Positions 1 through 64,000 of a DNA stretch of 64,000 nucleotides are shown in pieces (the stretch's first letter is position 1; every line of letters starts with the position of its first letter). Below the pieces are notes generated by a model. It had not been told where the DNA came from. It was given only the letters and a program-made list of their open reading frames with translations, and ran no database searches. The stretch covers positions 32,001-96,000 of the forward strand of contig JBHJHA010000036.1 in assembly GCA_050331235.1 (NCBI GenBank), given 5' to 3'. This DNA comes from Leptolyngbyaceae cyanobacterium (lineage in GTDB: Bacteria > Cyanobacteriota > Cyanobacteriia > Phormidesmidales > Phormidesmidaceae). The position numbers and the translations under genes were made by a program.

Positions 1-1
1 T

Positions 2-802
2 GCCAATTTTGATAGCCCGCCTTTAGGGTATGGACTATTTACGCCAGATGGGGCTTTGATCTCAGGTACCGCCGCCGAGTCAGAAGAAGCGGTCAAAACT
101 GCTGTGAGTCGATTAACTGGCACGCTGGAACGACTTCTATCGGTCAAAATGTTGCGACTGACGACCAATTCAATTTCGTCTCGGCTACCGGTCCGACTCC
201 TCCTAGAAACTCAACAGCCGAAAAGCCCGAGGCTTCTATTAGAAGAAACCCTCCGCGCCCGACAACTCAGCGGCACAGAAGCAAGTCAAGCAGATCAGCT
301 TAGCTACAGTCGCTTAGCGCGTGATCACGCTGAACAATACCAAATGCGCTTGGTCAATGCTGGCGCACAGCGGCTGTACTATCTATTGGTTAGTCTGGTG
401 GAGCGGACGCGTCTGGCCGTCTATTGTCCCCCCCTAAATTTGACCGAAGGTGGGGAAAAGACGGGCCAAGCGATCGCCAGCGAAAGTGTTTTGGGCAGCG
501 ATACAACCCTCAGGTTTCCCCAGCTTGCAGACACTTCGTTTGCGATACAACCGCTACAAGATACTGAAGTATTCGCAATCGTCCTGACTCAGCCCTTTTC
601 GTCAACCTGGAAAGCTATCCGAACGCCAGAATTTCGCCACCAAAGCGATCGCTGGTCCACCGTACCTAAACCGCTGGCAATGACCCAAGCCCTTTACACT
701 GATATTGACCGGGCAAGTGCTGCGCTTAGAGATGCTCCCAACTCTTTGTCTGACAATGTTTTGTCTTTCAATACCAATGCCTGGGCGACATTGTCCCTGT
801 GA
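2..802 (+). CDS. C-terminal part of a large protein, probably cyanobacterial caspase/peptidase C14-family (5'-truncated by window)
   Basis: Frame is open from base 2 through the track's TTG start at 56. The C-terminus (RLTTNSISSRLPVR...NAWATLSL) resembles cyanobacterial caspase-domain protein tails; the catalytic domain is not in the window. Confidence 0.5.
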   Translation, partial: ANFDSPPLGYGLFTPDGALISGTAAESEEAVKTAVSRLTGTLERLLSVKMLRLTTNSISSRLPVRLLLETQQPKSPRLLLEETLRARQLSGTEASQADQLSYSRLARDHAEQYQMRLVNAGAQRLYYLLVSLVERTRLAVYCPPLNLTEGGEKTGQAIASESVLGSDTTLRFPQLADTSFAIQPLQDTEVFAIVLTQPFSSTWKAIRTPEFRHQSDRWSTVPKPLAMTQALYTDIDRASAALRDAPNSLSDNVLSFNTNAWATLSL

Positions 803-1246
803 GCGCGTCTCGTCTGATGGAGACTGTGCCGGTTGAGAAAGGGCGATCGCTAATCCTCGGCTGGCCAGTGATCGCAGTGAGATACCAAGGACCATAACGA
901 GCCAAAGCCAGATTTAGCTACCTGCAAGCGCTGGATTGACTGGGATGAGTTCATTCCCTACCCTTTGCATAAAGGGCTGGGGCCTGCCGATTTTCTGCTC
1001 TTGGGAGACGGGCAATAAGTAGCCCGTTGAACTGGTGTGAGACTGGCGACAGAGCTCAGGATAGGCCGAGCAACAGGAAGCCGTGAATCTCTTAAACGGT
1101 TTTCAGTGGGTTCTGCCCTAAATCGGTTGTTCACTCAATAGATACTATGGCGTGGATGAATCGTTCTTAAGATGTAAGCTAAGATACGATTTCGCTATTA
1201 AACTACAGCTGTATGTCAAGTCTTGTTACCAGCAGCACTGTCCTAA

Positions 1247-1453
1247 ATGTCTAATCAAGCCCGCTTAATTGAATACCTGATTCAAGAAGTAGGGCTAACT
1301 GAGCATGCGGTTGCGCTAGCGGCTCGACAAGCAGGTACACTGCCTAACCTTCTGCCAATTGCACTTTGGAAGTATGGCTTTGTCACCGCTGACCAGCTGA
1401 ATCAAATTTTTGACTGGCTTGAGTCTTTGCAAGTGAGTTCGAATTTCACTTGA
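1247..1453 (+). CDS. DUF2949-family small protein
   Basis: 68 aa with LPIALWKYGFVT..QLNQIFDWLE, typical of cyanobacterial DUF2949. Confidence 0.8.
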   Translation: MSNQARLIEYLIQEVGLTEHAVALAARQAGTLPNLLPIALWKYGFVTADQLNQIFDWLESLQVSSNFT

Positions 1454-2643
1454 CCACATTCGAGCTATGTTTGAGCTCTCAATATTTGTCATGTTGTGTA
1501 GCTTCAACGCATCCGACAACTATCAATGTATGTTGCGATCTCTCTGTGTTGAACCGCAGGTCGCTCATGGCGCTACTGATCAGGATTCGCTGTGCAGCAG
1601 CCACTGTGGCCCTTTCGAGCGGAGACTGTCCTCTGATATCCTCGAAAATTTGGATGACAGAGCTCATCTAATCGCGAAGTCCTTAAGACTCTCAATGTCG
1701 CCTAAATATAAACATCTATCTCTAGATGGATTTTTCGTGGAGTTCATACCTAGGTATTCCATCTTTTGCACAGTTCAAGAAGTTTGTGTAAACCCTTGTC
1801 AGCGGATGAATATCAAATCTTTTGCTGATATTTGCTGCTGAGGACTCATCAGTGCGTTGAAATAGCTTGATTACATCGATGTATGAAAAATGTTGTTTTA
1901 GCAAGGTGCTTGTATTCGTTTTAGCCTTGCTTGACATCGCTCTCTTGCTGGAATGGTCGTCCTGTCAATACTATGGTGATTTTTATCTCAACTCGATCCT
2001 TTAATTATTATTCTATGTGCAAAGCTTTCTTGATATGTGGATGAGATTTATAACAGTGCTCCGTATGAAAGAAACAGTATGACTACAGTCACTAGTCGTT
2101 ACCTTAGATTAATTGAGGCAAATAACCCGGATGATGTCCATGAAATACTCTTAAAGCTTCTATGAAGTTCTAGGTCTCTAATTGCTGGCCCATCCGTGAA
2201 TTTGTATAGTCGAAAATATCTAAAGGTAGGCTCTCTGCTTTGCGGCTTTACGCCAGTTTTTTTGCTGAGTTTGCTCTAGGATTGCATTTTCTCTAGGTGC
2301 TTCTTTTTTTGCTAATAATTTCCCGGCTGTCATTAAAGATTTGTCGAGGTTAATCGAAGAGGATTTCTATGAGTACTTTCTCTGTCGGCATTGCCTGTTG
2401 ATCTGACTTCCCAAGTAATTAATGGGAATAGTCTATAGCTTATTGTCTGTGTCGATATTTTTGTCTGGGGGATGGTGACAGGGTTTCGTCAGTTTTGAGT
2501 GAGCGTTCCTAGCTGATGTAGGTATACGCGTAGCTATCGCTCAGTTCAATGGGATTTTTCTTCCCAGATTGAGCAAGAAGTTGTTTGCCATGATGGTCAA
2601 CTGCTTGGTTTGTTAAAGCTTTGTGTGAAGGGGATCGAAAGCG

Positions 2644-4134
2644 ATGAATGCGAAGTCAACGGTTATTATTGGGGGCGGCCCCGCTGGTCTTACAGCAGGT
2701 TATGAATTGATGAAGCACGGCTTGAGGTCCGTCGTCATTGAGAAGGCCGACAAGGTTGGAGGTATTTCGCGTACTGAGACCTATAAGGGGTACCGATTTG
2801 ATATTGGTGGTCACCGCTTTTTTACTAAGGTCGGTGAGGTTCAAGCCGTTTGGAAGGAGATCTTGGGTGACGATTTTATTCAAACCCCAAGGTTATCTAG
2901 AATCTATTACGGTGGTAAATTCTATGACTACCCATTGGCACTCTTTAAGACGCTGAAGAATTTGGGGCCGATTTGCAGTGCGCAAATTTTGCTGAGCTAT
3001 CTCAAGGCCAAAGCCAAAAAAAAGCTGAATCCCGAGTTCGAGCCGCAAACTTTTGAGGAGTGGGTAACTGACTGTTTTGGTGAGCGCTTATACAAGATCT
3101 TTTTCAAGACCTACACAGAAAAGGTTTGGGGAATTCCCTGTAGCCAAATCAGGGCCGACTGGGCAGCTCAACGAATCAAGAACTTATCTTTGAAGCAGGC
3201 GGTTATCAATGCTCTGTTTGGTAATCAAAACGCCAAAAGCTTGATTAAAAAGTTTGATTATCCCCGTTTGGGGCCTGGCATGATGTGGGAAAAGTGCCAG
3301 GATATCCTAGATAAGAATGGTTCGCCTGTACATCTCAATACAGAGATTGTGCGTGTGGTGCGAGACGGTACTCGAATCGAGAAGGTGATTGCAAAGCAGG
3401 GCGATCGTACATTTGAACTCCGCGGAGACTATTTTATCAACTCGATGCCTATCACTGCGTTAGTGCGCCGTCTCGACCCTTTGCCCCCAGATCACATCCT
3501 GGAAGCTGCTAAGGGACTGAAGTATCGCGACTTCTTAATTGTCTCTTTGATTATCAATCAAGAGCATCTTTTCCCAGATAACTGGCTATATATCCATAGC
3601 CCTGAATTCAAGGTAGGTCGCATTCAGAACTTTAAAAACTGGAGTGCTGATATGGTTCCTGATACTAGCAAGACGTGCTTAGGCATGGAGTATTTTTGCA
3701 GCGAGGGCGACAGTCTTTGGGAAATGAGTAATGAGGATCTCATCCAGCTTGCTACCCAGGAGATTGTGAAGCTCAATCTGGGTGTCTGTACTGAGGATGT
3801 AGAAGATGGCTGCGTCATCCGCCAGTACAAGGCCTACCCAGTTTATGACGGTGAGTATCGTGAGCATCTGCAGGTTCTACAGGACTACGTGGAGACTTTC
3901 GACAATCTGCAAACTGTTGGCCGTAACGGTATGCATCGGTATAACAACCAAGATCATTCCATGCTGTCGGCACTTTTGGCAGCTAAGAATATTGCTGGAG
4001 AAGAGCATGACATCTGGAATATCAACGTCGAGCGTTCGTATCACGAAAACTTTACCGATGAGGAATGGTCAAAGCTCAAGAAAGCTGCCGTAAGCCCCGC
4101 AAAGGAAATGCCTTCATTGACTCAAGCCGCTTAA
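2644..4134 (+). CDS. FAD-dependent oxidoreductase (protoporphyrinogen oxidase/UDP-galactopyranose mutase-like) of a glycan locus
   Basis: GGGPAG Rossmann motif, FDIGGHRFFTK, GRNGMHRYNNQDHSM. Confidence 0.85.
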   Translation: MNAKSTVIIGGGPAGLTAGYELMKHGLRSVVIEKADKVGGISRTETYKGYRFDIGGHRFFTKVGEVQAVWKEILGDDFIQTPRLSRIYYGGKFYDYPLALFKTLKNLGPICSAQILLSYLKAKAKKKLNPEFEPQTFEEWVTDCFGERLYKIFFKTYTEKVWGIPCSQIRADWAAQRIKNLSLKQAVINALFGNQNAKSLIKKFDYPRLGPGMMWEKCQDILDKNGSPVHLNTEIVRVVRDGTRIEKVIAKQGDRTFELRGDYFINSMPITALVRRLDPLPPDHILEAAKGLKYRDFLIVSLIINQEHLFPDNWLYIHSPEFKVGRIQNFKNWSADMVPDTSKTCLGMEYFCSEGDSLWEMSNEDLIQLATQEIVKLNLGVCTEDVEDGCVIRQYKAYPVYDGEYREHLQVLQDYVETFDNLQTVGRNGMHRYNNQDHSMLSALLAAKNIAGEEHDIWNINVERSYHENFTDEEWSKLKKAAVSPAKEMPSLTQAA

Positions 4135-4150
4135 TCATTGGAAGGACACC

Positions 4151-5074
4151 ATGGCAGACTCTTTGCAACCCTTAGTTTCAGTCATCATTCCTGTCTATAA
4201 TGACGCCGCACGGTTGGCTTTATGTCTAGCAGCGCTAAACAAACAAACCTATCCGCGATCGCAGACAGAAGTCATCGTGATTGATAATGGCTCAGACGAC
4301 TCAGATGTCTTGCGGCGTATTACGCAACTCCATCAACAAGTCACCCTACTCTATGAGTCCACACCGGGTTCATATATTGCACGCAACCGGGGGCTAGACA
4401 ACGCCCACGGGGAAATTATTGCCTTCACCGACGCCGACTGCATTCCTGAAGTCGACTGGCTGGAGAAAGGCGTTAGTCGACTCTGTCAGACTCCGAATTG
4501 TGGTCAGGTAATAGGCAAAGTCAGTTTATTTTTTGCCAATCCTGACCATCCGACCGCTGTGGAGCTGTATGAGAGTTTAACGGCCTTTCCTCAGGAGCGG
4601 CTTCTGCGAGAGCAACGTGGTGGGGCAACAGCGAATGTTTTCACCTGGCGACGGGTGATTGAGCAGGTCGGACCGTTTGACACTCGGCTTAAATCAAATG
4701 GTGACTTGGAATGGGGAGGACGGGTATTTGAGGCGGGCTACGAGCAGGTTTATGCCGATGAGGTAAAAGTTCTACACCCGACCCGACGCTCCTTCAAAGA
4801 GTTGAATAAGCGAACAGCTCGACTCTCTGGTGGAGTTTTTGAACGCTTCATCAAACCGGATGACTCTTTCATTCAACGACAGAAAATGTTTGCTAGGTTG
4901 CTGGTGGATGACTTGACACCACCTGTCCATTTCTTCGTCAATACTTTCCGAAATCCTCATCTGAAGCACTGGCATTACAAACTAAAAGCGGCTTTAGTCA
5001 TTGTAATGGTGCGTTATGTCAGTGCGGGCGAGAAGCTAAGAATAAAGTTTGGAGGAGCCTCTAGCCGAGGCTAA
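4151..5074 (+). CDS. Glycosyltransferase family 2
   Basis: VSVIIPVYN, IDNGS, ARNRG, FTDADC (DXD motif). Confidence 0.9.
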   Translation: MADSLQPLVSVIIPVYNDAARLALCLAALNKQTYPRSQTEVIVIDNGSDDSDVLRRITQLHQQVTLLYESTPGSYIARNRGLDNAHGEIIAFTDADCIPEVDWLEKGVSRLCQTPNCGQVIGKVSLFFANPDHPTAVELYESLTAFPQERLLREQRGGATANVFTWRRVIEQVGPFDTRLKSNGDLEWGGRVFEAGYEQVYADEVKVLHPTRRSFKELNKRTARLSGGVFERFIKPDDSFIQRQKMFARLLVDDLTPPVHFFVNTFRNPHLKHWHYKLKAALVIVMVRYVSAGEKLRIKFGGASSRG

Positions 5075-5081
5075 AACTGAC

Positions 5082-6377
5082 ATGAAAATTGCTTTTATTG
5101 TTGGCCAGTTTCCAGTCCTATCCGAAACTTTTATATTGAATCAGATTGTTGGTGTTATCGAGCGAGGCCATGAAGTTGACATTTTTGCTGAGCGCTGGGG
5201 GGATGTTGAGAAAGTCCATCCTGATGTCACTAAATATAGTCTCTTAGAGCGGACTTATGTCATGCAGTCAATTCCCAATAACCCTGCATTGCGGTTGGCT
5301 GGGGGAATTGGCCTACTATTCAAAACCGCTTGGAAAGCACCAAAATTTTTTCTGAGTGCATTGAATGTATTTGAGCATGGCCTTTTAGCGGCGGGATTAT
5401 GGCTTTTTCATGCAGCGGATGCCCTGTACGATAAACCTTCTTACGATATTATCCATTGTCAATTTGGTACTCAGGGCTATCGAGGTCTATTTTTCAAGCA
5501 CTTAATTCGACCAGAACCTAAGTTGATTGTGATGTTCCGTGGACACGACATCAGTCGCGTAGTCCAAGAACGTGGTAGCCACATATATGATGATTTGTTT
5601 GAGTCAGCAGATTACTTTTTGGCAAACTGCGATTTCTTCAGAAAGCGGGTGGTTGAGCTAGGTTGCCCTAGTAATCTCATTTCTGTCCATTTATCTGGAT
5701 TAGACTGTAGAAAATTTAAGTTTACACCGCGCCAACTGGCCCCACATGAGACCATTCGAGTGGCTACAACTGGCCGGTTAGTAGAGAAGAAAGGCATCGA
5801 GTATGCTATTAGGGCAGTAGCAAAAGTACTGAAAAACTATCCCAATCTGCAGTACGACATCATTGGTGACGGCCCCCTTAGACAAAATTTTGAACATCTT
5901 ATAAAAGCACTCGGTGTCGAGGATCAGGTCAATTTGCTTGGGTGGAGAAATGAACAAGAAATTATTCAAATTCTCAATCAAGCTCATATATTTATTGCTC
6001 CAAGTGTGACAGCTGAGGATGGCAATCAGGATGCGCCCATCAATGTGTTAAAAGAGGCCATGGCCATGGGTTTGCCAGTTGTGAGTACTTTGCATGGTGG
6101 CATCCCAGAGCTTGTACAGGAAGGAAAGTCGGGCTTTCTTGTACCTGAGAGAGATACTGAAGCCCTCGCAGAGAAGCTGAAGTATTTGATTTTGCATCCT
6201 CAGAAATGGGCCGATATGGGTCGAGCTGGCCGACATTTCGTGGAAGAAAACTACGATATCCACAAACTGAATGATCGCCTCGTGCAGCTGTACCACCACC
6301 TTGAGATCAAAAACTCCTGTAAAAGTGAGTTCGAACTGACTAAAAGCAAAAACGATTCTGTTATAGAAACCTTTTAA
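5082..6377 (+). CDS. Glycosyltransferase family 4 (WcaL-like)
   Basis: MKIAFIVGQFPVLSETFILNQI, GRLVEKKG, KEAMAMGLPVVSTLHGGIPELV; ATG at 5082. Confidence 0.9.
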   Translation: MKIAFIVGQFPVLSETFILNQIVGVIERGHEVDIFAERWGDVEKVHPDVTKYSLLERTYVMQSIPNNPALRLAGGIGLLFKTAWKAPKFFLSALNVFEHGLLAAGLWLFHAADALYDKPSYDIIHCQFGTQGYRGLFFKHLIRPEPKLIVMFRGHDISRVVQERGSHIYDDLFESADYFLANCDFFRKRVVELGCPSNLISVHLSGLDCRKFKFTPRQLAPHETIRVATTGRLVEKKGIEYAIRAVAKVLKNYPNLQYDIIGDGPLRQNFEHLIKALGVEDQVNLLGWRNEQEIIQILNQAHIFIAPSVTAEDGNQDAPINVLKEAMAMGLPVVSTLHGGIPELVQEGKSGFLVPERDTEALAEKLKYLILHPQKWADMGRAGRHFVEENYDIHKLNDRLVQLYHHLEIKNSCKSEFELTKSKNDSVIETF

Positions 6378-6411
6378 GTTGTTTCAGCAATATAATTGGC
6401 GAGGAATAATC

Positions 6412-7446
6412 ATGTCAAAAAATAAAATTACCATTGTAGTAGTTCCCAGGGAGCGTTTCAGCTGTACTCAGGCTTCCTTAGAGAGCATATATCAGCACAC
6501 TCAAATGCCATTTGACCTGATATATATAGATGGAAACTCTCCTCCCAAGGTGCAATCTTACTTGCAGCACGAAGCTAGCGAAAGGAAATTCTCGATTATT
6601 CGTACTGAGCATTATTTATTTCCTAATCAAGCGCGAAACATTGGCCGCGTTCATGTCAAAACTCCCTATCTTGTTTTTATTGATAATGATGTTTTGGTAA
6701 CTCCTGGATGGCTGACAGCATTACTTCAGTGTGCTGAAAAGCATCAAGCTGATGTTGTCGGACCGCTGATGTGCCATCACGAACCTTTACATGAGGAGAT
6801 TCATTTCGCAGGCGGAGAATCTCATGTCTGGGTGGATAAAACTGGGCGTAGAAGACTCAGAGAAAAAATGTACCGTCAAGGTCAAAAAGTGGAGGCTGTA
6901 AAACACTTTTTGACCACTGAAGCCACTGAGCTGGCAGAATTTCACTGTGTTTTAGTAAAGCAGTCGATTTTCGAAAAGGTGGGTGCTCTAGATGAAGAAA
7001 TGTGTAATACCAAAGAGCATTTGGATTTTTGCATGGCTGTTAGAGAACAGGGCGGAACTGTCTATTTTGCCGCTGATTCTGTTGTGACCTATGTCCCTGG
7101 TCCCCCTCTGGAGTGGGGCGATTTGCACTATTACATGCTGCGTTGGAGCGATGACTGGACGCTCAGAAGTTTGCGTCGACTGAAAGAAAAATGGAACTTG
7201 TCAGAAGATGCTTATTTCACGACTAAGTATAAGAAGCTGGGATGGCGTCGCAAAATGACAGTGATTGCTCCTGTAGTTAAACGGTTAACCTTTGGGCTGT
7301 ATAGTCCCAAATTGGAAAGGATTTTGATGTGGTTGGATCACCGAATGAATTGTTGGCTAACCAATCGTCACGCCCAGGCACAGCGACGCTATCAGACATC
7401 TACCAGTAGCCTTTCCGAAGTAGTCGCCCGGTCTAAACAGGCGTAG
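6412..7446 (+). CDS. Glycosyltransferase family 2
   Basis: ITIVVVPRERFS, ARNIG, FIDND motif; GAGG RBS before ATG 6412. Confidence 0.85.
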   Translation: MSKNKITIVVVPRERFSCTQASLESIYQHTQMPFDLIYIDGNSPPKVQSYLQHEASERKFSIIRTEHYLFPNQARNIGRVHVKTPYLVFIDNDVLVTPGWLTALLQCAEKHQADVVGPLMCHHEPLHEEIHFAGGESHVWVDKTGRRRLREKMYRQGQKVEAVKHFLTTEATELAEFHCVLVKQSIFEKVGALDEEMCNTKEHLDFCMAVREQGGTVYFAADSVVTYVPGPPLEWGDLHYYMLRWSDDWTLRSLRRLKEKWNLSEDAYFTTKYKKLGWRRKMTVIAPVVKRLTFGLYSPKLERILMWLDHRMNCWLTNRHAQAQRRYQTSTSSLSEVVARSKQA

Positions 7447-7489
7447 CGCATGTAAGTGATATGTGGGGTTTTGTCGCGGAGTGATGATA

Positions 7490-8335
7490 ATGCCATCTGA
7501 AATTGTATATACGCCGGATAGCCTGCTACGTCGACCGCGGTTTTTGTTAAAGATGATGTGGCGCGATTTATTAGCGTCTCGTGAACTTGCCTGGCGGCTC
7601 ATGGTGCGAGACATCAGTGCCCAATATCGACAAGCCGCCTTGGGTATTGTGTGGGCATTCATTCCGCCGATCGCGATGGCGCTGGGCTTTACCCTGGCCA
7701 AAGATGCCAATGTATTCACGGTGGGCGAGACGGATATTCCGTATCCAGCCTATGTCATGTTGAATACCGCACTGTGGCAAACGTTTACCGAGGCGGCTAC
7801 CGGACCCGTGCAGGCAGTTATCCAGGCAAAGCCAATGCTAGCGCGGGTCAACTTTCCCCGCGAGGCTCTCGTGCTTGCCAAGTTGGGAGAAGTCGGATTC
7901 AACTTTGGGATCAAGCTCATCTTGATTACTGGCCTGTTTCTATATTTTCGGGTGCCGGTTAGCTGGACTATTTTGTTGACCCCAGTGGCACTGGTGCATT
8001 TGATTATGCTGGGAACCTTGGTCGGCATTCTTTTAGCGCCCATTGGTGTGCTCTATCAGGATGTTTCCAAAAGTCTAAATATGGTTATGGGATTCTGGCT
8101 GTTTCTAACGCCAGTGATTTATCCGGTGCCCACGGAGGGGCTGTTTGGCGCACTTGTGGCACTCAACCCTGTTACGCCGTTACTGGTTACCCTCCGAGAA
8201 CTCGCGACAACGGGCCTATTGTCCAATTCGACTGGCTTCTGGGTGGTAAGCGCTTTGACTTGGCTAGGTTTATTACTGACTTGGGTTGGCTTTCGTATCG
8301 CGATTCCTTACGTTGTCGAGAGGGTGACGTCCTAA
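7490..8335 (+). CDS. Polysaccharide ABC exporter permease (Wzm/RfbA-like)
   Basis: RDISAQYRQAALGIVWAF, FLTPVIYP, LNPVTPLL; about 6 hydrophobic segments. Confidence 0.9.
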   Translation: MPSEIVYTPDSLLRRPRFLLKMMWRDLLASRELAWRLMVRDISAQYRQAALGIVWAFIPPIAMALGFTLAKDANVFTVGETDIPYPAYVMLNTALWQTFTEAATGPVQAVIQAKPMLARVNFPREALVLAKLGEVGFNFGIKLILITGLFLYFRVPVSWTILLTPVALVHLIMLGTLVGILLAPIGVLYQDVSKSLNMVMGFWLFLTPVIYPVPTEGLFGALVALNPVTPLLVTLRELATTGLLSNSTGFWVVSALTWLGLLLTWVGFRIAIPYVVERVTS

Positions 8336-9658
8336 ATGCTGACTGATAACCAACATCAAACGACTACGCATCGTTCATCAGCCGACCAGCCAGTCGTCTC
8401 CATTGAAGGTGTCTCTAAGAAATTTTGTCGCGACTTGCGACGATCGCTGTTCTACGGTGTGCAAGATATTACCGCTGATCTGACCGGCCTTAAGCGCCAC
8501 AGCGATCGCCTGCGTCCCAAGGAGTTTTGGGCACTGAGTTCTGTTAGTTTTCAGCTATATCGTGGGCAAGCGATCGGCTTAGTGGGCAGCAATGGTGCTG
8601 GTAAGAGCACCCTGCTACGGATTATTAGTGGCCTGATTAAACCTGATATTGGAACAGTCAAAATTCGCGGTCGCCTGGCACCGCTCATTGCCCTAGGAGC
8701 CGGCTTTAATCCGATTTTGACAGGGCGTGAAAATATCTACGCCAATATGTCGATTCTGGGACTGACGACGCGCCAGATTGATCAGCGGTTTCAAGACGTG
8801 GTTGATTTTGCAGAAATTGCCGACGCGATTGATGCTCCGGTCCAGACCTACAGCTCTGGGATGGCGGCTCGTTTAGGGTTTGCCTGTGCCATCTACACTG
8901 AACCCGATATTTTGCTAATTGATGAAGTGCTGGCTGTTGGAGATGCTCGCTTTAAGGCCAAATGCTATCGCCGTCTGTATGAGCTGAGGCAGAAAGGCGT
9001 GGCCTTTATTTTGGTCAATCACAATGCCCAAGCTATCTTGAATATCTGTGATACCGCTGTTTACCTCGCTAAGGGAGCTTTAGTTACGCAAGGTGAGGTT
9101 AGTCAAGTCGTTGACCGCTATGAGCATGACTTATTCCTGAGCAATGTTGAGCGCTCTGAAAATCGGTTGGTGCTGCCGCCAAAGTCGGCAGCCGAAAGTG
9201 CCGGCATTGATATCCGCGAGCTCTGTTTTCGCGATGCTCAAGGGCAAGTTACCCAAACTTTACTGACCGGTGAACCGCTCAGTCTGTGCGTCAAATGTGA
9301 AGCGCACCGCAGATATAGTGACGTCGCGTTAGACATTCGTATCGCCAAAGTGGGTGGAGTGGAGACGGCTGGGTATGTTCTATCGCTGCGCGGACAAAAC
9401 GACGAGGCCTTCTTTGAGGTCGGTAAAGGTCTGTCTGAGATACAAGTCAACTTTCCCGAACTTGGACTTGCCCCTGGAACTTATACGGCTCAGATTCGAG
9501 TGCGCAAAGATGCGATCTATACCTTCGATTTGACAGAGTCGTTTCGATTTACAGTAACTTCTCTGTTCAACATCAATAAATGTCAGTTCTACCAACCTCG
9601 GACTTGGCACATCGTGCCCGCTGCCCAGCCTTTGTCAATCGGTCAGATTCATTCCTAG
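8336..9658 (+). CDS. Polysaccharide ABC exporter ATPase with Wzt C-terminal carbohydrate-binding domain
   Basis: Walker A GSNGAGKS, YSSGMAARLGF, ILLIDEVLAVGD, C-terminal extension of about 170 aa. Confidence 0.92.
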   Translation: MLTDNQHQTTTHRSSADQPVVSIEGVSKKFCRDLRRSLFYGVQDITADLTGLKRHSDRLRPKEFWALSSVSFQLYRGQAIGLVGSNGAGKSTLLRIISGLIKPDIGTVKIRGRLAPLIALGAGFNPILTGRENIYANMSILGLTTRQIDQRFQDVVDFAEIADAIDAPVQTYSSGMAARLGFACAIYTEPDILLIDEVLAVGDARFKAKCYRRLYELRQKGVAFILVNHNAQAILNICDTAVYLAKGALVTQGEVSQVVDRYEHDLFLSNVERSENRLVLPPKSAAESAGIDIRELCFRDAQGQVTQTLLTGEPLSLCVKCEAHRRYSDVALDIRIAKVGGVETAGYVLSLRGQNDEAFFEVGKGLSEIQVNFPELGLAPGTYTAQIRVRKDAIYTFDLTESFRFTVTSLFNINKCQFYQPRTWHIVPAAQPLSIGQIHS

Positions 9659-9670
9659 TGGGTATTTCAC

Positions 9671-10597
9671 ATGGCTTCTCAACCCCAGCTAAGCATTATC
9701 ATTCCAACCCATAATCGACCTCAGCTACTGCCGATCGCTGTGCGGAGTGCGCTGGCTCAGACTTATCAAGACCTTGAGGTCGTCGTAGTGGATGATGCTT
9801 CGACCGAAGTGGCCCAGCTGCCGGACGATCGCCGTTTGCGGGTGATCCGATTGACCACAGGGGTCGGCGGAGCGGGTGCTCGCAATGTTGGTACCGAAGC
9901 CGCACGGGGACGATGGATCACGTATCTGGATGATGATGATTATTTGCTGCCGGAAATGGCTGAAATCTCCCTGGCGGCCTTGGCTAAACAACAGGGTGAT
10001 GGGCCAGTGGGGGTGATTTCGGGTATCAGGAAAGTCGATGAATATGGCAAAGTGCTGTCAACGCGATTGCCGCCTGACTGTTGCCCCCAGGGACGTCATT
10101 TTTTCCTAGAGCCTCTGCCGATTGGCCGCTCATACCACACAAAGCAAACGTTGGTTGTTGAGAAGAATATCGTGCTGAAAATTGGCGGCTGGGACGAAAC
10201 CTTCCGCTCCCGAGTACATTCTGAGTTTTTCCTCCGATTAAATCCTGTTTGCAAAATCGTTGGCTTGCCGACGGTGACGTATCATTTGCTGTCTCATTCA
10301 GGCAGTCGTGTTTCGGGTAACTCCGATTTGCGCCAAGCCAGTTTCACACAACTGATACAAAAGCATAAAGGTATTTTTTCCGCCCATCCCAAAATGTTCG
10401 CAGAGTTTGTCTATAAGCACGCGCTGAAATCTTACGAAGTGGGACAGGTCCGCTCAGCGATCTCGCATCTGTTCTGGGCGCTCAGACTCCATCCACGCCA
10501 TATTGCCGGTTTGCTGAAATGGTCAGTGGGGTCACAGTTCAATCAAACAATTCAATCGTCCCAGTTACCCTCAAAGACTGTGCCACCTAGCGAATAG
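9671..10597 (+). CDS. Glycosyltransferase family 2
   Basis: SIIIPTHNR, VVDDAS, ARNVG, YLDDDD. Confidence 0.9.
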   Translation: MASQPQLSIIIPTHNRPQLLPIAVRSALAQTYQDLEVVVVDDASTEVAQLPDDRRLRVIRLTTGVGGAGARNVGTEAARGRWITYLDDDDYLLPEMAEISLAALAKQQGDGPVGVISGIRKVDEYGKVLSTRLPPDCCPQGRHFFLEPLPIGRSYHTKQTLVVEKNIVLKIGGWDETFRSRVHSEFFLRLNPVCKIVGLPTVTYHLLSHSGSRVSGNSDLRQASFTQLIQKHKGIFSAHPKMFAEFVYKHALKSYEVGQVRSAISHLFWALRLHPRHIAGLLKWSVGSQFNQTIQSSQLPSKTVPPSE

Positions 10598-10648
10598 CCT
10601 GGGCCGCGCTCTTTTCTGGCATGACTTGATAATTATGCGGAGATTTCT

Positions 10649-12193
10649 ATGATCATTGATATTTTGGATCTTGAAGATCAACAACGACTGAAAGGACAGA
10701 TCGTCGTTGTGGGCTCTGGCATCGCCGGTGCAGAAGTTGCAACGTTTTTGGCCCGCCATAGCCGTGAAGTCATCTTGTTGGAAAGCGGTCGCGATCGTTT
10801 TGACCCCAAAATTCAAGCCCTCAACGATGTTGTTTTTCTGAGCAAGCGACATCGTGAAATGAATCCTGACTCTTACTATCATCGCTATTTGCCACCAGAA
10901 CTTAGAGGGGTTAGCCGAGTGCGCCAATTTGGTGGCACTAGCAATGTGTGGACGGGCAAATGGAAACACTTGCAAACCAGTGACTTTGCGGGACGCGACT
11001 GGGTGCCTAACAGCGGTTGGCCCATTGGCTATGAGGACTTGCTGCCCCACTACCGCTCTGCGGCTAAGGATTATGGTTTTGGCGATCTGGAAGCTGAAGC
11101 TCGCCGCCGAGAAATTGTCACCTTACGAAATCAAATTGCTGCCCACGGACTGAAAATGAGCAGCTTTTATTGGGAGGAAACACCGACCCGCACGGCTAAA
11201 CGGTTTGGCGACGAAATGCGGCGATCGCCTAACCTACGGGTCATTCTGGGTGCTACCGTCAATGAACTACGCTTAGATGAGGCTGGTGAACGGGTAACCA
11301 CAGTCGCCTGTAGCTCATTGGAAGGTCGCGAACTGATTGTTGAAGGGGATACCGTTGTGCTGGCCACCGGTGCATTCGAAGCGGCTCGTATTCTGCTTGC
11401 GTCGGATCGCCAGGTGCCTAATGGGATTGGCAATGAGCATGATCTGGTTGGCCGATTTTATACGGACCATCCCAAACACCATACGGGAACGCTCACGCCG
11501 GGGGCTCTGACACGCCAGTATGCTAACGAACTGCAATATGCACCCAAGCCTCGCTTCTGTATCTGTTTTGCGCTGGATGATGCTACGCAACAGCAGTATG
11601 AACTGCTGGAGCACGTTTTGTATCTAAAACCTCTCTACGAGAAGACCAAGGACCGTCTCAGTCGAATTATCCGTAGACGACCACTCTGTGTTGATCGCAA
11701 TGGCGCGATCGCGGCTTACAAGGTGAAATTTGTCACCGAGCAGGTGCCCCAGCAGTCGAGCCGGATCAAACTCGGGACCGAGCGCGATGCACTGGGTCAG
11801 CGCAAGTTAGAAGTCGACTGGTGCTTCACTCAGCAAGATCATCGGTCATTAGAGAAGACCCTTGCTCTAATGACTGAGAGATTTCAAACAGCTGGGTTAG
11901 GTCACTTTAACTTTGGAAATGAGCCTCCCAGCCTTGAAAATATGACTGATGCGGCCCACCAAATGGGCACAACCCGTATGGCCAGTTGCTCTGACGCTGG
12001 CGTTGTGGATCTCGACTGCCGAGTCTTTGGTACTGATAATTTGTATGTTGCTAGCTCAGCGGTCTTTCCCACCGGGCCTTCCTACTCCCCAACCTTTACG
12101 ATCCTGGCGCTGGCTCGTCGGTTAGGCCAACATCTGCTACAGACGACTGTCCAGTCTGTGAATGACTTACAGGTGAGTCCTGCCACTTTGTAA
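10649..12193 (+). CDS. GMC-family oxidoreductase
   Basis: VVGSGIAG, FGGTSNVW, AAHQMGTTRM, GVVD.DCRVFGTDNLYVASSAVFPT. Confidence 0.88.
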   Translation: MIIDILDLEDQQRLKGQIVVVGSGIAGAEVATFLARHSREVILLESGRDRFDPKIQALNDVVFLSKRHREMNPDSYYHRYLPPELRGVSRVRQFGGTSNVWTGKWKHLQTSDFAGRDWVPNSGWPIGYEDLLPHYRSAAKDYGFGDLEAEARRREIVTLRNQIAAHGLKMSSFYWEETPTRTAKRFGDEMRRSPNLRVILGATVNELRLDEAGERVTTVACSSLEGRELIVEGDTVVLATGAFEAARILLASDRQVPNGIGNEHDLVGRFYTDHPKHHTGTLTPGALTRQYANELQYAPKPRFCICFALDDATQQQYELLEHVLYLKPLYEKTKDRLSRIIRRRPLCVDRNGAIAAYKVKFVTEQVPQQSSRIKLGTERDALGQRKLEVDWCFTQQDHRSLEKTLALMTERFQTAGLGHFNFGNEPPSLENMTDAAHQMGTTRMASCSDAGVVDLDCRVFGTDNLYVASSAVFPTGPSYSPTFTILALARRLGQHLLQTTVQSVNDLQVSPATL

Positions 12194-12203
12194 GGAGCTA
12201 ATA

Positions 12204-12701
12204 ATGCTTTCAGAATCTACTACTCAGGCAACCAGTACTCCTACTCGAGCCTTGCTACTGACTAAGTTCGCCCTGGCTATCCTAATTTTAGGAATCTGTG
12301 TGGTCGGTAAGCGGGAGTCTACATGGCCAATTACTACTTGGGCCCTGTATAGCGGCTACTCTGCCCGTTTTCGCATCCCTGAGCCCACTGTTTCTGAGAT
12401 TCAATTACAAGTGTTAACCGCCGACGGCAATGCTCACCTTGTTAAACCTGAGCTCATCCTCTCTCTACCCTATGACAGTCTGGCCCATAGCGTCGTTGAG
12501 CAGGCCTTTTTAGGTGAAGATCCTCGTGTCAAGACCGCAAGTCAACGATATTTAGCTAAGGAAATTGGGAAAATTGAAGCTATTCAAGCAGAAATTGATG
12601 AAATACAGGCTTGGAAAATCACCTATCAAACTTACCCTTTACAGATTCCGCCGATACATAAAGATAATCCCCAGTCCAGGGACATGATTGGCAGTTTTTG
12701 A
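12204..12701 (+). CDS. Hypothetical membrane-anchored protein, partner of the downstream HTTM-like protein
   Basis: AGGAG RBS; N-terminal TM followed by WPITTWALYS. Confidence 0.65.
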   Translation: MLSESTTQATSTPTRALLLTKFALAILILGICVVGKRESTWPITTWALYSGYSARFRIPEPTVSEIQLQVLTADGNAHLVKPELILSLPYDSLAHSVVEQAFLGEDPRVKTASQRYLAKEIGKIEAIQAEIDEIQAWKITYQTYPLQIPPIHKDNPQSRDMIGSF

Positions 12702-12736
12702 GTTAACAAGATTAAGACCTCCGTTACTACCGAGCC

Positions 12737-13918
12737 ATGAAAAGAGATAGGGGAGATCGCTTTAGTATTAGGTTGAATTCCTGGTTGTTACAGCCTGAAC
12801 CTAATGCTGCTGGCAATATGGGACTTTGCAGAATCGTATACTCTCTGTTTTATCTTTGGTACTTGAGTACCCATTCTTCTGCCTTTCTGAGCGGGATGCC
12901 CAGCTTTTTTGTTGAGCAGAGAGTTTATTTGTTTAGATATATTTTTGCGGATTTTGGTGCATCTTGGTCGCCATTGGTCTTTCAAACGATTGAGTCTTTG
13001 CTAGTCGCATGTCTGATTTTGTTAGTCTTTGGATATAAAACTCGCTGGACTACAGCGGGAGTCTTAGTTTTAGGGTGCCTGCTAGAGGGGCTATCGAGTG
13101 CGATCGATTCCAAGAGAACGCTGCTGCCGCTCGTATTTTATGTGCCTTTTTTTATGACTCTAGCCAACACTTGGGGAAAGACTTATTCACTAGACGCCTT
13201 AATACAGGAACGTCGATTAAGTGTGAAAGTTGATCCTCATGCTGATGATGGCTTTTTCTTTCTACCCGCCCGTGCACTGTTGATTATCTTTTCGGTGCAG
13301 TTTTTCGTCTCGGCGATTTTTAAGGTGGCGTTTGGGGGAGCTTGGCTCAGCTACTCGGACATAATGGCCAACTTTTTTTTGAATCGGAATATTGAGGCAG
13401 CCATCTATGATCTACCCTTGAACTGGTTCGCTCCTCTAATCTCGAAAACACCAGTCATTTATCTTTCAATACATCTGACAACGCTGGTGTTTGAATTTGG
13501 TTTCTTTCTGTCTTTGATTAATAGAAAACTCAGAGACTTAATCATTTCTTTGGCGCTGATTTTTCATGCCGTGAACGCTTTGTGGCTCGTGGTTACAGTG
13601 ACGCCGATTTTGGCAGGATATTTGCCTTTTGTGAATTGGCAAAATGTTAAGGATCGGATGCCAGTTTCCTTGGTAGAAAAAAGCATTTTTGAAAAGCTAC
13701 CTTTAAGTTCGTCGATCTTTGGAATACTTTTCCTAGCCTCATTTGTTGGTTTGCTTTGGCATAGCCCAGTCGATATTAGAAGCTGCCTGAATCTCTTCGG
13801 AGTTATTAACTGGAGAACAATCTGGCTATTGGTTTTACCACCTGCTGCATACTGGTTTGTGGCTACGCTGATCCATTTTCGGCAGCCGGTTAGTAATTCA
13901 ACTTCGACTGCTGCGTAG
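12737..13918 (+). CDS. HTTM-like polytopic membrane protein
   Basis: Multiple TMs; GLCRIVYS, YSLDALI, FFVSAIFK..G.AW, FEFGF...LALIFH pattern. Confidence 0.6.
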   Translation: MKRDRGDRFSIRLNSWLLQPEPNAAGNMGLCRIVYSLFYLWYLSTHSSAFLSGMPSFFVEQRVYLFRYIFADFGASWSPLVFQTIESLLVACLILLVFGYKTRWTTAGVLVLGCLLEGLSSAIDSKRTLLPLVFYVPFFMTLANTWGKTYSLDALIQERRLSVKVDPHADDGFFFLPARALLIIFSVQFFVSAIFKVAFGGAWLSYSDIMANFFLNRNIEAAIYDLPLNWFAPLISKTPVIYLSIHLTTLVFEFGFFLSLINRKLRDLIISLALIFHAVNALWLVVTVTPILAGYLPFVNWQNVKDRMPVSLVEKSIFEKLPLSSSIFGILFLASFVGLLWHSPVDIRSCLNLFGVINWRTIWLLVLPPAAYWFVATLIHFRQPVSNSTSTAA

Positions 13919-13980
13919 TATTGGCTGTTCGTAGACACCAGTTGAGGGGCATCGTATATTAACTCAAAGATTTTTTGGCT

Positions 13981-15204
13981 ATGGTTTCTATTCAAGCGCC
14001 GTTTAGACTGGATTTGCGATCGCTCGCTGTATTTCGCATTGGTTTAGCAATAAGTTTCATTGTATTGGCCTGCATAGATGATGCTCCTGGCTTGGTAGAA
14101 ACTGCTGGCCTTTGGCAAAGATGGGACTCCCTATTCGTCATTTCAGAAACCCTGGAAAAGTTCGGTCAGTACTTACTGACACCCTTACTAAGCCTTGTCG
14201 GTATCGTGCTGCTCGTCGGCTATCGGGCTAAAGTTGTTTTGTCTATCGGGCTGTTCCTGAGTGGGCTGGCATACTTTTTGAATGTTGGCTCTTTTCCCGA
14301 GTTAGAGCCTCTGTTCTTGCCGATAGTGTTTTGGAGTTGGTTTTTGCCCTTGGGCGCAAACTTCTCTTTCGATAGTGCGATGAATACCGCTATCCCAAAA
14401 ACGTTTGAGATTGTTTCAAGTGCTACGATCGCTCTGGCGCTGCAACAATGTTTCAATTACTGGATGCCCAACTCATCGTTCCTGGCCTTTGGTACGGAGA
14501 GTACTAGCATTCATAGCCTGCTGCTGCTGATTTTTCTGTTAGCAGCATTGACTTTATTGATGCCCTTACAGTCGGCAACTTTACGTGCAGTTCTGATCAA
14601 TGGATTTGTGCTTTTACATTTGCTTGCATGGCTGTTTTGGGGGCAGCCTATTCAGGTCGCGTGGCTAGCGATCTCGATCTGGCTAGCATTTTTACCTACC
14701 ATCGTTTGGGAATTTTTGGAAAAACGATTGCAAACCTCACAAAGAGAGGGATTAGTCGTTTACTATGATGCCGACTGTGGCTTTTGTAAGAAAGTCGTGC
14801 ACGTTTTACGTGCTTTCCTCATCTTGCCGGGGACACCACTGTTGACAGCCCAGAGTGATGACTCAATTTGTGCTGATATGGAGGCCTATAACTCTTGGGT
14901 GGTGGTTGACTGGCAGCAACGCCGACACTTTAAATTCGAAGCGATCGCGTATATCTGCAGTCTGTCTCCTATTTTTCGCATTTTGGTTCCACTGTTGCGC
15001 TGGTCACCTGTGATGTCAGTCGGGACTCGCTTTTATGAGATGATCGCCAAAAATCGTAAGCAAGCTGGCCTGTTTACCCGTCCCCTCAAGTTCAACGCGT
15101 ATTCGACTCGCTTATCTACAACAGAAAATTTCATGGTGGCAGTTCTGGCTACCATTTACTTCCTCATTATTACTGCCAAAATTGTGAGCTATTTAGCTCT
15201 TTAA
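13981..15204 (+). CDS. HTTM-like/DCC1 (DUF393) thiol-disulfide oxidoreductase fusion
   Basis: N-terminal LDLRSLAVFRIGL and FWSWFLPLGANFSFD; C-terminal YYDADCGFC ... YEMIAKNR. Confidence 0.75.
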   Translation: MVSIQAPFRLDLRSLAVFRIGLAISFIVLACIDDAPGLVETAGLWQRWDSLFVISETLEKFGQYLLTPLLSLVGIVLLVGYRAKVVLSIGLFLSGLAYFLNVGSFPELEPLFLPIVFWSWFLPLGANFSFDSAMNTAIPKTFEIVSSATIALALQQCFNYWMPNSSFLAFGTESTSIHSLLLLIFLLAALTLLMPLQSATLRAVLINGFVLLHLLAWLFWGQPIQVAWLAISIWLAFLPTIVWEFLEKRLQTSQREGLVVYYDADCGFCKKVVHVLRAFLILPGTPLLTAQSDDSICADMEAYNSWVVVDWQQRRHFKFEAIAYICSLSPIFRILVPLLRWSPVMSVGTRFYEMIAKNRKQAGLFTRPLKFNAYSTRLSTTENFMVAVLATIYFLIITAKIVSYLAL

Positions 15205-15343
15205 GATTTGGCAACTATGGCAGTGTGTCTGATGGGGGCGATCTTTGGATTTCTTTAGCATTCCGGCATTTCTCAGCGGGCAACCTTCGAGAAATGGTCC
15301 CGATACCGGTAGAGTTTGAAACAATGAGCTGGATGCCTAGACT

Positions 15344-16630
15344 ATGGATGCATGCTACGACGTGAGTAATCGCGAGCGCATTGTAATTGTTGGTGCTGGG
15401 TTTGGGGGCTTCCAAGCGGCGCAATCTTTGGCTGGGGCAGCGGCAGATGTATTACTCATTGATCGCAACAACTACCACACGTTTATTCCGCTGCTATATC
15501 AGGTAGCTACGGGGCAGTTAGAGCCCAACTTGGTGGCTTACCCGATTCGGACAAAGCTGCGCCGGATGAAAAATGTTCGCTTTTTACAGGCGGATGTGCG
15601 GCACATTGATTTGGAGCATAAGGTTATCGGCGTTGGTGACGATCTGATTAGCTATGACTATTTGGTTATCGCGACCGGTGCTGAGTCTAGCTTTCATGGG
15701 GTGCCAGGGGCAGTGGAGCGAGCGTTTACCCTGCACAGCTTGCGAGACGCGATTGCCCTGCGTAACCGTTTTCTCTCCTGTTTTGAGCAAGCTGCAACTA
15801 CCCAAAATGATGAGGCACGGCGCCGGCTCATGACCTTCACCATTGTGGGTGGTGGGGCTACCGGGGTGGAGGTAGCAGGGGCGCTGGCCGAGTGGTTGCA
15901 GGGGGCGATCGCCCGAGATTTTCCCGAACTGCGAGGATGGGGACGCATTGTCTTAATCCAGTCCGGCTCGGGGCTGCTGCAAGAGTTTTCGCAGAAATTG
16001 GGGAACTATACGCACCGTCACCTGCAGCGGTTGGGGGTCGATGTTCGCTTAAATGTCAAAATTGCTGAGGTTTCAGCAACGACGGCTCAGCTCTCAGACG
16101 GGACTGTTATTCCCACCTCAACGGTAGTCTGGGCGGCGGGCATTCGGGCTGCAGAGCCGATGGTGGCCCAGCCCTTTGAGCAAGCGGCTAAGGGGAAAAT
16201 GGTGGTCAAGGAAACCCTGCAGCTAACGGAGCAGGCTAATGTGTATGCGATTGGCGACGTGGCGTACTTTGAAAAGTCTGGAAAGGTGCTGTCTGGGGTA
16301 GCCCCAGAAGCTCTCCAGCAGGGCGTTGCCGTGGCCCGCAACATTCGTCGGCAGCTCCAGGGCGAATTACCGCAACCGTTTAGCTATCTCAATAAAGGAC
16401 GGCTGGCAATTATCGGCGGCTATGGCGGCGTCGGTCGCGTAGCCGGCATCAACTTTGGCGGCTTTGTGGCTTGGTTAATGTGGTTGCTGGTACACGTAAC
16501 TTATTTGCCAGGGTATCGTAGCCGTCTTGTGGTGGTATTAACCTGGCTGCAAAACTACATTACGGGAGATCGCTCCCAGCGCCAACTCTCTGCACCGCCG
16601 CTGCCCGAATGCCCCGATTCACTACCTTGA
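15344..16630 (+). CDS. Type II NADH dehydrogenase family (NDH-2) flavoprotein
   Basis: IVGAGFGG, FIPLLYQVATG, IVGGGATGVEVAG, AIGD, A.QQG; start may be GTG 15362. Confidence 0.88.
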   Translation: MDACYDVSNRERIVIVGAGFGGFQAAQSLAGAAADVLLIDRNNYHTFIPLLYQVATGQLEPNLVAYPIRTKLRRMKNVRFLQADVRHIDLEHKVIGVGDDLISYDYLVIATGAESSFHGVPGAVERAFTLHSLRDAIALRNRFLSCFEQAATTQNDEARRRLMTFTIVGGGATGVEVAGALAEWLQGAIARDFPELRGWGRIVLIQSGSGLLQEFSQKLGNYTHRHLQRLGVDVRLNVKIAEVSATTAQLSDGTVIPTSTVVWAAGIRAAEPMVAQPFEQAAKGKMVVKETLQLTEQANVYAIGDVAYFEKSGKVLSGVAPEALQQGVAVARNIRRQLQGELPQPFSYLNKGRLAIIGGYGGVGRVAGINFGGFVAWLMWLLVHVTYLPGYRSRLVVVLTWLQNYITGDRSQRQLSAPPLPECPDSLP

Positions 16631-16642
16631 TCAAGAACGCCT

Positions 16643-17194
16643 ATGCCCCGTCCCCAAACTGGTTTAAAGACGAATGATATCGCTCTCGCCTATGTGCTGC
16701 TGCGAGTAGTGGTGGGCATCAACTACTTCAACCATGGATTTACCCGCATTGGCAATATTCCCGGCTTTGTCAACGCGATGGTGGGGGCCATGGATAGAGC
16801 CTGGATGCCTGAACCTTTGGTTCGTACTACTGCTGTTCTCGTCTCCCCCGTCGAGCTCGTCTTCGGCCTGTTCCTGCTGTTGGGGTTGTTTACTCGGATT
16901 TCTGTGATAGTGCTCTTTGTGCTGATGGCGATATTGATGTACGGCGTCACCATCGTGCAAAACTGGGATTCGGCCTCAAGCCAGTTAATCTACAACATTG
17001 TGCTGTTTATTCTCTTAGCGGCCCAGGGGTACAACCGTTGGTCGCTTGACGATGTGTTGTTTGGGCGCGATCGCTCACAAGTCGTTGACCCGTCTGGCAA
17101 TCCGACCGATGCTGTCAATTCCCGTAGACGTGGAGCACGATGGCATAAGCCAGGCCGGATTTCATACTTCTGGCCGAAGGGGCCTTCACATTAA
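16643..17194 (+). CDS. DoxX-family membrane protein
   Basis: LLRVVVGINYFNHGFTRI, ELVFGLFLLLGLFTR, WSLD. Confidence 0.8.
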   Translation: MPRPQTGLKTNDIALAYVLLRVVVGINYFNHGFTRIGNIPGFVNAMVGAMDRAWMPEPLVRTTAVLVSPVELVFGLFLLLGLFTRISVIVLFVLMAILMYGVTIVQNWDSASSQLIYNIVLFILLAAQGYNRWSLDDVLFGRDRSQVVDPSGNPTDAVNSRRRGARWHKPGRISYFWPKGPSH

Positions 17195-17321
17195 CTCAAT
17201 TAGGATAAATCAGTGTTGATTTCCGTTAGCGGATTGGTGAGGAAAGTCTGTGGATTTTTCTCCGCGAAGAGTGTTTCCTTGACGCTAGTCAGGCATTAGC
17301 AGTTGCACTGAGATATTACTG

Positions 17322-17723
17322 ATGAAATATTTGCCCCTGGTTGCCCGAATTGCCCTTGCTTTAGTCTTTCTCGTATCTGGTGTTAAACATTTGGTCGGTT
17401 TTTCAGGATTTGTCGACATGATCGGACAAAGCCTGCCCCTTGCGCCGTTACTGGCGATTGGTACGATTGCGTTTCAGATTTTGGGCGCGCTTTCTTTGAT
17501 TCTTGGCTACAAAGTTAATATCGGTGCCACACTGCTGTTGGTTTTTCTGATTCCAGCGACGCTGGTCTATCATAATCCGCTCATTGACGGTAGTCAGATG
17601 ACTGCATTCCTCAAAAATCTTGGACTAGTGGGTGGTCTTTTGTTGGTGATTTATGCGGGTGCAGGCGCAGCCAGTGTTGATCGCAGTCAAAGCCGGTCAG
17701 AGCACTATCCAGAAGTCAGTTAG
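17322..17723 (+). CDS. DoxX-family membrane protein
   Basis: ARIALALVFLVSG..H, FLKNLGLVGGLL, GAGAASVD. Confidence 0.85.
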   Translation: MKYLPLVARIALALVFLVSGVKHLVGFSGFVDMIGQSLPLAPLLAIGTIAFQILGALSLILGYKVNIGATLLLVFLIPATLVYHNPLIDGSQMTAFLKNLGLVGGLLLVIYAGAGAASVDRSQSRSEHYPEVS

Positions 17724-17760
17724 TGGATGGCAATCGCGGAATTTTGCATACTTAACCGCC

Positions 17761-17797
17761 AAATCCTACTTGTTGTTTCAGGTAGGATTTTTAATTT
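17761..17797 (+). terminator. Rho-independent terminator after the second DoxX gene
   Basis: AAATCCTACTTG-loop-CAGGTAGGATTT followed by a T-rich tract. Confidence 0.65.
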
Positions 17798-18067
17798 AAG
17801 GGCAACCACAGAAGATTCAGTCTGAGATTCCATGGGTGATGTATTGATAACCTGGCAGCGAGACCATCACTTTTGGAAAACTTAGTAAGAGTAGTCGCAC
17901 AATGCGTGGTGAATCCCGCATCCGTGGTCTACTAGCTACAAGCTTCGCCTATGAATAATTTGGCTGCGCGACACCTATCCTTCTCATGTCCTGGGTCAGG
18001 TTTTGCCCCGGCGAAATGTTGAGCCAAATCTTGCTTCCAAAACCGAATTTTCGGAAACTGACACCCC

Positions 18068-19543
18068 ATGGCTGACTCTAAACTCAAAAACTACATCAAC
18101 GGTGAATGGTGCGTCTCAAGCGCAAGCGATCGCTTGCCAGTGCACAATCCCGCGACCGCAGAGATCTTAGCGGAGGTGCCACTTTCTCCCGCGGCAGAGG
18201 TGGATGCGGCAACTGCTGCTGCTGTTGAGGCCTTTGCTGAATGGCGGCGGATGCCAGCGGTGGAGCGAGTGCAGTATCTGTTTAGACTCAAAGCCAGCTT
18301 AGAGCGTTACGCCGATGAGCTGGCTGAGTTAGTCACGTTAGAGTGTGGCAAAACTCTGAAAGAGTCTCGCGGTGAACTGCAGCGAGCCATTGAGAATGTT
18401 GAGGTTGCCTGCGGAATTCCCACGGCTATGCAGGGCGCTTTTTCTGAGGATATTGCCCGGGGCATTGACGAGTTTATGGTGCGTCAGCCTTTGGGAGTGG
18501 CGGCGGCGATCGCCCCGTTTAACTTTCCCGCCATGATTCCGTTTTGGTTCATGCCTTATGCCCTTGCCTGCGGCAATACCTATCTGGTGAAGCCCTCCGA
18601 AAAGGTGCCCCTGACTCTGCAAAAAGTGTTTGAACTGATTGACCAGGTTGGGTTTCCCGCTGGGGTGGTTAACTTGGTGAATGGGGCAAAGGAAACCGTC
18701 GACGCAATTCTCCAGCATCCTGATATCCGGGCCATTAGCTTTGTGGGTTCATCGCCGGTGGCTCGATATATCTATGCTCAGGCTGCAGCTCAGGGCAAGC
18801 GGGTGCAGTGTCAAGGCGGGGCCAAAAATCCGGTTGTCGTCTTGCCCGATGCTGATGTAGCCATGACGACTCGCATTGTAGCGGATAGCGCGTTTGGCTG
18901 TGCTGGCCAGCGATGTCTGGCTGCCTCTTTGGCGGTGACTGTGGGAGACGCTAAAGCTGAGTTTACCGACGCGATCGCGGCTGCCGCTGCTAGTCGGGTG
19001 ATCGGCAACGGATTAGATCCCGATGTGCAAATGGGGCCGGTGATCACTGCTCACAGCCGCGATCGCATTGCCTCCCTAATTCAAGCAGGGGTTGATGAAG
19101 GTGCTGAAGTGCTGGTTGACGGTCGTAGACCTGGCATTGCTGGCCTCGAACGGGGCAACTTCATCAAACCGAGTGTGCTGCAAGCGGTGTCACCTGCCAG
19201 CAAGATTGCTCAAACCGAGATTTTTGGCCCCGTTTTAGGCTTGTTGCACGTGGCCACCATTGATGAGGCGATCGCCCTTGTCAACCGGAGCTCCTGGGGT
19301 AATATGGCTTGTCTCTTTACCAGTAGCGGGGCCGCGGCGCGTAAGTTTCGCTACGAAGCTGAAGCCGGCAATATTGGCATCAATATCGGGGTGGCGGCAC
19401 CGATGGCGTTTTTCCCTTTCAGTGGCTGGAAAGAAAGCTTTTTTGGCGACTTGCACGGTCAAAGTCACCATGCGGTGGAATTCTTCACCCAAACAAAAGT
19501 CGTGATTGAACGCTGGCCTAAAGAATGGAGCCGACAGTTCTAA
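18068..19543 (+). CDS. mmsA: CoA-acylating methylmalonate/malonate-semialdehyde dehydrogenase
   Basis: [50 protein letters not shown]. Confidence 0.88.
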
Positions 19544-19587
19544 CCTGTGACTGCTGCTGCGGCCGCTGAGTCCAGGGATGTCTAAGG

Positions 19588-20142
19588 CTAGCTGAGGTTA
19601 AACTTTTCTCGGTAGAACGGGACGTTTTTTAGCTGTTCCCGATTTTGTTGAATAAATTGTGCTTCCTCACTTAAAAACTGTCGAGTCTGAGACAAGATGT
19701 GTTGCGAACGGAGACTGCCCATGGGATATATCCGCACAAATCTCGGCTGAACCCGATGGAAAATCGAATGATAAGTCAACGGCGGCTCTCGAAACTGATA
19801 AGCGAAAGCGGCTTGTTGATTAATCGCGGCGGGTAGCGCCCGTGTACTTTGAATTTCAAATCGTAACGGAACTGCAGGCCCCAAGCGCTTGATCGGTTGG
19901 CAGAGCGGGCTGAATGTTGATGGAGCCTCAATGGTCAGGTGTCTGAGTGTGCCAACCATCCGTTCGTCATACACAACCCAGCCTTGCTGCGCGTATTGCC
20001 GTGGAGGGCTCACGTGTAAGTCTGAATCAGGCCAAGATAACGCCCCTTTAAATGTCGGCACCACGAATTGGAATTCATTGAGATCGGCGATCGCAATTTC
20101 GGTAGGGCTGACTTGGGACTGTAGACGGCGACCAAAAAACAT
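19588..20142 (-). CDS. Hypothetical protein
   Basis: 184-aa ORF filling the gap between mmsA and the Rieske gene; no motif recognised. Confidence 0.5.
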   Translation of the reverse strand: MFFGRRLQSQVSPTEIAIADLNEFQFVVPTFKGALSWPDSDLHVSPPRQYAQQGWVVYDERMVGTLRHLTIEAPSTFSPLCQPIKRLGPAVPLRFEIQSTRALPAAINQQAAFAYQFREPPLTYHSIFHRVQPRFVRIYPMGSLRSQHILSQTRQFLSEEAQFIQQNREQLKNVPFYREKFNLS

Positions 20143-20409
20143 GACTACGACGACAAGGAACTCTCATCCAAACCAGTGTAGGATCGTCATCAATGACGCC
20201 CTCATATCTCACATTAATGGTCATTTGCTGGTTCGAGCGGATCAGTACTCTGGATGATTTCAAGGGCTCTTGCGATGGATTCCTGGCTCATAACAGGCAG
20301 CCGGCCCTACCGTTGCGTAGTAAAGCCGGCTGTTGGTAGCATTATTGGTTGTCGGGTGAATCACGCGGTGATGTCGGCAGCAATAGCGACATCGGCTACA
20401 GTTATTGAC

Positions 20410-20868
20410 TTACACCTTCAACAGTACTTGGTCGCCTTCAATTTTGGCCTCATAGGTTTCAAGCGGATCGGTTGCGGGACCGGACGCAACTGAGCCATCT
20501 GGGTTGAAGCTGGAGCCGTGGCAGGGACAGGTAAATGCGCTTGCTTCCCAGTCGACACTGCAGCCCTGATGCGTGCATAAAGAATTGACAGCAATCAAAG
20601 CATCGGCGTTGTTGGGGTCGCGGGTGACAACAAATTGGGTTCCACGAAAGTCTTTATCAGAGAGGGTCCCCGACGCATCGAGTTCGGATACCGAGCCGAT
20701 AGCGACAAAGCCATCTTCGCGGGGGGCCGAATCTGCGGCGGCGGTATCATCGGTAGCTTCAGTATCGCTGGTTGAGGTCGGGTCTGACTGACAGGCGGCG
20801 ATCGCGACCGGCAAAGAAGTTGCCAGCACCCCCACGCCCATCCAGTTGACAAAGTCACGTCGATTCAT
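20410..20868 (-). CDS. Tat-exported Rieske [2Fe-2S] lipoprotein (PetC3-like)
   Basis: MNRRDF twin-arginine signal, IAAC lipobox, CTHQGC and CPCHGS boxes. Confidence 0.9.
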
Positions 20869-20901
20869 TGTTCCGTTTTCCTCGCAAAATATTGATGATC
20901 A

Positions 20902-22596
20902 TTACAAAGTATCGGCCGATGTCAATATTTGGGCGCGTTTCCAACCGCCCCAGCGGCGGAGGGCAGTGACACCGACCAATAGCAAGTCGGCACTGACGAC
21001 CCCGGCAATTAACAGCTCCGAGCCGCCGGTGCCAAAGCCGTAACTATGTAGACCTGTGCCCAGTACAAAGTTGACGCCATACCAAGCCATCAGCACAGCA
21101 TTGAATGACACAATGCTAGCGACATGGATGCCGAAGTCACCGATCCAGCCGACTAAACGCCCATGCAGAGGGGCAAGGTAGCAAAGCAAGGCTATGAGCG
21201 CCCAGGTTTCCTTTGGATCCCAACCCCAAAAGCGACCCCAAGAAAAATGAGCCCAAATCCCCCCGAGGATAATGCCAGCGGTGAGTAATAGCACCCCGAC
21301 TTGCAAAACGCGGTAGTTGAGCTGGGATAGAACTTTGAGGCGCTGGCTAGCCTGGGGGGTAAACAGATAATTGAATAAAGCTACATGGCCGACTCCCAGT
21401 GCCAAAGCGAAACTCGCATAGCTGAGGGTGATGGTGGGAACGTGGATGCTGAGCCAAAAGTTATCTCGCAGTACAGGCACTAAGGGCGCAATGCTCGGAT
21501 CGAGTACGGCGGGCAAACTGTCAGCTAACACCAAACAAACCACGGAGAGGGGGGCGGCGGCCAATAGGTAAAACCGCTTGCGAGAAAAGACCTCCAGCAA
21601 CAGGGCGATCGCCGTAATACCAAAACCACACCACACCACTGATTCGTACATGTTGGTGACCGGTGGGCGATCGGCAATCTGCATCCGCAGGAAAAAGCCG
21701 TAGCTTTGGACTGCAATCCCCGCTGTAAATAATCCAATGGCTGACCAGTAAATGGGCCAGCGCTGCATCCACTGACTGGTCAACAGCACCACAAAGGCGA
21801 TCGCATAGAGCTGCCAAGCTTTAGCAAACGGATGGAAATGGTTGAAATGGACTTCGCGCGCCATGATGCCATCAGTGGGATAAACTCCAGGACTAAGCTG
21901 CTGAAGTCCTGACTTAAGATCGGTGGTAAAGGCGCTAATCATGGGCACATGGGTCAAACCGCCTTGCAACAGTGCCTGCTGCATCGTGGTAAAGGTGGCG
22001 AGGAGAGGCGCCACCGACTCGGGACTGTAGAGCTGGGTAGCTCCCTCCAAGCCGACCCACTTACCTTTGCGATCACTGGGGTGGGGCACAATTGGTAAGC
22101 CACGATCGCTGACTGACTGATACAGCAGATTGAGCCGGTCTTCAACAGTCAAAGCTTCTCGTTCATTGCGACTGAGATCGAGCTCATTCAGTTCCTTTTG
22201 ATGGGCGCTGCTGACAATGGTCCCGAGTTCTCGATTTGCCATCAATTCCTGAAAGCTGAAATGTTTACGCTCGAGGGACAGTCCAGCCACCTCCTTTAAG
22301 GGCCGATAGTTTACCAGCACAAAAGGTTCCTCATTCCAGTTGCGAGTGTTGAACCACATCGCGAGATAAGTGCTGAGCGCTCTTTCGCGGGTGCCATCGG
22401 TGTGTTTATAAGTGGTTGAACCGTTGATTTTGGCGACGGTTTCCTGGGCCACCGTATCCAAGGGCTTCTTCCGTCCGTCTAGCTGCACTGCGAGCGATCG
22501 CAGCGACGCTAATCCATCCGGTTGCCACTGACTGACGGGCAACACCAGTAGCAAGCAACCAAGAATTAAACCGATGAAAAACGTAATCAGTTTCAT
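20902..22596 (-). CDS. ccsA: System II cytochrome c synthase CcsA-like protein with long N-terminal extracytoplasmic domain
   Basis: WWD domain WAHFSWGRFWGWDPKETW, PVLRDNFWLSIH, GLHSYG, PVTNMYES; N-terminal GRKKPLDT. Confidence 0.9.
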   Translation of the reverse strand: MKLITFFIGLILGCLLLVLPVSQWQPDGLASLRSLAVQLDGRKKPLDTVAQETVAKINGSTTYKHTDGTRERALSTYLAMWFNTRNWNEEPFVLVNYRPLKEVAGLSLERKHFSFQELMANRELGTIVSSAHQKELNELDLSRNEREALTVEDRLNLLYQSVSDRGLPIVPHPSDRKGKWVGLEGATQLYSPESVAPLLATFTTMQQALLQGGLTHVPMISAFTTDLKSGLQQLSPGVYPTDGIMAREVHFNHFHPFAKAWQLYAIAFVVLLTSQWMQRWPIYWSAIGLFTAGIAVQSYGFFLRMQIADRPPVTNMYESVVWCGFGITAIALLLEVFSRKRFYLLAAAPLSVVCLVLADSLPAVLDPSIAPLVPVLRDNFWLSIHVPTITLSYASFALALGVGHVALFNYLFTPQASQRLKVLSQLNYRVLQVGVLLLTAGIILGGIWAHFSWGRFWGWDPKETWALIALLCYLAPLHGRLVGWIGDFGIHVASIVSFNAVLMAWYGVNFVLGTGLHSYGFGTGGSELLIAGVVSADLLLVGVTALRRWGGWKRAQILTSADTL

Positions 22597-22686
22597 AGGG
22601 CCAGCGATATTCAACAAAGATCAGGGCTATAAATTTGCGTGGGCGATCGCCCGGTGAACGGTTGTGGTGACAGTGCGATGCATTCG

Positions 22687-24498
22687 TTACTTGCCAAACA
22701 CCGCTAAAATTGGAATTGTTCCGCCAGTTTCCTCGGGCACCTCTTCCGCGACCGATGGGGCCTCGTCGGGGGAGGGCGATCGCCACCATTGGCGCCACCG
22801 CTTGAGCAAACTAGGTCCGTAAAACATGGTGGCGATACCCAGGACGACCAGCAACGAGCCGGTCCAAGTCAGGGCCGTGACCCACCAAGGTTCGCGCTTG
22901 AGCTGCAGAGTTGACTGCTGCAGGTCCCCCGGATTCCAAGACGCTTGGGCGAGCTTCCAACCCCGAAACCAAGTGGGGTGATTCATCCATACTGAGCGCT
23001 GTACTGCCGTATCCGTTTGCGGGTCAAACAGGGTCAAATCACTGGTCCACATGGCGACCGACTCGCTACCCTCGTTGCGCTCCACGATGAAATCGTTTAG
23101 CTTGACGTAAAACGGTAGCTCGAGCAGCTTGGGGCTAAACGCGGCAAAATATTGCCCAGCACTGGTTTCGAGGACTTTTGGTTCTCCCCAGGGGAGCCAA
23201 AAGTCCTCGCCCTCGGCGGTCGCTATGTGCAGCGCCGGAGTCCCTTCATTCGGGCGGGCATTGGCTGCAACCGGCATCACCGGTACAATCTGTCGCTGCA
23301 CCTGTGCGTGGTCAAGTTGTTCGACCAGCGTAATTTGAAAATCGGCCCAGCCCGGAATGACGGCTTCCCCGGGCTGGAATTTGCCCGTGCTGAAACCCTG
23401 GGCAGACGCGGCGGCGAAATACAGGTCCTGCCCAGGCGTTGTCACGATGCGAAAATAATCCGTAGGAGTCGCTACCGGCGGCTTATAGGCGATCGCTATC
23501 TCAATCCCGTCGTCCGAGCGTACCGGAGGCAGCCCTGGGTTGCCAAAGACAAACCATCGTTCCTGTTGACTTTCCTGGGAGACTAACAACTGCACCGCTG
23601 GATTGCGAAACTGCTCGGAGGCTGATGTGGGCTGCCCATCACCATTCAGGCGAAAATCGGGCCAGACAGCGGTGACTTCGACGTTGGTCCCCTCCTCCAA
23701 CGTGAGGGACTGTCCCTGGATTTGAGCGATATCAAAGTGGCGATCGCGCTGCTTAGCCGCAACGATGGCTATCTCGCCGAGGGGATGCTCAACCTCGGCG
23801 GGTGGACTCAACCACCGCTGCTGCTCAGCAGCATCGCCGACGGACACAATTTCAAAATGGGCAGGACCGATGTCTAACTGGCTATATCCTGCGGGAGCGA
23901 CGGCTAGCCAGCGGTCCAACGTTTGACCCATGCGATCGCTGTGCAGCTGAATCTTGACGGCTGGATTAGGAACCGTGCCCGTATTGTCAAACGCGACGGT
24001 CTTGATGGCGTTGTCGCTATAGCCCAGCAGCGAGAGCCCCGCAAATTGCTGAGGATATACTGACCCATCAGAACGCACAAAAATATCACTTTGCTGGCGG
24101 GTGCGATCGGGTGCAACGACTTCCAGCAGGTCACCCTGAATGCGAATTTGGGACCCTGGACCAGCATCCGTGCGTACGAGCAGCATCCCTTCCGTACTGA
24201 GATGAATTACAGCGGCTGAGCCAGCGATGATGATGACTAGGCCCCAGTGGGTTAAGGCAAAGCCCACCTTGCGGGGACCTTTCCAAGGCCAGCGGTTCAG
24301 GGTCGAGAGACCCAAATTAACTGCTAACAAAAACATCAGAGCGCCAAACCAAGCGCTCTTATAAATCTCTCGTTGAACGGTGAGTGGACCCACATTTGAT
24401 TCATAAAAAGTAGCACCAATCAAGATGACAGAAATCACTGTCAAGAGTGGTACTGCTAATCGAATAGAGCCTAAATATTGGATGAGTCGAGACTTCAT
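22687..24498 (-). CDS. ResB/CcsB-like cytochrome c biogenesis protein
   Basis: LGSIRLAV, IYKSAWF..L..LLAVNL, GFALTHWG (conserved His), MNHP..FRGWKL.QASW, C-terminal TM. Confidence 0.85.
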   Translation of the reverse strand: MKSRLIQYLGSIRLAVPLLTVISVILIGATFYESNVGPLTVQREIYKSAWFGALMFLLAVNLGLSTLNRWPWKGPRKVGFALTHWGLVIIIAGSAAVIHLSTEGMLLVRTDAGPGSQIRIQGDLLEVVAPDRTRQQSDIFVRSDGSVYPQQFAGLSLLGYSDNAIKTVAFDNTGTVPNPAVKIQLHSDRMGQTLDRWLAVAPAGYSQLDIGPAHFEIVSVGDAAEQQRWLSPPAEVEHPLGEIAIVAAKQRDRHFDIAQIQGQSLTLEEGTNVEVTAVWPDFRLNGDGQPTSASEQFRNPAVQLLVSQESQQERWFVFGNPGLPPVRSDDGIEIAIAYKPPVATPTDYFRIVTTPGQDLYFAAASAQGFSTGKFQPGEAVIPGWADFQITLVEQLDHAQVQRQIVPVMPVAANARPNEGTPALHIATAEGEDFWLPWGEPKVLETSAGQYFAAFSPKLLELPFYVKLNDFIVERNEGSESVAMWTSDLTLFDPQTDTAVQRSVWMNHPTWFRGWKLAQASWNPGDLQQSTLQLKREPWWVTALTWTGSLLVVLGIATMFYGPSLLKRWRQWWRSPSPDEAPSVAEEVPEETGGTIPILAVFGK

Positions 24499-24560
24499 AT
24501 TTAGAAGAGATACCGCAGAAACTCGTATTCCAAATCATTCATTCGCTTTCCAATAGTTTT

Positions 24561-24628
24561 TGTAAAAAGCATCACAAAAATAAATTAATTGGTGCGGAAA
24601 GCGATCGTGACCCATGCGAAAACCGCAT
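24561..24628 (-). promoter_or_regulatory. Leftward promoter: NtcA-like box plus LysR (NtcB-like) palindrome
   Basis: Minus strand GTG-N8-TAC at 24575-24562; perfect ATGCG-N5-CGCAT at 24614-24628; centres 52.5 bp apart. The -10 at the N22 position is only AATGAT. Confidence 0.55.
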
Positions 24629-24752
24629 CGATCATCCTAAAAATATATCTAAGACGCCTTTAAAATTCCTCCTTCAGAAGGATTTTTGAGTCGTCTTTAG
24701 AGATCGAAAGCTAACTCGATAACCGGATATGTACTGAATAAACGTATCAAAA

Positions 24753-24847
24753 ATGCATTTATTGCATCGAATCAATGCGTTAAGCGTATGGTTTTTATGG
24801 GAATTGTGCTTGGTTTTACAAAACAAGAAATATACCTTCTCTATTGT
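24753..24847 (+). promoter_or_regulatory. Rightward promoter: LysR (NtcB-like) palindromes, NtcA-like box and -10
   Basis: ATGCA-N5-TGCAT (24753-67), second ATGCG-N5-CGTAT (24775-89), GTG-N8-TAC (24806-19), then N22, then TATTGT (TAN3T, 24842-47). Confidence 0.7.
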
Positions 24848-25128
24848 CAAGTCCATGGTTCTGTTTTTGGTTTGCGAAAGAAAATCACGCTTTCGCTCTG
24901 AATATTTGAAGTCAGAGTCCGCGTCTGGCTTTCGAAATTTAGACGGTTTTGCAGTTGAATTTTTTGTTGATTGAGTATTGCCGTTCAGAGATTGCTTCAG
25001 GGTTGATTGGTTTTTCGGCTTCTGGCGCTGGAATTTGATTGTTCTGTTGGGTGCGATTTTTGGCGGTCTAGCTACTCAATGACTGTGTTTTTCTTTGGGA
25101 TATAGAGTTTCTTGGGAGACAGGGATTA

Positions 25129-26150
25129 ATGGTTTCAAGTACGAATGACGCGTCTGAGGAGAAAGGATTACAGGTTAGCTATTGGAGCGTAGCTTTGAGA
25201 AGGTGACTCCCCGAGCCGATGATTTTGTAGCGAGCTTTTACAGCAATCTATTCGCTGATTATCCAGACGCGAAGCCGCTGTTTGCCCACACCAATATGGC
25301 TAAGCAGCAGAAAATGCTGCTGGAATCTCTTGTCTTTGTTGTCGAGAATTTGCGCCAGCCCGAGGCTTTGTCGGGGGCTCTTCAGGGCCTCGGTGCCCGG
25401 CATATGAAATATGGGGCGCTGCCTGAGCATTATCCGTTGGTGGGCAACTCGCTGCTCAAAACGTTTAGCCAGTACTTGGGAAATGATTGGACTCCAGAAA
25501 CTCAGCAGGCTTGGGCTGAGGCTTATGGAGCGATTACGATGCTCATGTTGGAGGGGGCCGATTACGCCCCAGAGCAAGTCCAGTTGGAGCCGCCGGCTGA
25601 GGTGGATGAAGCCACAGGACTCAAGATTCAGCTGCTGGAAGAGAGCTTTGGTAAGGTGGCTCCCCAGGCTGATGCGTTTGTCGGCAGTTTTTACGACAAC
25701 TTATTCACGGACTACCCAGCCGCTAAGCCTTTATTTACCCATACCAATATGGGCAAGCAGAAAAAGATGCTGCTGGAGTCTTTGGTGTTTGTTATCGAAA
25801 ACCTGCGCCAGCCCGGGAAACTGACCGAGGCTTTGAAGGGGCTCGGCACTCGCCATGTGCAGTACGGCGCTTTGCCCGATCACTATCCGCTGGTGGGCAA
25901 CTCGTTGCTCAAGACCTTTGAGCAGTACCTCGGTAGTGACTGGACTGATGAAGTGAAGCAGGCCTGGGTGGATGCCTATGGTCTTATCACAACGGTCATG
26001 TTGGAAGGCGCTGATTATGATCGAGCCTCTGTCCAGCTACCCTCTACAGCTACGCTCGAAGCGCCAGAAAGCAACATCAATATGGGGGCAGCAGCCGGTA
26101 TTGCTGGCGGCGGCCTGATTGCCTTGATTGCGCTGATCTTGCTGGTCTAA
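25129..26150 (+). CDS. Tandem two-domain globin (flavohemoglobin/Vgb-type globin fold) with C-terminal TM anchor; apparent 1-bp frameshift at about 25177
   Basis: Two near-identical domains (FY..LF.DYP.AKPLF.HTNM.KQ.KML; LG.RH..YGALP.HYPLVG) and a hydrophobic tail. ATG 25129 with RBS is out of frame with the body, which is open only from TTG 25182. Confidence 0.85.
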
Positions 26151-26177
26151 GTCGAGGATGCACACGGAGCAAGATTG

Positions 26178-26822
26178 ATGGCTTTGAGAAGCCGAATACT
26201 GAGGGGGCGATCGCTCCTGACTCTGAGAACGGCAATCGTCCTCGTTTGCATTATCCTGGTGGGCTGGTTTGGTGCGGCGTTTGCCCTGGACAACAAGCAG
26301 GCGTTCTTGCCAGGGGAGACCTCAGTCGGTCACTACCTGTTTGAAACGTCCTGCAGTTCTTGTCACGAAGGGTTTAAGCCCGTGAGTAACGACACCTGCA
26401 TGCGCTGTCATGAGGCGGAGATGGCTGAGGATAAGCACGGTGCGGCTAAGTTCCGGGATCCTCGGTGGGCGGGGGAGCTGCAAAAGATTGAAGCGCTGAC
26501 TTGCACCACTTGCCATAACGAGCATGTCCACATGTTTGGACGGGGGGTCCATTTGCAGCCCGATCTATGTATGAACTGCCACCAAGGCATCATTGAGGGC
26601 GATCTCAAGAGTCATGACGGCTTTGCCGCCGATGGGTGTTGGACGGCGGGCTGCCACAACTACCACGATCACCGCTCAATTTCGACTGGGTTTTTGATTG
26701 AAAATGTTGACCAACCGCCCATGCTGCCGGTGCAGCTGTTACCTGATCGAATCGTTTTAACCCAGGTGTATAGGGCACCGAGTCCTGATCTAAGTGACGC
26801 CTTTTTGCAAGGGGGGGCATGA
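26178..26822 (+). CDS. Pentaheme cytochrome c (4 CXXCH + 1 CX4CH), N-terminal TM/signal
   Basis: CSSCH, CMRCH, CTTCH, CMNCH, CWTAGCH. Confidence 0.88.
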   Translation: MALRSRILRGRSLLTLRTAIVLVCIILVGWFGAAFALDNKQAFLPGETSVGHYLFETSCSSCHEGFKPVSNDTCMRCHEAEMAEDKHGAAKFRDPRWAGELQKIEALTCTTCHNEHVHMFGRGVHLQPDLCMNCHQGIIEGDLKSHDGFAADGCWTAGCHNYHDHRSISTGFLIENVDQPPMLPVQLLPDRIVLTQVYRAPSPDLSDAFLQGGA

Positions 26823-27631
26823 TGTTGCAGCGACTCTGGGGTCGAGCGATCGCCCTGATGGTATTGCCGCTATTGCTATTGGGCAATGGGGGCCTGCCAG
26901 CCCAGGCTAACCCTGTTGATCGCGCTCAAGTTGAGACCGTTACTCAGCTTTGGCAAACCAGTGCCCATGCCCTGAATGAAATTAACTGCTCCAGTTGTCA
27001 TGAATCATCCGCGACTCAGGAATTTGTGGCCCGCCCGGGCGTCGAAAGTTGTCAATCCTGTCATCAGCAAGACGTCGATACCTTCTTACTCGGTAAGCAC
27101 GGCATTCGGCTGCTGGAGGGTGATACGCCCCTCACGCCCGCGATGGCTCGTCTGCCGATGCAGCCCGACGTGATGAACCAGCCCATGACCTGCAATAGCT
27201 GTCACGACGTTCACTCGGTCAATACCATGCAGGCGGCGGTCGATTCTTGCTTGGGGTGCCACAGCGACTCGCACTCGTTGAACTACGGTGATTCCCGCCA
27301 TGCGGACCTGTTTGCCGCTGATCGCGACTTGCCGCGCCCCTCGGCGACCTCGGTGAGCTGTGCTACCTGCCACCTGCCGCGTCATCAGACTGGGACGGGC
27401 GATAGCGCAGTTACGCTGATCAATCACAACAATACCTACACGCTGCTCCCCCGCGATCGCATGGTCAAGGACGTGTGCATGAATTGCCACGGTATGGAGT
27501 ACAGCTACAACAGCATTTTTGACGATGACCTCGTGGAGGCAAATTTTAACGCCCCACCGACCCTTGCCCTAAAAACTTTTGACCTTGTCCGGGCGTTTGA
27601 AGAGCGTCGCACTGATCAGGGTGAGAGTTAG
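26819..27631 (+). CDS. Hexaheme cytochrome c, exported
   Basis: Signal peptide ending AQA; CSSCH, CQSCH, CNSCH, CLGCH, CATCH, CMNCH; ATGA overlap with the upstream gene. Confidence 0.9.
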   Translation: MMLQRLWGRAIALMVLPLLLLGNGGLPAQANPVDRAQVETVTQLWQTSAHALNEINCSSCHESSATQEFVARPGVESCQSCHQQDVDTFLLGKHGIRLLEGDTPLTPAMARLPMQPDVMNQPMTCNSCHDVHSVNTMQAAVDSCLGCHSDSHSLNYGDSRHADLFAADRDLPRPSATSVSCATCHLPRHQTGTGDSAVTLINHNNTYTLLPRDRMVKDVCMNCHGMEYSYNSIFDDDLVEANFNAPPTLALKTFDLVRAFEERRTDQGES

Positions 27632-27776
27632 GGCGATCGTCAAATTCAACGTTCGCATCGACGAACAATTGCGCACATCGCGATCGCATCACCTTCGCAC
27701 AATTTCACGTTTCACGTTTGGCAGTTTCTGATTCTAAACAGAGGAGAAAAAGGATATGACACTTGTAGGAAGATGT

Positions 27777-28409
27777 ATGAATACCCTGCGAACTCGCACG
27801 GTCGCTTTCATCGCGATCATCATGGCGGTTGCCGTTACTGCGATCTCTTGTAGCAGCAGCGGCACAACTGCAACCGCCGCCCCCGGCATCTCGCCCGAGT
27901 TGGTGGCTGATTACATTCACACGGTTATGGAGGCTGACCGCACTGCCTATACCAAGCACGTGGTCAACCGCGCCACCATGCTAGAAGGCAAAGAAAAGGC
28001 CGACGGCGTAGTTCCGGTTGAAGCAACTGAGGCTTGGCAGCAAGGTGAGGGCATTCCCCTGCCCGCCCAAATGTTCCGTCTGGGCTCTGAGATTGCCAAC
28101 GAAAAAGGTTATTTCACTTACAACCTCATCTCACCTTGGTATATCAATGACAGCCACGCCCCTAAAGGCGAGTTTGAGGAAACCGCGGTCGAAACCATGA
28201 TCGAAACTGGTGAACCCGTCAAAGACTATCAAGAAATTGGCGGGCAGCAGTACTTCTCGGCGATGTACCCCGACAAGGCGGTGGCTGAGGCTTGTGTATC
28301 TTGCCACAACACCCATCCCATTCACCTGGAGCGCTATCCCGATAAGCAGTTCGAGATGGACGAGGTGATGGGCGGCATCGTCATCAACATTCCCCTAGAG
28401 GGAGCCTAA
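27777..28409 (+). CDS. DUF3365 (Tll0287-like) monoheme c lipoprotein
   Basis: Lipobox AISC, PLPAQMFR, PDKAVAEACVSCHN, GGIVINIPL; alternative start at 27756. Confidence 0.85.
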   Translation: MNTLRTRTVAFIAIIMAVAVTAISCSSSGTTATAAPGISPELVADYIHTVMEADRTAYTKHVVNRATMLEGKEKADGVVPVEATEAWQQGEGIPLPAQMFRLGSEIANEKGYFTYNLISPWYINDSHAPKGEFEETAVETMIETGEPVKDYQEIGGQQYFSAMYPDKAVAEACVSCHNTHPIHLERYPDKQFEMDEVMGGIVINIPLEGA

Positions 28410-28454
28410 CGCTAGTTCCAGACGACTAGCACTTCACATCTCCTAGTGAAACCA

Positions 28455-28492
28455 CCGGAGAGGTTAATGGCCCGCGCCGTTGGCCTCTCCGG
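28455..28492 (+). terminator. Intergenic stem-loop (terminator or mRNA-stabilising hairpin)
   Basis: CCGGAGAGGTTAATGG-CCCGCG-CCGTTGGCCTCTCCGG, 16-bp stem with G-U pairs, no U tract. Confidence 0.5.
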
Positions 28493-28647
28493 GGCCACGA
28501 TACCTACATTGAGCCTCCGCACTAGGTTTCTTTCGTCTGTTGGCAACGGTGACAGCGCCGTGATGGAGGCACCTGGAGTCGCTTAATGTGCCTTCAGGTG
28601 CTCCCTTAAACATATTTTTATTAGGACACTTACAGCCGGTTTGAGCC

Positions 28648-29376
28648 ATGAGTAGATCGCCTCGACCTCAGCATGTAGATCCCCCGTCTAATCAGCACTC
28701 CATCGAGTCACATGAGCCGCGGGTGGCCGATGCGGTGGCGGCGATCGCCCCCCAAAGGCAAAGGGCCTTTAAGCCGCGGGGTATCAAACCCAGCTTTAAG
28801 GTCCTGATCGGCCTGACATTGCTGACAGCGCTGCTGCTGACCCCATTTGTCGTGAGTGATCTATATCTCGATGCGCTTAGGGCGCGATCGTTTGATTTGC
28901 ATCAGTTTATCCGGGGGGAACTGTACAAGCAGTCGACCGGCTACGGAGCTTTGGTCTTGGTGTTAGTTGAGATGCTACTGACGGTGCGCAAGCGCGGTGG
29001 TGGCTGGCTGGCTCGGATCAAACTGCCAGGCTCAATGTTGATATGGCGGAGTACCCACATTTTTCTGGGCGTAGGGTTGCTGGGATTAGTGCTGGTGCAT
29101 ACTTTGGGCGCTAACGGCCTGAACTTTAACGCCATCTTTCTCTGGGTATTTTTTGCGACGACTTTGACGGCGTTGGTCGGCGTGGTCGCTGAAACTGGCA
29201 TTTTGGAATCCACCCAGAGCTACTTTGGCAAACTGCCGGGGTCAAACGTGGCTTTAACGAAAGGGCCACTCATTCGCGGGTTGAGAGCCATTTGGCTGAC
29301 TAGCCATATCTTTTTTGTGGCTGTCTTTGGTGTGATGCTGATTTTTCACATTGCGCTGGCTTACTACTATCAGTGA
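28648..29376 (+). CDS. Integral membrane protein, putative di-heme b (ferric-reductase-like TM) subunit
   Basis: About 5 TMs; two His pairs each 14 residues apart (STHIFLG...LVH; SHIFF...IFH). Confidence 0.7.
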   Translation: MSRSPRPQHVDPPSNQHSIESHEPRVADAVAAIAPQRQRAFKPRGIKPSFKVLIGLTLLTALLLTPFVVSDLYLDALRARSFDLHQFIRGELYKQSTGYGALVLVLVEMLLTVRKRGGGWLARIKLPGSMLIWRSTHIFLGVGLLGLVLVHTLGANGLNFNAIFLWVFFATTLTALVGVVAETGILESTQSYFGKLPGSNVALTKGPLIRGLRAIWLTSHIFFVAVFGVMLIFHIALAYYYQ

Positions 29377-29464
29377 AGACGCTGACTTATTTAGCACGCT
29401 GGTTGGGTAAACGGGTGGAGTCTTGGGTGTCGCATTTTGTGTTGGTGTATTACGGATAGAGGCT

Positions 29465-29995
29465 ATGACGGATCAAATTCGTTTGTTGGAAACCAGTTTT
29501 GCCCAGGTCCGACCTAAGGCGATGGCCTTCTCAGATTGTTTTCACCGCCATTTATTTCAAAACCATCCAGACATCGAGCCCATGTTCAGCGACGTGAGCC
29601 TCGAATTGCAAGAAAAAAAGCTGATCGCTTCCCTTGCGCTCATTGTTGAAAATTTGCATAACCCGGCGGCTTTAGCCCATGCACTTCAAGCCTTGGGGGC
29701 CTATCACGTGACCAAGGGAACCCTGGCAGAGCATTACCCCTATGTGGGGCAGGCCCTGATGCAGGCCTTTGCCGAATTTTTGGGGGATGAATGGACGCCT
29801 GCTGTCGCTGAGGCGTGGCAGGCGGCCTATCGCACGATTTGCGATTTGATGCTGGAGGGGGCGGAGCATCCCCAAGCGTATCTAGAGGGTGAGCTGACCT
29901 TTTATGAATGGCTAGATCTATATGGCGAGTCTAGTCCGACGTTACACAAGCTTGTGGAGTCGACCACCCACTTTAAATATGGCGCTAAAGGGTAG
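29465..29995 (+). CDS. Single-domain globin with C-terminal extension
   Basis: LLETSFAQV, LQEKKLIASL, LGAYH, EHYPYVGQAL, WTP.VAEAW..AY. Confidence 0.85.
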   Translation: MTDQIRLLETSFAQVRPKAMAFSDCFHRHLFQNHPDIEPMFSDVSLELQEKKLIASLALIVENLHNPAALAHALQALGAYHVTKGTLAEHYPYVGQALMQAFAEFLGDEWTPAVAEAWQAAYRTICDLMLEGAEHPQAYLEGELTFYEWLDLYGESSPTLHKLVESTTHFKYGAKG

Positions 29996-30051
29996 CGGCG
30001 TTGATGCAGACCTTTTGACCAAGCGATTTGATATTGATGGAGTCGGTAGTG

Positions 30052-30528
30052 ATGACGGTGAATCGAGGTTCTGACAACCCAGCGATGAATCGGGGCAGCC
30101 GGTGGGCGATCGTGATAATTGCCACCTTTGCGATCGCCGCATTTTGGCTAACTCGTCCGGTAGCGGATGCCCATTTTTCTCCGGTATCTGGCCTAATGTC
30201 GTTGAAAGCCAGTGCTCAACAGGCGATGCCCTATCAGGTCGCAATGCACAATGGCAAGCCGACGCTGATTGAGTTTTACGCTGACTGGTGTACCACCTGC
30301 CAGGGGATGGCCCCTACCTTGGCGTCTATCCACGAGCAATTGGGAGGGTCTGTCAACTGGGTAATGCTGGATATTGATGATCCCCAGTGGCGCGACCAGA
30401 TACAGCAGTTTCACGTTACCGGTGTGCCCCATCTGGTTCTGCAAACGGGGCAGGGGGCGATCGCTGACAGTTTTGTGGGTAAGGTACCCGGGCCCATTCT
30501 CTTACGGAGTATTGAGCAAATGTTCTAG
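30052..30528 (+). CDS. Membrane-anchored thioredoxin (TxlA/HCF164/CcsX-like)
   Basis: TM segment then EFYADWCTTC and GVPH; start uncertain (30037/30052/30085). Confidence 0.85.
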   Translation: MTVNRGSDNPAMNRGSRWAIVIIATFAIAAFWLTRPVADAHFSPVSGLMSLKASAQQAMPYQVAMHNGKPTLIEFYADWCTTCQGMAPTLASIHEQLGGSVNWVMLDIDDPQWRDQIQQFHVTGVPHLVLQTGQGAIADSFVGKVPGPILLRSIEQMF

Positions 30529-30587
30529 GCCTTCTCAAGTTCTACTGCTGTAGTGGAGAAGCGCACGGTTAACTCAGAGGTGAAATC

Positions 30588-30800
30588 ATGTCAAAGCCAT
30601 CCGCCTGTTTCTCGTCCCCGGCATGTGAATGGGTCAATTCGCAGACCCAGCGCGGGGTGAGTGATTACGTGTCAGGGTTGCATCGCCATATGGTCCAGAC
30701 ATCGGTAACTGCACAGGTGCGCAGCAATCTGCAGCTGGCGAGCCTAGAGACTCAGTATTCTCGCTATCTCTCAACGGCGTCTTTGACCCGAAAGGTGTGA
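30588..30800 (+). CDS. Small hypothetical protein
   Basis: GAGGTG RBS; stop overlaps the next start (GTGA). Confidence 0.4.
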   Translation: MSKPSACFSSPACEWVNSQTQRGVSDYVSGLHRHMVQTSVTAQVRSNLQLASLETQYSRYLSTASLTRKV

Positions 30801-31024
30801 CCCAAATGGCAATTTTAAATCGGTTGCTGCTTTTACTGAAGTTTTTGGAAACCCTGGTTGAGTTCGGCGATTTTTTAACCACTCCGGTGGGAATTGCTGG
30901 AATCTTCTGCCTGATCAGCTATCCGGCGTTTACGTTAATGGGGTGCGACCCCACGGCGGCCGCCATTTTGGCGAGTACGGCAGCACTCACTGTACACTGC
31001 ACCGTAAATCATCCAAGCGATTAG
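30797..31024 (+). CDS. Small hydrophobic hypothetical protein
   Basis: Overlaps the previous ORF and ends 10 bp before the ChaN gene. Confidence 0.35.
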   Translation: MTQMAILNRLLLLLKFLETLVEFGDFLTTPVGIAGIFCLISYPAFTLMGCDPTAAAILASTAALTVHCTVNHPSD

Positions 31025-31034
31025 GGACTGCTCA

Positions 31035-31916
31035 ATGTCAATCCGATTTCAACTTTGGGGTTGGGGCTGGGCCCTCGCGGGCACGTTGCTAATCACCGCA
31101 CCCGCCTGTTCTGGCGATGAGGCGATCGCCCCGCAGTCAACGCCGATGGTCCTCTCTAGTACTGAGGATGACGCCTTTCAAGCCTTACAGTCAGCCGATG
31201 TAGTTTACTTAGGAGAACGGCACGATAGCCCCCTTGACCACGCAGCTCAACTAGAGATCATTAAGGCCCTTTATGCCGCCGATCCAGAGATTGCGATCGC
31301 CCTAGAGATGTTTCAGCGGCCCTTTCAACCGGTGATTGATCGGTATCTAGCGGGAGATATTTCCGAGGCAGCCCTAGTCAAGCAGACTGAATACCAAGAA
31401 CGTTGGGGCTTTCCCTGGGAGTTTTACGCGCCGGTCGTGCGGTTTGCCCAGGCCCAAGACCTGCCTGTGCTCGCACTGAATGCCCCCGCGGAAATCACCC
31501 GACAAATTGCCCGCGAAGGGCTTACTAGCTTATCCGGCAATGACTTTCGCTATATTCCACCGGTTGAGGCGATCGACACCACTAACCCAGACTACCGCGA
31601 CTTTGTCACCGCTGCGTTTGGTGCTCACGGGGCCCACGGAGATTTTAATTTCGACAACTTTTTTGCGGCGCAGGTGACCTGGGACGAAACGATGGCCATG
31701 ACCATTGCTGAGTTTAAGGCCGATAATCCCGATACTCAGGTCGTCGTATTGGCGGGTAATGGACACGTGATCTACGGCTGGGGCATTCCTGACCGGGTAC
31801 AGCGCCGACTGGGCGAGGAGCTGATACAGCAAATTGTGGTGCTGAATCCGAGTCCTGAGGTGGAGCAGGCAAAGGGGGCGATCGCCGATCTCTTTTGGTA
31901 CAGCGAAGGGCCATAG
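31035..31916 (+). CDS. ChaN-family (heme-binding, iron-regulated) lipoprotein
   Basis: Lipobox-like PAC, VVYLGERHD, ALEMF, AQVTWDETMA, VLAGNGH..YG.GIP.RV.RR. Confidence 0.88.
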   Translation: MSIRFQLWGWGWALAGTLLITAPACSGDEAIAPQSTPMVLSSTEDDAFQALQSADVVYLGERHDSPLDHAAQLEIIKALYAADPEIAIALEMFQRPFQPVIDRYLAGDISEAALVKQTEYQERWGFPWEFYAPVVRFAQAQDLPVLALNAPAEITRQIAREGLTSLSGNDFRYIPPVEAIDTTNPDYRDFVTAAFGAHGAHGDFNFDNFFAAQVTWDETMAMTIAEFKADNPDTQVVVLAGNGHVIYGWGIPDRVQRRLGEELIQQIVVLNPSPEVEQAKGAIADLFWYSEGP

Positions 31917-31950
31917 GCTTCGCAACGCCCAGATTGACAACCTGGTGTTG

Positions 31951-32874
31951 CTAGGCCAAATTCAGCGCCCCTTGGCGGCGTAACGCCTGCTTTTGTTCGG
32001 GTGATAATCCAGAGGCACCAGTGAACAATGCTCCCCGCACCTTGGCCTGAGCAAACTGTGTGCCGTCGAGTTGGGCGTTTTCTAAATTGGCCTCCCGGAG
32101 ATCAGCACCCCTTAGGTTGGCCCGACTTAAGTTGGCTGATGCGAAATAAGCGCCATAGAGCGATGCTCCTCGCAGATCTGCCTCCATTAATATTGCATTC
32201 CAAAGATTGCTACAGTCGAGCTGGGTCATTTGCAGAATCGCTCCGGTGAGATCGCTTTCCGACAGATCGCAGTTCAGCATGTCGGCTTCGGATAAGTTGG
32301 CCCCCATGAGCAGGGCACTGGAAAGCCGCGATTGAGTCAAGGTGGCGCCCGCTAAAGAGACGCCCACCAGCGTAGCTTGATGCCACGACGATTGGGAGAG
32401 GTTGGCGGTGGCAAAGCTCGATTGACTAAAATTGGCTGCATCGCTTTGGGCCCCCACGAGGCTAGCCTGGTCAAACCGCGATCGAGGAGCCTCAATAGCG
32501 CGCAGATCAGCCTGATCAAAGCAGGACTGGCGCGCATTGACTTGTTCCATTTGACTGCCGTACATCATGACACCGGCAGCGATCGCCTGTTGCAAGTTGG
32601 CCCGGTGCAACTGAGCCTGAGTTAAGTTGGCTTGCCGTAAGCAAGCGGCTTCTAACCGACACTCAGACAAATCAGCGAGGATCAGCGTCGCCTGAGAAAA
32701 GTCAGCAGCCCAACAGGAAGCACGATGTAGCTTAGCTCGGCGCAAGTAAGCCCCTGAAAAGTTGCCCTCATTCAAACAATTTTGACTGAGATCCAAATTG
32801 CTTAATTCAGCCCTCGCAAGGGATTGCCCTGCCTGTAGTTTGGCGAGCACCTGTGAGATGGCTAACTGTGCCAT
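31951..32874 (-). CDS. Pentapeptide-repeat protein
   Basis: Continuous A(N/D)L(S/R)X repeats; GAGGAG RBS before ATG 32874. Confidence 0.9.
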   Translation of the reverse strand: MAQLAISQVLAKLQAGQSLARAELSNLDLSQNCLNEGNFSGAYLRRAKLHRASCWAADFSQATLILADLSECRLEAACLRQANLTQAQLHRANLQQAIAAGVMMYGSQMEQVNARQSCFDQADLRAIEAPRSRFDQASLVGAQSDAANFSQSSFATANLSQSSWHQATLVGVSLAGATLTQSRLSSALLMGANLSEADMLNCDLSESDLTGAILQMTQLDCSNLWNAILMEADLRGASLYGAYFASANLSRANLRGADLREANLENAQLDGTQFAQAKVRGALFTGASGLSPEQKQALRRQGALNLA

Positions 32875-32915
32875 GGCAACCTCCTCTAAACACTTCAATA
32901 TCATAAAAGGTTCCC

Positions 32916-32929
32916 GTATCAGGGGCTAC
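32916..32929. promoter_or_regulatory. Consensus NtcA box upstream of the pentapeptide gene
   Basis: GTA-TCAGGGGC-TAC, about 42 bp upstream of the start. Confidence 0.55.
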
Positions 32930-33154
32930 AAAATAAATGCTGGTTTTATGGAGTAGCGATTTCAGTAATTTTGCTGGCAGCTTGGCAGCCTCAAAACTTT
33001 GTGATTGCGCTGTCAAACGCTTTGACTGCAAGCGGTTGAGCGCTTGGGGGGCAGTATTTCTGGCCGCTACAGTGTTCCGTGACGCAGCTAGAGCGTATGT
33101 GATTCCTACAGAAGAAGACTGAACCGATATGCCGCAGATTGACCGCCTAAGTGG

Positions 33155-34198
33155 CTATGAGTGCCGATGACACCATGCCAAGATGCGATTCCAGGCCCAC
33201 CAGCAGTCCGGATCGCCGGCCTCAGCCTGTCCTGCGGCGCTGCTGACATAGCCGACATGCCCACCCGATGAGGTCAGATACAAGTCAATGTGCGGGTTAT
33301 AGGCACAGGCCGTTTTGAGATCAGAGACCAAGGTGGGGGCAAATAGCGGATCATCTGCTGCATACAGGATTAAAGTTGGCTTATGGAGCCGGGGCAAGAG
33401 TGGCAGCGGGCTGCTGGCAGCGTAGTAGTCAGCGACCGTATCAAACCCTAATCGGCTAATCACAAGCTCTTCGTCAAACTGCCAAATACTGTTGGCGCGT
33501 TCGATCGCTGCAGGCTCAAACTTGCCTGGGTGCTGTTGGTGCAACTGCCAAGCAAGTTGCTGTAGCTTTTGCGCGATTCCCTGCTCAATGAAACGACCCA
33601 CCGGATGTGCGGTCAAATAGCGCAGTGATCGCTCAGAGTCGAGGCTAGGGCAAATGACAGCTCCCCCTCCAATCTCATCGCTGGATAAATTGGCTATGTC
33701 GAGGGACTGAGCCGCTTTGATGCCCCAAAGCGCGAGTTGTCCTCCCAAAGAGTAGCCAGTGAACCAAAACGGTGGAGGGCAGCCGAGGGCCTTGGCTTGG
33801 GCGGCAATATACACAAAATCGTCGCCCTCGTAGAGGCCGTCGGATGTGAGGGTTGGTGACAGCTCTGCGGTTTTGCCATGGGCCCGCCAGTCGACCAGCA
33901 CAACTGCATACTGGGCCGCGATCGCTTTACGGCCTAGCAGCTTGAGATACCACTGGTTGTCTAAGCTGCCAGTAATGCCATAGGTACCAATGAGGGTGCC
34001 TCGAGGCTGTGAGGGAACCGCCCACTCTCCATAAATCGGAACATGTTGCGCGCCCGAAAAGACATGTCCCTGGTAAATCGGCTCGGTCAGTTGCGTTGTG
34101 GACTCCCACGTTTGGCTAGCAACCTGAGCAATGTAGGCTGTCATGGCTAGTCCAGAGGTGAGATACCAGGGCGGCGTAAATGTCGGAATGGATGCCAA
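33155..34198 (-). CDS. YheT-family alpha/beta hydrolase
   Basis: GYSLGG nucleophile elbow, AADDPL, GGHVGY. Confidence 0.85.
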   Translation of the reverse strand: MASIPTFTPPWYLTSGLAMTAYIAQVASQTWESTTQLTEPIYQGHVFSGAQHVPIYGEWAVPSQPRGTLIGTYGITGSLDNQWYLKLLGRKAIAAQYAVVLVDWRAHGKTAELSPTLTSDGLYEGDDFVYIAAQAKALGCPPPFWFTGYSLGGQLALWGIKAAQSLDIANLSSDEIGGGAVICPSLDSERSLRYLTAHPVGRFIEQGIAQKLQQLAWQLHQQHPGKFEPAAIERANSIWQFDEELVISRLGFDTVADYYAASSPLPLLPRLHKPTLILYAADDPLFAPTLVSDLKTACAYNPHIDLYLTSSGGHVGYVSSAAGQAEAGDPDCWWAWNRILAWCHRHS

Positions 34199-34288
34199 AG
34201 GTCTGCGAGTAAAAGTTGTGGAGGAGCTAACTTCTTCAGATTAGGACAAATAGCTCTAAATCACAGCCAGCAACCATAGCATCGAGGT

Positions 34289-34543
34289 TTAGTCCCTCTC
34301 GCCACCCCGGCGGGGGTTGAGAGCATCGTAGCTGAGAGTTAGCTGGTACCAAAGTTTGCCGATCTCGTTGTAAGCTGCCTCCGGGGCAATCTTGCCACCA
34401 GTCTCCAAGCCGCAAATCGTATTCACCCTTGATGCAAACTCTTGCAAGTTAGCGTTAAACGCCAAATTCTGCGGCGAGAACTGTCCGTAATAGCGGCTGC
34501 GAGGCGATAAAAATTCGTTATTGTGGGGATCGTGAGCCGTCAT
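34289..34543 (-). CDS. Conserved small cyanobacterial protein
   Basis: RYYGQFSPQNLAFNANLQEFA.RV..ICGLETGGKI motif. Confidence 0.8.
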   Translation of the reverse strand: MTAHDPHNNEFLSPRSRYYGQFSPQNLAFNANLQEFASRVNTICGLETGGKIAPEAAYNEIGKLWYQLTLSYDALNPRRGGERD

Positions 34544-34689
34544 AGCGTTTTAGGTGGATGCAGTTGTCAATCAAGTGATCAAGCATGCGAGATGTCTATA
34601 CATCTATTATTTTACGTTAACTATCTCTTAATCGCTAATTTGCTGACAGTGATTCTCATCACTCTTCATGTTTACAGGAAATTAAGGTC

Positions 34690-35112
34690 ATGTCGCGATC
34701 GCTCAGTATCGTTCTGCTAACTATTGTTCAGGCTGCGATGGGTTTGTTGTCTCTGACTTCCGGTATATTTTTGCTGCTGCTAGTCACCGGCACCGTGGAA
34801 GTGTTCAACCAAGACTTGCAAGGACTGTCTCTATCGCTCAAAGTCCTGATTGCGTTGGGGGTGGCTATCAGCCTATTTGGTCTAGTGGTAACCTACGGCT
34901 TTTGGCGACTACAGTCTTGGGGATGGACGGGCTCCATCCTGTTTCAAGTGCTGTGCATTGCCAACAACGGTTTGGCCAGTTTAGTCGGCCAGGAAATTTC
35001 CAGAAGTGCCCTATTTTCGGTCGCATTTAGTGCCACGCTGATTGCCGCCTTTTACTTGCCCAGTGTGCGTGATGTGTTTGAGCCATTGACTCGCTCAGCT
35101 TCTGACGGCTGA
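34690..35112 (+). CDS. Small 4-TM membrane protein
   Basis: Hydrophobic; YGFWRLQSWGW, YLPSVRDVF. Confidence 0.65.
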   Translation: MSRSLSIVLLTIVQAAMGLLSLTSGIFLLLLVTGTVEVFNQDLQGLSLSLKVLIALGVAISLFGLVVTYGFWRLQSWGWTGSILFQVLCIANNGLASLVGQEISRSALFSVAFSATLIAAFYLPSVRDVFEPLTRSASDG

Positions 35113-35307
35113 GAACTGGGGTTCCGCAGGGAGCCGCACGCTGTAGAGCAGCGCGTCGGCTGAGTTTCAACTGGCCAGCTGCTCTTGTTTTCTCTAGGCC
35201 CTGGCTTCCTGAAGTTTCTGGATTCGCCCCAGTGCTATGAGCGGCGACTGTGGTGGCAAGGAGGCGATCAAGCCTAAAAGCAGTCAGGCCAATTCAGTGA
35301 ACCCACC

Positions 35308-36030
35308 TCATTCAGTTGAGGCGGCTGGGGTGCTGGCAGCGCTGCGACGTTTGGATTTCTGAGCCGGATCCATCCAAGCTTCTAACCAGGCAAAGGCTTG
35401 GGCAGAGACCGTGTTGAGCACCAGATACACCAGCGCGACGGTGATGTAAATTTCAAAAGCGCGATAGTTCTGGGCCACGATTAGCTGCCCGCGACGAAAG
35501 AGTTCCTCGTAGCCAATCACGGCGACAAGGCTGGTGTCTTTGAGCAAGGTGATAAATTCATTACCCAACGGCGGAATCATGCGTCGAAACGCCTGGGGAA
35601 ATACTACGTAGCGCATCGTTTGGACGGGACTCAGCCCCAGAGAAGCCGACGCTTCGCGCTGTCCCAACTCAATAGACTGAATCCCCCCCCGGACAATTTC
35701 AGCCAGGTAGGCGGCTGAGTTGAGGCTTAATGCCAACACGGCTGCTACAAAGCGATTGAAGGTGAATGTAGTGCCCAGACTGTTGGCAAAAGCGGGAATG
35801 CCAAAGTAGATCATGAAAATTTGCACCAGCAGGGGCGTGCCCCGAAAAAAATCGATGTAAATTCGACTGGCCAACTGGATGGGCTTGAAAGTTGACAACC
35901 GAGCGATGCCTAGCAGCGTGCCGCCGACCAACCCAAAAATGACAGACATTGCAGTTAGCTGCAATGTGGTGACAGCCCCGACCAGCAAGGTCGGCAAGGC
36001 ACTCAAAGCATACTCTAGAGACTCCAGCAC
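35308..36030 (-). CDS. Polar amino-acid ABC transporter permease (His/Glu/Gln/Arg family)
   Basis: FRGTPLLVQ, AYLAEIVRGGIQS, GQREASASLG, LLKDTSL; GTG start at 36030 with GAGGAG RBS (the track's longer ORF overlaps ggt). Confidence 0.88.
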   Translation of the reverse strand: MLESLEYALSALPTLLVGAVTTLQLTAMSVIFGLVGGTLLGIARLSTFKPIQLASRIYIDFFRGTPLLVQIFMIYFGIPAFANSLGTTFTFNRFVAAVLALSLNSAAYLAEIVRGGIQSIELGQREASASLGLSPVQTMRYVVFPQAFRRMIPPLGNEFITLLKDTSLVAVIGYEELFRRGQLIVAQNYRAFEIYITVALVYLVLNTVSAQAFAWLEAWMDPAQKSKRRSAASTPAASTE

Positions 36031-36163
36031 TGCGATCGCGCTCCTCAAACAACTCAGCACATAATCTCGCCATGGTATCAGCGCCGTGACCGACGCGGCG
36101 TTCTGTCTGGACTTCTCACAAAAAGAGTTCCGGGTGCTGCGAACCGACCTAGCCTGTCTAGGG

Positions 36164-37765
36164 CTACAGTGCCACAGCTGCTCCATCGCTGCGGGGGTCG
36201 CAGCCGCCTTCGTAACGGGAGCCATCGCCGCTACAGCGAATGACATGGGCATGGCCCATTTTTTCAGTCCAGTCAGGTTCAACTTTGAGGCTGTGCCCAA
36301 GGGTTTGGAGCTGCTGTCGAACAGGCTGAGGAATTCGCCTCTCGAGTGCTAATTTGGTCTCTCGCTCTCCCCAGGTGCGGCCCCACCGCCAGCGTGGCGC
36401 GTCAACCGCCGCCTGGGGCATGAACCCAAAATCAAGTAGCCGGGTCAGAAGTGCAAGCTGGGTTTGCGGCTGACCTTCGCCGCCCATGGTGCCAAGCACG
36501 AGATGAGGAGAACCATCAGCCGACAGCACCATCCCTGGCATCAAAGTATGAAAGGTGCGTTTGTGGGGCGTTAGCACATTGCTGTGAGCTGCCTCCAACG
36601 AAAAAAAGCAGCCGCGATTTTGCAAAACAAAGCCAGTACCAGGCACAATGACCGCTGAGCCATAGTCAAAATAGACGCTCTGGATGACGGAGACGGCATT
36701 TCCCGCAGGATCGGTGACAGCAGTGTAAACGGTATCGCCGCCAATCGTGGGGGGGTGACTAACGCCGGCTGCCTCCCGCGATAAGTGTTGCCGTTGCTGA
36801 TCGCTGTAACGTTTGTCAATCAGTTCAGCTAGGGGAATATCGACAAAGTTGGGGTCGGTGAGCCAGCGATCGCGGTCTTTAAACGCTAGCTTGGTTGCTT
36901 CGACCATCAGATGATAGTAGTCGGCTGTCCCTTCTCCCCAAGTCGTCAGGTCGAACGCTTCGATCAGATTGAGCATTTGCAGCAGCACAAATCCTTGGGA
37001 ATTGGGCGGCATTTGGGCGATGCGGTACCCGCGATACCGAGTCTCTATAGGCGTGCACCAGTTAGATTGATGCTGGGCTAAATCTGCCGTCGTCAACAGG
37101 CCGCCAATACCGGCTAGGTGTTGGGCAATCTGATCGGCGATCGCCCCTTGGTAAAAACTCGCCGGTCCCGCTTCGGCCAGGCATTGTAAGGTGTTGCCCA
37201 AATCAGGGTTCGTCACCACAGCTCTTGCTTTGGGCAGTCGGCCGCTGGGCAAAAATGGGCAGGACTGGGGGGAATAGCGCTGAAAAATCGGGCGATCGCG
37301 GCGTGTCCAGTAGGCCTGGGAACTGCTCATGGGATACCCCCGCCGTGCCAAGCTAATGGCCGGCTGCAGGAGTGCGGCCCAATCAAGCTTCCCGAACCGC
37401 TGATGGGCTTTGCCCCAGGAGTCAACGGCCCCCGGCACCGTCTGCACCCCCAGAGGCCCCCGCTCCGGAATTGCGCTCAACCCCTGGCGCTGGTAGAACT
37501 CAGGCTGAGCCGCCGCGGCTGCGCGGCCTGACCCATTCAGCCCCCGTAGGGAATGAGTCGGCTGGTCATAAATGAGCCAAAAAGCATCGCCCCCCACCCC
37601 AGTCATGTGGGGATAGACGACCCCTAAGGCTGCCTGGGTGGCGATCGCTGCGTCAACAGCATTGCCGCCTGCCCGCAAAATATCGGCACCTACCTGGGAG
37701 GCCAAATAGTGGGGGGAAACCACAATGCCCTGGTCAGAGACCACTGGTGGGGAACTGCCGCTCAC
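36164..37765 (-). CDS. ggt: Gamma-glutamyltransferase family protein
   Basis: GGNAVDAAIA, GGDAF, GDT (catalytic Thr), LQNRG..F, GTMGGEGQPQ, DPRSDG. Confidence 0.88.
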   Translation of the reverse strand: MSGSSPPVVSDQGIVVSPHYLASQVGADILRAGGNAVDAAIATQAALGVVYPHMTGVGGDAFWLIYDQPTHSLRGLNGSGRAAAAAQPEFYQRQGLSAIPERGPLGVQTVPGAVDSWGKAHQRFGKLDWAALLQPAISLARRGYPMSSSQAYWTRRDRPIFQRYSPQSCPFLPSGRLPKARAVVTNPDLGNTLQCLAEAGPASFYQGAIADQIAQHLAGIGGLLTTADLAQHQSNWCTPIETRYRGYRIAQMPPNSQGFVLLQMLNLIEAFDLTTWGEGTADYYHLMVEATKLAFKDRDRWLTDPNFVDIPLAELIDKRYSDQQRQHLSREAAGVSHPPTIGGDTVYTAVTDPAGNAVSVIQSVYFDYGSAVIVPGTGFVLQNRGCFFSLEAAHSNVLTPHKRTFHTLMPGMVLSADGSPHLVLGTMGGEGQPQTQLALLTRLLDFGFMPQAAVDAPRWRWGRTWGERETKLALERRIPQPVRQQLQTLGHSLKVEPDWTEKMGHAHVIRCSGDGSRYEGGCDPRSDGAAVAL

Positions 37766-37842
37766 GACTGCATGGGTGAACGCCTCAACAGGATGGAAAA
37801 ACCAACGGTTGGCAAGTCAACAGCTTTCCGTTCAGCCAGCGA

Positions 37843-38604
37843 TCAGCCTAACCGATAGCCAAATCCTCGCACTGTTTTAAGGTATTGGGGTTTGCTGGGG
37901 TCTTCTTCCAACTTTTCGCGAATCCAACGAATGTGGACATCCACCGTTTTGTTGTCGCCCATGAAGTCATGTCCCCAAACCTTATCGATAATCTGATCGC
38001 GGGACCAAACCCGCTTGGGCTGGCTCATAAACAGCTCTAAAATGCGAAACTCTTTGGGCGATAGGCTAACTTCCTCACCCTTGAGGAAGACGCGGCACTC
38101 TTTGGGATTCAAGGCCACTTCTTCGAAGCGCAAAACGGGGTCAGGATCGGGCTCTGCGGCCCCACGCTGGCGACGGAGTAGGGCTCGACATCGAGCAATT
38201 AGTTCGCGCATCCCAAAGGGTTTGATGAGATAGTCATCGGCGCCGACTTCTAGGCCAACTACGCGATCGGTTTCAGTGCTCTTAGCGCTCAATATCAGTA
38301 AGGGAACGTCAATGCCTTGATGTCTCAGCAGTCGGCATAGGTCCAAACCATTCATGCCAGGGAGCATCAAATCTAAGATTACTAAGCTGATATCCGCCGG
38401 GGCTTGTCGGGTGCCGGTGCGCTTGCCCCCCAGGATCTCAAGCGCTGTCAGGCCGTCACCGGCGACCATGACCTCGAAACCGACTTCTGCTAAGGCCAGT
38501 CCAATGGTTTCACGAATCAGCTCTTCATCCTCGACGATGAGAACTTTTCCCAATCCAATCCGAACATTCTGTTCGTAAGCAGAAGCCAGCGTTAAAGATG
38601 ACAT
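37843..38604 (-). CDS. OmpR-family response regulator, SphR/PhoB-like
   Basis: VEDE, LDLMLP, GLEVGADDY, KTVDVHIRWIREKLE.DPS.P.Y..TVRGFGYR. Confidence 0.85.
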   Translation of the reverse strand: MSSLTLASAYEQNVRIGLGKVLIVEDEELIRETIGLALAEVGFEVMVAGDGLTALEILGGKRTGTRQAPADISLVILDLMLPGMNGLDLCRLLRHQGIDVPLLILSAKSTETDRVVGLEVGADDYLIKPFGMRELIARCRALLRRQRGAAEPDPDPVLRFEEVALNPKECRVFLKGEEVSLSPKEFRILELFMSQPKRVWSRDQIIDKVWGHDFMGDNKTVDVHIRWIREKLEEDPSKPQYLKTVRGFGYRLG

Positions 38605-38761
38605 AGGAATATTGAGTCACTTACACAGATAAATTTAGCAACCTATCGGTCTCTTTTAAACCGATCATAATCTCTTCACCATTCAACCATTAGATAGCGC
38701 TACGCTGCCTCTTTTTTGACAGAGATTTGAGGGTGAGTCCTTGACTACGCAGTTGACCCGA

Positions 38762-39958
38762 CTAGGAGGATGGAGATAACAACAGCAGTTGTCGCTTTTG
38801 CAGCGATCGCACTCCGGCCAAATCAAGATTTGTGTCTGCTAGACAGTCAGCGACAGTTGCGGTTGTCACGGCCTGATCGCACGCTTGCAAAAAGGCGTAC
38901 TCCGTCTCGGATAGGTCTACGATTTGATAGTCATAATCAAACACAGAGCGGCTGGGCCATCCCTGCATACAGGGGTGACGTTCAGGATGGGCGGCTAGCA
39001 GTTGCTGGTCGTCTGACCAATCAATTGGGGCAATGGGTGGCTGCGCAAGGAAGAATTCAAAATGCGTGACTTCTGGATCGAGCATTTCGATTAACCGATA
39101 GCGATCGCGCCGAGATAGCGGTCGGGCACGGTCCATAAGTTCAGGATTGCTGCCGATTAAGCGCGCTAAGTCCCAATAGCGAGGGTTTGAGAAGCCCAGG
39201 AAGGTGAGCCCAGAGGCCTCGATCAGCTCAAACAGCGTATCGACTCGATAATCGACCTCTTGGGGATGGACGTACATATCGGCAAAGTTGGCGTCGCGCT
39301 GATTTTCCATCGACCAGCGCTCTTGCTCCCGGCGACGTAGGCGATTATGCTCTGGCAGGGTTTGAAAGAGCTGCCGCCCTACCGACACCCCATCCGCATA
39401 GTCACCCCGTTGTTCTCCCTGCAATAGAGCGATCGCTTGCTGGGTCAGGGTGATTTCCCAACGCCCCAATGCCGCATATACAAAGACATGCATGATGCCG
39501 CCCGGGACCAGCACGGAGGCCAAGGACTGAATGCCCCGCACCGGGTCAGGCAAATGGTGCAAAACCCCCACGCAGTTGATCCAGTCAAACTGTTGCTTCA
39601 AGTCACTAACGTTGTAAAGACTGAGGGTTTGGAAGGTGACGTTGTTTGCCCCGGAGCGCTGACAACGCTCTGCAGCGGTAGCGCGGGCGCGATCGCTAAG
39701 GTCGATGCCGGTGATGGTCGCTGCTGGATTGAGGTGAGCAATGTACTCGGTGCCAACCCCCGTACCGCAGCCTGCATCCAACACCTGAACGGCTTGGTTT
39801 TCAGGTTTGCGCCCAGTGCAAAAGGCATACGCTGCCGACCAATGCCAGCGCCAGTTATAGCCCGGTGGGGGTTCGTCCAGTAAGGGCTCCGGTGGAAACG
39901 GATAGGTATTGTATAAACCGGCAACGGCTTGACTAATGAACTCGGCAGAAGGACTCAT
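38762..39958 (-). CDS. Class I SAM-dependent methyltransferase
   Basis: YNTYPFPP, LDAGCGTG, CVGVLHHLPDP; start MSPSAEF. Confidence 0.85.
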   Translation of the reverse strand: MSPSAEFISQAVAGLYNTYPFPPEPLLDEPPPGYNWRWHWSAAYAFCTGRKPENQAVQVLDAGCGTGVGTEYIAHLNPAATITGIDLSDRARATAAERCQRSGANNVTFQTLSLYNVSDLKQQFDWINCVGVLHHLPDPVRGIQSLASVLVPGGIMHVFVYAALGRWEITLTQQAIALLQGEQRGDYADGVSVGRQLFQTLPEHNRLRRREQERWSMENQRDANFADMYVHPQEVDYRVDTLFELIEASGLTFLGFSNPRYWDLARLIGSNPELMDRARPLSRRDRYRLIEMLDPEVTHFEFFLAQPPIAPIDWSDDQQLLAAHPERHPCMQGWPSRSVFDYDYQIVDLSETEYAFLQACDQAVTTATVADCLADTNLDLAGVRSLQKRQLLLLSPSS

Positions 39959-40193
39959 GACAGCTCGACCAAAAAGGGAATGGTGGGTGCCGTAGCCAGG
40001 CGCTCTCCCACGGGGGCAACGGCTCAATCACCATACCGTGCTCGCCAGTGATTATTCATCCTTAACTGTGGCTATAGGGGGTAAAGGCCAGTACAAGGTT
40101 GCATCTTTGCCCACCCTAAAACCGTTTAGCCCGCTTCAGTGCCTGCCCGGAGTCGCCAATTACTCTCTCAGCAGTCATAAAAAACAGCGGAAT

Positions 40194-40211
40194 GTTACAT
40201 GAGTTTACACT
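40194..40211 (+). promoter_or_regulatory. HLR1-like (RpaB) direct repeat upstream of apcE
   Basis: GTTACATG-AG-TTTACACT resembles (G/T)TTACA(T/A)(T/A)-N2 repeated. Confidence 0.45.
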
Positions 40212-40487
40212 TTTCTAAGCTTTTGCTGTCGCCTTGTAGGATGGCAAATGGGAAGGAATCGGTCGGTGTTACACAGTTTTTAACATTGACTCGTTTCTAT
40301 CCCAAATCGTTTTAATCTGAAGTCTGGATTAATCGTTGTTTGTTTGTGAGCAGCTCGACTAACGAATTGGATGTTTAGAAGGCTGTTTACGGCTAAACTC
40401 TTTGGCTTTGACAAAATGAAGTTCGTTTTGTAATGGCTAGAAGCTTGGCAAAAACTTTTTTGAAGATTTTGAGTAGGGAGCCGTTGA

Positions 40488-43235
<2,748 letters not shown>

Positions 43236-43326
43236 CGGCTCGCTGTTTGGCCAAGTGTCGTTTTGACCGATTGAGGGTGGTGGCTTACCGCCGCTGTCGG
43301 TGTTGCCTGAGTCATTGATGGGCATG

Positions 43327-43361
43327 ATGCTCGCTCTCTAAGTTGCTGTGAGAGCGAGCAT
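43327..43361 (+). terminator. Stem-loop between apcE and apcA
   Basis: ATGCTCGCTCTC-N11-GAGAGCGAGCAT perfect 12-bp inverted repeat. Confidence 0.6.
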
Positions 43362-43701
43362 TAACTTGTATCTTGAAGACCTGATTTGCCTGGGCTTTGA
43401 CAAGATGAGGGTGAGTGTTACAAAATGTTTCGCTCTTCTTAAGAAGGCAAGTCTGATACCGGACAATGATTCCGGTAGGGGCCTATGTTTCAAGGTCTCT
43501 GGAGGAATGCATTGAGGATTGTCTACTGCTGATTAGCAGGTTGAGCGGTCGTCAGCTCCCTAGAGAGCTCCATAGGCCCAAATTTAAGCCAGCATTTGTG
43601 AGTGATTCACGGCCCTTTGGGCGATCGCTGGTGTTATTAGATTCAGTGAATACCAGTTCTAAATTCAGTATCTGGTTCCATTTTTCGGAGGAATCCATCC
43701 A

Positions 43702-44187
43702 ATGAGCATTGTCACGAAATCTATCGTGAACGCTGATGCTGAGGCCCGCTACCTCAGCCCTGGCGAATTAGATCGCATTAAAACCTTTGTGACTTCTGGT
43801 GAGCGTCGTTTGCGGATTGCTCAGGTTTTGACTGAGTCTCGTGAGCGTATCGTTAAGCAAGCTGGCGACCAGCTTTTCCAGAAACGCCCTGACGTTGTTT
43901 CCCCCGGTGGAAATGCTTACGGCGAAGAGATGACTGCAACCTGTCTGCGCGACATGGATTACTACCTGCGTTTGATCACCTACGGTGTCGTTGCGGGTGA
44001 CGTAACTCCCATTGAAGAGATTGGGTTGGTTGGTGTACGGGAAATGTACAACTCCCTGGGCACCCCCATCCCCGCAGTTGCAGAGTCCGTTCGCTGCATG
44101 AAGTCGGTTGCTTCCGGGTTGCTGTCTAGCGAAGATGCGGCTGAAGCATCTGCTTACTTTGACTATGTTGTTGGTGCAATGCAGTAA
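43702..44187 (+). CDS. apcA: Allophycocyanin alpha subunit
   Basis: [27 protein letters not shown]. Confidence 0.98.
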
Positions 44188-44244
44188 GCCCTGCAAAGCT
44201 CAACCTACGTTTAACGCAAGTAAGGACATTTAAGGAAACAAATC

Positions 44245-44730
44245 ATGCAAGACGCAATTACTGCAGTCATTAATGCCTCTGACGTACAAGGTAAGTACCT
44301 CGATGGTGGTTCCTTGGACAAGCTGAAGGCTTACTTCCAAACTGGTGAACTCCGCGTTCGTGCGGCTACCGCGATCAGCGCTAACGCTGCTGAAATCGTG
44401 AAGGAAGCAGTCGCTAAGTCTCTGCTTTACTCCGATATCACCCGTCCTGGCGGCAACATGTATACCACTCGTCGCTATGCTGCTTGCATCCGCGACTTGG
44501 ACTACTACCTCCGTTACTCCACCTACGCGATGTTGGCTGGCGACCCTTCCATCTTGGATGAGCGCGTGTTGAATGGCCTCAAAGAGACCTACAACTCCTT
44601 GGGTGTGCCCATCGGTGCAACCGTGAACGCGATTCAAGCAATGAAAGAAGTCACCGCGAGCTTGGTCGGTGCTGATGCCGGTAAGGAAATGGGCGTTTAT
44701 TTTGACTACATCTGCTCTGGCATTAGCTAG
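44245..44730 (+). CDS. apcB: Allophycocyanin beta subunit
   Basis: [20 protein letters not shown]...RRYAACIRD. Confidence 0.98.
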
Positions 44731-44770
44731 GCACGGTCTCAATAAGTTCGTTCATCATCGTTAAGATGCG

Positions 44771-44856
44771 CTCCCGCAGAGTCTCTGTCTGGGGCGAGTG
44801 TTGAAGCTCGGGCTTCCCGGCTTAGCATTGGCTTGAGACAACAGTTTCTGCGGGAG
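44771..44856 (+). other. Large stem-loop in the apcB-apcC spacer
   Basis: CTCCCGCAGA ... TCTGCGGGAG closing stem. Confidence 0.55.
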
Positions 44857-44977
44857 ATGTTTTAGATAACTTTTTGGTCTTCATGAGTGATGGTGCTTTT
44901 CTGCGGAAAAGGCGATCGCAACAAGACTGTTTGACTAACTGCTGTTGATTGATTTAGGTCAGGAGAACTAACAAATC

Positions 44978-45181
44978 ATGCGAATGTTTAAGATTACGGC
45001 CTGTGTTCCGAGTCAAACTCGCATTCGCACCCAGCGGGAGTTGCAAAATACCTTTTTCACCAATCTGGTTCCCTACGACAACTGGTTTCGTGAGCAGCAG
45101 CGCATCCAAAAAATGGGTGGCAAAATCGTTAAGGTGGAAATGGCAACTGGTAAACCTGGTACGAATACTGGGCTTTTGTAG
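44978..45181 (+). CDS. apcC: Phycobilisome 7.8 kDa core linker
   Basis: MRMFKITACVPSQTRIRTQRELQNTFFT. Confidence 0.97.
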   Translation: MRMFKITACVPSQTRIRTQRELQNTFFTNLVPYDNWFREQQRIQKMGGKIVKVEMATGKPGTNTGLL

Positions 45182-45213
45182 CAGACTGCTTTGGGTAATG
45201 TGAGTGATTAAGG

Positions 45214-45244
45214 TAGGCGTGGGAGACCAACGCCTATTTTTTTT
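45214..45244 (+). terminator. Rho-independent terminator of the apc operon
   Basis: TAGGCGTGG-GAGA-CCAACGCCTA (one bulge) followed by T8. Confidence 0.75.
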
Positions 45245-45580
45245 GAGGTTGTCAATAATTGACCGCCAAGAGCATTCGTATGACCAGCGTTGCGCTCTCC
45301 CGATGGGGCTGCATCGTGCCAAGACAGAGGTAGAGAAGTGGCATCGATACTGAGGCCGCCTGTTTGGCGAGACGAGACGTCGCAAGTTTGAATCCACCTG
45401 CTATACTTGCCGGATATTTTGGTGGTTGGCTCTTACCTAGATCCCAGAAAGGCATAAGCTTGCGAGACTTTTTGACTAGACCCTGAAAAGTGCCTGACCT
45501 GGTGATCAATTTTATTGGGCTGTGGTCGGTGTCAGTTTGATGCCGGTGGACTGCTTTGCGAGTACAGGAATACTCATCTC

Positions 45581-46780
45581 ATGATCTTCAATGCGATCGC
45601 ACCCTATTCACGGCACCTTTTCCCAGTCATTGATCCTGCGACACAACAGTGGTCTAGAGAGGCCCGGCTGACGCGTTGGCTGACATTAGTCTGGTTATCC
45701 GTCGGGCTAATCACGCTGTTTTCCGCTTCGTATCCAGCCTCACTAGCGGAAACGGGAGTCGGCTGGCGGTTTTTGGCGATTCAGTTGATGTGGGTGTTTT
45801 TAGGGCTGACGCTATTTAATTGGATCGTGCGGCAGCCGTTGACTCGACTGGTCCGCTTGTCGGGGCTCGCATTCTTTGTGCTGATCGGTCTGTTGCTGTT
45901 GACGCTAATGCCCAACTTTGGCATCACCATCAATGGTGCTACCCGTTGGTTGGCTGTGGGGCCCTTTTTAGTGCAACCCTCAGAGCTGCTGAAGCCACTC
46001 CTGATTTTGCAGGCGGCTCGTTTGTTTGGCCGCTGGTCTAGCTTGTCATGGTCGACTCGGGGCCTGTGGACGGGGTTGTTTGCCATCGCGATCGCCATGA
46101 TTTTGCTACAGCCCAACTTGAGCACAGCCGCTATCTGTGGGCTATCGCTGTGGTTTGTGGCTCTGGCGGCAGGGCTGCCCTATCGCCTGTTAGCAAGTAC
46201 GGCGGTGACTGGGTTAGGAGCTGCGATCATTAGTCTGAGTGCTAATGCCTATCAGCGGGAGCGGATTACCGCCTTTCTGAATCCCTGGGCCGACCCCACG
46301 GGCAATGGATATCAATTGATCCAAAGTTTGCTGGCGGTGGGCTCCGGTGGCTGGCTAGGCAGTGGATTAGGGTTCTCGGAGCAAAAGCTCGACTTTTTGC
46401 CCATTCAATACACTGATTTCATTTTCTCGGTTTACGCTGAGGAATTTGGCTTTATCGGCAGCCTCTTTTTATTTGCGTTGCTGTTGTCCTATGCCTCGCT
46501 GGGAACGTTGGTTGCCATGCGTACCCAGCATCCCCTGCAGCGGCTCATTGCGGTGGGTGCCCTCGTTGTGCTGGTGGGGCAATCGTTTTTGAATATTGGC
46601 GTCGCGATTGGGGCGCTGCCAACGACAGGTTTACCATTGCCGCTGTTTAGCTATGGGGGCAGTTCGATGATTTCCAGCTTGGCGATCGCGGCCCTGCTCA
46701 CGCGAGTGGCTCGGGAAATGAAAGCGGATAATGTGGTCAGTTTGCCCCTTGCGGGGACAGCGTTGCGGCGATCACAATAG
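45581..46780 (+). CDS. ftsW: SEDS peptidoglycan polymerase FtsW
   Basis: NGATRW, QPSELLKP, GYQLIQSLLAVGSGG, TDFIFSVYAEEFG, PLFSYGGSS; usual position after apcC. Confidence 0.9.
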   Translation: MIFNAIAPYSRHLFPVIDPATQQWSREARLTRWLTLVWLSVGLITLFSASYPASLAETGVGWRFLAIQLMWVFLGLTLFNWIVRQPLTRLVRLSGLAFFVLIGLLLLTLMPNFGITINGATRWLAVGPFLVQPSELLKPLLILQAARLFGRWSSLSWSTRGLWTGLFAIAIAMILLQPNLSTAAICGLSLWFVALAAGLPYRLLASTAVTGLGAAIISLSANAYQRERITAFLNPWADPTGNGYQLIQSLLAVGSGGWLGSGLGFSEQKLDFLPIQYTDFIFSVYAEEFGFIGSLFLFALLLSYASLGTLVAMRTQHPLQRLIAVGALVVLVGQSFLNIGVAIGALPTTGLPLPLFSYGGSSMISSLAIAALLTRVAREMKADNVVSLPLAGTALRRSQ

Positions 46781-46947
46781 CCTGCCCATCGACAAAGCAA
46801 GTTTTCTAACATTGTCCTCAGTGAGATGAGATGAAGGAATGGGCGATTGCAACGATGTGGTGCTGATGCCGGCTGCTCTCCCAACGGTCACGCGTTTAAG
46901 ATGGTGATTAAGGAAAGTTAGTACACGTTAAGGCAGCAAGCGCTCGT

Positions 46948-47691
46948 ATGCTAGATACGCTCCAGACCACACTCTACGAGATCAGTCAGTACGCCGATAC
47001 GCTCGTTTCCCAGCAGCTGACGAGTTTGTCGCCAGTGAGCGTGGGCGTTGTTTGGTTGGCCGGGTTACTGACGAGTCTGACGCCCTGCACATTGTCTATG
47101 CTGCCGATCATGGTGGGCTACATGGGCGGCTACGAAGCCAAAGACAAAATTCAATCCTTGGCCCAAGCGGTTTGGTTTGCCCTGGGCTTAGCGACGACAC
47201 TGGCAGCTCTGGGGTTAGTGGCGGGAGCTATTGGTCGCGTGTACGGACAAATCGGCGTGGGACTGCCCATCATTGTCAGTGTGTTAGCCATTCTCATGGG
47301 GCTCAATTTACTAGAGGCTTTGCCTTTGCCGCTGCCGAGTTTTGGCAACATCGATGTGATGGATCAGGGCTTTCCCCTAGCGATTAAAAGCTATCTATTA
47401 GGCTTGACCTTTGGGCTGGTGGCTTCGCCCTGCAGTACGCCTGTGTTGGCAACTCTCCTGGCGTGGATCTCAACTACGGGAGATCCCGTCTTGGGGGCGG
47501 GGCTGCTGTTGGCCTATACCGTGGGCTATGTGACTCCCCTCGTCATTGCCGGTAGCTTTACGGCAACCATCAGGCGATTTTTAGAAATTCGCCGTTGGTC
47601 AGCATGGATTACCCCGGCAAGCGGGATTTTACTGGTCGGTTTTGGCGTCTTTTCTTTATTGATTCGCTTTGCCCCAAGTCAACTGGTATAG
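46948..47691 (+). CDS. ccdA: Cytochrome c biogenesis protein CcdA
   Basis: [11 protein letters not shown] and ASPCSTPVL Cys motifs. Confidence 0.93.
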
Positions 47692-47755
47692 CCGTGAGCG
47701 GCGGTTTGGCAAGGCTCTAATCCGTTCATTTCGCCTTTATGTATCAAACGAATCT

Positions 47756-49150
47756 ATGACTTCCCCTGCGCATATTATGACCACGGTGAATCGCTGGATA
47801 CAGCGGTATGTAAAGCGAGAGCTCTTGCCCCTACTAGCAGATCTGAGGCTGGCGATCGCCCTGCTGTTGGTAATTGCTGTGACCAGCATTTTGGGCACTG
47901 TCATTGAGCAAGGAGAATCCCTGGCTTTTTATCAGGCCAACTATCCATCGGACCCGGCATTATTTGGGTTTCTCGACTGGCGGTTTATCCTGATATCCGG
48001 GTTAGATCACGTTTATCGCACCTGGTGGTACCTGGCGATTTTGATTCTCTTTGGGGCGAGCTTGACTGCCTGCACCTTTACCCGCCAAATTACGGCGTTG
48101 CGTTGGTTTTCCCGCACGTGGAATTTTTATACCAAGCCGCGTCAGTTCAACAAGCTCGCGCTGAGTGCGGAGCTCAACCAAGGAAACTTAGACACTTTGT
48201 CGCCGCTGCTAGCAGAGCGGGGCTATCGAGTTTTTACGCGCGATCGCGCTCTATATGCGCAAAAAGGCGTCGCTGGACGAATTGGTCCAATCGTTGTTCA
48301 TGCCAGTATGCTCATCATTCTCGCCGGGGCTATTTACGGAGCCATGACGGGCTTCTTTGCCCAAGAGCTGGTGCCTAGCGGCCAGGTATTTCAAATTCGG
48401 AATATTTTTGATGCAGGTCCGTGGGCAGCGGCCCAAGTACCTAAAGACTGGGCGGTGCGAGTGAACGATTTCTGGATTGATTACACACCAGAAGGCGTCA
48501 TTGACCAGTTTTACTCCGACCTGTCTGTCATTGACGAAGCGGGCCAGGAACTTAAGCACAAAACCATCCATGTGAATGAACCGCTACGCTATCGGGGCGT
48601 CACGCTGTATCAAGCCGACTGGGGGATTGCCGGGGTTAAGGTCAAGTTCAACAACAGTCCTGTACTAGATGTGCCCATGGGGCAACTGGAAACTAGGGGT
48701 AAAGCGCGTTTGTGGGGCACTTGGTTACCCACAAACCCTGATATGAGTGAGGGGGTTTCGCTCATTGCCAGTGACCTGCAAGGTACCCTGCTGGTCTACA
48801 ACAACGACGGTGAGCTCGTGTCTACCGTGCGCAAAGGGATGTCAACCTTTGTCAACGGCATCGATTTGGCGATCGTAGACCTAGTCGGTAGCACTGGTTT
48901 ACAAATTAAAGCTGACCCGGGTATTCCAGTTGTTTATCTAGGGTTTGGTTTGCTCATGGTAGGAGTCCTGATGAGCTACATTTCCCATTCCCAAGTTTGG
49001 GCGCTGGAGTCAGGCGATCGCTTTTGGATCGGAGGACGTACTAACCGAGCACAAGTTGCCTTTGAGCGCGAGCTAGTACAGGTCATCCAAACCCTAGACC
49101 CGATGGATACAACCATGGCTGATCCAGAGCCAGAAACAGCGGCAGTCTAG
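47756..49150 (+). CDS. ccsB: Cytochrome c biogenesis protein CcsB/Ccs1 (housekeeping)
   Basis: [44 protein letters not shown]. Confidence 0.93.
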
Positions 49151-49189
49151 TTGGACCCTGAGCAGCAGGTCTGGAGCAAGACAGATCAG

Positions 49190-49846
49190 CTAGGTAGCAG
49201 AAGTATCGCCCCAAATCTGCTCAAGGCGCTGGTCACGTCCGCAGGCAAACCGATAGATTTTGTACCGAGTGGAGTGGGTCTTGTAATAGTTTTGGTGATA
49301 ATCTTCCGCAGGATAAAAATCCGAAGCTGGCAAAATCTCCGTTGCAATATCCTGATCGAACTTTTCTGCTGCTAACGCTTCCTTAGAATTGCGGGCCGCT
49401 GCCGCCTGCTGTGAGTCTTGATAAAAGATAGCCGAACGGTACTGGCTCCCCTTGTCGCAAAATTGCCCCCGATCATCAACGGGATCGACATTGCGCCAAA
49501 ACACCTCTAGCAGCTTTTCATAGCTGACTTGTGACGGGTTATAAGTGACTTTGACGGCTTCAAAGTGGCCAGTTCCACCATTGGAAACCTGCTCATAAGT
49601 AGGATTTTCGACTGTCCCTCCGATATAGCCAGAGGTCGTATCGGTGACACCGGATAACTCATCAAAGGGCTTTTCCATACACCAGAAACAGCCGCCCGCA
49701 AAAATGGCTGAGGTGGTTTCTGCTATTGTCGTGGCTACTGGCAAAGCGCCATCTGAGCTGCTGTGATTGGCTGCACAGGCGGGAGCTGTGAAACTCATCG
49801 CAAAGCTAAAAATGCAGAGCAGCAGACTGATCCAACGATGTTTCAT
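49190..49846 (-). CDS. msrA: Peptide methionine (S)-sulfoxide reductase with signal peptide
   Basis: FAGGCFWC, GQFCDKG.QYRS, AEDYHQNYY. Confidence 0.93.
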   Translation of the reverse strand: MKHRWISLLLCIFSFAMSFTAPACAANHSSSDGALPVATTIAETTSAIFAGGCFWCMEKPFDELSGVTDTTSGYIGGTVENPTYEQVSNGGTGHFEAVKVTYNPSQVSYEKLLEVFWRNVDPVDDRGQFCDKGSQYRSAIFYQDSQQAAAARNSKEALAAEKFDQDIATEILPASDFYPAEDYHQNYYKTHSTRYKIYRFACGRDQRLEQIWGDTSAT

Positions 49847-50165
49847 GACCTACAAGCAAAACTCATCTGAATAAACCATGACATATTTCTCCAGGGCTGG
49901 AGCGGGTCTGAAGTAAGAAAACAGTGAGAACAGGCTGAGGAAGTGACTAGTCGGCTTCGGTCTCGGAGAGCCAGTTCTGGGTGACATGACAGAACCAAGC
50001 AAGGTGCGCTCTCAAAAGCTGCCGATCTCTACATTGAGGCTGAAGATCTTAGAACTGTTCTTAGCCGTCTTGATCAATCGTGAACCCCGTCATCACGCAA
50101 TCCGAGCGGTAGCAAGTGCTCAAAAGTCTCAGCCTAAAGGGGGCGTATCAAGCTGATTGGGCCAA

Positions 50166-51317
50166 TCAATTAGACTTGAGGGCGGCCTGCACTGCCTGAC
50201 GCTGGTTGCGGCGCGTAATCCACCGATGATAAGTCCGATTATGAATGGCAACGGAGTGTCCCATCATACGAGCGGCGACGGTATCGGGTAAACCCAGCAG
50301 AATCGTTCGCACGGCCCAGGCATGGCGCAGATCGTAGGGGGCAAAGGGAATTCTATAGCGATGAAATTGGAGCGTCACTTGCTGGCCGATGCGTTGCAGG
50401 GTGGTTTGGGTCAAGTTGGTTTCGAGGTTGGGCAAAGACAGATCTCGCAGACCAAACTCCTCAACCCACTGAGGAGGAAACGGCCAGACATCGTGGGCTC
50501 CAGTTTTGGTGGTCTCTAGGACTTCGATCGCCGACTCTGGGTCGCCGTTCGTCAGGGTGCTGTAGTCGCAAAAGAATACTTCGTGATTCCGTAGTCCGTA
50601 GGTTGCCATCAGACCGTAAACGAATTGCCAAGCGGGATTCGGAATGCGATGAAACCATTCCACGATGAGGTCATCGGTGGGTAACTGGCGGGCCTGGGTG
50701 TGGCCGCTGCCGTACTTACCCCATAGGGTTTTGAGGTCGGTGGGCAGCTCCAGAGAGAGAAATTTGGCAAAGGCCTCCATCGCGGTGCAGCAAACTTGGC
50801 GGCTGCGGGAGTGGGCCTGGGTTGCCTTGACGGTCGCCACGATCGCCTCTGGCAAACTCAGATTAGGTCGGCGATCGCTCAAGACCCTCAACTTCCGGAG
50901 GTAGGGAGCATAGGCTTTATCCCAGGTGGATTGGACGGAGGCGGGATGTTTGTCAGGGTCGGCCTGCCCTGTGGCCAGGTAGTGAGCCTCAAAGGCAGCC
51001 ACTTGGTCTCCTAATTCAGCCGAACTAAGTCGGGGGCCAGAGTCGCTCAGATACCGACGCCAGTCGAACGTCTTTTCGATCAGTTTGGCGGCGATGACCT
51101 TGGCTTCCTGCTCGGCCTGCTTAAGTCCGCTCTTTGTTGCTGGCAGCTTGAGGGGAATACGCTGCTGATAGGAGTGGGTGCGATCGCTCCCAGGTCGGGG
51201 GGGTAAGGTTCCGCGAAGGGCCAATGTATCACCGCGACGTTCAATTTTGAGACCTAAGCGGGCGGCTTTAAGGCGAGCATTGACTGTTTTTAAAGGAGCA
51301 TCGAGGGAATGAGTCAT
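50166..51317 (-). CDS. Tyrosine recombinase/site-specific integrase (XisA-like cyanobacterial family)
   Basis: YGLRNHE, TKTG, YDLRHAWA, MGHS...Y catalytic motifs. Confidence 0.88.
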   Translation of the reverse strand: MTHSLDAPLKTVNARLKAARLGLKIERRGDTLALRGTLPPRPGSDRTHSYQQRIPLKLPATKSGLKQAEQEAKVIAAKLIEKTFDWRRYLSDSGPRLSSAELGDQVAAFEAHYLATGQADPDKHPASVQSTWDKAYAPYLRKLRVLSDRRPNLSLPEAIVATVKATQAHSRSRQVCCTAMEAFAKFLSLELPTDLKTLWGKYGSGHTQARQLPTDDLIVEWFHRIPNPAWQFVYGLMATYGLRNHEVFFCDYSTLTNGDPESAIEVLETTKTGAHDVWPFPPQWVEEFGLRDLSLPNLETNLTQTTLQRIGQQVTLQFHRYRIPFAPYDLRHAWAVRTILLGLPDTVAARMMGHSVAIHNRTYHRWITRRNQRQAVQAALKSN

Positions 51318-51437
51318 AAGAACGTCAAACAAGGGCGGGCTGAAGCCGCTTAGAGATCCCGCAAAACTGTAGAATAAATCTTGCGAATATTACTCTTTTA
51401 GCAATCAGCGCACTTAAGCATAGGAGATGCAGTCAAT

Positions 51438-51542
51438 ATGGGCGGCGAGATTTTTAGTACAGCCATTCTAATCTTTGTGCTCACCTTGGTGGGCCTGGGA
51501 GTCGGATTTCTCATGCTGCGTTTGCAGGGCGGCGAAGAGTAA
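51438..51542 (+). CDS. petM: Cytochrome b6f subunit VII PetM (absent from the ORF track)
   Basis: Translates to MGGEIFSTAILIFVLTLVGLGVGFLMLRLQGGEE*; AGGAG RBS upstream. Confidence 0.9.
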   Translation: MGGEIFSTAILIFVLTLVGLGVGFLMLRLQGGEE

Positions 51543-51631
51543 ACTCTCGAAAACCCCAGGTCGGACAGATGAGACACCTGGGGTTGATCTGGTATGGTTG
51601 AAAGAACGTAAATTTTTGTTTCTAATTTTTC

Positions 51632-52588
51632 ATGAAACTTTTGGTCATCGGTGCCACCGGCACGCTGGGCAGGCAAATCGTTCGGCGAGCGCTGGACGAA
51701 GGGCATGAGGTGCAGTGCTTCGTCCGTAGTTTTCAGCGGGGTGCCTTTCTGCGCGAGTGGGGAGCCCAACTGTTGCGGGGTAACCTGTGTGCCGCGGCGA
51801 CTCTACCTCCAGCTCTGGAGGGGGTAGATGCAGTGATCGATGCGGCGACGGCGCGACCGGCAGATGCGATCGACCAAGTGGATTGGGATGGCAAGGTTAG
51901 TCTAATCAAAGCGGCCAAAGCAGCGGGTATTAGCCGCTTTATCTTTTTCTCAATCTTGAATGCAGAAAACTATCCCGATGTGCCGCTGATGACAATTAAG
52001 GCTTGTACGGAGAAGTTTCTGCAAGAATCGGAATTAGATTACACCATTTTGCGGCCCTGTGGCTTTTTGCAAGGGCTGATCGGCCAGTATGCAATTCCGA
52101 TCTTAGAAAAGCAGGGCATTTGGGTGATGAATGGCGCAGCGCCGATCGCGTACATGAATACCCAGGATATTGCTCGTTTTGCAGTTGCCTCGCTGGATAA
52201 CCCAGATACCATTCAAAAAACCTTTCCGTTGGCGGGGAGCCGTCCTTGGGAAGCCAATGAGATTATTCGTTTGTGTGAGCGGTTGACAGGGCAAGATGCC
52301 AGGGTTTCTCGTATGCCGTTAGGTCTTTTGCGCACGGTTAAAAAAGGTCTATCCTATTTTGAATGGGGCTGGAACATTGCTGACCGGCTAGCTTTTACGG
52401 AGGTGGTTGCTGGTTCTGAGCCGTTGTCGGCACCAATGGATGAGGTGTATGGGACCTTTCACATCAATCCTGAGGAGATGACGACTGTTGAGGAGTATCT
52501 CGGCGAATACTTTGGCCGCATTATGAAAAAACTCAAGGAACTCGACTACGATCGCGAGAAAGCCAGCAAAAAGAAGCTGCCCTTTTAG
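51632..52588 (+). CDS. ycf39: Ycf39-like atypical SDR/NmrA protein
   Basis: LVIGATGTLGRQIVRRALDEG, FLREWGA, VDWDGK..LI.AA, YPDVPLM.IK. Confidence 0.85.
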   Translation: MKLLVIGATGTLGRQIVRRALDEGHEVQCFVRSFQRGAFLREWGAQLLRGNLCAAATLPPALEGVDAVIDAATARPADAIDQVDWDGKVSLIKAAKAAGISRFIFFSILNAENYPDVPLMTIKACTEKFLQESELDYTILRPCGFLQGLIGQYAIPILEKQGIWVMNGAAPIAYMNTQDIARFAVASLDNPDTIQKTFPLAGSRPWEANEIIRLCERLTGQDARVSRMPLGLLRTVKKGLSYFEWGWNIADRLAFTEVVAGSEPLSAPMDEVYGTFHINPEEMTTVEEYLGEYFGRIMKKLKELDYDREKASKKKLPF

Positions 52589-52604
52589 GCCGGTGGCAAG
52601 CTGA

Positions 52605-53204
52605 ATGTCACAGAACCCTGACCGTTCTCCTGACGATGTTATTACCCAAGCGTTACAGGGTTTCACCCAAACCGGGGCTCAGCGACCGGATGGCAAAGTC
52701 CTCACTGCAGCGCTGCTGGAGTTAGAACGGAGCGCGAAGCAGGCGCGACAAATGGTGACAGCAGATGAACTGTTAGGCCGATGGCGGCTTTGTTTTACTG
52801 CATCTAAAAAGGCTAAGTTCAAGGCAGGACAGCCTATCGGTAGCGGATTTTATATTCCTAAGTTGGCGATCGCTCAGCTCGCCTTTGCCCCCTATCCCGA
52901 ACGCGAAGGGCTGTTCCAGATTACCAATCAGCTCCATGTTGGGCCGCTCAAGCTGCAATTTACCGGCCCGGCCCGCCGTTGTGATGGCAAAAATCTATTG
53001 GCCTTTGACTTCACCCGCTTACTGGTTACCGGATTTGGTTTACCGATTTATCGAGGCGCTGTCGGCCAGCGGCGATCTGGGAATCAAGACTTTCAAGACA
53101 TGGCGATCGCCAAACTGCCCTTTTTTGCCTTTTTTGCCGCTACCGAGCAGTACATTGCTGCTCGCGGTCGAGGCGGCGGCCTTGCCCTTTGGCAGCGGGT
53201 GTAA
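52605..53204 (+). CDS. Conserved hypothetical protein (fibrillin/PAP-like beta-barrel)
   Basis: LLGRWRLCF, LAFDF, IAARGRGGGLALW. Confidence 0.7.
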   Translation: MSQNPDRSPDDVITQALQGFTQTGAQRPDGKVLTAALLELERSAKQARQMVTADELLGRWRLCFTASKKAKFKAGQPIGSGFYIPKLAIAQLAFAPYPEREGLFQITNQLHVGPLKLQFTGPARRCDGKNLLAFDFTRLLVTGFGLPIYRGAVGQRRSGNQDFQDMAIAKLPFFAFFAATEQYIAARGRGGGLALWQRV

Positions 53205-53222
53205 GGAGCCGCGAGCGGCGAA

Positions 53223-54077
53223 TTAGAGCAGGTTGAGCAGGCTCTCTACAGCTGGTGATGGATTGGCCCACACCAGCTCGTAGTTGAGCTCGAAACATGG
53301 TGATTGCTCCAGCACTGTTACTCCTGGATAGGTTAATCCTGGTACCACGGGGGCATTTCCTACCCCCACCCCTGCTGCCACCATCGCCAACGTATCCGAC
53401 AGCGTCGAAACATCGATCGCAATGCGCGGCTCGAAGCCGACCTCGGCGGCATAGCGTCGATAGGCATCGTAAATAATCGGCTGGCGATCGCGGGCTGGCA
53501 AAATCAGCGGATAGTGCGCTAGATCAGCTAGGCTCACTGAGGGTTTGGCTTCCAGAGGGTGTCCCCAGGGCACCAGTACTGACATGGGAACGGTGCCCAA
53601 ATAGTGCCGTTCGAGTCCCTCAGGAATCGAAATCTTCCACGCGATCGCCACATCGATGTCGTTGTTGGTAAGGGCCGATCCTAGCGATCGTTCATCAATT
53701 TGGCACAGGACGACGCGAGTCTCGGGGTGAGCCTGCTTAAATTTGGCGATAAGTTGGCCAAACAGGGGTTGGGCTGTACAGATATTGAGTCCTATCGTGA
53801 GGGCATCGATGCCATTAATGACGCCCGTTTGTGCAGCCCGCACAGCCATGTCGGCATAGGCAACAGCTTTTCGCGCCGAATTGAGAAAGCCCCGACCCGC
53901 ATTGGTCAGAGACACGTCGCGGGAAGTCCGGTTAAGCAGTTTGACCCCTAAGTCAGCTTCTAGGTCGCTGAGTAGTCGACTCATCGCTGGCTGTGATATG
54001 CCGCATTGATGGGCGGCTCGCCCAAAGTGCAATTCCTCTGCGAGAACGATGAAAGCGCTCAGGGTTTTGAGATTCAT
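53223..54077 (-). CDS. LysR-family transcriptional regulator
   Basis: LAEELHFGRAA...SQPAMSR...LE..LGVKLLNRTSR.V.LT.AG; divergent from the RND operon. Confidence 0.93.
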   Translation of the reverse strand: MNLKTLSAFIVLAEELHFGRAAHQCGISQPAMSRLLSDLEADLGVKLLNRTSRDVSLTNAGRGFLNSARKAVAYADMAVRAAQTGVINGIDALTIGLNICTAQPLFGQLIAKFKQAHPETRVVLCQIDERSLGSALTNNDIDVAIAWKISIPEGLERHYLGTVPMSVLVPWGHPLEAKPSVSLADLAHYPLILPARDRQPIIYDAYRRYAAEVGFEPRIAIDVSTLSDTLAMVAAGVGVGNAPVVPGLTYPGVTVLEQSPCFELNYELVWANPSPAVESLLNLL

Positions 54078-54366
54078 TAATGACAATTTGGTTATGGTTG
54101 AATGAGTATTTCATATTGGTTTTATTATTAATATCATGTTACTTATGGATAAGTCAGGTTTCGATGTGGTGCAGGCTTAGCTCTGGGCCGGCTACTTGAG
54201 GGCGAGTTTCATGCTGCTAAGGTTGTGGACCTGTCATTCCCACGGGATAACACCGCCCGTAAACGGTGTCTGTGGCTGTTCGCCAGGGATGATGAGGCCG
54301 TTGCTTGGGTGGCTTAGCCGATCCGGTGGGCTAGCTAGTGTTGATTTTCATGGTTGGAAAAGTGCT

Positions 54367-55716
54367 ATGGCTATCCTCTCCCAGTCAGAAGACTCCCCCA
54401 AAGCTGCCACAGTTGTTCAGTCAACCAGACACCGGAAGTCGATGAGTTCGCGGTGGCTGCTCAGCGTGGGCGTTCTTGGGGGGCTGCTGCTTGTAGGCGT
54501 GCCGCTGCTCTATGGCCGTTTGACCGCGACCAATGCCGCCGCTGAACCGACTGATCTGGCCCCGGCTTTGACAGTAGACACTTTAACCGTAGCGACCGTG
54601 GACAATTACGAAGTGGCGCGAGCCTACACCGGCGAGATTGCGGCGTTGCGCAGCAGTGAGCTGGGCTTTAGTCGCGGTGGGGAGCTAGTGCAGATTATGG
54701 TCGAAGAGGGCGATCGCGTAACCGCGGGACAGGCCCTCGCCCGATTGGACACCCAGAACTTGATGGCCCAGCGGCAGCAACTCGAAGCCCAAAAGCTCGA
54801 AGCTGAAGCCCGACTGCTAGAGCTACAGCGCGGGGCCCGACAGGAAGATATTGCCGCAGCACGGGCTGCCGTGCAGGATGTGGAAAATCAACTTCGACTC
54901 CAGGAGCGACAGCGATCGCGCCGCGAATATCTTTACGAGGAAGGGGCCATTTCTCGGGAGCAGCTAGACGAATTTGCCTTCGGTGCGGCAACCCTAGAAG
55001 CTCGATTAGACCAAGCCCAAAGCAACCTTGACGAGCTGCTCAATGGCACTCGACCAGAGCAGGTGACCGCGCAGCAAGCTGTGGTGCAACAGCTCGCTGC
55101 CAGCATTGCAGACCTGGATGTCAGTTTGGACAAAAGTACGCTCAAAGCTCCATTTGGCGGCGTGGTGGCGGCCCAAGTACTGGATGAAGGGGCTGTGGTC
55201 GGGGCGGGGCAAACGGTGGTTCGCCTGATTGAAAATGGGGCCCCCGAAGCTCGTATCGGTTTGCCAGAGGCAGCCGCCAGTCGATTACCCGTGGGCACGC
55301 CCGTCACGGTGACGCTGAGCCGCGATCGCTACGACGCTACGGTGAAATCGGTTCTACCAGAGATTGATCCCAACACCCGTACGCAGATGATTGTCTTTCA
55401 GCTAGAGCCAGCGGCTCTAGCTACGGTCAATCCAGGGCAGACAGTGCGGGTAGAGCTGACGGAAACCATTGACCAGCCAGGAATTTGGTTGCCCATAGCG
55501 GCCATGACCCAAGATCTGCGAGGCCTCTGGAGTGTGTACACCTTGCTCCCGGCGGAGGCGTCTGACGGGTATGAAGTCCAGCCCCAAGCGGTGGAGATTT
55601 TGCATCAGGAAAGTGATCGCGCCTTGGTCCGCGGTACCCTCCAAACGGGCGATCGGATTGTGGTAAACGGCGTGCACCGCCTCGTCCCCGGTCAGCAGGT
55701 GCAACCGTTCAACTGA
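54367..55716 (+). CDS. RND efflux periplasmic adaptor subunit
   Basis: N-terminal TM, VEEGDRVTAGQALARLD, coiled coil, LKAPFGGVV. Confidence 0.9.
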   Translation: MAILSQSEDSPKAATVVQSTRHRKSMSSRWLLSVGVLGGLLLVGVPLLYGRLTATNAAAEPTDLAPALTVDTLTVATVDNYEVARAYTGEIAALRSSELGFSRGGELVQIMVEEGDRVTAGQALARLDTQNLMAQRQQLEAQKLEAEARLLELQRGARQEDIAAARAAVQDVENQLRLQERQRSRREYLYEEGAISREQLDEFAFGAATLEARLDQAQSNLDELLNGTRPEQVTAQQAVVQQLAASIADLDVSLDKSTLKAPFGGVVAAQVLDEGAVVGAGQTVVRLIENGAPEARIGLPEAAASRLPVGTPVTVTLSRDRYDATVKSVLPEIDPNTRTQMIVFQLEPAALATVNPGQTVRVELTETIDQPGIWLPIAAMTQDLRGLWSVYTLLPAEASDGYEVQPQAVEILHQESDRALVRGTLQTGDRIVVNGVHRLVPGQQVQPFN

Positions 55717-55763
55717 TGTGCTGTTTGTTCGGATTTTTCTGAGTTTTTTACTTCCTTCTCACC

Positions 55764-58700
55764 ATGGTTCGCCCCTTTTTTACGAATCTCCGTCTGCTGG
55801 TCTTGACCATCATTTTGATTTTGGGGTGGGGCCTCTCCTCCTATCAGTCACTGCCGCGCCAGGAAGATCCCCAACTGGTTTCCCGAGTGGCTGTGATTAC
55901 CACTGCATTTCCGGGAGCCAATGCTGAACGGGTAGAGGCACTCGTAACCACTGTTTTGGAAGAGGAGCTAGCGGAGATTGAGGAAATACACGTCATTGCG
56001 TCTGATTCCCGAGTGGGGTTCTCCTCCGTCACCGTAGAGCTGGATGAATCGATTGATCAGGTGCAGCCGGTTTGGTCCAAGGTGCGGGATGAAATGGACG
56101 ATGCGGCCCGATTGTTTCCCGCTGGCGCGGCCGAATCCGAGATTTCTGAAGTATTGGTGAAAGCCTATACCTATGTGGCGTCGGTGACATGGCGTTTACC
56201 CGGTGAGCCTAACTATGCCATCCTGCGCCGTTATGCAGACGAGCTCGGCGTTGTGCTGCGCGGCGTTGAGGGCACTGAGGAGGTCGACTTTTTCGGTAAC
56301 CCCGATGAAGAAATCTTGGTGGAAATCAGCGCCCCTGACCTGGTAGGAGTGGGACTCTCGCCCCAAGGACTTGCCGACCAGGTGCAACTCAGCGATGTCA
56401 AGGACAGTGCCGGTCAGGTGCGGACCCCTGATGAGACGTTCGCGATTGAGGTAGACAGCGAGCTAGCCGCCTTGGAACAGATTCGTCAGCTTCCCGTACA
56501 GACAGACAACGGCCAGTTTACCCGACTGGGGGATATCGCTCAGGTCACCCGCGGGGTGAGGGAACCGCTGAGTAGTGTAGCGATGATCGATGGCCAACCG
56601 GCGGTGGTGGTGGGGGTGATGATGCAGTCGGGTTTGCGCATTGACCAGTGGGCGGCCACTGCTCGCGCGGCGGTGGCAGATTTTCGCGAAGGTTTACCAG
56701 CTGGGGTCACCCTGGACATTATTTTTGACCAGAGTCGTTACGTTGAAAATCGCATCAGTTCACTGATGGTGAATTTGGTACTGAGCGCGTTACTTGTCTT
56801 TAGCGTGACCCTCGTCGCGATGGGCTGGCGGGCAGCCTTGGTGGTGGGGACGGCGTTACCCTTTACCATTTTTGCGGTCTTTGGCTGGATGACGGTTTTT
56901 GGCATTCCGATTCATCAGATGTCGGTCACAGGACTGATCATTGCCTTGGGATTGCTGATTGACAATGCGATCGTGGTGGTCGATGAAATTCGCGCTGAAC
57001 TCGACCACGGTATTGAACCGCTACGGGCCGCAACTAAGGCGGTGCGCTATCTGCGAGTACCACTCCTAGCCTCTACTGCAACAACGGTGCTCACTTTTTT
57101 GCCGATTTACTTGCTGCCGGGGTCGGCGGGGGAGTTTGTGGGCTCGATCGCGCTGGGCGTAATTTTGGCACTGCTCTCTTCCCTGGCGATTTCCTTAACG
57201 ATGATTGCTGCCTTGGCCGCGCGGGCCTTGTCGCCGTCTGCAACCGATCCCCAGAGTAGAACAGGTCTGTGGGGACGACTGGCTCGATTTTTGCATCGGC
57301 CAGGTACTTGGTGGAGCGAAGGCCTATCGCTGCCGCGATTGACCCGCCTATATCAGTGGTCACTGCGGCGAGCCACAACTCGTCCTCTACTGGCGATCGC
57401 CTTCACACTAGCCATTTCCCTCGTGGGGTTCATCTCTGCTAGCACCTTGGAAAATCAGTTTTTTCCCCTGCTTAATCGTGACCAGTTTCACATTGAAATG
57501 GAGTTTGCTGCCCAAACTTCCATTGAGGAAACCCGGCAGCAAGTATTGAGAGCCCGGGAGGTGATTTTGCAGCATGAGAACGTCGAAGCGGTGTATTGGT
57601 TTGTGGGGGAAAGCGCCCCCCGGTTTTATTACAACCTCCAGGGCGATCGCCGCAATCAGCCTTACTACGCCCAGGCGATGGTGCAGCTCAAATCTGAGAC
57701 TGGCCTGGAACCGTTAGTCCGTACCGTGCAGCAAGAGCTGGCGCAGCAGTTTCCAGCGGCTCGCGTCATGGCCCAAAAGTTTCAGCAGGGGCCACCTTTT
57801 GATGCGCCGGTAGAGATGCGCATTTATGGCCCTAACCTGGATGAACTGCGTCGCCTGGGCATAGAGGTGCGTGCCATCATGGCCGAAGTTCCCGATGTCA
57901 TCGGTGTCCGGGATGACTTGACCGAAGGGCAGCCCCAGCTCGCCTTGACCCTAGACGAAGAACAAGTCCGACAAGCCGGACTGACGAACACCGATGTGGC
58001 TCAGCAACTCCAGGCTTATTCCGAAGGGGTGACCGGCGGGGCCATTTTAGAGTCTACAGAAAATTTACCGGTCCGAATCCGGCTGTCCAAGGCTGATCGC
58101 GCTAGTTTACAAGCGCTGATGTCCCTCGATTTGCGCCCTGAGCAAGCTCAAGATCGCGACTTTCGACCGGTCTCTGCACTGGGTGAGTTTGCCCTCCAGC
58201 CTCAGCTTGCAGGCATTGCTCGGCGCCATGAACAGCGGGTTAACACAGTTCAGGCTTTTATTACGGCAGGGGTGTTGCCTAATACGGTGCTGACAGCTTT
58301 ACGAGAACGGTTGGCCGCCGAAAATTTTGAACTCCCGCCGGGATATCGCTATGAGTTTGGCGGTGAATACGAGGACCAAAATACGGCAGTGGGTAACCTG
58401 CTGCTGTTTGTCCCCCTCTTGGTATTGGGGATGGTGACGGCATTGGTGCTATCGCTGGGGTCGTTTCGGCAGGCGGGTATTATTGCGGTGGTGGCCACCG
58501 GGTCTATTGGCATGGCGATGTTGTCGCTGAAGATCTTTGACTCACTCCTGGGCTTTACGGCCATTATTGGCTCGATGGGGTTAGTCGGGGTCGCCATCAA
58601 TGACTCCATCGTAGTGTTGACGGCTTTAAATGATGATCCGGAGGCTAGCCAAGGCATGGCCAAAGGGGTACAGCGGGTAACGCTGCAGGCAACTCGTCAC

Positions 58701-58937
58701 GTATTGACCACTACGGTGACAACGATGGTGGGGTTTGCGCCGCTGCTACTCGATGGTGATCCGTTTTGGCGGCCGTTGGCACTGTCCATTTCTGGAGGCA
58801 TCGCCGGCGCGACCCTGTTGGCACTATATTTCGTGCCTGCCGCCTATATGCTGGTGAAGCGAGGCCCCTCTCAGCCGCAATCGCACCCTCCCGCTAAGAC
58901 CGTTGACCAACGAGTCCCAGACCCCGTCCATCACTAA
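55764..58937 (+). CDS. RND efflux permease (AcrB/AcrD/AcrF family)
   Basis: LPRQEDP, FPGANAERVE, GLLIDNAIVVVD, GVAINDSIV. Confidence 0.93.
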   Translation: MVRPFFTNLRLLVLTIILILGWGLSSYQSLPRQEDPQLVSRVAVITTAFPGANAERVEALVTTVLEEELAEIEEIHVIASDSRVGFSSVTVELDESIDQVQPVWSKVRDEMDDAARLFPAGAAESEISEVLVKAYTYVASVTWRLPGEPNYAILRRYADELGVVLRGVEGTEEVDFFGNPDEEILVEISAPDLVGVGLSPQGLADQVQLSDVKDSAGQVRTPDETFAIEVDSELAALEQIRQLPVQTDNGQFTRLGDIAQVTRGVREPLSSVAMIDGQPAVVVGVMMQSGLRIDQWAATARAAVADFREGLPAGVTLDIIFDQSRYVENRISSLMVNLVLSALLVFSVTLVAMGWRAALVVGTALPFTIFAVFGWMTVFGIPIHQMSVTGLIIALGLLIDNAIVVVDEIRAELDHGIEPLRAATKAVRYLRVPLLASTATTVLTFLPIYLLPGSAGEFVGSIALGVILALLSSLAISLTMIAALAARALSPSATDPQSRTGLWGRLARFLHRPGTWWSEGLSLPRLTRLYQWSLRRATTRPLLAIAFTLAISLVGFISASTLENQFFPLLNRDQFHIEMEFAAQTSIEETRQQVLRAREVILQHENVEAVYWFVGESAPRFYYNLQGDRRNQPYYAQAMVQLKSETGLEPLVRTVQQELAQQFPAARVMAQKFQQGPPFDAPVEMRIYGPNLDELRRLGIEVRAIMAEVPDVIGVRDDLTEGQPQLALTLDEEQVRQAGLTNTDVAQQLQAYSEGVTGGAILESTENLPVRIRLSKADRASLQALMSLDLRPEQAQDRDFRPVSALGEFALQPQLAGIARRHEQRVNTVQAFITAGVLPNTVLTALRERLAAENFELPPGYRYEFGGEYEDQNTAVGNLLLFVPLLVLGMVTALVLSLGSFRQAGIIAVVATGSIGMAMLSLKIFDSLLGFTAIIGSMGLVGVAINDSIVVLTALNDDPEASQGMAKGVQRVTLQATRHVLTTTVTTMVGFAPLLLDGDPFWRPLALSISGGIAGATLLALYFVPAAYMLVKRGPSQPQSHPPAKTVDQRVPDPVHH

Positions 58938-59050
58938 TGTGCGATCGCGTTAGTAACTGTGAATATTTCCCAGTCCAAGCTAGAGAATCAATTTCAGCTA
59001 GTTGTCGCTCGTGGCCCGCGACTCTATTTACGCTGTAAAGCATTGGCAAC

Positions 59051-59509
59051 ATGATCATTCGCACAGCTCAGCCGGTGGATATTGAAACGCTGTTCGACAT
59101 TCGGACAAGCGTGCGCGAAAATTACCAATCTCGTGAGGAGATTGCCGCGTTGGGCATTACGCAGCAGTCGATTGCCGACATGCTGGCGATTGACTGCTGT
59201 GCTTGGATTGCTGATATCAACAATTGTTCAGTAGGGTTTGCCATCGCTAATAGGAGTGATGCCGCAGTTTTTGGCCTCTTTGTACGACCCGAATATGAGG
59301 GGAGAGGCATCGGACGGGTACTGCTACACATAGCTGAGGACTGGTTATTTGCCCGGGGACACACAGAAATTTGGCTCGTGACGGGCAATGAACCTATGCT
59401 GCGAGCATATGGCTTTTATCTTCATATGGGTTGGCAACCCGCCGGAGTCGTTGCTGCGGGCGACTATGCGGGCGAAATGAAGTTCATCAAGCAGCGACCC
59501 CAGACCTGA
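59051..59509 (+). CDS. GNAT N-acetyltransferase
   Basis: LFVRPEYEGRGIGRVLL, RAYGFY...GW. Confidence 0.88.
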   Translation: MIIRTAQPVDIETLFDIRTSVRENYQSREEIAALGITQQSIADMLAIDCCAWIADINNCSVGFAIANRSDAAVFGLFVRPEYEGRGIGRVLLHIAEDWLFARGHTEIWLVTGNEPMLRAYGFYLHMGWQPAGVVAAGDYAGEMKFIKQRPQT

Positions 59510-59706
59510 TCAACGGTTGGCGCCAGGGCAGTCATAAACACCGGAACCGTCGGTAAAATGGGATGCAAGGAAATTCGCAGTACCGCCAACTCGGACATTG
59601 CGATGTCCGGAGATCATCGCGAGATCCAAAATTGTAACCGGTAGAAGCAACTGAGCTTTTTCCACTACGATGCCTCTGGAATTCACCCTTTTTTGAGTGC
59701 TAAATC

Positions 59707-60408
59707 ATGATGCGAAAAAATCAATTGCAAAGTTTGCGTCTGCTGGCTGTGGGAGTCGTGATCGCGCTGCTTGCTGGGGTCTCCCTACTGGGCCATCGTC
59801 TGCCCGCCCAAGCGGCTAGCCCAGCGCCTCCCACCGGCAATGAAGTCTGTGCGATCGTCCTGACCATGCCCGATGCCAGCAACACCGATGAGCTTCTGGC
59901 TTCTCTCGACACTAGCCGTTCACAGGTGACGAGCGATCTCATCGCGATGAAGCGCAATATGGAGCAGTATGATGCGGAAGGAGTAGGTTGGCAAAATGCG
60001 ATCGATGGCTCCAGTGCCCTGGAACCGCGACCAGGCGCTTGGTTGATCGGCGCATTGCGGATGGCCTGTGAAGCTCCAACCGCTGCCACGGTGACCGGTA
60101 CCGTGACCTATAACCAGCGTATCGCGCTGCCCCCTAATGCGACCTTGGTTGTCACCTTAGAGGATGTCAGCCGAGCCGACGCGCCCTCTCAAGTAATTGC
60201 GGGGAAAACCATCCAAACGGCGGGTCAGCAAGTGCCTATTCCCTTTTCCCTCACCTATGACCCTGCTGAGATCGTTGCCCGAAATCGCTATGTGGTGAGG
60301 GCTCAGGTCTTTTACGATGGGGGGCTCCAGTGGACTAGCACAACGGCTTATCCTGTAATTACCCAGGGCAACGTCACTGAAGTGGAAATCCAAATCGAGC
60401 CAATCTAA
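59707..60408 (+). CDS. Exported protein with C-terminal YbaY-type domain
   Basis: Signal peptide; VTGTVTYNQRIALPP.A.L.V.LEDVSRADAP, QVPIPF.L.YDP. Confidence 0.8.
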   Translation: MMRKNQLQSLRLLAVGVVIALLAGVSLLGHRLPAQAASPAPPTGNEVCAIVLTMPDASNTDELLASLDTSRSQVTSDLIAMKRNMEQYDAEGVGWQNAIDGSSALEPRPGAWLIGALRMACEAPTAATVTGTVTYNQRIALPPNATLVVTLEDVSRADAPSQVIAGKTIQTAGQQVPIPFSLTYDPAEIVARNRYVVRAQVFYDGGLQWTSTTAYPVITQGNVTEVEIQIEPI

Positions 60409-60414
60409 CGGCAA

Positions 60415-60449
60415 AAGCCCCCTGCTTCATCACTTGAAGCAGGGGGCTT
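60415..60449. terminator. Strong 15-bp hairpin (probable terminator)
   Basis: AAGCCCCCTGCTTCA-TCACT-TGAAGCAGGGGGCTT, just after the ybaY-like stop. Confidence 0.7.
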
Positions 60450-60967
60450 CGTTCATGACATCTCTGACTGGTCATGCTCAAGCGATCGCGGGCTTACTGA
60501 TGTTGATTTGACAGCACAATCCCCGGTTGACTCACGTGTACAGAGCGAACAAGCACGAGCCACACTTGGCAATGGTCTGCTAAAAGCGCATGGGTCCAAA
60601 GCCTCTGCTACTGAGGAGTCTATAATCGTCAATGGTCTTGAACAAGGCCCCATTTTTATCACGGTTTTGGTCTTTTCACCAAGCACCCAGTGGCCCTCAC
60701 ATCCATGCCTGCTGGGTGCTTGGCCCGCTGGCGTAGCTGCCCACTGCGCTAGAGCTACGCCAGCGGGCCATCCGGGGGGCGGCGTGCTCGTTGCAGCGTT
60801 GGCCACACGACTGGCCTCGATATCGCTGGATAGAAGCGCCCTCTTTCAGCGTGTCAAAGCCTTGCTTGACGACTTGCTCACTCTGGCAACTAGGGCATTG
60901 TATGGAGCTGAGCAGGAGGCCGCTCCTCTACTGTAGCTAGATCCTGATGACGCACCAGTGCCAGGCG

Positions 60968-62263
60968 CTAGCTAAACTTGCTATTTGGCAATGGCTCTAG
61001 GTCAAACAAGGTATGGAGGGCAGTCATGGCCTGCTGGCGCGCTTCAATATCGCGCTGGGCTCGGAGCTGCACCATGGGATCGTGCAATATTTTGTTCACA
61101 ATGCCCCGTGTCAGCGCCTCGATCACTTCTCGCTGCTTTTTGTTGCCAAACTCTTCACCCAGGCGCGAGAGGGCTTTTTCGAGCTCCTGCTCACGAATGG
61201 ACTCGACCTTGCTCCGCAGGCTGCTGATGGTGAACACAGTGTCGAGCGATCGCCACCAGTCCATAAAAGCGTCCAGTTCTTCTTCTAATAGTCGCTCTGC
61301 CTCCATCGCCATTTGGCGGCGGCTCTCCTGGTTTTGTGCCACCACCGCTTTGAGGTCATCCACATTAAACGCATGCACGTTAGGCAAATCGTTCACGTCA
61401 GTATGTACGTTGCGCGGCACAGAAATATCGAACAGCATCAGCGTACGTGTCGGCAACAGTACATCCGTCAACCCAGCCTTGTCCAAAATGGGCTCGGTTG
61501 ATGATGTGCAGGTAAAGACCACATCAGAGTTGCAGACGGTCTCCATCATCAGGTCGAGGGTCCCCGTTTGGATACCAGCACCGTTGAACTGGGCTGCCAG
61601 CTGATCTGCCCGCTCAATCGTGCGATTCAAGATGGTGATCTGGCAGGAATCCTTAGACAGCAAATGCTGTACCAGCAGCCGGGCCATTTTGCCCGCACCC
61701 AAAATGCTGATACGGCAGGTTTCGAGGTCCGGCTTTTTCAATTTTGCTAGTTCGGCGGCGGCGGAACTAATCGAAACGGCCCCGGTGCCAATGCTGGTTT
61801 CGGTACGGACGCGCTTGCCCACCGTAATCGCCTGCTTGAGCAAGCGGTTAAGAATGCGACTAACGCCTTGGTGCTGCTGACCGAGTTTATGGGCGTGCTT
61901 GACCTGGGCCAAGATTTGACCTTCACCCAGTACCAGGCTGTCGAGCCCAGCCGCCACCCGAAACAGATGCATCACCGCGTCTTGGTGCAGCAGAATGAAC
62001 AGATGCTGTCGTAGCTCTGGCAGCGCTACCTTGCTGTAATCGGCCAAAAACTGGATGACCTCTAGCACCCCTTGGTCAGCTTGGTCGCTGGCAATGTGGA
62101 TCTCCAGGCGGTTGCACGTGCTGAGAATCGAGACCTCTTCGATGTGAGGATAGCTGAGGAGTTGAGCGATCGCCTCGCCAGTTTGAGGGGTCGGGATGCT
62201 GAGCTTTTCCCGAACGTCAACAGGGGCGGTTTTATGACTCAAGCCCACAACAGCAATATTCAT
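60968..62263 (-). CDS. hemA: Glutamyl-tRNA reductase
   Basis: [43 protein letters not shown]. Confidence 0.96.
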
Positions 62264-62596
62264 GCGTCCTCCCAAACGAAATAGTTTTATTATCTGCGGA
62301 TTTTTAAAGCGTCGCCTTATCACCAAAATCAAGGCGTATAGCAGGCCGCTTGTTTATAAGCTTTTCTGAAAGTAAAGAAAAAAGGGGATCACCCTCAAGG
62401 AATCTCAATAAAAATCTAACAAAATCAAGCTTCCGATAATGAACGATGCGCTGCCTGCTAGCCAAAACAAAGCGAGTCAGAGAAGTCCATAGACCTCTCT
62501 GACTCCAGCACAAAAATGGCTGCTTTTGAGCTGTTAAAGATTGAGTAAGACCCGTCAGGTCCCATTACAGCGTCGACGAAATCACACCCGTTGACC

Positions 62597-63637
62597 CTAC
62601 CTGAGTTGGATAGTAGTGGGCTTTGGAGGCATGTGGATCGTATCGACAAACCGTGCTGTTTGAGACTGGCTAGAAATCACTAGGCTCTGGGTCCGAGCGC
62701 CCCCGTGAAAGAAACGAACGCCTTCCATGAGGGTGCCGGAGGTGATGCCGCAAGCTGCGAATAAAACGGTTTCGCCAGAGGCCAATTCGTGAGCATCATA
62801 GACTTTGTCGGGGTCTTCGATGCCCATTTCCTTGAGGCGTGCCACGTTAGACTCTTTACTTTCGCCGATAAGGCCAGTCTTCACCACCGCCGGATCGTAG
62901 ATTAGCTGACCCTGGAAGTGACCGCCCAAGCAGCGCATGGCCGCGGCCGAAATGACTCCCTCAGGGGCTGCACCGATGCCCATCAGCGCATGGGTATTGG
63001 TGCCAGCAAAACCACAGGAAATGGCGGCCGAGACATCACCGTCGCTAATCAAGCGAACCCGAGCGCCAGCCTCACGAATCTCTTTGATCAAGTCGTTGTG
63101 GCGATCGCGCTTCATGACGACGACGACGAGCTCATCGATGGCGCGATCTAAGCACTCAGACAAGATTTTAAGGTTCTCTGTGGGAGACTTTGTGATATCA
63201 ACTTTCCCCTTAGCCGCCGCCGGTGCTGCTAACTTGTTCATGTAAAAATCAGGAGCATGGAACAGACCCCCCTTTTCTGAGATCGCTAGCACGGCCATCG
63301 AGCCTGGCTGCCCGTAGGCACAGAGGTTGGTCCCTTCACACGGATCGACAGCAATGTCAATTTCGATCAGCTCGTCGGGGTTGCAATACTTGGCCGCATC
63401 TTCCTGCGTACAGATTCCCACTTCCTCGCCGATGTAAAGCATGGGCGCATCGTCACGCTCACCTTCACCAATGACAATGCGACCACGCATGTGAATCTCG
63501 TTCATGCGCTCCCGCATTGCTTCCACCGCTACCTGGTCAGCAGTATCTTTCTCGCCTTTGCCCATCCAGCGAGCAGATGCAATGGCTGCTTTTTCGACAA
63601 CTTCAATAATCTCTAAACCTAGTGTTGTTTCTAACAC
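62597..63637 (-). CDS. glpX: Class II fructose-1,6/sedoheptulose-1,7-bisphosphatase
   Basis: [35 protein letters not shown]. Confidence 0.96.
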
Positions 63638-63856
63638 GGTTTGTAACCTCCAAAACTGCTGATATTACGTGGGTCTGACCAGATCGATCTCAGTTCCTCA
63701 GTAGTCTATCAGAGGAGGGGATCTGGGGATAGTAGGCGACTCCGCGACGTCAAACAGTGCGCGTAGAACAATTCACTAAGGTTACGAAGAACAAGCAAAC
63801 CACATTCATTAGAAGCGTTGTCGAAGTAACGGGAACGGGCAGCGCGATCGCCTCTG

Positions 63857-64000
63857 CTACCAGCCCCAAGGATTTTCGGGCGGATCCTGAAACGTCAAGG
63901 GGCAGGGACCCTGTGCCTCGGCTTCAGCGAGTAGGGCGACCATGTGGGGCACGGGGCGTGGTGTATAGTCCACCAGCGACTCACCGTCGTAGGCCAATGA
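63857..64000 (-). CDS. C-terminus of an unidentified protein truncated by the window edge
   Basis: Open frame ...YDGESLVDYTPRPVPHMVALLAEAEAQGPCPLTFQDPPENPWGW*. Confidence 0.5.
   Translation of the reverse strand, partial: SLAYDGESLVDYTPRPVPHMVALLAEAEAQGPCPLTFQDPPENPWGW

Follow-up and report, generated by a model that had tools for sequence, protein, structure and literature searches.

We describe a cyanobacterial gene cluster that likely joins a heme chain across the cell membrane to a tethered hemoglobin, a combination apparently undescribed so far; our literature search found no paper describing it. The cluster is genuine and conserved and consists of two divergent operons (20410..31916 of the window, that is, of the whole 64,000-nucleotide stretch of DNA analyzed). 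We tentatively favor, at a little under an even chance, the reading that its products form a nitrate-induced conduit carrying electrons across the plasma membrane, with a tethered NO-dioxygenase globin that would be recharged by an inner heme.

Gene content and conservation

All ORFs named in the original prediction were found at their positions and on the same strand, and the protein families are as claimed. Rieske, Cytochrom_C_asm, ResB, Globin, Cytochrom_c3_2, Tll0287-like, Thioredoxin, and ChaN all scored above the Pfam cut-off. Globin matched two stretches of one gene and one stretch elsewhere, giving the three globin domains expected, and Cytochrom_c3_2 matched two genes. The 12 heme c motifs were also recovered, one of them as CX4CH: four CxxCH and one CX4CH, six CxxCH, and one CxxCH in the three heme c proteins. 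Gene counts among relatives come from 33 cyanobacterial loci; 12 cyanobacterial loci were mapped gene by gene. Synteny in these relatives is strong, so the lack of synteny that would have spoken against the original prediction did not appear. Its description of the locus as an island is unsupported, given that the GC content over the genes (0.51-0.57) is near the genome-wide value (0.526) and that many genomes of the order carry the cluster, with matches in 67 of 140. The other 73 genomes had no match, and ntcB is present in 134 of the 140, so nitrate use does not need the cluster. The hexaheme cytochrome is present in Leptolyngbya sp. Heron Island J, Rubidibacter lacunae, and Oscillatoria sp. 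CS-180. A search for plasmids with the cluster gave zero matches, and the ESM Atlas search matched unnamed clusters only. The ndh-2, doxX, and aldehyde dehydrogenase genes lying upstream were considered as cluster members and rejected, as they do not travel with the cluster in relatives. The genome analyzed comprises 4.8 Mb and is 95.5% complete; no Hcp, NO synthase, or NorB-length oxidase was found across it.

The first gene of the right-hand operon encodes a tail-anchored di-globin (25129..26150, plus strand) that matches PF00042 twice and ends in a lone C-terminal hydrophobic helix. The window misses one base behind position 25176 that is present in contigs from three of four sequencing runs; the fourth does not cover the position, one run may be the source, and all runs belong to one study. 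Because of this assembly error, we place the start at ATG 25129 and the length at 340 aa. Both domains are 3/3 globins that conserve Tyr B10, Phe CD1, Gln E7, and His F8 (helix labels as we take them to be), and their distal residues are those of flavohemoglobins and NO dioxygenases. The domains are of the flavohemoglobin type and are predicted to be cytoplasmic. No fused FAD/NAD reductase domain was found in the di-globin, which has the membrane tail in its stead. The second, soluble globin (29423..29995, plus strand; likely start 29465) has His in place of Tyr at B10 and a conserved C-terminal tail. It is accessory, lying after the membrane gene in the loci of six relatives.

The five-helix membrane protein (28648..29376, plus strand) carries the four histidines noted in the original prediction as two pairs, His137/151 and His220/234, each 14 residues apart, in two membrane helices. 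All four are invariant in 96/96 aligned relatives, and the His-bearing helices are seen in the structure model (pLDDT 92). No curated family passed its cut-off for the window's protein; weak Pfam matches, among them to the cytochrome b561 and ferric-reductase families, appeared in 57, 24, and 12 of the 96 members (Ferric_reduct in 12/96). The top fold match was Escherichia coli CybB (5OC0; Z-score = 10.1, rmsd 3.2, 130 residues aligned), a Z-score that helical bundles reach by chance, and quinone-reactive cytochromes (CybB, FdnI, HyaC, and b6) are among the fold matches. Foldseek with the model returned no match at E 0.001, and a PDB sequence search with the protein's alignment returned none. 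The protein is predicted to be a di-heme cytochrome b.

Two multiheme cytochromes follow the di-globin gene: a membrane-anchored five-heme protein (26175..26822, plus strand), the fifth site of which is the CX4CH, and an exported six-heme protein (26819..27631, plus strand), the gene of which overlaps the preceding one by 4 bases. These are the only ORFs of at least 60 aa with at least two CxxCH motifs in the 4.8-Mb genome; to our knowledge, characterized cyanobacterial c-type cytochromes are all monoheme. In other phyla, their counterparts are the N-terminal and C-terminal halves of a single 11-heme protein, which retains the CX4CH site in 59/59 fused sequences. The pentaheme query found two fused forms, and the alignment search spanning 656-2000 aa missed fused forms. 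The hexaheme aligns to the hydroxylamine oxidoreductase (HAO)-like 6H5L (E 1.4e-4) and retains, behind the equivalent of heme 6, an invariant Asp-x-His at what is presumably the place of HAO's catalytic pair in HAO numbering. These profile matches are short repeats common to NrfA and MtrA-type proteins, and similarity of the multiheme repeats to MtrA/DmsE-type proteins was below cut-off. Nitrite or hydroxylamine enzymes of known type, as originally proposed, are not borne out. No CxxCK active-site heme of NrfA or octaheme nitrite reductase was found, every site ending in His; the CxxCH of the catalytic heme 4 (P460) of HAO is deleted in the alignment to 6H5L; and the C-terminal helical domain of HAO, which carries the cross-linking Tyr, is absent, the chain stopping about 45 residues past the last heme in the fused forms as well. 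The 11 invariant spare histidines, one for each of the 11 hemes, argue in the same direction. No open heme site was identified, the His counts suiting a pure wire and the hexaheme structure model being unusable (pLDDT 47).

Two further exported redox proteins are lipoproteins. The Cache-heme protein (Tll0287/DUF3365, PF11845; 27756..28409, plus strand) stands alone, with one CxxCH heme site and no signaling domain. Cys32 and Met106 are present in 34/34 cyanobacterial rows, and the invariant Met106 is a candidate sixth heme ligand; it stays a candidate because the profile match to Tll0287 (5B82) was weak (E 0.083) and did not cover the ligand region. The Tat-exported Rieske [2Fe-2S] protein (20410..20868, minus strand; PF00355), confirmed with its twin Arg, has its lipobox Cys at position 26 and is predicted to be periplasmic; the twin Arg, Cys26, and the cluster ligands are invariant in 30 sequences. 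Its best PDB match is 5CXM (E 2.7e-18), which we take to be PetC3. The Rieske gene occurs in 29/33 cyanobacterial loci versus 0/80 loci of other phyla.

The claim that the cluster has its own maturation machinery also stands: the genome holds a second Ccs system. The left-hand operon encodes a CcsA-type system II heme c synthase that has a long N-terminal domain (20902..22617, minus strand; PF01578) and a ResB/CcsB-like protein (22687..24498, minus strand; PF05140), the latter found within the retrieved stretch in 30/33 relatives. This CcsA is the second copy in the genome, the housekeeping copy being on another contig (C94); it scored 153.5 against TIGR03144, under the cut-off of 187.6, and its WGRFWGWD motif and His are invariant in relatives. 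A membrane-anchored thioredoxin with a WCTTC motif (30028..30528, plus strand; PF00085), encoded in 33/33 loci, is the likely apocytochrome reductant. By sequence, the WWD motif and His of CcsA, the ResB partner, and the membrane thioredoxin are features of cytochrome c maturation system II. The core genes of the original set hold up, and several others are accessory besides the soluble globin: a hydrophobic 75-aa ORF (30797..31024, plus strand; 12/33 loci), a ChaN-family heme-binding protein (31035..31916, plus strand; PF04187; 11/33 cyanobacterial and 0/80 foreign loci), and a doubtful 70-aa ORF with no Pfam family (30588..30800, plus strand; 2/33 loci).

Predicted promoters of the nitrogen type

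The globin-side promoter has the two-activator pattern of nirA, with predicted factor sites on the plus strand: an NtcB box (24753..24789) matching 15/16 positions of the published ATGC-N7-GCAT-N7-ATGC-N7-GCAT, an NtcA box GTG-N8-TAC (24806-24819; 5/6) located 16 bases past it, and a -10 box TAN3T (TATTGT; 24842-24847) another 22 bases downstream. Many relatives have an NtcA box starting with GTA versus GTG here. NtcB-box scores of at least 14/16 occur at only three places in the genome, nirA among them. With a matrix built from the cluster promoters of 10 relatives, nirA (41.8) and the cluster promoter (41.4) rank first genome-wide, the next best site scoring 19.0. In 20 of 21 held-out relatives' loci, the pattern was better than all 200 shuffles. 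The maturation operon has predicted NtcB (24628-24592; 12/16) and NtcA (24575-24562; 5/6) boxes on the minus strand. This promoter is weaker: none of 40 shuffles equaled it in the window, and the same held for 16 of the 30 loci of relatives that were scored. The genome encodes NtcB (match to 8H3V, E 5e-120), and nirA was identified above the profile cut-off in an operon on a different contig. FNR-type sites showed no conservation in the cluster promoter, and in a crude test, no GATAAT half-site was conserved among 12 promoter regions.

Counterparts in other phyla and possible functions

A module search retrieved at least 534 matching stretches in hundreds of bacterial genomes. Among 80 loci from other phyla, 77 encode the membrane domain, 75 the Cache-heme protein, 71 the FAD domain, and 54 the globin, the globin counts here and in the mapped cyanobacterial loci resting on queries other than the window's di-globin. 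No globin was seen in the remaining 26, so it is not a core component in other phyla. In these phyla, for example in Hahella and Alcanivorax, the membrane protein carries a fused NAD(P)H/FAD/[2Fe-2S] domain. This domain is missing from the cyanobacterial cluster; "self-contained", as the original prediction had it, is thus too strong. Apparent fusions of the membrane domain to an undecaheme in three loci (L069, L097, and L098) proved to be long open frames in GC-rich DNA. A nitrate-assimilation gene lies near 32/80 loci, or 22/45 of the long ones, and was not seen in 48/80 within the DNA compared; the commonest unrelated neighbor family occurs in six. In a quick-method tree, a long branch sets 20 cyanobacterial rows apart from the others. 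The tree is unrooted and its rows were chosen by closeness, so we claim no donor lineage. From the original proposal of a membrane chain dealing with nitrogen oxides, the tie to these compounds gains support from the nirA-type promoter and the nitrate-assimilation neighbors in other phyla.

We infer the substrate, the donor, and the direction of electron flow in the cluster; the last two are borrowed from other phyla since an input domain is missing from the cyanobacterial cluster. Under the conduit reading, NtcA and NtcB would turn on both operons together with nirA-nrtP-narB, and the private Ccs pair with the thioredoxin would load the 12 c hemes outside the cytoplasm. The di-heme b would take electrons on the cytoplasmic side, with ferredoxin as the most likely donor in cyanobacteria and NAD(P)H as the donor in other phyla. 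One branch would re-reduce the globin, which would convert NO and O2 to nitrate for the cell to assimilate. The second would run outward through the 11 bis-His hemes and on to the Cache-heme lipoprotein and the Rieske protein, possibly for periplasmic NO or nitrite reduction at low O2. In favor of this reading is that no Hcp, NO synthase, or NorB-length oxidase was found in the genome; the weak NO binding of a stand-alone Cache-heme protein from P. putida counts against it. PMC4724949, in its account of Cgb, describes the electron source of single-domain globins as often unknown.

Several other functions have to be weighed. The nitrogen-regulated wire could be a valve that dumps surplus reductant on outside O2, possibly forming superoxide, with the globin buffering O2. 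Stand-alone Cache-heme proteins autoxidize fast and yield superoxide according to a preprint (bioRxiv 10.64898/2026.02.01.703092), the top fold match of the membrane protein is a superoxide-handling cytochrome b561, and the cytochromes lack a catalytic heme motif. An NtcB box, however, signals nitrate supply rather than general nitrogen starvation, and the globin carries NO-dioxygenase distal residues, leaving the valve unlikely. We regard as rather unlikely a quinol-driven or inward flow, with the di-heme b receiving electrons from plastoquinol or from a donor in the periplasm, one electron going to the Rieske protein and c hemes and the other passing through the b hemes to the globin, like a reduced bc complex. 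The absence of the FAD input from cyanobacteria together with the presence of the Rieske gene would fit such a flow, as would the quinone-reactive fold matches and the acidic globin domains (-6, -4) opposite the basic loops (+6, +6); yet no quinone site was found, the Rieske gene belongs to the maturation operon, and the fused form of other phyla implies the outward direction.

A new type of catalytic heme in the 11-heme protein, by which it would act in the periplasm on nitrite, NO, or hydroxylamine, was where the original prediction leaned. The 6H5L alignment, the Asp-x-His, and the CX4CH site kept by all the fused proteins point that way; the missing catalytic motifs and C-terminal domain, the balance of spare histidines and hemes, and the generic nature of the matching repeats point away from it, and we consider it quite unlikely. 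Supply of iron or heme for iron-rich nitrate enzymes, through a ferric-reductase-like module reducing periplasmic Fe(III), is improbable: it draws on the Ferric_reduct matches and on the adjoining ChaN gene, but the sparse distribution of ChaN and the unconserved GATAAT half-site speak against it, and the globin would be unaccounted for. The MtrA/DmsE-like repeats and the source of the DNA, a stromatolite metagenome, recall Mtr-like extracellular electron transfer to minerals or neighbors, which is very improbable given the nitrogen-type promoter and given that neither the window nor the 12 mapped cyanobacterial loci contained a gene for a porin or a surface cytochrome.

Returning to the nitrate-induced conduit, a wider claim, which we put forward as possible and short of evenly balanced, is that the module represents an unrecognized arm of bacterial nitrate assimilation found in five or more phyla, in the form of a membrane complex with about 16 hemes that sends cytoplasmic reductant out to the periplasm and turns NO back into usable nitrate. 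Mat-forming cyanobacteria would have adapted it to photosynthetic reductant through loss of the NADH domain, tethering of the globin, a split of the 11-heme wire, and the addition of private heme attachment and NtcB control. If so, NtcB would have a target beyond the known nitrate genes. The promoter pattern predicts co-induction with nirA and its loss in an ntcB mutant. The cluster is a candidate multiheme wire in an oxygenic phototroph and contains a candidate for a membrane protein that reduces a globin. Should the cluster handle NO, this would matter for how mats and stromatolites retain nitrogen and for the module in hundreds of bacterial genomes.

Comparison with known systems

The nirA promoter of Anabaena, to which NtcA and NtcB bind with a spacer of 15 (bioRxiv 10.1101/2022.10.10.511513), has its NtcB box, NtcA box, and -10 pattern arranged as in the cluster, where the spacing is 16. 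The predicted boxes of the cluster, in contrast, precede the heme/globin and maturation operons rather than nirA-nrt-narB.

The membrane protein resembles the di-heme b561 and ferric-reductase domains (CybB 5OC0, FdnI, HyaC, and, as we take it, MsrQ) in having two His pairs across a four-helix bundle, and its relatives in other phyla have a fused flavin domain feeding them, as in those systems. Identity is at most 13%, however, and the partners differ. With HAO, octaheme nitrite reductase, and NrfA (6H5L, 4QO5, 2ZO5, and 2J7A), the hexaheme shares aligned heme-binding repeats and the Asp-x-His; unlike them, it has six hemes and a separate five-heme half and is without a catalytic heme motif and the C-terminal domain.

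The cluster's Rieske protein shares the Tat signal, lipobox, and short Rieske domain of the plasma-membrane lipoprotein PetC3 as described in PMC12341915, a likeness drawn from sequence features rather than a tree, and differs in that its gene belongs to a nitrogen-type maturation operon. Like Tll0287 and those sCache_heme proteins that stand alone, the Cache-heme lipoprotein is an exported PF11845 protein with CxxCH; unlike the published sCache_heme proteins, it has an invariant Met in place of the conserved Cys ligand. The preprint (bioRxiv 10.64898/2026.02.01.703092) reports weak NO binding by the stand-alone protein of P. putida, and its main text does not mention multiheme proteins, nitrate, or gene neighbors.

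The closest precedent for a globin in a nitrate-assimilation operon is Bradyrhizobium narK-bjgb-flp-nasC, which, as presented in PMC4724949, removes NO using a separate reductant for the globin; an equivalent role is predicted for the cluster. Both have a single-domain flavohemoglobin-type globin and co-regulation with nitrate assimilation, the latter predicted for the cluster. Bjgb and Flp are soluble, whereas the cluster globin is tail-anchored and doubled; the cluster has no flavoprotein, and its globin lies outside the nitrate operon, the nirA operon being elsewhere. Beyond Bjgb-Flp, the cluster adds a di-heme b, 12 c hemes, a Rieske protein, and a Ccs system.

Gene content and conservation of the cluster

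The cluster (20410..31916) comprises two gene rows diverging from a 630-base spacer. The leftward row consists of resB-like, ccsA-like, and Rieske genes; the rightward row encodes a di-globin, five-heme and six-heme cytochromes, a Tll0287-like heme protein (hereafter Cache-heme protein), a four-His membrane protein, a second globin, a membrane thioredoxin, two small open reading frames (ORFs), and ChaN. The two divergent operons of the original prediction were confirmed. Every named family was identified over the Pfam cut-off; the membrane protein and the small ORFs matched no Pfam family. The genome is cyanobacterial, as judged from the named homologs, all cyanobacteria, and from its nirA and ntcB genes. 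The count of 12 heme-c sites was also recovered (one of them CX4CH), and, besides the cluster cytochromes, no ORF of at least 60 aa in the genome contains two CxxCH motifs. GC content over the cluster is ordinary, at odds with its description as an island.

The natural start of the di-globin gene (25129..26150, plus strand) is the ATG at 25129, which the window sequence puts out of frame. Because contigs from three of four sequencing runs (all from a single metagenome study of stromatolites and mats, one run being possibly the source of the window DNA) carry one extra base behind 25176, this frame break is an assembly error, and the di-globin has 340 residues. In this assembly petC, the gene for the main cytochrome b6f Rieske protein, is broken into two ORFs (fetched stretch L118:2254-2796, minus strand), probably by another one-base error.

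The hexaheme cytochrome was detected in 19 of 41 genomes of relatives and in 5 of 401 genomes sampled across the phylum (one of the five matches being weak), and the pentaheme cytochrome in 67 of 140 genomes of the order, covering 14 of 18 genera. ntcB is present in 134 of these 140 genomes, yet about half have no pentaheme match. Gene neighborhoods were compared for 33 relatives' loci around matches, picked for long contigs, in which the cytochromes are present by construction. The expected synteny was borne out: Cache-heme, membrane protein, and thioredoxin genes are found in all 33 loci, and a globin gene lies directly upstream in 32, the remaining locus stopping at a contig edge. resB is present in 30 loci, and ccsA and Rieske genes in 29, with a further one in an extended stretch; the maturation row is not nearby in two loci, both of one genus. 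Accessory members are a 75-aa ORF (12 of 33 loci), ChaN (11), the second globin (6), and a 70-aa ORF (2). A convergent pentapeptide-repeat gene (31951-32904, minus strand) accompanies the cluster in 20 of the 33 loci and is commoner than chaN. Genes for an NDH-2-like oxidoreductase, two DoxX proteins, and methylmalonate-semialdehyde dehydrogenase upstream (15344-19543, plus strand) are not conserved beside it.

The cluster promoter and the nitrate regulon

Alignment of 12 spacers revealed two conserved blocks that are mirror images of each other, and this block recurs in the nirA-nrtP-narB promoter of the window genome, which carries nirA (over the cut-off) and ntcB. According to a cryo-EM preprint on NtcA-NtcB (10.1101/2022.10.10.511513), the NtcB box reads ATGC-N7-GCAT-N7-ATGC-N7-GCAT and lies 15 bases upstream of the NtcA box, and NtcB boosts nirA upon the switch from ammonium to nitrate. 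The predicted NtcB box of the cluster (24753-24789) matches this consensus at 15 of 16 positions and is followed, 16 bases further, by a predicted NtcA box (GTG-N8-TAC) and, after another 22 bases, by TATTGT, in a class II promoter layout as taken from PMC3898017.

A matrix was built from the cluster promoters of 10 of 11 relatives, leaving out the window genome and all nirA promoters; one row was dropped, another was shifted by one base, and the anchor rule was set after the alignment had been seen. Genome-wide, this matrix scored 41.8 for nirA, 41.4 for the cluster promoter, 19.0 for the next site, and 18.6 for a resB-side site. When rebuilt and applied to 21 held-out loci, which are kin rather than independent, it outscored every one of 200 base shuffles in 20 loci; in the remaining locus it outscored 199 of them. 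The resB-side site is weaker: none of 40 shuffles beat it in the window, the same holds for 16 of the 30 relatives' loci, and in several its score is no better than chance. The published NtcB consensus is matched at 14 or more of 16 positions at only three sites in the genome, before nirA, the cluster, and a HEAT-repeat gene. Judging from these sequence features, the cluster very probably belongs to the nitrate (NtcA/NtcB) regulon.

The third site (L140:204-240; G000 contig C31, 30003) is the only perfect 16/16 box in the genome of the window and lacks an NtcA box at the usual distance. It precedes a 376-aa HEAT-repeat gene, which may be the nirB-type gene, and a phosphoketolase-like gene.

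A putative membrane wire

The pentaheme (26175..26822, plus strand) and hexaheme (26819..27631, plus strand) cytochromes contain five and six spare His, invariant or nearly so, for five and six hemes. One spare His per heme fits a wire, and we consider it quite likely that the module is a membrane wire. Profile searches matched the hexaheme protein to short repeats of NrfA, octaheme, and MtrA-type chains, and its structure model is of poor quality. It aligns to the HAO-like 6H5L but lacks the catalytic heme-4 motif. Since one spare His lies at what we take to be the place of the HAO catalytic His (HAO numbering), the hexaheme protein may have an open heme site. The Cache-heme protein (27756..28409, plus strand) retains the lipobox Cys and an invariant Met.

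The membrane protein (28648..29376, plus strand) is modeled as five helices (pLDDT 92). Its invariant His137/151 and His220/234 pairs, weak profile matches among 96 members (DUF4405, 57; cytochrome b561, 24; ferric reductase, 12), and fold matches make it a likely di-heme cytochrome b. Foldseek returned nothing significant for this model; in a wide fold search, E. coli CybB ranked first (Z-score = 10.1, rmsd 3.2, 130 residues), and the top 14 also included a designed two-heme bundle, cytochrome b6, FdnI, and HyaC, mixed with talin bundles. Stand-alone four-His membrane proteins of 160-240 aa (P0133-P0169) occur outside cyanobacteria.

The di-globin has no signal peptide, a single C-terminal helix, and the distal residues of flavohemoglobin-type globins. 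The number of globin domains varies among loci (a single domain in L024, L025, and L123), and in one relative the first domain lacks the proximal His (L018:7640-8641, plus strand). In the second globin (29423-29995, plus strand), His replaces Tyr B10, and the tail is conserved in all six aligned copies; the role of this protein may be sensing or storage rather than turnover. A further globin, by sequence reading fused to a thioredoxin-like domain, is encoded upstream of a MarR-like gene (L116:3489-4457, minus strand). Given that a housekeeping ccsA exists elsewhere in the genome, the second Ccs system probably serves the plasma membrane.

The module beyond cyanobacteria and a proposed mechanism

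Two proteins of 444 and 465 aa span both cytochromes end to end, and a scan with them yielded at least 534 matching stretches. The best 80 of these come from Proteobacteria, Planctomycetota, Verrucomicrobiota, Myxococcota, and others and encode the membrane domain (77 loci), Cache-heme protein (75), FAD domain (71), globin (54), and a monoheme cytochrome (34); ccsA, resB, Rieske, thioredoxin, and chaN genes were found in none of the 80. In these loci, the four-His domain forms the C-terminal end of a ~675-aa protein that begins with the NAD(P)H/FAD and BFD [2Fe-2S] part of NirB. Nitrate-assimilation genes (NrtA- or NrtB-like, NasT, NasA, NirA, NirB, or NirD; in some loci NasT or an NrtA-like protein is the sole basis) occur in 32 of these best 80, and in 22 of the 45 that are at least 18 kb long; the commonest unrelated neighbor family occurs in 6 of the 80. 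Two separate lines, the cyanobacterial promoter and the foreign gene neighborhood, therefore tie the module to nitrate assimilation. Next to the nitrate transporter genes, 11 to 17 of the best 80 loci (L038, L056, L063, L065, and others) encode an alginate-export-family porin, possibly an outer-membrane nitrate channel.

In other phyla, the fused flavin domain would set an outward flow because NAD(P)H is the strong reductant. The NAD(P)H/FAD domain is absent from the cyanobacterial cluster, where the globin would be tethered in its place and ferredoxin would replace NADH as the donor; cyanobacterial NirA and NarB use ferredoxin rather than NADH. The inner heme would then return the globin to its reduced state for NO dioxygenation, and the outer heme chain would pass electrons to periplasmic NO or nitrite. 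No Hcp, NO synthase, or, judged by length, NorB-length oxidase was found in the 95.5% complete genome. In Bradyrhizobium, as described in PMC4724949, nitrate assimilation produces NO, and a globin and its own reductant are co-expressed for its removal. We advance the full mechanism tentatively, with slightly more doubt than confidence. Against it count the 26 of the best 80 foreign loci (of at least 534) that have no globin, the lack of a match in about half of the order despite the prevalence of ntcB, and the properties of a tested stand-alone Cache-heme protein, described in 10.64898/2026.02.01.703092 as a weak NO binder and superoxide producer.

In agreement with the original prediction, which knew of no characterized system of this composition, no description of the gene combination, and no known system built in this way, was found in the literature searched, most subscription papers being outside its scope. 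Every part comes from a known family, and the likely job of the cluster resembles that of Bjgb-Flp.

Follow-up and report, generated by a model that had tools for sequence, protein, structure and literature searches.

Two outward-facing promoters of probable NtcA–NtcB type between the arms of a globin and multi-haem cytochrome island in a Leptolyngbyaceae cyanobacterium

The window, a 64,000-nucleotide stretch of the genome of a Leptolyngbyaceae cyanobacterium, contains an island of haem-protein and haem-attachment genes arranged in two divergent arms around an intergenic spacer (24499-25181, 38.5% GC). The rightward arm (+ strand) starts with a gene for a globin of two domains that is anchored in the membrane by its C-terminus (25129..26150). 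Its orthologue-matching start codon is ATG 25129, but the frame shifts about 50 nt on, near 25175-25181, and the long frame begins at TTG 25182 in this assembly; the frameshift could be genuine or could come from the assembly. Next are genes for a five-haem cytochrome c with one CX4CH site (26175..26822) and a six-haem cytochrome c (26819..27631), which correspond to the N- and C-terminal halves of an eleven-haem protein. The arm continues with a Tll0287-like haem-c protein (27756..28409), a membrane protein (28648..29376) with the invariant histidine pairs H137/H151 and H220/H234, each 14 residues apart, from which a di-haem b cytochrome is predicted, an extra single-domain globin that only a part of the relatives have in this position (29423..29995) and, as last conserved gene, a membrane-anchored thioredoxin (30028..30528). 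The closest likeness of the island globins is to the globin domain of NO-inducible flavohaemoprotein. A fourth globin domain of the genome lies within a 326-aa frame on C34 (~38980-39960, - strand), the C-terminal half of which carries a CPGC motif and appears thioredoxin-like by eye; this gene was not among the high-scoring promoter matches. Genes for a ChaN-type haem-binding protein and a pentapeptide-repeat protein (31035-32904) recur beside the island in many relatives.

The six-haem protein has all six motifs in 53/53 orthologues, and among its 65 long relatives, 64 match the five-haem profile too and 51 carry eleven motifs. Its best solved relative is 6h5l, a HAO-like protein of the anammox bacterium Kuenenia, with which it aligns distantly over five haem motifs (profile E 1.7e-8). 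Hydroxylamine oxidoreductases (HAO) are characterized by an eight-haem core with a catalytic haem. Unlike 6h5l, the six-haem protein is one half of an eleven-haem chain, and for one haem of 6h5l, presumably the catalytic one, it shows no corresponding motif. No catalytic site could be demonstrated by this alignment. The AlphaFold model of the six-haem protein had a pLDDT of 50, and a wide fold search with it returned signal-helix matches only, none at Z 5 or more. The protein had no match in plasmids.

The leftward arm (- strand) encodes a ResB-like cytochrome c maturation protein (22687..24498, PF05140), a CcsA/CcsB-type cytochrome c assembly protein (20902..22617) and a Rieske 2Fe-2S protein whose N-terminus carries a twin-arginine motif (20410..20868). 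Further left (13975-19543) lie genes for a DCC1-like protein, an NDH-2-like protein, two DoxX proteins and an aldehyde dehydrogenase, which are mostly not conserved there in relatives.

An earlier note on this DNA, made from the sequence alone, had claimed that mirror-image NtcA- and NtcB-like promoters drive both arms. All motifs that it named, rightward and leftward, were found again at their positions, and the distance between palindrome centre and box centre is 52.5 bp in both directions. On the globin side, the distal palindrome ATGCA-N5-TGCAT (24753-24767, + strand, centre 24760) is followed 22 bp downstream by a second copy (24775-24789, +). Together they form a tandem NtcB-type box (24753..24789) of two ATGC-N7-GCAT palindromes, 7 bp apart, with 15/16 consensus bases. 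An NtcA-type box GTG-N8-TAC (24806..24819, +, centre 24812.5) lies 16 bp past the NtcB-type box, and the -10 element TATTGT (24842..24847, +) another 22 bp further. This places the predicted start site near 24854, with the NtcA-type box centred at a predicted -41.5 and the NtcB-type box at -101 to -65. In total, 23/25 bases match the published nirA-type template, with a 16-bp spacer. The leader after this promoter measures 110-529 nt in 56 spacers of the island; an alignment of 13 contained no conserved block, and Rfam gave a sub-threshold match only.

On the resB side (- strand), the distal palindrome ATGCG-N5-CGCAT (24614-24628, centre 24621) is perfect (8/8). The proximal half-box (24592-24606), which the earlier note did not list, is degenerate, and both halves make up an NtcB-type box at 24592..24628. 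The NtcA-type box GTG-N8-TAC (24562..24575, centre 24568.5) again follows after 16 bp; on both sides this sequence agrees with GTA-N8-TAC in 5/6 bases. A non-canonical -10 candidate, AATGAT (24534..24539), likewise absent from the earlier list, is located 22 bp past the NtcA-type box and agrees with TAN3T in the A and the final T but not in the first T. The leftward start site is predicted near 24527. The two NtcB boxes of the spacer are 124 bp apart. Midway between them lies an imperfect inverted repeat (24651..24697, 21-nt arms, 76%), where a third factor could bind. With their flanks (24558-24577 and 24804-24823), the two NtcA boxes constitute a 20-nt inverted repeat (80%), a likeness that exceeds what the consensus needs.

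The layout can be compared with the nirA promoter of Anabaena sp. PCC 7120. Passages of a preprint describe an NtcB box ATGC-N7-GCAT-N7-ATGC-N7-GCAT that occupies -100 to -64 and is separated by 15 bp from a GTA-N8-TAC box at -48 to -35 (bioRxiv 10.1101/2022.10.10.511513). According to the same passages, NtcB alone is inactive and raises NtcA-dependent transcription, and a 5-bp change of the spacer abolishes this co-activation. The island promoters resemble this description in their tandem palindromes 7 bp apart followed by an NtcA box, 22 bp and a -10 element, as well as in element order and helical phase. They differ from it in the GTG half-site, in a spacer of 16 instead of 15 bp, in being two promoters placed back to back, in the missing TAN3T of the left promoter and in their targets, which are haem-protein and haem-attachment genes, not genes for nitrate uptake or reduction. 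As summarized in parts of PMC3898017, class II NtcA promoters have GTN-N8-TAC centred at -41.5 and TAN3T 22 bp downstream, and the strongest Anabaena NtcA ChIP peak is a GTG-N8-TAC site that is bound in vivo. Most class II NtcA promoters, as far as covered there, have no NtcB box, whereas the tandem LysR box of the island is as conserved as its NtcA box.

Within the 4.8 Mb genome neither single element is rare: ATGC[AG]-N5-[CT]GCAT occurs 15 times, compared with 7-24 times for the other spacer lengths from 0 to 11, and one strand alone has 1016 copies of GT[AG]-N8-TAC. The strict composite pattern of palindrome, 34-42 bp and NtcA-type box gave three matches in 4.8 Mb, which are both island promoters and a site at C20:50623, upstream of three genes that were taken for nirA, nrtP and narB on the basis of their translations. 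Compared with this nirA promoter, the island promoters show the same layout; the nirA promoter has GTA and 15 bp, the island boxes have GTG variants and 16 bp. A matrix of 55 island sites from other species ranked nirA highest genome-wide (46.3), followed by the right promoter (43.5), the left promoter (21.3, only 2.5 above the next site) and that next site (18.8). With a nirA matrix without the -10 element, the left promoter scored 19.1, below an unrelated site on C92 at 22.0. The genome encodes both NtcB (C15, E 2e-119 to 8h3v) and NtcA (C52, E 6e-123).

Conservation was assessed in orthologous spacers. A search with the ResB-like protein gave 69 loci, from the best 80 of 108 stretches, in which the island gene order is strongly conserved. 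Nine loci that were truncated or without the opposite arm were dropped, and the set consisted of 61 divergent spacers including that of the window, many of the loci being closely related to each other. On the globin side, 57/61 spacers score at least 19/25 on the published template, with shuffle maxima of 15-18 among those listed. The best spacer between NtcB and NtcA boxes is 15 bp (26 spacers), 16 bp (31), 17 bp (3) or 14 bp (1), and the mean score is highest at 15-16 bp among spacer lengths of 8-24. The NtcA column reads GTA in 87%, and TAN3T occurs at N22 in 51/56 orthologous sites, although the search template itself partly selects for both. A blastn search with the spacer of the window gave zero matches to the other 60; grouping by blastn likeness resulted in 35 mutually unalignable groups, and the globin-side promoter is present in 31 of them.

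The island matrix scores at least 21 in 29/29 scorable nirA upstream regions (30 fetched, one too short), where the spacer is 15 bp in 24/29 and 16 bp in 5/29. In the reverse direction, a matrix from 27 distinct nirA sites exceeded the 99th percentile of a background of 2866 windows in 59/61 globin-side and 32/61 resB-side spacers, a test that is not fully independent since it was the island matrix that had served to find these nirA sites. The two top-scoring background windows are further copies of the same promoter type. Extra full NtcB+NtcA+(-10) promoters were seen at two other loci, one within the island, ahead of the gene for the membrane His protein (L013 near 5767, - strand), and one beyond the pentapeptide gene, pointing away (L029 near 3055, - strand).

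The gene context connects the motif with the island and with nitrate genes without recourse to motif scores. In 21/29 relatives, a HEAT-repeat gene is divergent from nirA, followed by ntcB in 16; we take this to be the nirB arrangement and call the gene nirB-like. In 2/29 relatives, the globin operon replaces nirA opposite the nirB-like gene (L151 8413-16348 in G437 and L152 8357-15901 in G436), with resB-ccsA not adjacent, and at L030 nirA adjoins the island. In the genome of the window, the 376-aa HEAT-repeat gene is detached from the nirA locus and preceded at about 120 bp by a perfect tandem NtcB box (C31:30003-30039; locus L120, 1004-1040) that has no NtcA box 15-17 bp further on. Among six relatives with a similarly detached gene, three also carry an NtcB-only box. 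The island marker was found in 67/140 family genomes and in 3/301 of a phylum-wide sample, and ntcB in 66/67 island-bearing family genomes. Leptolyngbya sp. PCC 7375 and Halomicronema sp. CCY15110 are examples of cultured strains with the island. Nothing can be learned from co-occurrence of the island with nitrate genes, since 134/140 family genomes have nirA and 134/140 have ntcB. In the 94%-complete assembly of G403, island and promoter are kept and nirA, narB and ntcB were not found.

Taken as two outward nirA-type promoters, each activated by NtcA and NtcB, the spacer would likely let both arms rise with nitrate assimilation, and this is the reading we favour with good confidence. It is unlikely that only the rightward promoter is truly of this type, the left boxes being decaying or minor and resB-ccsA-Rieske standing mainly under another promoter or under NtcA alone. 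Such an interpretation would fit the low score of the left site in both matrices, its poor proximal half-box and its lack of TAN3T, as well as the strict test, in which a box had to be distinct from the globin-side one to be counted and which failed in 39/61 resB-side spacers. These include all 18 members of a cluster with Leptolyngbya PCC 7375, Adonisia and Leptothoe (0/18 pass), some of which retain an NtcA-like box and half a palindrome. However, 22/61 resB-side spacers do pass compared with 0/305 shuffles, spread over 17/35 spacer groups, with spacers of 15-17 bp and an NtcA box that mostly ends 54-82 bp before resB. The hexamer at N22 reads nAnnnT in 14/22 of them, and three close relatives (L003, L009 and L011) have perfect GTA-N8-TAC boxes with strong tandem NtcB boxes. 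Conservation held for the globin side (57/61) and only in part for the resB side. The mirror image described earlier stands for the window and its nearest relatives but not as a fixed trait of the island: it is lineage-dependent, as the resB side passes in only 22/61 and never with a canonical -10 (TAnnnT in 0/22), and the resB-side promoter is likely the weaker of the two.

A CRP-type paralogue could instead bind at -41.5, chiefly in the left promoter, while NtcB or a different LysR protein acts upstream; the island would then answer to cAMP or another signal. The earlier note had raised this alternative on account of TGTAA-N6-TCACA at 24561. Compared with the CRP consensus TGTGA-N6-TCACA, the left box with its flanks matches 9/10 and the right box 8/10, and the genome does encode other CRP-family proteins, including one on C47 with a RETVTR helix and two that share the RVTVTR helix of NtcA. 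Yet a match of at least 8/10 to this consensus occurs in only 2/56 globin-side and 1/22 resB-side sites; the globin-side column is mostly GTA, several orthologous sites being perfect GTA-N8-TAC, and the same layout is found at nirA, a known NtcA target. Since the orthologous sites do not keep the CRP match, NtcA is the better reading and control by a CRP-type factor in its place is very improbable, although there may be an extra CRP input in this strain. Chance matches in an AT-rich spacer would explain why elements that are common singly occur here, but hardly why the composite is rare, its spacing fixed and its presence conserved between unalignable spacers and absent from shuffle controls. 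Chance is already contradicted for the right promoter by the island-matrix and nirA-matrix results, and we give it almost no weight.

With activation by NtcA and NtcB as the preferred reading, each promoter would be served by one NtcA dimer and one NtcB tetramer, each promoter having its own tetramer because of the distance between the two NtcB boxes. Judging from the Anabaena structure, 2-oxoglutarate-bound NtcA at -41.5 would bend the DNA, and this bend would bring NtcB, positioned at about -101 to -65, into contact with RNA polymerase. The haem-attachment arm is likely induced more weakly than the globin and multi-haem arm. Because the layout is shared with the nirA promoter, the island is likely switched on along with nitrate use, and induction upon ammonium withdrawal or growth on nitrate is a safe prediction. 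NtcB has been described as a context-specific co-activator of the nitrate-assimilation operon, and its dependence on nitrite varies by strain. A secondary source terms it nitrite-responsive (PMC5318462), as does the title of a reference in PMC10945777, and the passages on in vitro co-activation contain no mention of nitrite (bioRxiv 10.1101/2022.10.10.511513). The idea that NirP1 is under NtcB control found no support in PMC10907346, where NtcB is mentioned 0 times.

The earlier note further held that the island is wired like a nitrate-assimilation operon and that this is independent support for an N-oxide function. The wiring holds well for the globin side, given the nirA layout, the fit to the NtcA–NtcB complex, the presence of both regulators and the conservation of the promoter, and less well for the resB side. 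The support extends to co-regulation with nitrate assimilation and not to the substrate: what the promoters indicate is a link between the island and nitrate assimilation, and they do not point to any particular N-oxide chemistry. The right arm may build a haem chain across the membrane from globin, predicted di-haem b, Tll0287-like protein and eleven c-haems, to which the left arm would supply haem attachment and the Rieske protein. Its most likely job would then be the removal of NO or of excess nitrite from nitrate reduction. Handling of NO or nitrite is the function we prefer, at roughly even odds, in view of the likeness to HAO-like proteins and of a precedent in Bradyrhizobium, where a globin-containing NO-detoxification unit is co-expressed with the assimilatory nitrate reductase, as described in parts of PMC4724949. 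The island shares with that narK-bjgb-flp-nasC operon a globin co-regulated with assimilatory nitrate reduction. The operon is, according to the same parts of PMC4724949, under NasS-NasT control with a soluble flavoprotein partner, whereas the island has NtcA/NtcB-type promoters, a predicted membrane haem chain and its own cytochrome c maturation genes. The island might also be regulated as proposed and serve as an electron sink or as a nitrate- or nitrite-linked redox or oxygen sensor. This is compatible with the promoter claim and has an appreciable but minor probability; the missing motif opposite one 6h5l haem, the lack of an identified catalytic site and the Tll0287-like protein, which could be sensory, speak for it, and the flavohaemoprotein-like globins and the Bradyrhizobium precedent speak against it. 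A NO synthase was not found in the genome (95.5% complete), which contains two COX1-family matches.

The promoter class is already known and it is the target genes that are unexpected. The literature searched, which leaves most subscription journals outside its coverage, contained neither an account of the island or of its promoter nor any paper combining NtcB, globin and cytochrome c. The cluster goes unmentioned in the accessible parts of a nitrogen-source transcriptome of Synechococcus PCC 7002 (PMC3323872), a strain not established as island-bearing. A supplement noted in part of PMC5062996 lists 16 extra predicted NtcB targets, which could bear on novelty. Tentatively, the NtcB regulon of these benthic and mat cyanobacteria might have three members, namely nirA-nrtP-narB, the nirB-like gene and a haem chain that spans the membrane, is encoded by ten genes and comes with a maturation system of its own. 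Such a chain would be a dedicated and hitherto unrecognised branch of nitrate assimilation, in which photosynthetic electrons cross the membrane to reduce nitrite or NO and tethered globins recycle NO to nitrate, a proposal that we consider doubtful. If the promoters act as proposed, a globin and eleven-haem membrane island present in 67 of the 140 family genomes would be a conserved second NtcB target and widen the regulon. A shift from ammonium to nitrate would then be the first defined growth condition in which to assay this unstudied redox system, and the finding could bear on the turnover of nitrite and NO in microbial mats.

Follow-up and report, generated by a model that had tools for sequence, protein, structure and literature searches.

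Two overlapping genes within a 64,000-nucleotide stretch of the genome of a Leptolyngbyaceae cyanobacterium (the window) carry eleven c-type heme motifs between them, which raises the question of what protein they make up, where its special site might lie and to what end it would carry electrons. Gene A (26178..26822, + strand) encodes a membrane-anchored pentaheme c-type cytochrome of 214 amino acids with four CX2CH motifs (CSSCH59, CMRCH74, CTTCH109 and CMNCH131) and a single CX4CH motif (CWTAGCH154, heme 5, at 26637..26657, + strand) that is followed by NYHDHR. Gene B (26819..27631, + strand) encodes an exported hexaheme cytochrome of 270 amino acids with six CX2CH motifs, at positions 57, 78, 125, 144, 181 and 220, and its ATG overlaps the TGA of gene A as ATGA. 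A hydrophobic helix occupies residues 19-37 at the N-terminus of A, and a hydrophobic stretch spans residues 10-28 of B with an AxA-like site at its end, where the signal would presumably be cleaved. These features had been listed in a sequence-only reading of this DNA (five plus six heme motifs, the ATGA overlap, one CX4CH, no CXXCK, and an export or anchor sequence for each gene), and all were seen again on recheck, one N-terminal hydrophobic stretch being found in each protein; a motif scan detected CXXCK neither in A and B nor in 150 representatives of the family. All cysteines of A and B lie inside heme motifs, with the sole exception of A-C24 in the membrane anchor, and 5000 shuffles of each protein produced a mean of 0.05-0.07 motifs and a maximum of 2. 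A and B also resemble each other (BLAST E 5e-7, hhalign probability 96), but because their registers differ, this may be the generic resemblance of paired CXXCH motifs rather than an internal duplication.

Relation of genes A and B to a single-chain cytochrome

The proposal that the two genes represent a split undecaheme protein was borne out by comparison with longer homologues. A followed by B tiles 43 of 43 longer single-chain homologues end to end at 30-43% identity (12 found with A as query and 31 with B), and a fused homologue is predicted to fold as one unit (pLDDT 91.1 and pTM 0.88, from 120 sequences). Ten CX2CH motifs and one CX4CH motif were present in 79/79 complete open reading frames from 80 genome loci, one of which held no complete frame, a count that is partly circular because the scan pattern included part of the CX4CH site. 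Judged from sequence, A and B thus correspond to the N-terminal and C-terminal halves of an eleven-heme cytochrome that is widespread as a single chain, and they are likely to re-assemble into one unit outside the cytoplasmic membrane. The statement that GCHN.HD, FL.GKHG.RL, TP.MARLPM and VSCATCH.PR occur together in such proteins was also accurate, as the four motifs were found together in the single-chain homologues. The accompanying claim that these lie beside nitrate and nitrite genes in Proteobacteria held in part: 42/80 loci have, within 10 kb, a gene for a nitrate transporter, a nitrate reductase, a NasT-type protein or NarK, but the association extends beyond Proteobacteria to Planctomycetota, Verrucomicrobiota and others.

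Relatives are encoded in at least 446 stretches of GTDB genomes, the best 80 of which come from Planctomycetota, Verrucomicrobiota, Pseudomonadota, Poribacteria and other groups; Alcanivorax profundi and Rhodopirellula are among those with a single-chain homologue. Gene B occurs in 25 of 61 related genomes, every carrier belonging to the host's family, and gene A in 5 of 401 genomes sampled across the phylum; the Atlas clusters of gene A and of the neighbouring four-histidine membrane protein are mostly Cyanobacteriota, and a plasmid search gave no match. In 19 of 20 cyanobacterial loci that were fetched, both genes are present and split at one common place, the remaining locus being a remnant. 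A stop/start overlap marks the junction in all 18 intact relatives examined (ATGA in 13, GTGA in 2 and by one base in 3). An assembly artefact as the cause of the split is ruled out by the common junction in 19/19 intact relatives. In a tree of the B half made by a quick method, the 19 cyanobacterial rows group with one unlabelled protein (SH-aLRT 99), a topology that would fit a single fission origin of the split genes and falls short of proof.

The HAO-type core, its predicted ligands and the CX4CH site

A model of mature gene B (pLDDT 92.1) best matches four HAO-family chains among 48,161 (Z 9.4-9.9, 188-211 residues aligned), the HAO-like octaheme comparison set comprising Nitrosomonas HAO (1FGJ/6M0P), Kuenenia HOX (4N4J), Kustc0458 (6H5L) and Ignicoccus IhOCC (4QO5). 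The core fold is alike in IhOCC (Z 9.9, rmsd 4.0, 196 aligned) and in HOX (Z 9.6, rmsd 3.8, 188 aligned), and HAO-family chains were also the top four rows of a Foldseek search with the fused model, which barely probed residues before 175. In sequence, gene B aligns heme for heme and histidine for histidine to the Kuenenia HAO-like chain 6H5L (E 1.4e-4), but the catalytic heme-4 motif is missing, an alignment gap falling exactly opposite it. The six motifs of gene B, compared with eight in HAO, where the catalytic heme 4 is five-coordinate, correspond to HAO/ONR hemes 2, 3, 5, 6, 7 and 8; heme 1 and its ligand are missing as well. The HAO C-terminal oligomerisation bundle is absent, because the chain stops at residue 270, 46 residues past the last heme, and the model shows a single terminal helix; the core is preceded by an added pentaheme module. 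D150 and H152 follow heme 9 as a candidate counterpart of the HAO Asp/His pair (H152 invariant, D150 in at least 90%), although they are spaced as CH-x-D-x-H rather than adjacent. Gene B thus resembles a pruned HAO core that stands outside HAO membership, having six hemes, no heme 4 and no C-terminal bundle.

Other multiheme families are more distant. The first and last heme pairs of B match ONR hemes 2-3 and 7-8 in a profile search (E 1e-10; structure 8RV0, Z 7.6, rmsd 4.4, 181 aligned). However, in contrast to NrfA and ONR, the present system has no CXXCK and no NrfH or NrfB partner, its input is of the NAD(P)H type rather than quinol, and its regulation appears assimilatory. Eleven hemes and a superfamily are shared with the undecaheme OmhA (6QVM) and OcwA, and hemes 2-4 of gene A weakly match OmhA residues 429-503, but the structural match is lower (Z 5.3, rmsd 4.4, 164 aligned); OmhA is described as an S-layer protein of iron respiration, 681 residues long, in which two hemes are five-coordinate (passages of PMC9250108). 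The MtrA/DmsE model TIGR03508 scored 42 bits, below its cut-off of 192, no MtrB-type porin or conduit partner was found among the conserved neighbours, and gene A had no Pfam or NCBIfam match to a NapC/NirT domain at E 0.05. Gene B is not NrfA/ONR, HDH, MtrA or NrfH.

The conserved histidines outside the heme motifs number five in A (H52, H116, H146 and H163 in 98/98 rows, H87 in 97/98) and six in B (H50, H94, H132, H152, H161 and H203 in 97/97 rows), equal to the motif counts of the two proteins. Histidines were assigned to hemes from conservation and the HAO mapping, using the ligand positions of HAO, by which H132 would serve heme 6. The loss of the B132-equivalent histidine in 6 of 7 natural ten-heme variants without heme 6 agrees with this mapping. 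However, the seven variants also lose the histidine expected on heme 7, three lose one more, and a twelfth histidine varies with the lineage, being A H165 in the cyanobacterial proteins and H183 in the fused ones, so that the histidine count is not proof of ligation. The mapping leaves heme 5 (the CX4CH heme) and heme 10 without their usual ligand; heme 10 presumably equals HAO heme 7, and its ligand would then derive from the C-terminal region missing here. The histidines left over are A-H146 and B-H152, the latter at the catalytic histidine position of HAO, and the simplest arrangement would pair these with hemes 5 and 10, respectively, to give an all-bis-His wire. Histidines 2', 5', 7' and 8' and Asp267/His268 of HAO are confirmed in the corresponding region (passages of PMC3814345), and in OTR, where the helices are missing, heme 7 obtains its ligand from elsewhere (passages of PMC9250108).

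The sequence-only reading had also singled out the CX4CH heme as a candidate catalytic or special site, and its role as a catalytic or gas-binding site is now very unlikely. The motif itself is well conserved, as it is kept in 31/31 homologues retrieved with B alone as query and, among the best 150 of 2063 HMMER representatives, in 98 of the 116 that cover the site (34 do not). G158, N161 and D164 of gene A are invariant in 98 rows that were partly chosen on the motif, CX4CH goes together with nitrate genes and with globins of the Vgb type, and a dedicated heme lyase adjoins, all of which could speak for a special function. However, CX2CH stands at the equal position in the other 18 of the 116 representatives, which makes it very probable that the CX4CH heme is bound, and it recurs in 26 of 80 loci of a metagenome scan (53 CX4CH, 1 unmatched) that was deliberately enriched for the CX2CH type and included many short contigs. 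The module around these CX2CH sites is often intact, with the four-histidine membrane partner in 19/26 loci (44/53 for CX4CH) and a heme-Cache gene in 18/26 (44/53), indicating that the wide spacing is dispensable. Invariant A-H146, eight residues upstream of the site, could fill the sixth position, and lyase genes of their own accompany only 3 of 80 non-cyanobacterial loci. There is also a precedent in hydrazine dehydrogenase, in which the CX4CH heme is the proposed electron exit and not the active site (passages of PMC6469936); that motif lies at heme 3 of the octaheme core, for which the gene B equivalent is CQSCH, whereas the present one lies in gene A, outside the HAO core. The CX4CH heme is thus likely to be an ordinary relay at the A/B junction rather than catalytic, and probably the least special part of the A/B system. 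Stronger candidates for a special site are heme 10 together with the retained HAO-type Asp/His in gene B, or the neighbouring heme-Cache protein.

Partner genes and promoter

A and B belong to an operon that opens with a tandem globin, which A and B follow; next come the heme-Cache lipoprotein, the membrane protein, a globin and a thioredoxin, with ResB, CcsA and Rieske genes divergent. In 19/20 cyanobacterial loci a globin, both cytochrome genes, the Cache and membrane proteins and the thioredoxin occur together. The tandem globin (25129..26150, + strand) has a C-terminal membrane anchor, and its long frame begins only at TTG 25182 because one base is missing near 25176 relative to three relatives. 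Gene B is followed by a stand-alone Tll0287-like (sCache_heme) monoheme c lipoprotein (27756..28409, + strand), a candidate for the terminal or catalytic heme, by a membrane protein (28648..29376, + strand), by a second, single-domain globin (29423..29995, + strand; true start probably ATG 29465) found in 5/20 relative loci, and by an exported thioredoxin-like protein (30028..30528, + strand; 19/20 loci) that is likely to serve apocytochrome reduction. A ChaN-type heme-binding protein (31035..31916, + strand) is loosely linked, occurring in 10/20 loci. On the opposite strand lie a Rieske [2Fe-2S] protein with a twin-arginine, lipoprotein-like N-terminus (20410..20868), a long CcsA/ResC heme lyase (20902..22617) that is extra to a housekeeping copy on another contig (C94), and a ResB/CcsB-like System II maturation protein (22687..24498), each in 17/20 loci. 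An exported system of twelve c-hemes, accompanied by maturation genes of its own, would not be expected in an oxygenic phototroph.

The Cache lipoprotein matches PF11845 at 76 bits (cut-off 24.1) and carries an invariant CxxCHNxH (CxxCH in 96/96) and a near-invariant LPAQMFR. It shares with stand-alone sCache_heme proteins and Tll0287 the PF11845 domain, the CXXCH motif and the lack of a signalling domain, but its kinship to Tll0287 is remote (E 0.048), and it belongs to a separate, strongly conserved subfamily of lipoproteins in which no distal cysteine is conserved. It also has fixed partner genes, and multihemes and nitrate are absent from the passages of 10.64898/2026.02.01.703092 that describe such proteins; these passages report that a tested stand-alone sCache_heme bound NO weakly and looked like an electron carrier.

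The membrane protein holds four invariant histidines (137/151 and 220/234) in two pairs 14 residues apart, conserved in 96/96 rows, and had no family match above cut-off; the two pairs are the reason for predicting a di-heme b protein. Its homologue in other phyla ends within 400 nucleotides of the undecaheme gene in 76/78 loci, and there its N-terminal part corresponds to NirB positions 1-466, the FAD/NADH and [2Fe-2S] half (E 5e-138). Among seven partners tested from the CX2CH branch, 5/7 bear an FNR-type FAD/NAD(P) domain with cNMP domains and 2/7 are of the NirB type with H-NOX fused. Two unrelated NAD(P)H-input folds on one membrane domain argue for outward electron flow. The heme-Cache gene is present in 76/80 and a globin in 54/80 non-cyanobacterial loci as found with the globin query used there; for the CX2CH loci, a single globin query gave 1/26, and it missed H-NOX and the truncated globins that lie near loci of this branch. 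A porin occurs in 23/80 loci, and Rieske genes in 0/80. Among genome loci with full flanks, 26/47 have a nitrate gene within 10 kb, and none of 10 CX2CH loci longer than 9 kb does, as opposed to 10 of 21 long CX4CH loci, the loci being kin groups; the family is thus not tied to nitrate everywhere.

In the host, the link to nitrate is suggested by the promoter. A double NtcB-type box, ATGC-N7-GCAT-N7-ATGC-N7-GTAT with one mismatch (24753..24789, + strand), starts 53 nt before an NtcA-type box, GTG-N8-TAC (24806..24819, + strand), and a -10 element TAN3T (24842..24847, + strand) follows 22 nt past the latter. A strict composite of NtcB and NtcA boxes, defined from this operon's own promoter, occurs twice in the 4.8-Mb genome, here and before nirA-narK-narB. 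A loose composite, whose pattern was chosen after the strict result, has 3 sites genome-wide and occurs in 15 of 20 cyanobacterial upstream regions, related regions that are not independent, compared with 0.007 expected from base shuffles. The NtcA box with TAN3T at 22 nt was found in 18/20 regions, the distal NtcB half-site in 15/20 and the proximal half-site alone in 3 more, with no promoter match in 2/20; the count for a strict NtcA box alone was weak, at 10/20 compared with 4.0 expected. The genome holds 12 LysR-domain matches, one of which may be NtcB-like, although no NtcB-named model was among the 25 models listed for it. The arrangement resembles the Anabaena nirA promoter, in which ATGC-N7-GCAT-N7-ATGC-N7-GCAT lies 52 nt before GTA-N8-TAC, followed by a -10 element (passages of 10.1101/2022.10.10.511513); each of the present boxes deviates at one position, and their 53-nt offset agrees with the solved NtcA-NtcB complex of that source. 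However, the present promoter drives a globin/multiheme operon and not a nitrate or nitrite reductase. A title in the reference list of 10.1101/2022.10.10.511513 links NtcB to nitrite activation in Synechococcus. The operon is likely to be switched on with the nitrate-assimilation genes.

A proposed model of electron flow and its alternatives

These data allow a tentative model, to which a probability of about 45% is assigned, in which an outward electron chain, switched on together with nitrate assimilation, would reduce NO or nitrite on the far side of the cytoplasmic membrane; heme occupancy, ligation, re-assembly, the order and direction of electron transfer and the substrate are all inferred here from sequence. 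Cytoplasmic reductant, NAD(P)H in the heterotrophs and possibly ferredoxin in cyanobacteria, where the membrane protein has no flavin domain, would reduce the putative di-heme of the four-histidine membrane protein. No separate cytoplasmic NAD(P)H flavoprotein is conserved across the 20 cyanobacterial loci. Electrons would then pass to A, through the CX4CH relay at the A/B junction to B, the two proteins acting as a mostly bis-His electron wire, and on to the heme of the Cache lipoprotein, which may reduce NO or nitrite. The favoured substrate is NO formed during nitrate and nitrite use, in which case the tethered globin could carry out O2-dependent NO oxidation inside while the chain does a reductive job outside. 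In Bradyrhizobium, NO arises during nitrate assimilation and a globin accompanies the pathway: the single-domain globin and the flavoprotein of narK-bjgb-flp-nasC are co-regulated with it and remove NO (PMC4724949). The globins of the present operon likewise appear to lie behind a nirA-type promoter pattern, but the Bjgb-Flp unit is described as wholly cytoplasmic, whereas here the constant core consists of the predicted membrane heme protein plus twelve exported c-hemes, to which the globin is an accessory; in addition, the flavin NAD(P)H domain is fused to the membrane protein in other phyla and is not a separate protein. The weak NO binding of the tested stand-alone sCache_heme (10.64898/2026.02.01.703092), the part of the family that has no nitrate genes nearby, a globin missing from 26/80 loci with the query used, the imperfect histidine count, the two upstream regions with no promoter match, and the tandem globin gene of this genome, one base short, are observations that run against this model.

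An alternate scenario would make the product ammonium. The module could be a second, siroheme-free nitrite reductase that forms ammonium outside the cytoplasm, with a NirB input half feeding an HAO/ONR-derived multiheme and with the active site at a five-coordinate heme 10 or at the heme of the Cache protein docked at the Asp/His; this is unlikely, if not implausible. It draws on the identity of the input half with NirB 1-466, the NtcB-type promoter common to nirA, the invariant H152 and largely kept D150, and a heme 10 whose usual counterpart ligand would come from the missing C-terminal region. Members of the fold family all reduce nitrite or NO in vitro (passages of PMC9250108). However, there is no CXXCK, the histidine count fits full ligation, and OTR offers a precedent for a heme-7 ligand supplied from elsewhere. 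In addition, NirA is kept in 25/25 cyanobacterial carriers and full-length NirB in 25 of the 50 other carriers tested (50 of the 80 loci); the host genome likewise encodes a ferredoxin-nitrite reductase. Replacement of NirA or NirB by the module is ruled out by the same counts. The broader form of this scenario is equally doubtful: an HAO scaffold that lost its own catalytic heme and kept the active-site Asp/His, with heme 10 or the heme of the Cache lipoprotein filling in at the site, would be fed by the NirB input half or ferredoxin via a new di-heme membrane protein and would act as a siroheme-free periplasmic enzyme converting NO or nitrite to ammonium. The electrons could instead be exported to an acceptor that contains no nitrogen, such as chelated Fe(III), O2 reduced to superoxide, or a redox sink, and the genes be merely co-induced with nitrate use. 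The layout of the membrane protein, with its paired histidines 14 apart and NAD(P)H input, recalls the ferric reductase/NOX/MsrQ group, and ChaN in half of the cyanobacterial loci, the porin in 23/80 and a CX2CH branch without nitrate genes are compatible with such a role. It is nonetheless improbable in view of the NtcB-type control, the repeated recruitment of globins and H-NOX, and the conserved neighbours, among which an MtrB-type conduit was not seen. The chain could also run inward in cyanobacteria, where an exported Rieske protein or a periplasmic donor would feed the wire and re-reduce the tethered globin after NO dioxygenation. The lack of a flavin domain in the cyanobacterial membrane protein, the globin as first gene and tail-anchored in most loci, and the Rieske gene in 17/20 loci would suit this arrangement; however, the Rieske gene is missing from 80/80 non-cyanobacterial loci, homologues bear their own NAD(P)H input, and many loci have no globin, which makes reversal of the chain quite improbable.

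The proposed outward chain is built from known kinds of parts, combined in a system for which no published description was found in a literature search that covered few subscription papers. If the reading as a periplasmic ammonium-forming enzyme were true, many marine heterotrophs would assimilate nitrogen by a branch that has so far gone unrecognised, and the NtcB regulon of cyanobacteria would gain a new arm. With the core present in at least 446 GTDB stretches across many phyla, nitrogen-oxide or electron-export activity of this kind may be common. For multiheme evolution, gene B, as an HAO core that lacks heme 4, illustrates pruning clearly. Finally, the promoter would place the operon in the nitrate/nitrite regulon and so indicate the growth condition under which the system might be detected.

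Variants and decaying copies of the undecaheme cytochrome

Natural ten-heme variants of the undecaheme protein exist in seven homologues (P0064, P0072, P0081, P0089, P0092, P0100 and P0114), all of which are without heme 6 and without two to three of the spare histidines, the conserved non-motif residues presumed to serve as heme ligands. A further homologue, P0107, is a single chain of 831 aa in which approximately 420 residues resembling an MFS transporter precede the undecaheme portion, and this N-terminal part may reflect annotation read-through. The module is present in two tandem copies at L083. Decaying copies are found in two relatives' genomes, with four stops in gene A and gene B absent in one (L124, in G206), and gene B frameshifted in the other (L121, in G016).

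Electron-input domains and further neighbours

At two loci (L144:3373-5961 and L158:3391-5979), the module's membrane protein is fused not only to NADH-flavin and [2Fe-2S] domains but also to an H-NOX domain. In the branch where CX2CH replaces the CX4CH of heme 5, the upstream genes of L142, L146, L155, L157 and L160 encode an electron-input protein of 856-1011 aa that combines cNMP-binding domains with an FNR-type flavin domain, and nitrate genes are absent nearby at these five loci. At L167, L177, L181 and L197, the membrane protein and Cache genes lie 5' of a single-chain undecaheme gene and no match to the NADH domain was found, an arrangement that resembles the cyanobacterial one. Among the best 80 of at least 446 GTDB stretches, 22 loci encode a small monoheme cytochrome c (L058:7049-7444 and relatives), and 23 have a porin of the alginate-export type. 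Within the window, positions 2644-15204 have a lower GC content (0.44-0.51) and carry glycosyltransferase, ABC export, GMC oxidoreductase and HTTM-like genes, as labelled by sequence reading rather than by family scan.

Promoter-like elements and the tandem globin frame

Across the genome, the loose NtcB+NtcA pattern has a third match, on the + strand at L127:4358 (host contig C16:28357); no + strand gene was found close 3' of it, and the match is either due to chance or associated with a small RNA. Nearer resB, in the 24555-24570 region, ATGC-N7-GCAT occurs a second time, together with a relaxed NtcA-like box; these elements may serve the divergent maturation operon. Compared with three relatives, the tandem globin gene is one base short near 25176 (25129-25182), reflecting either an assembly error or a real frameshift. 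A related globin on contig C34 has a frame of similar length to that of the tandem globin.
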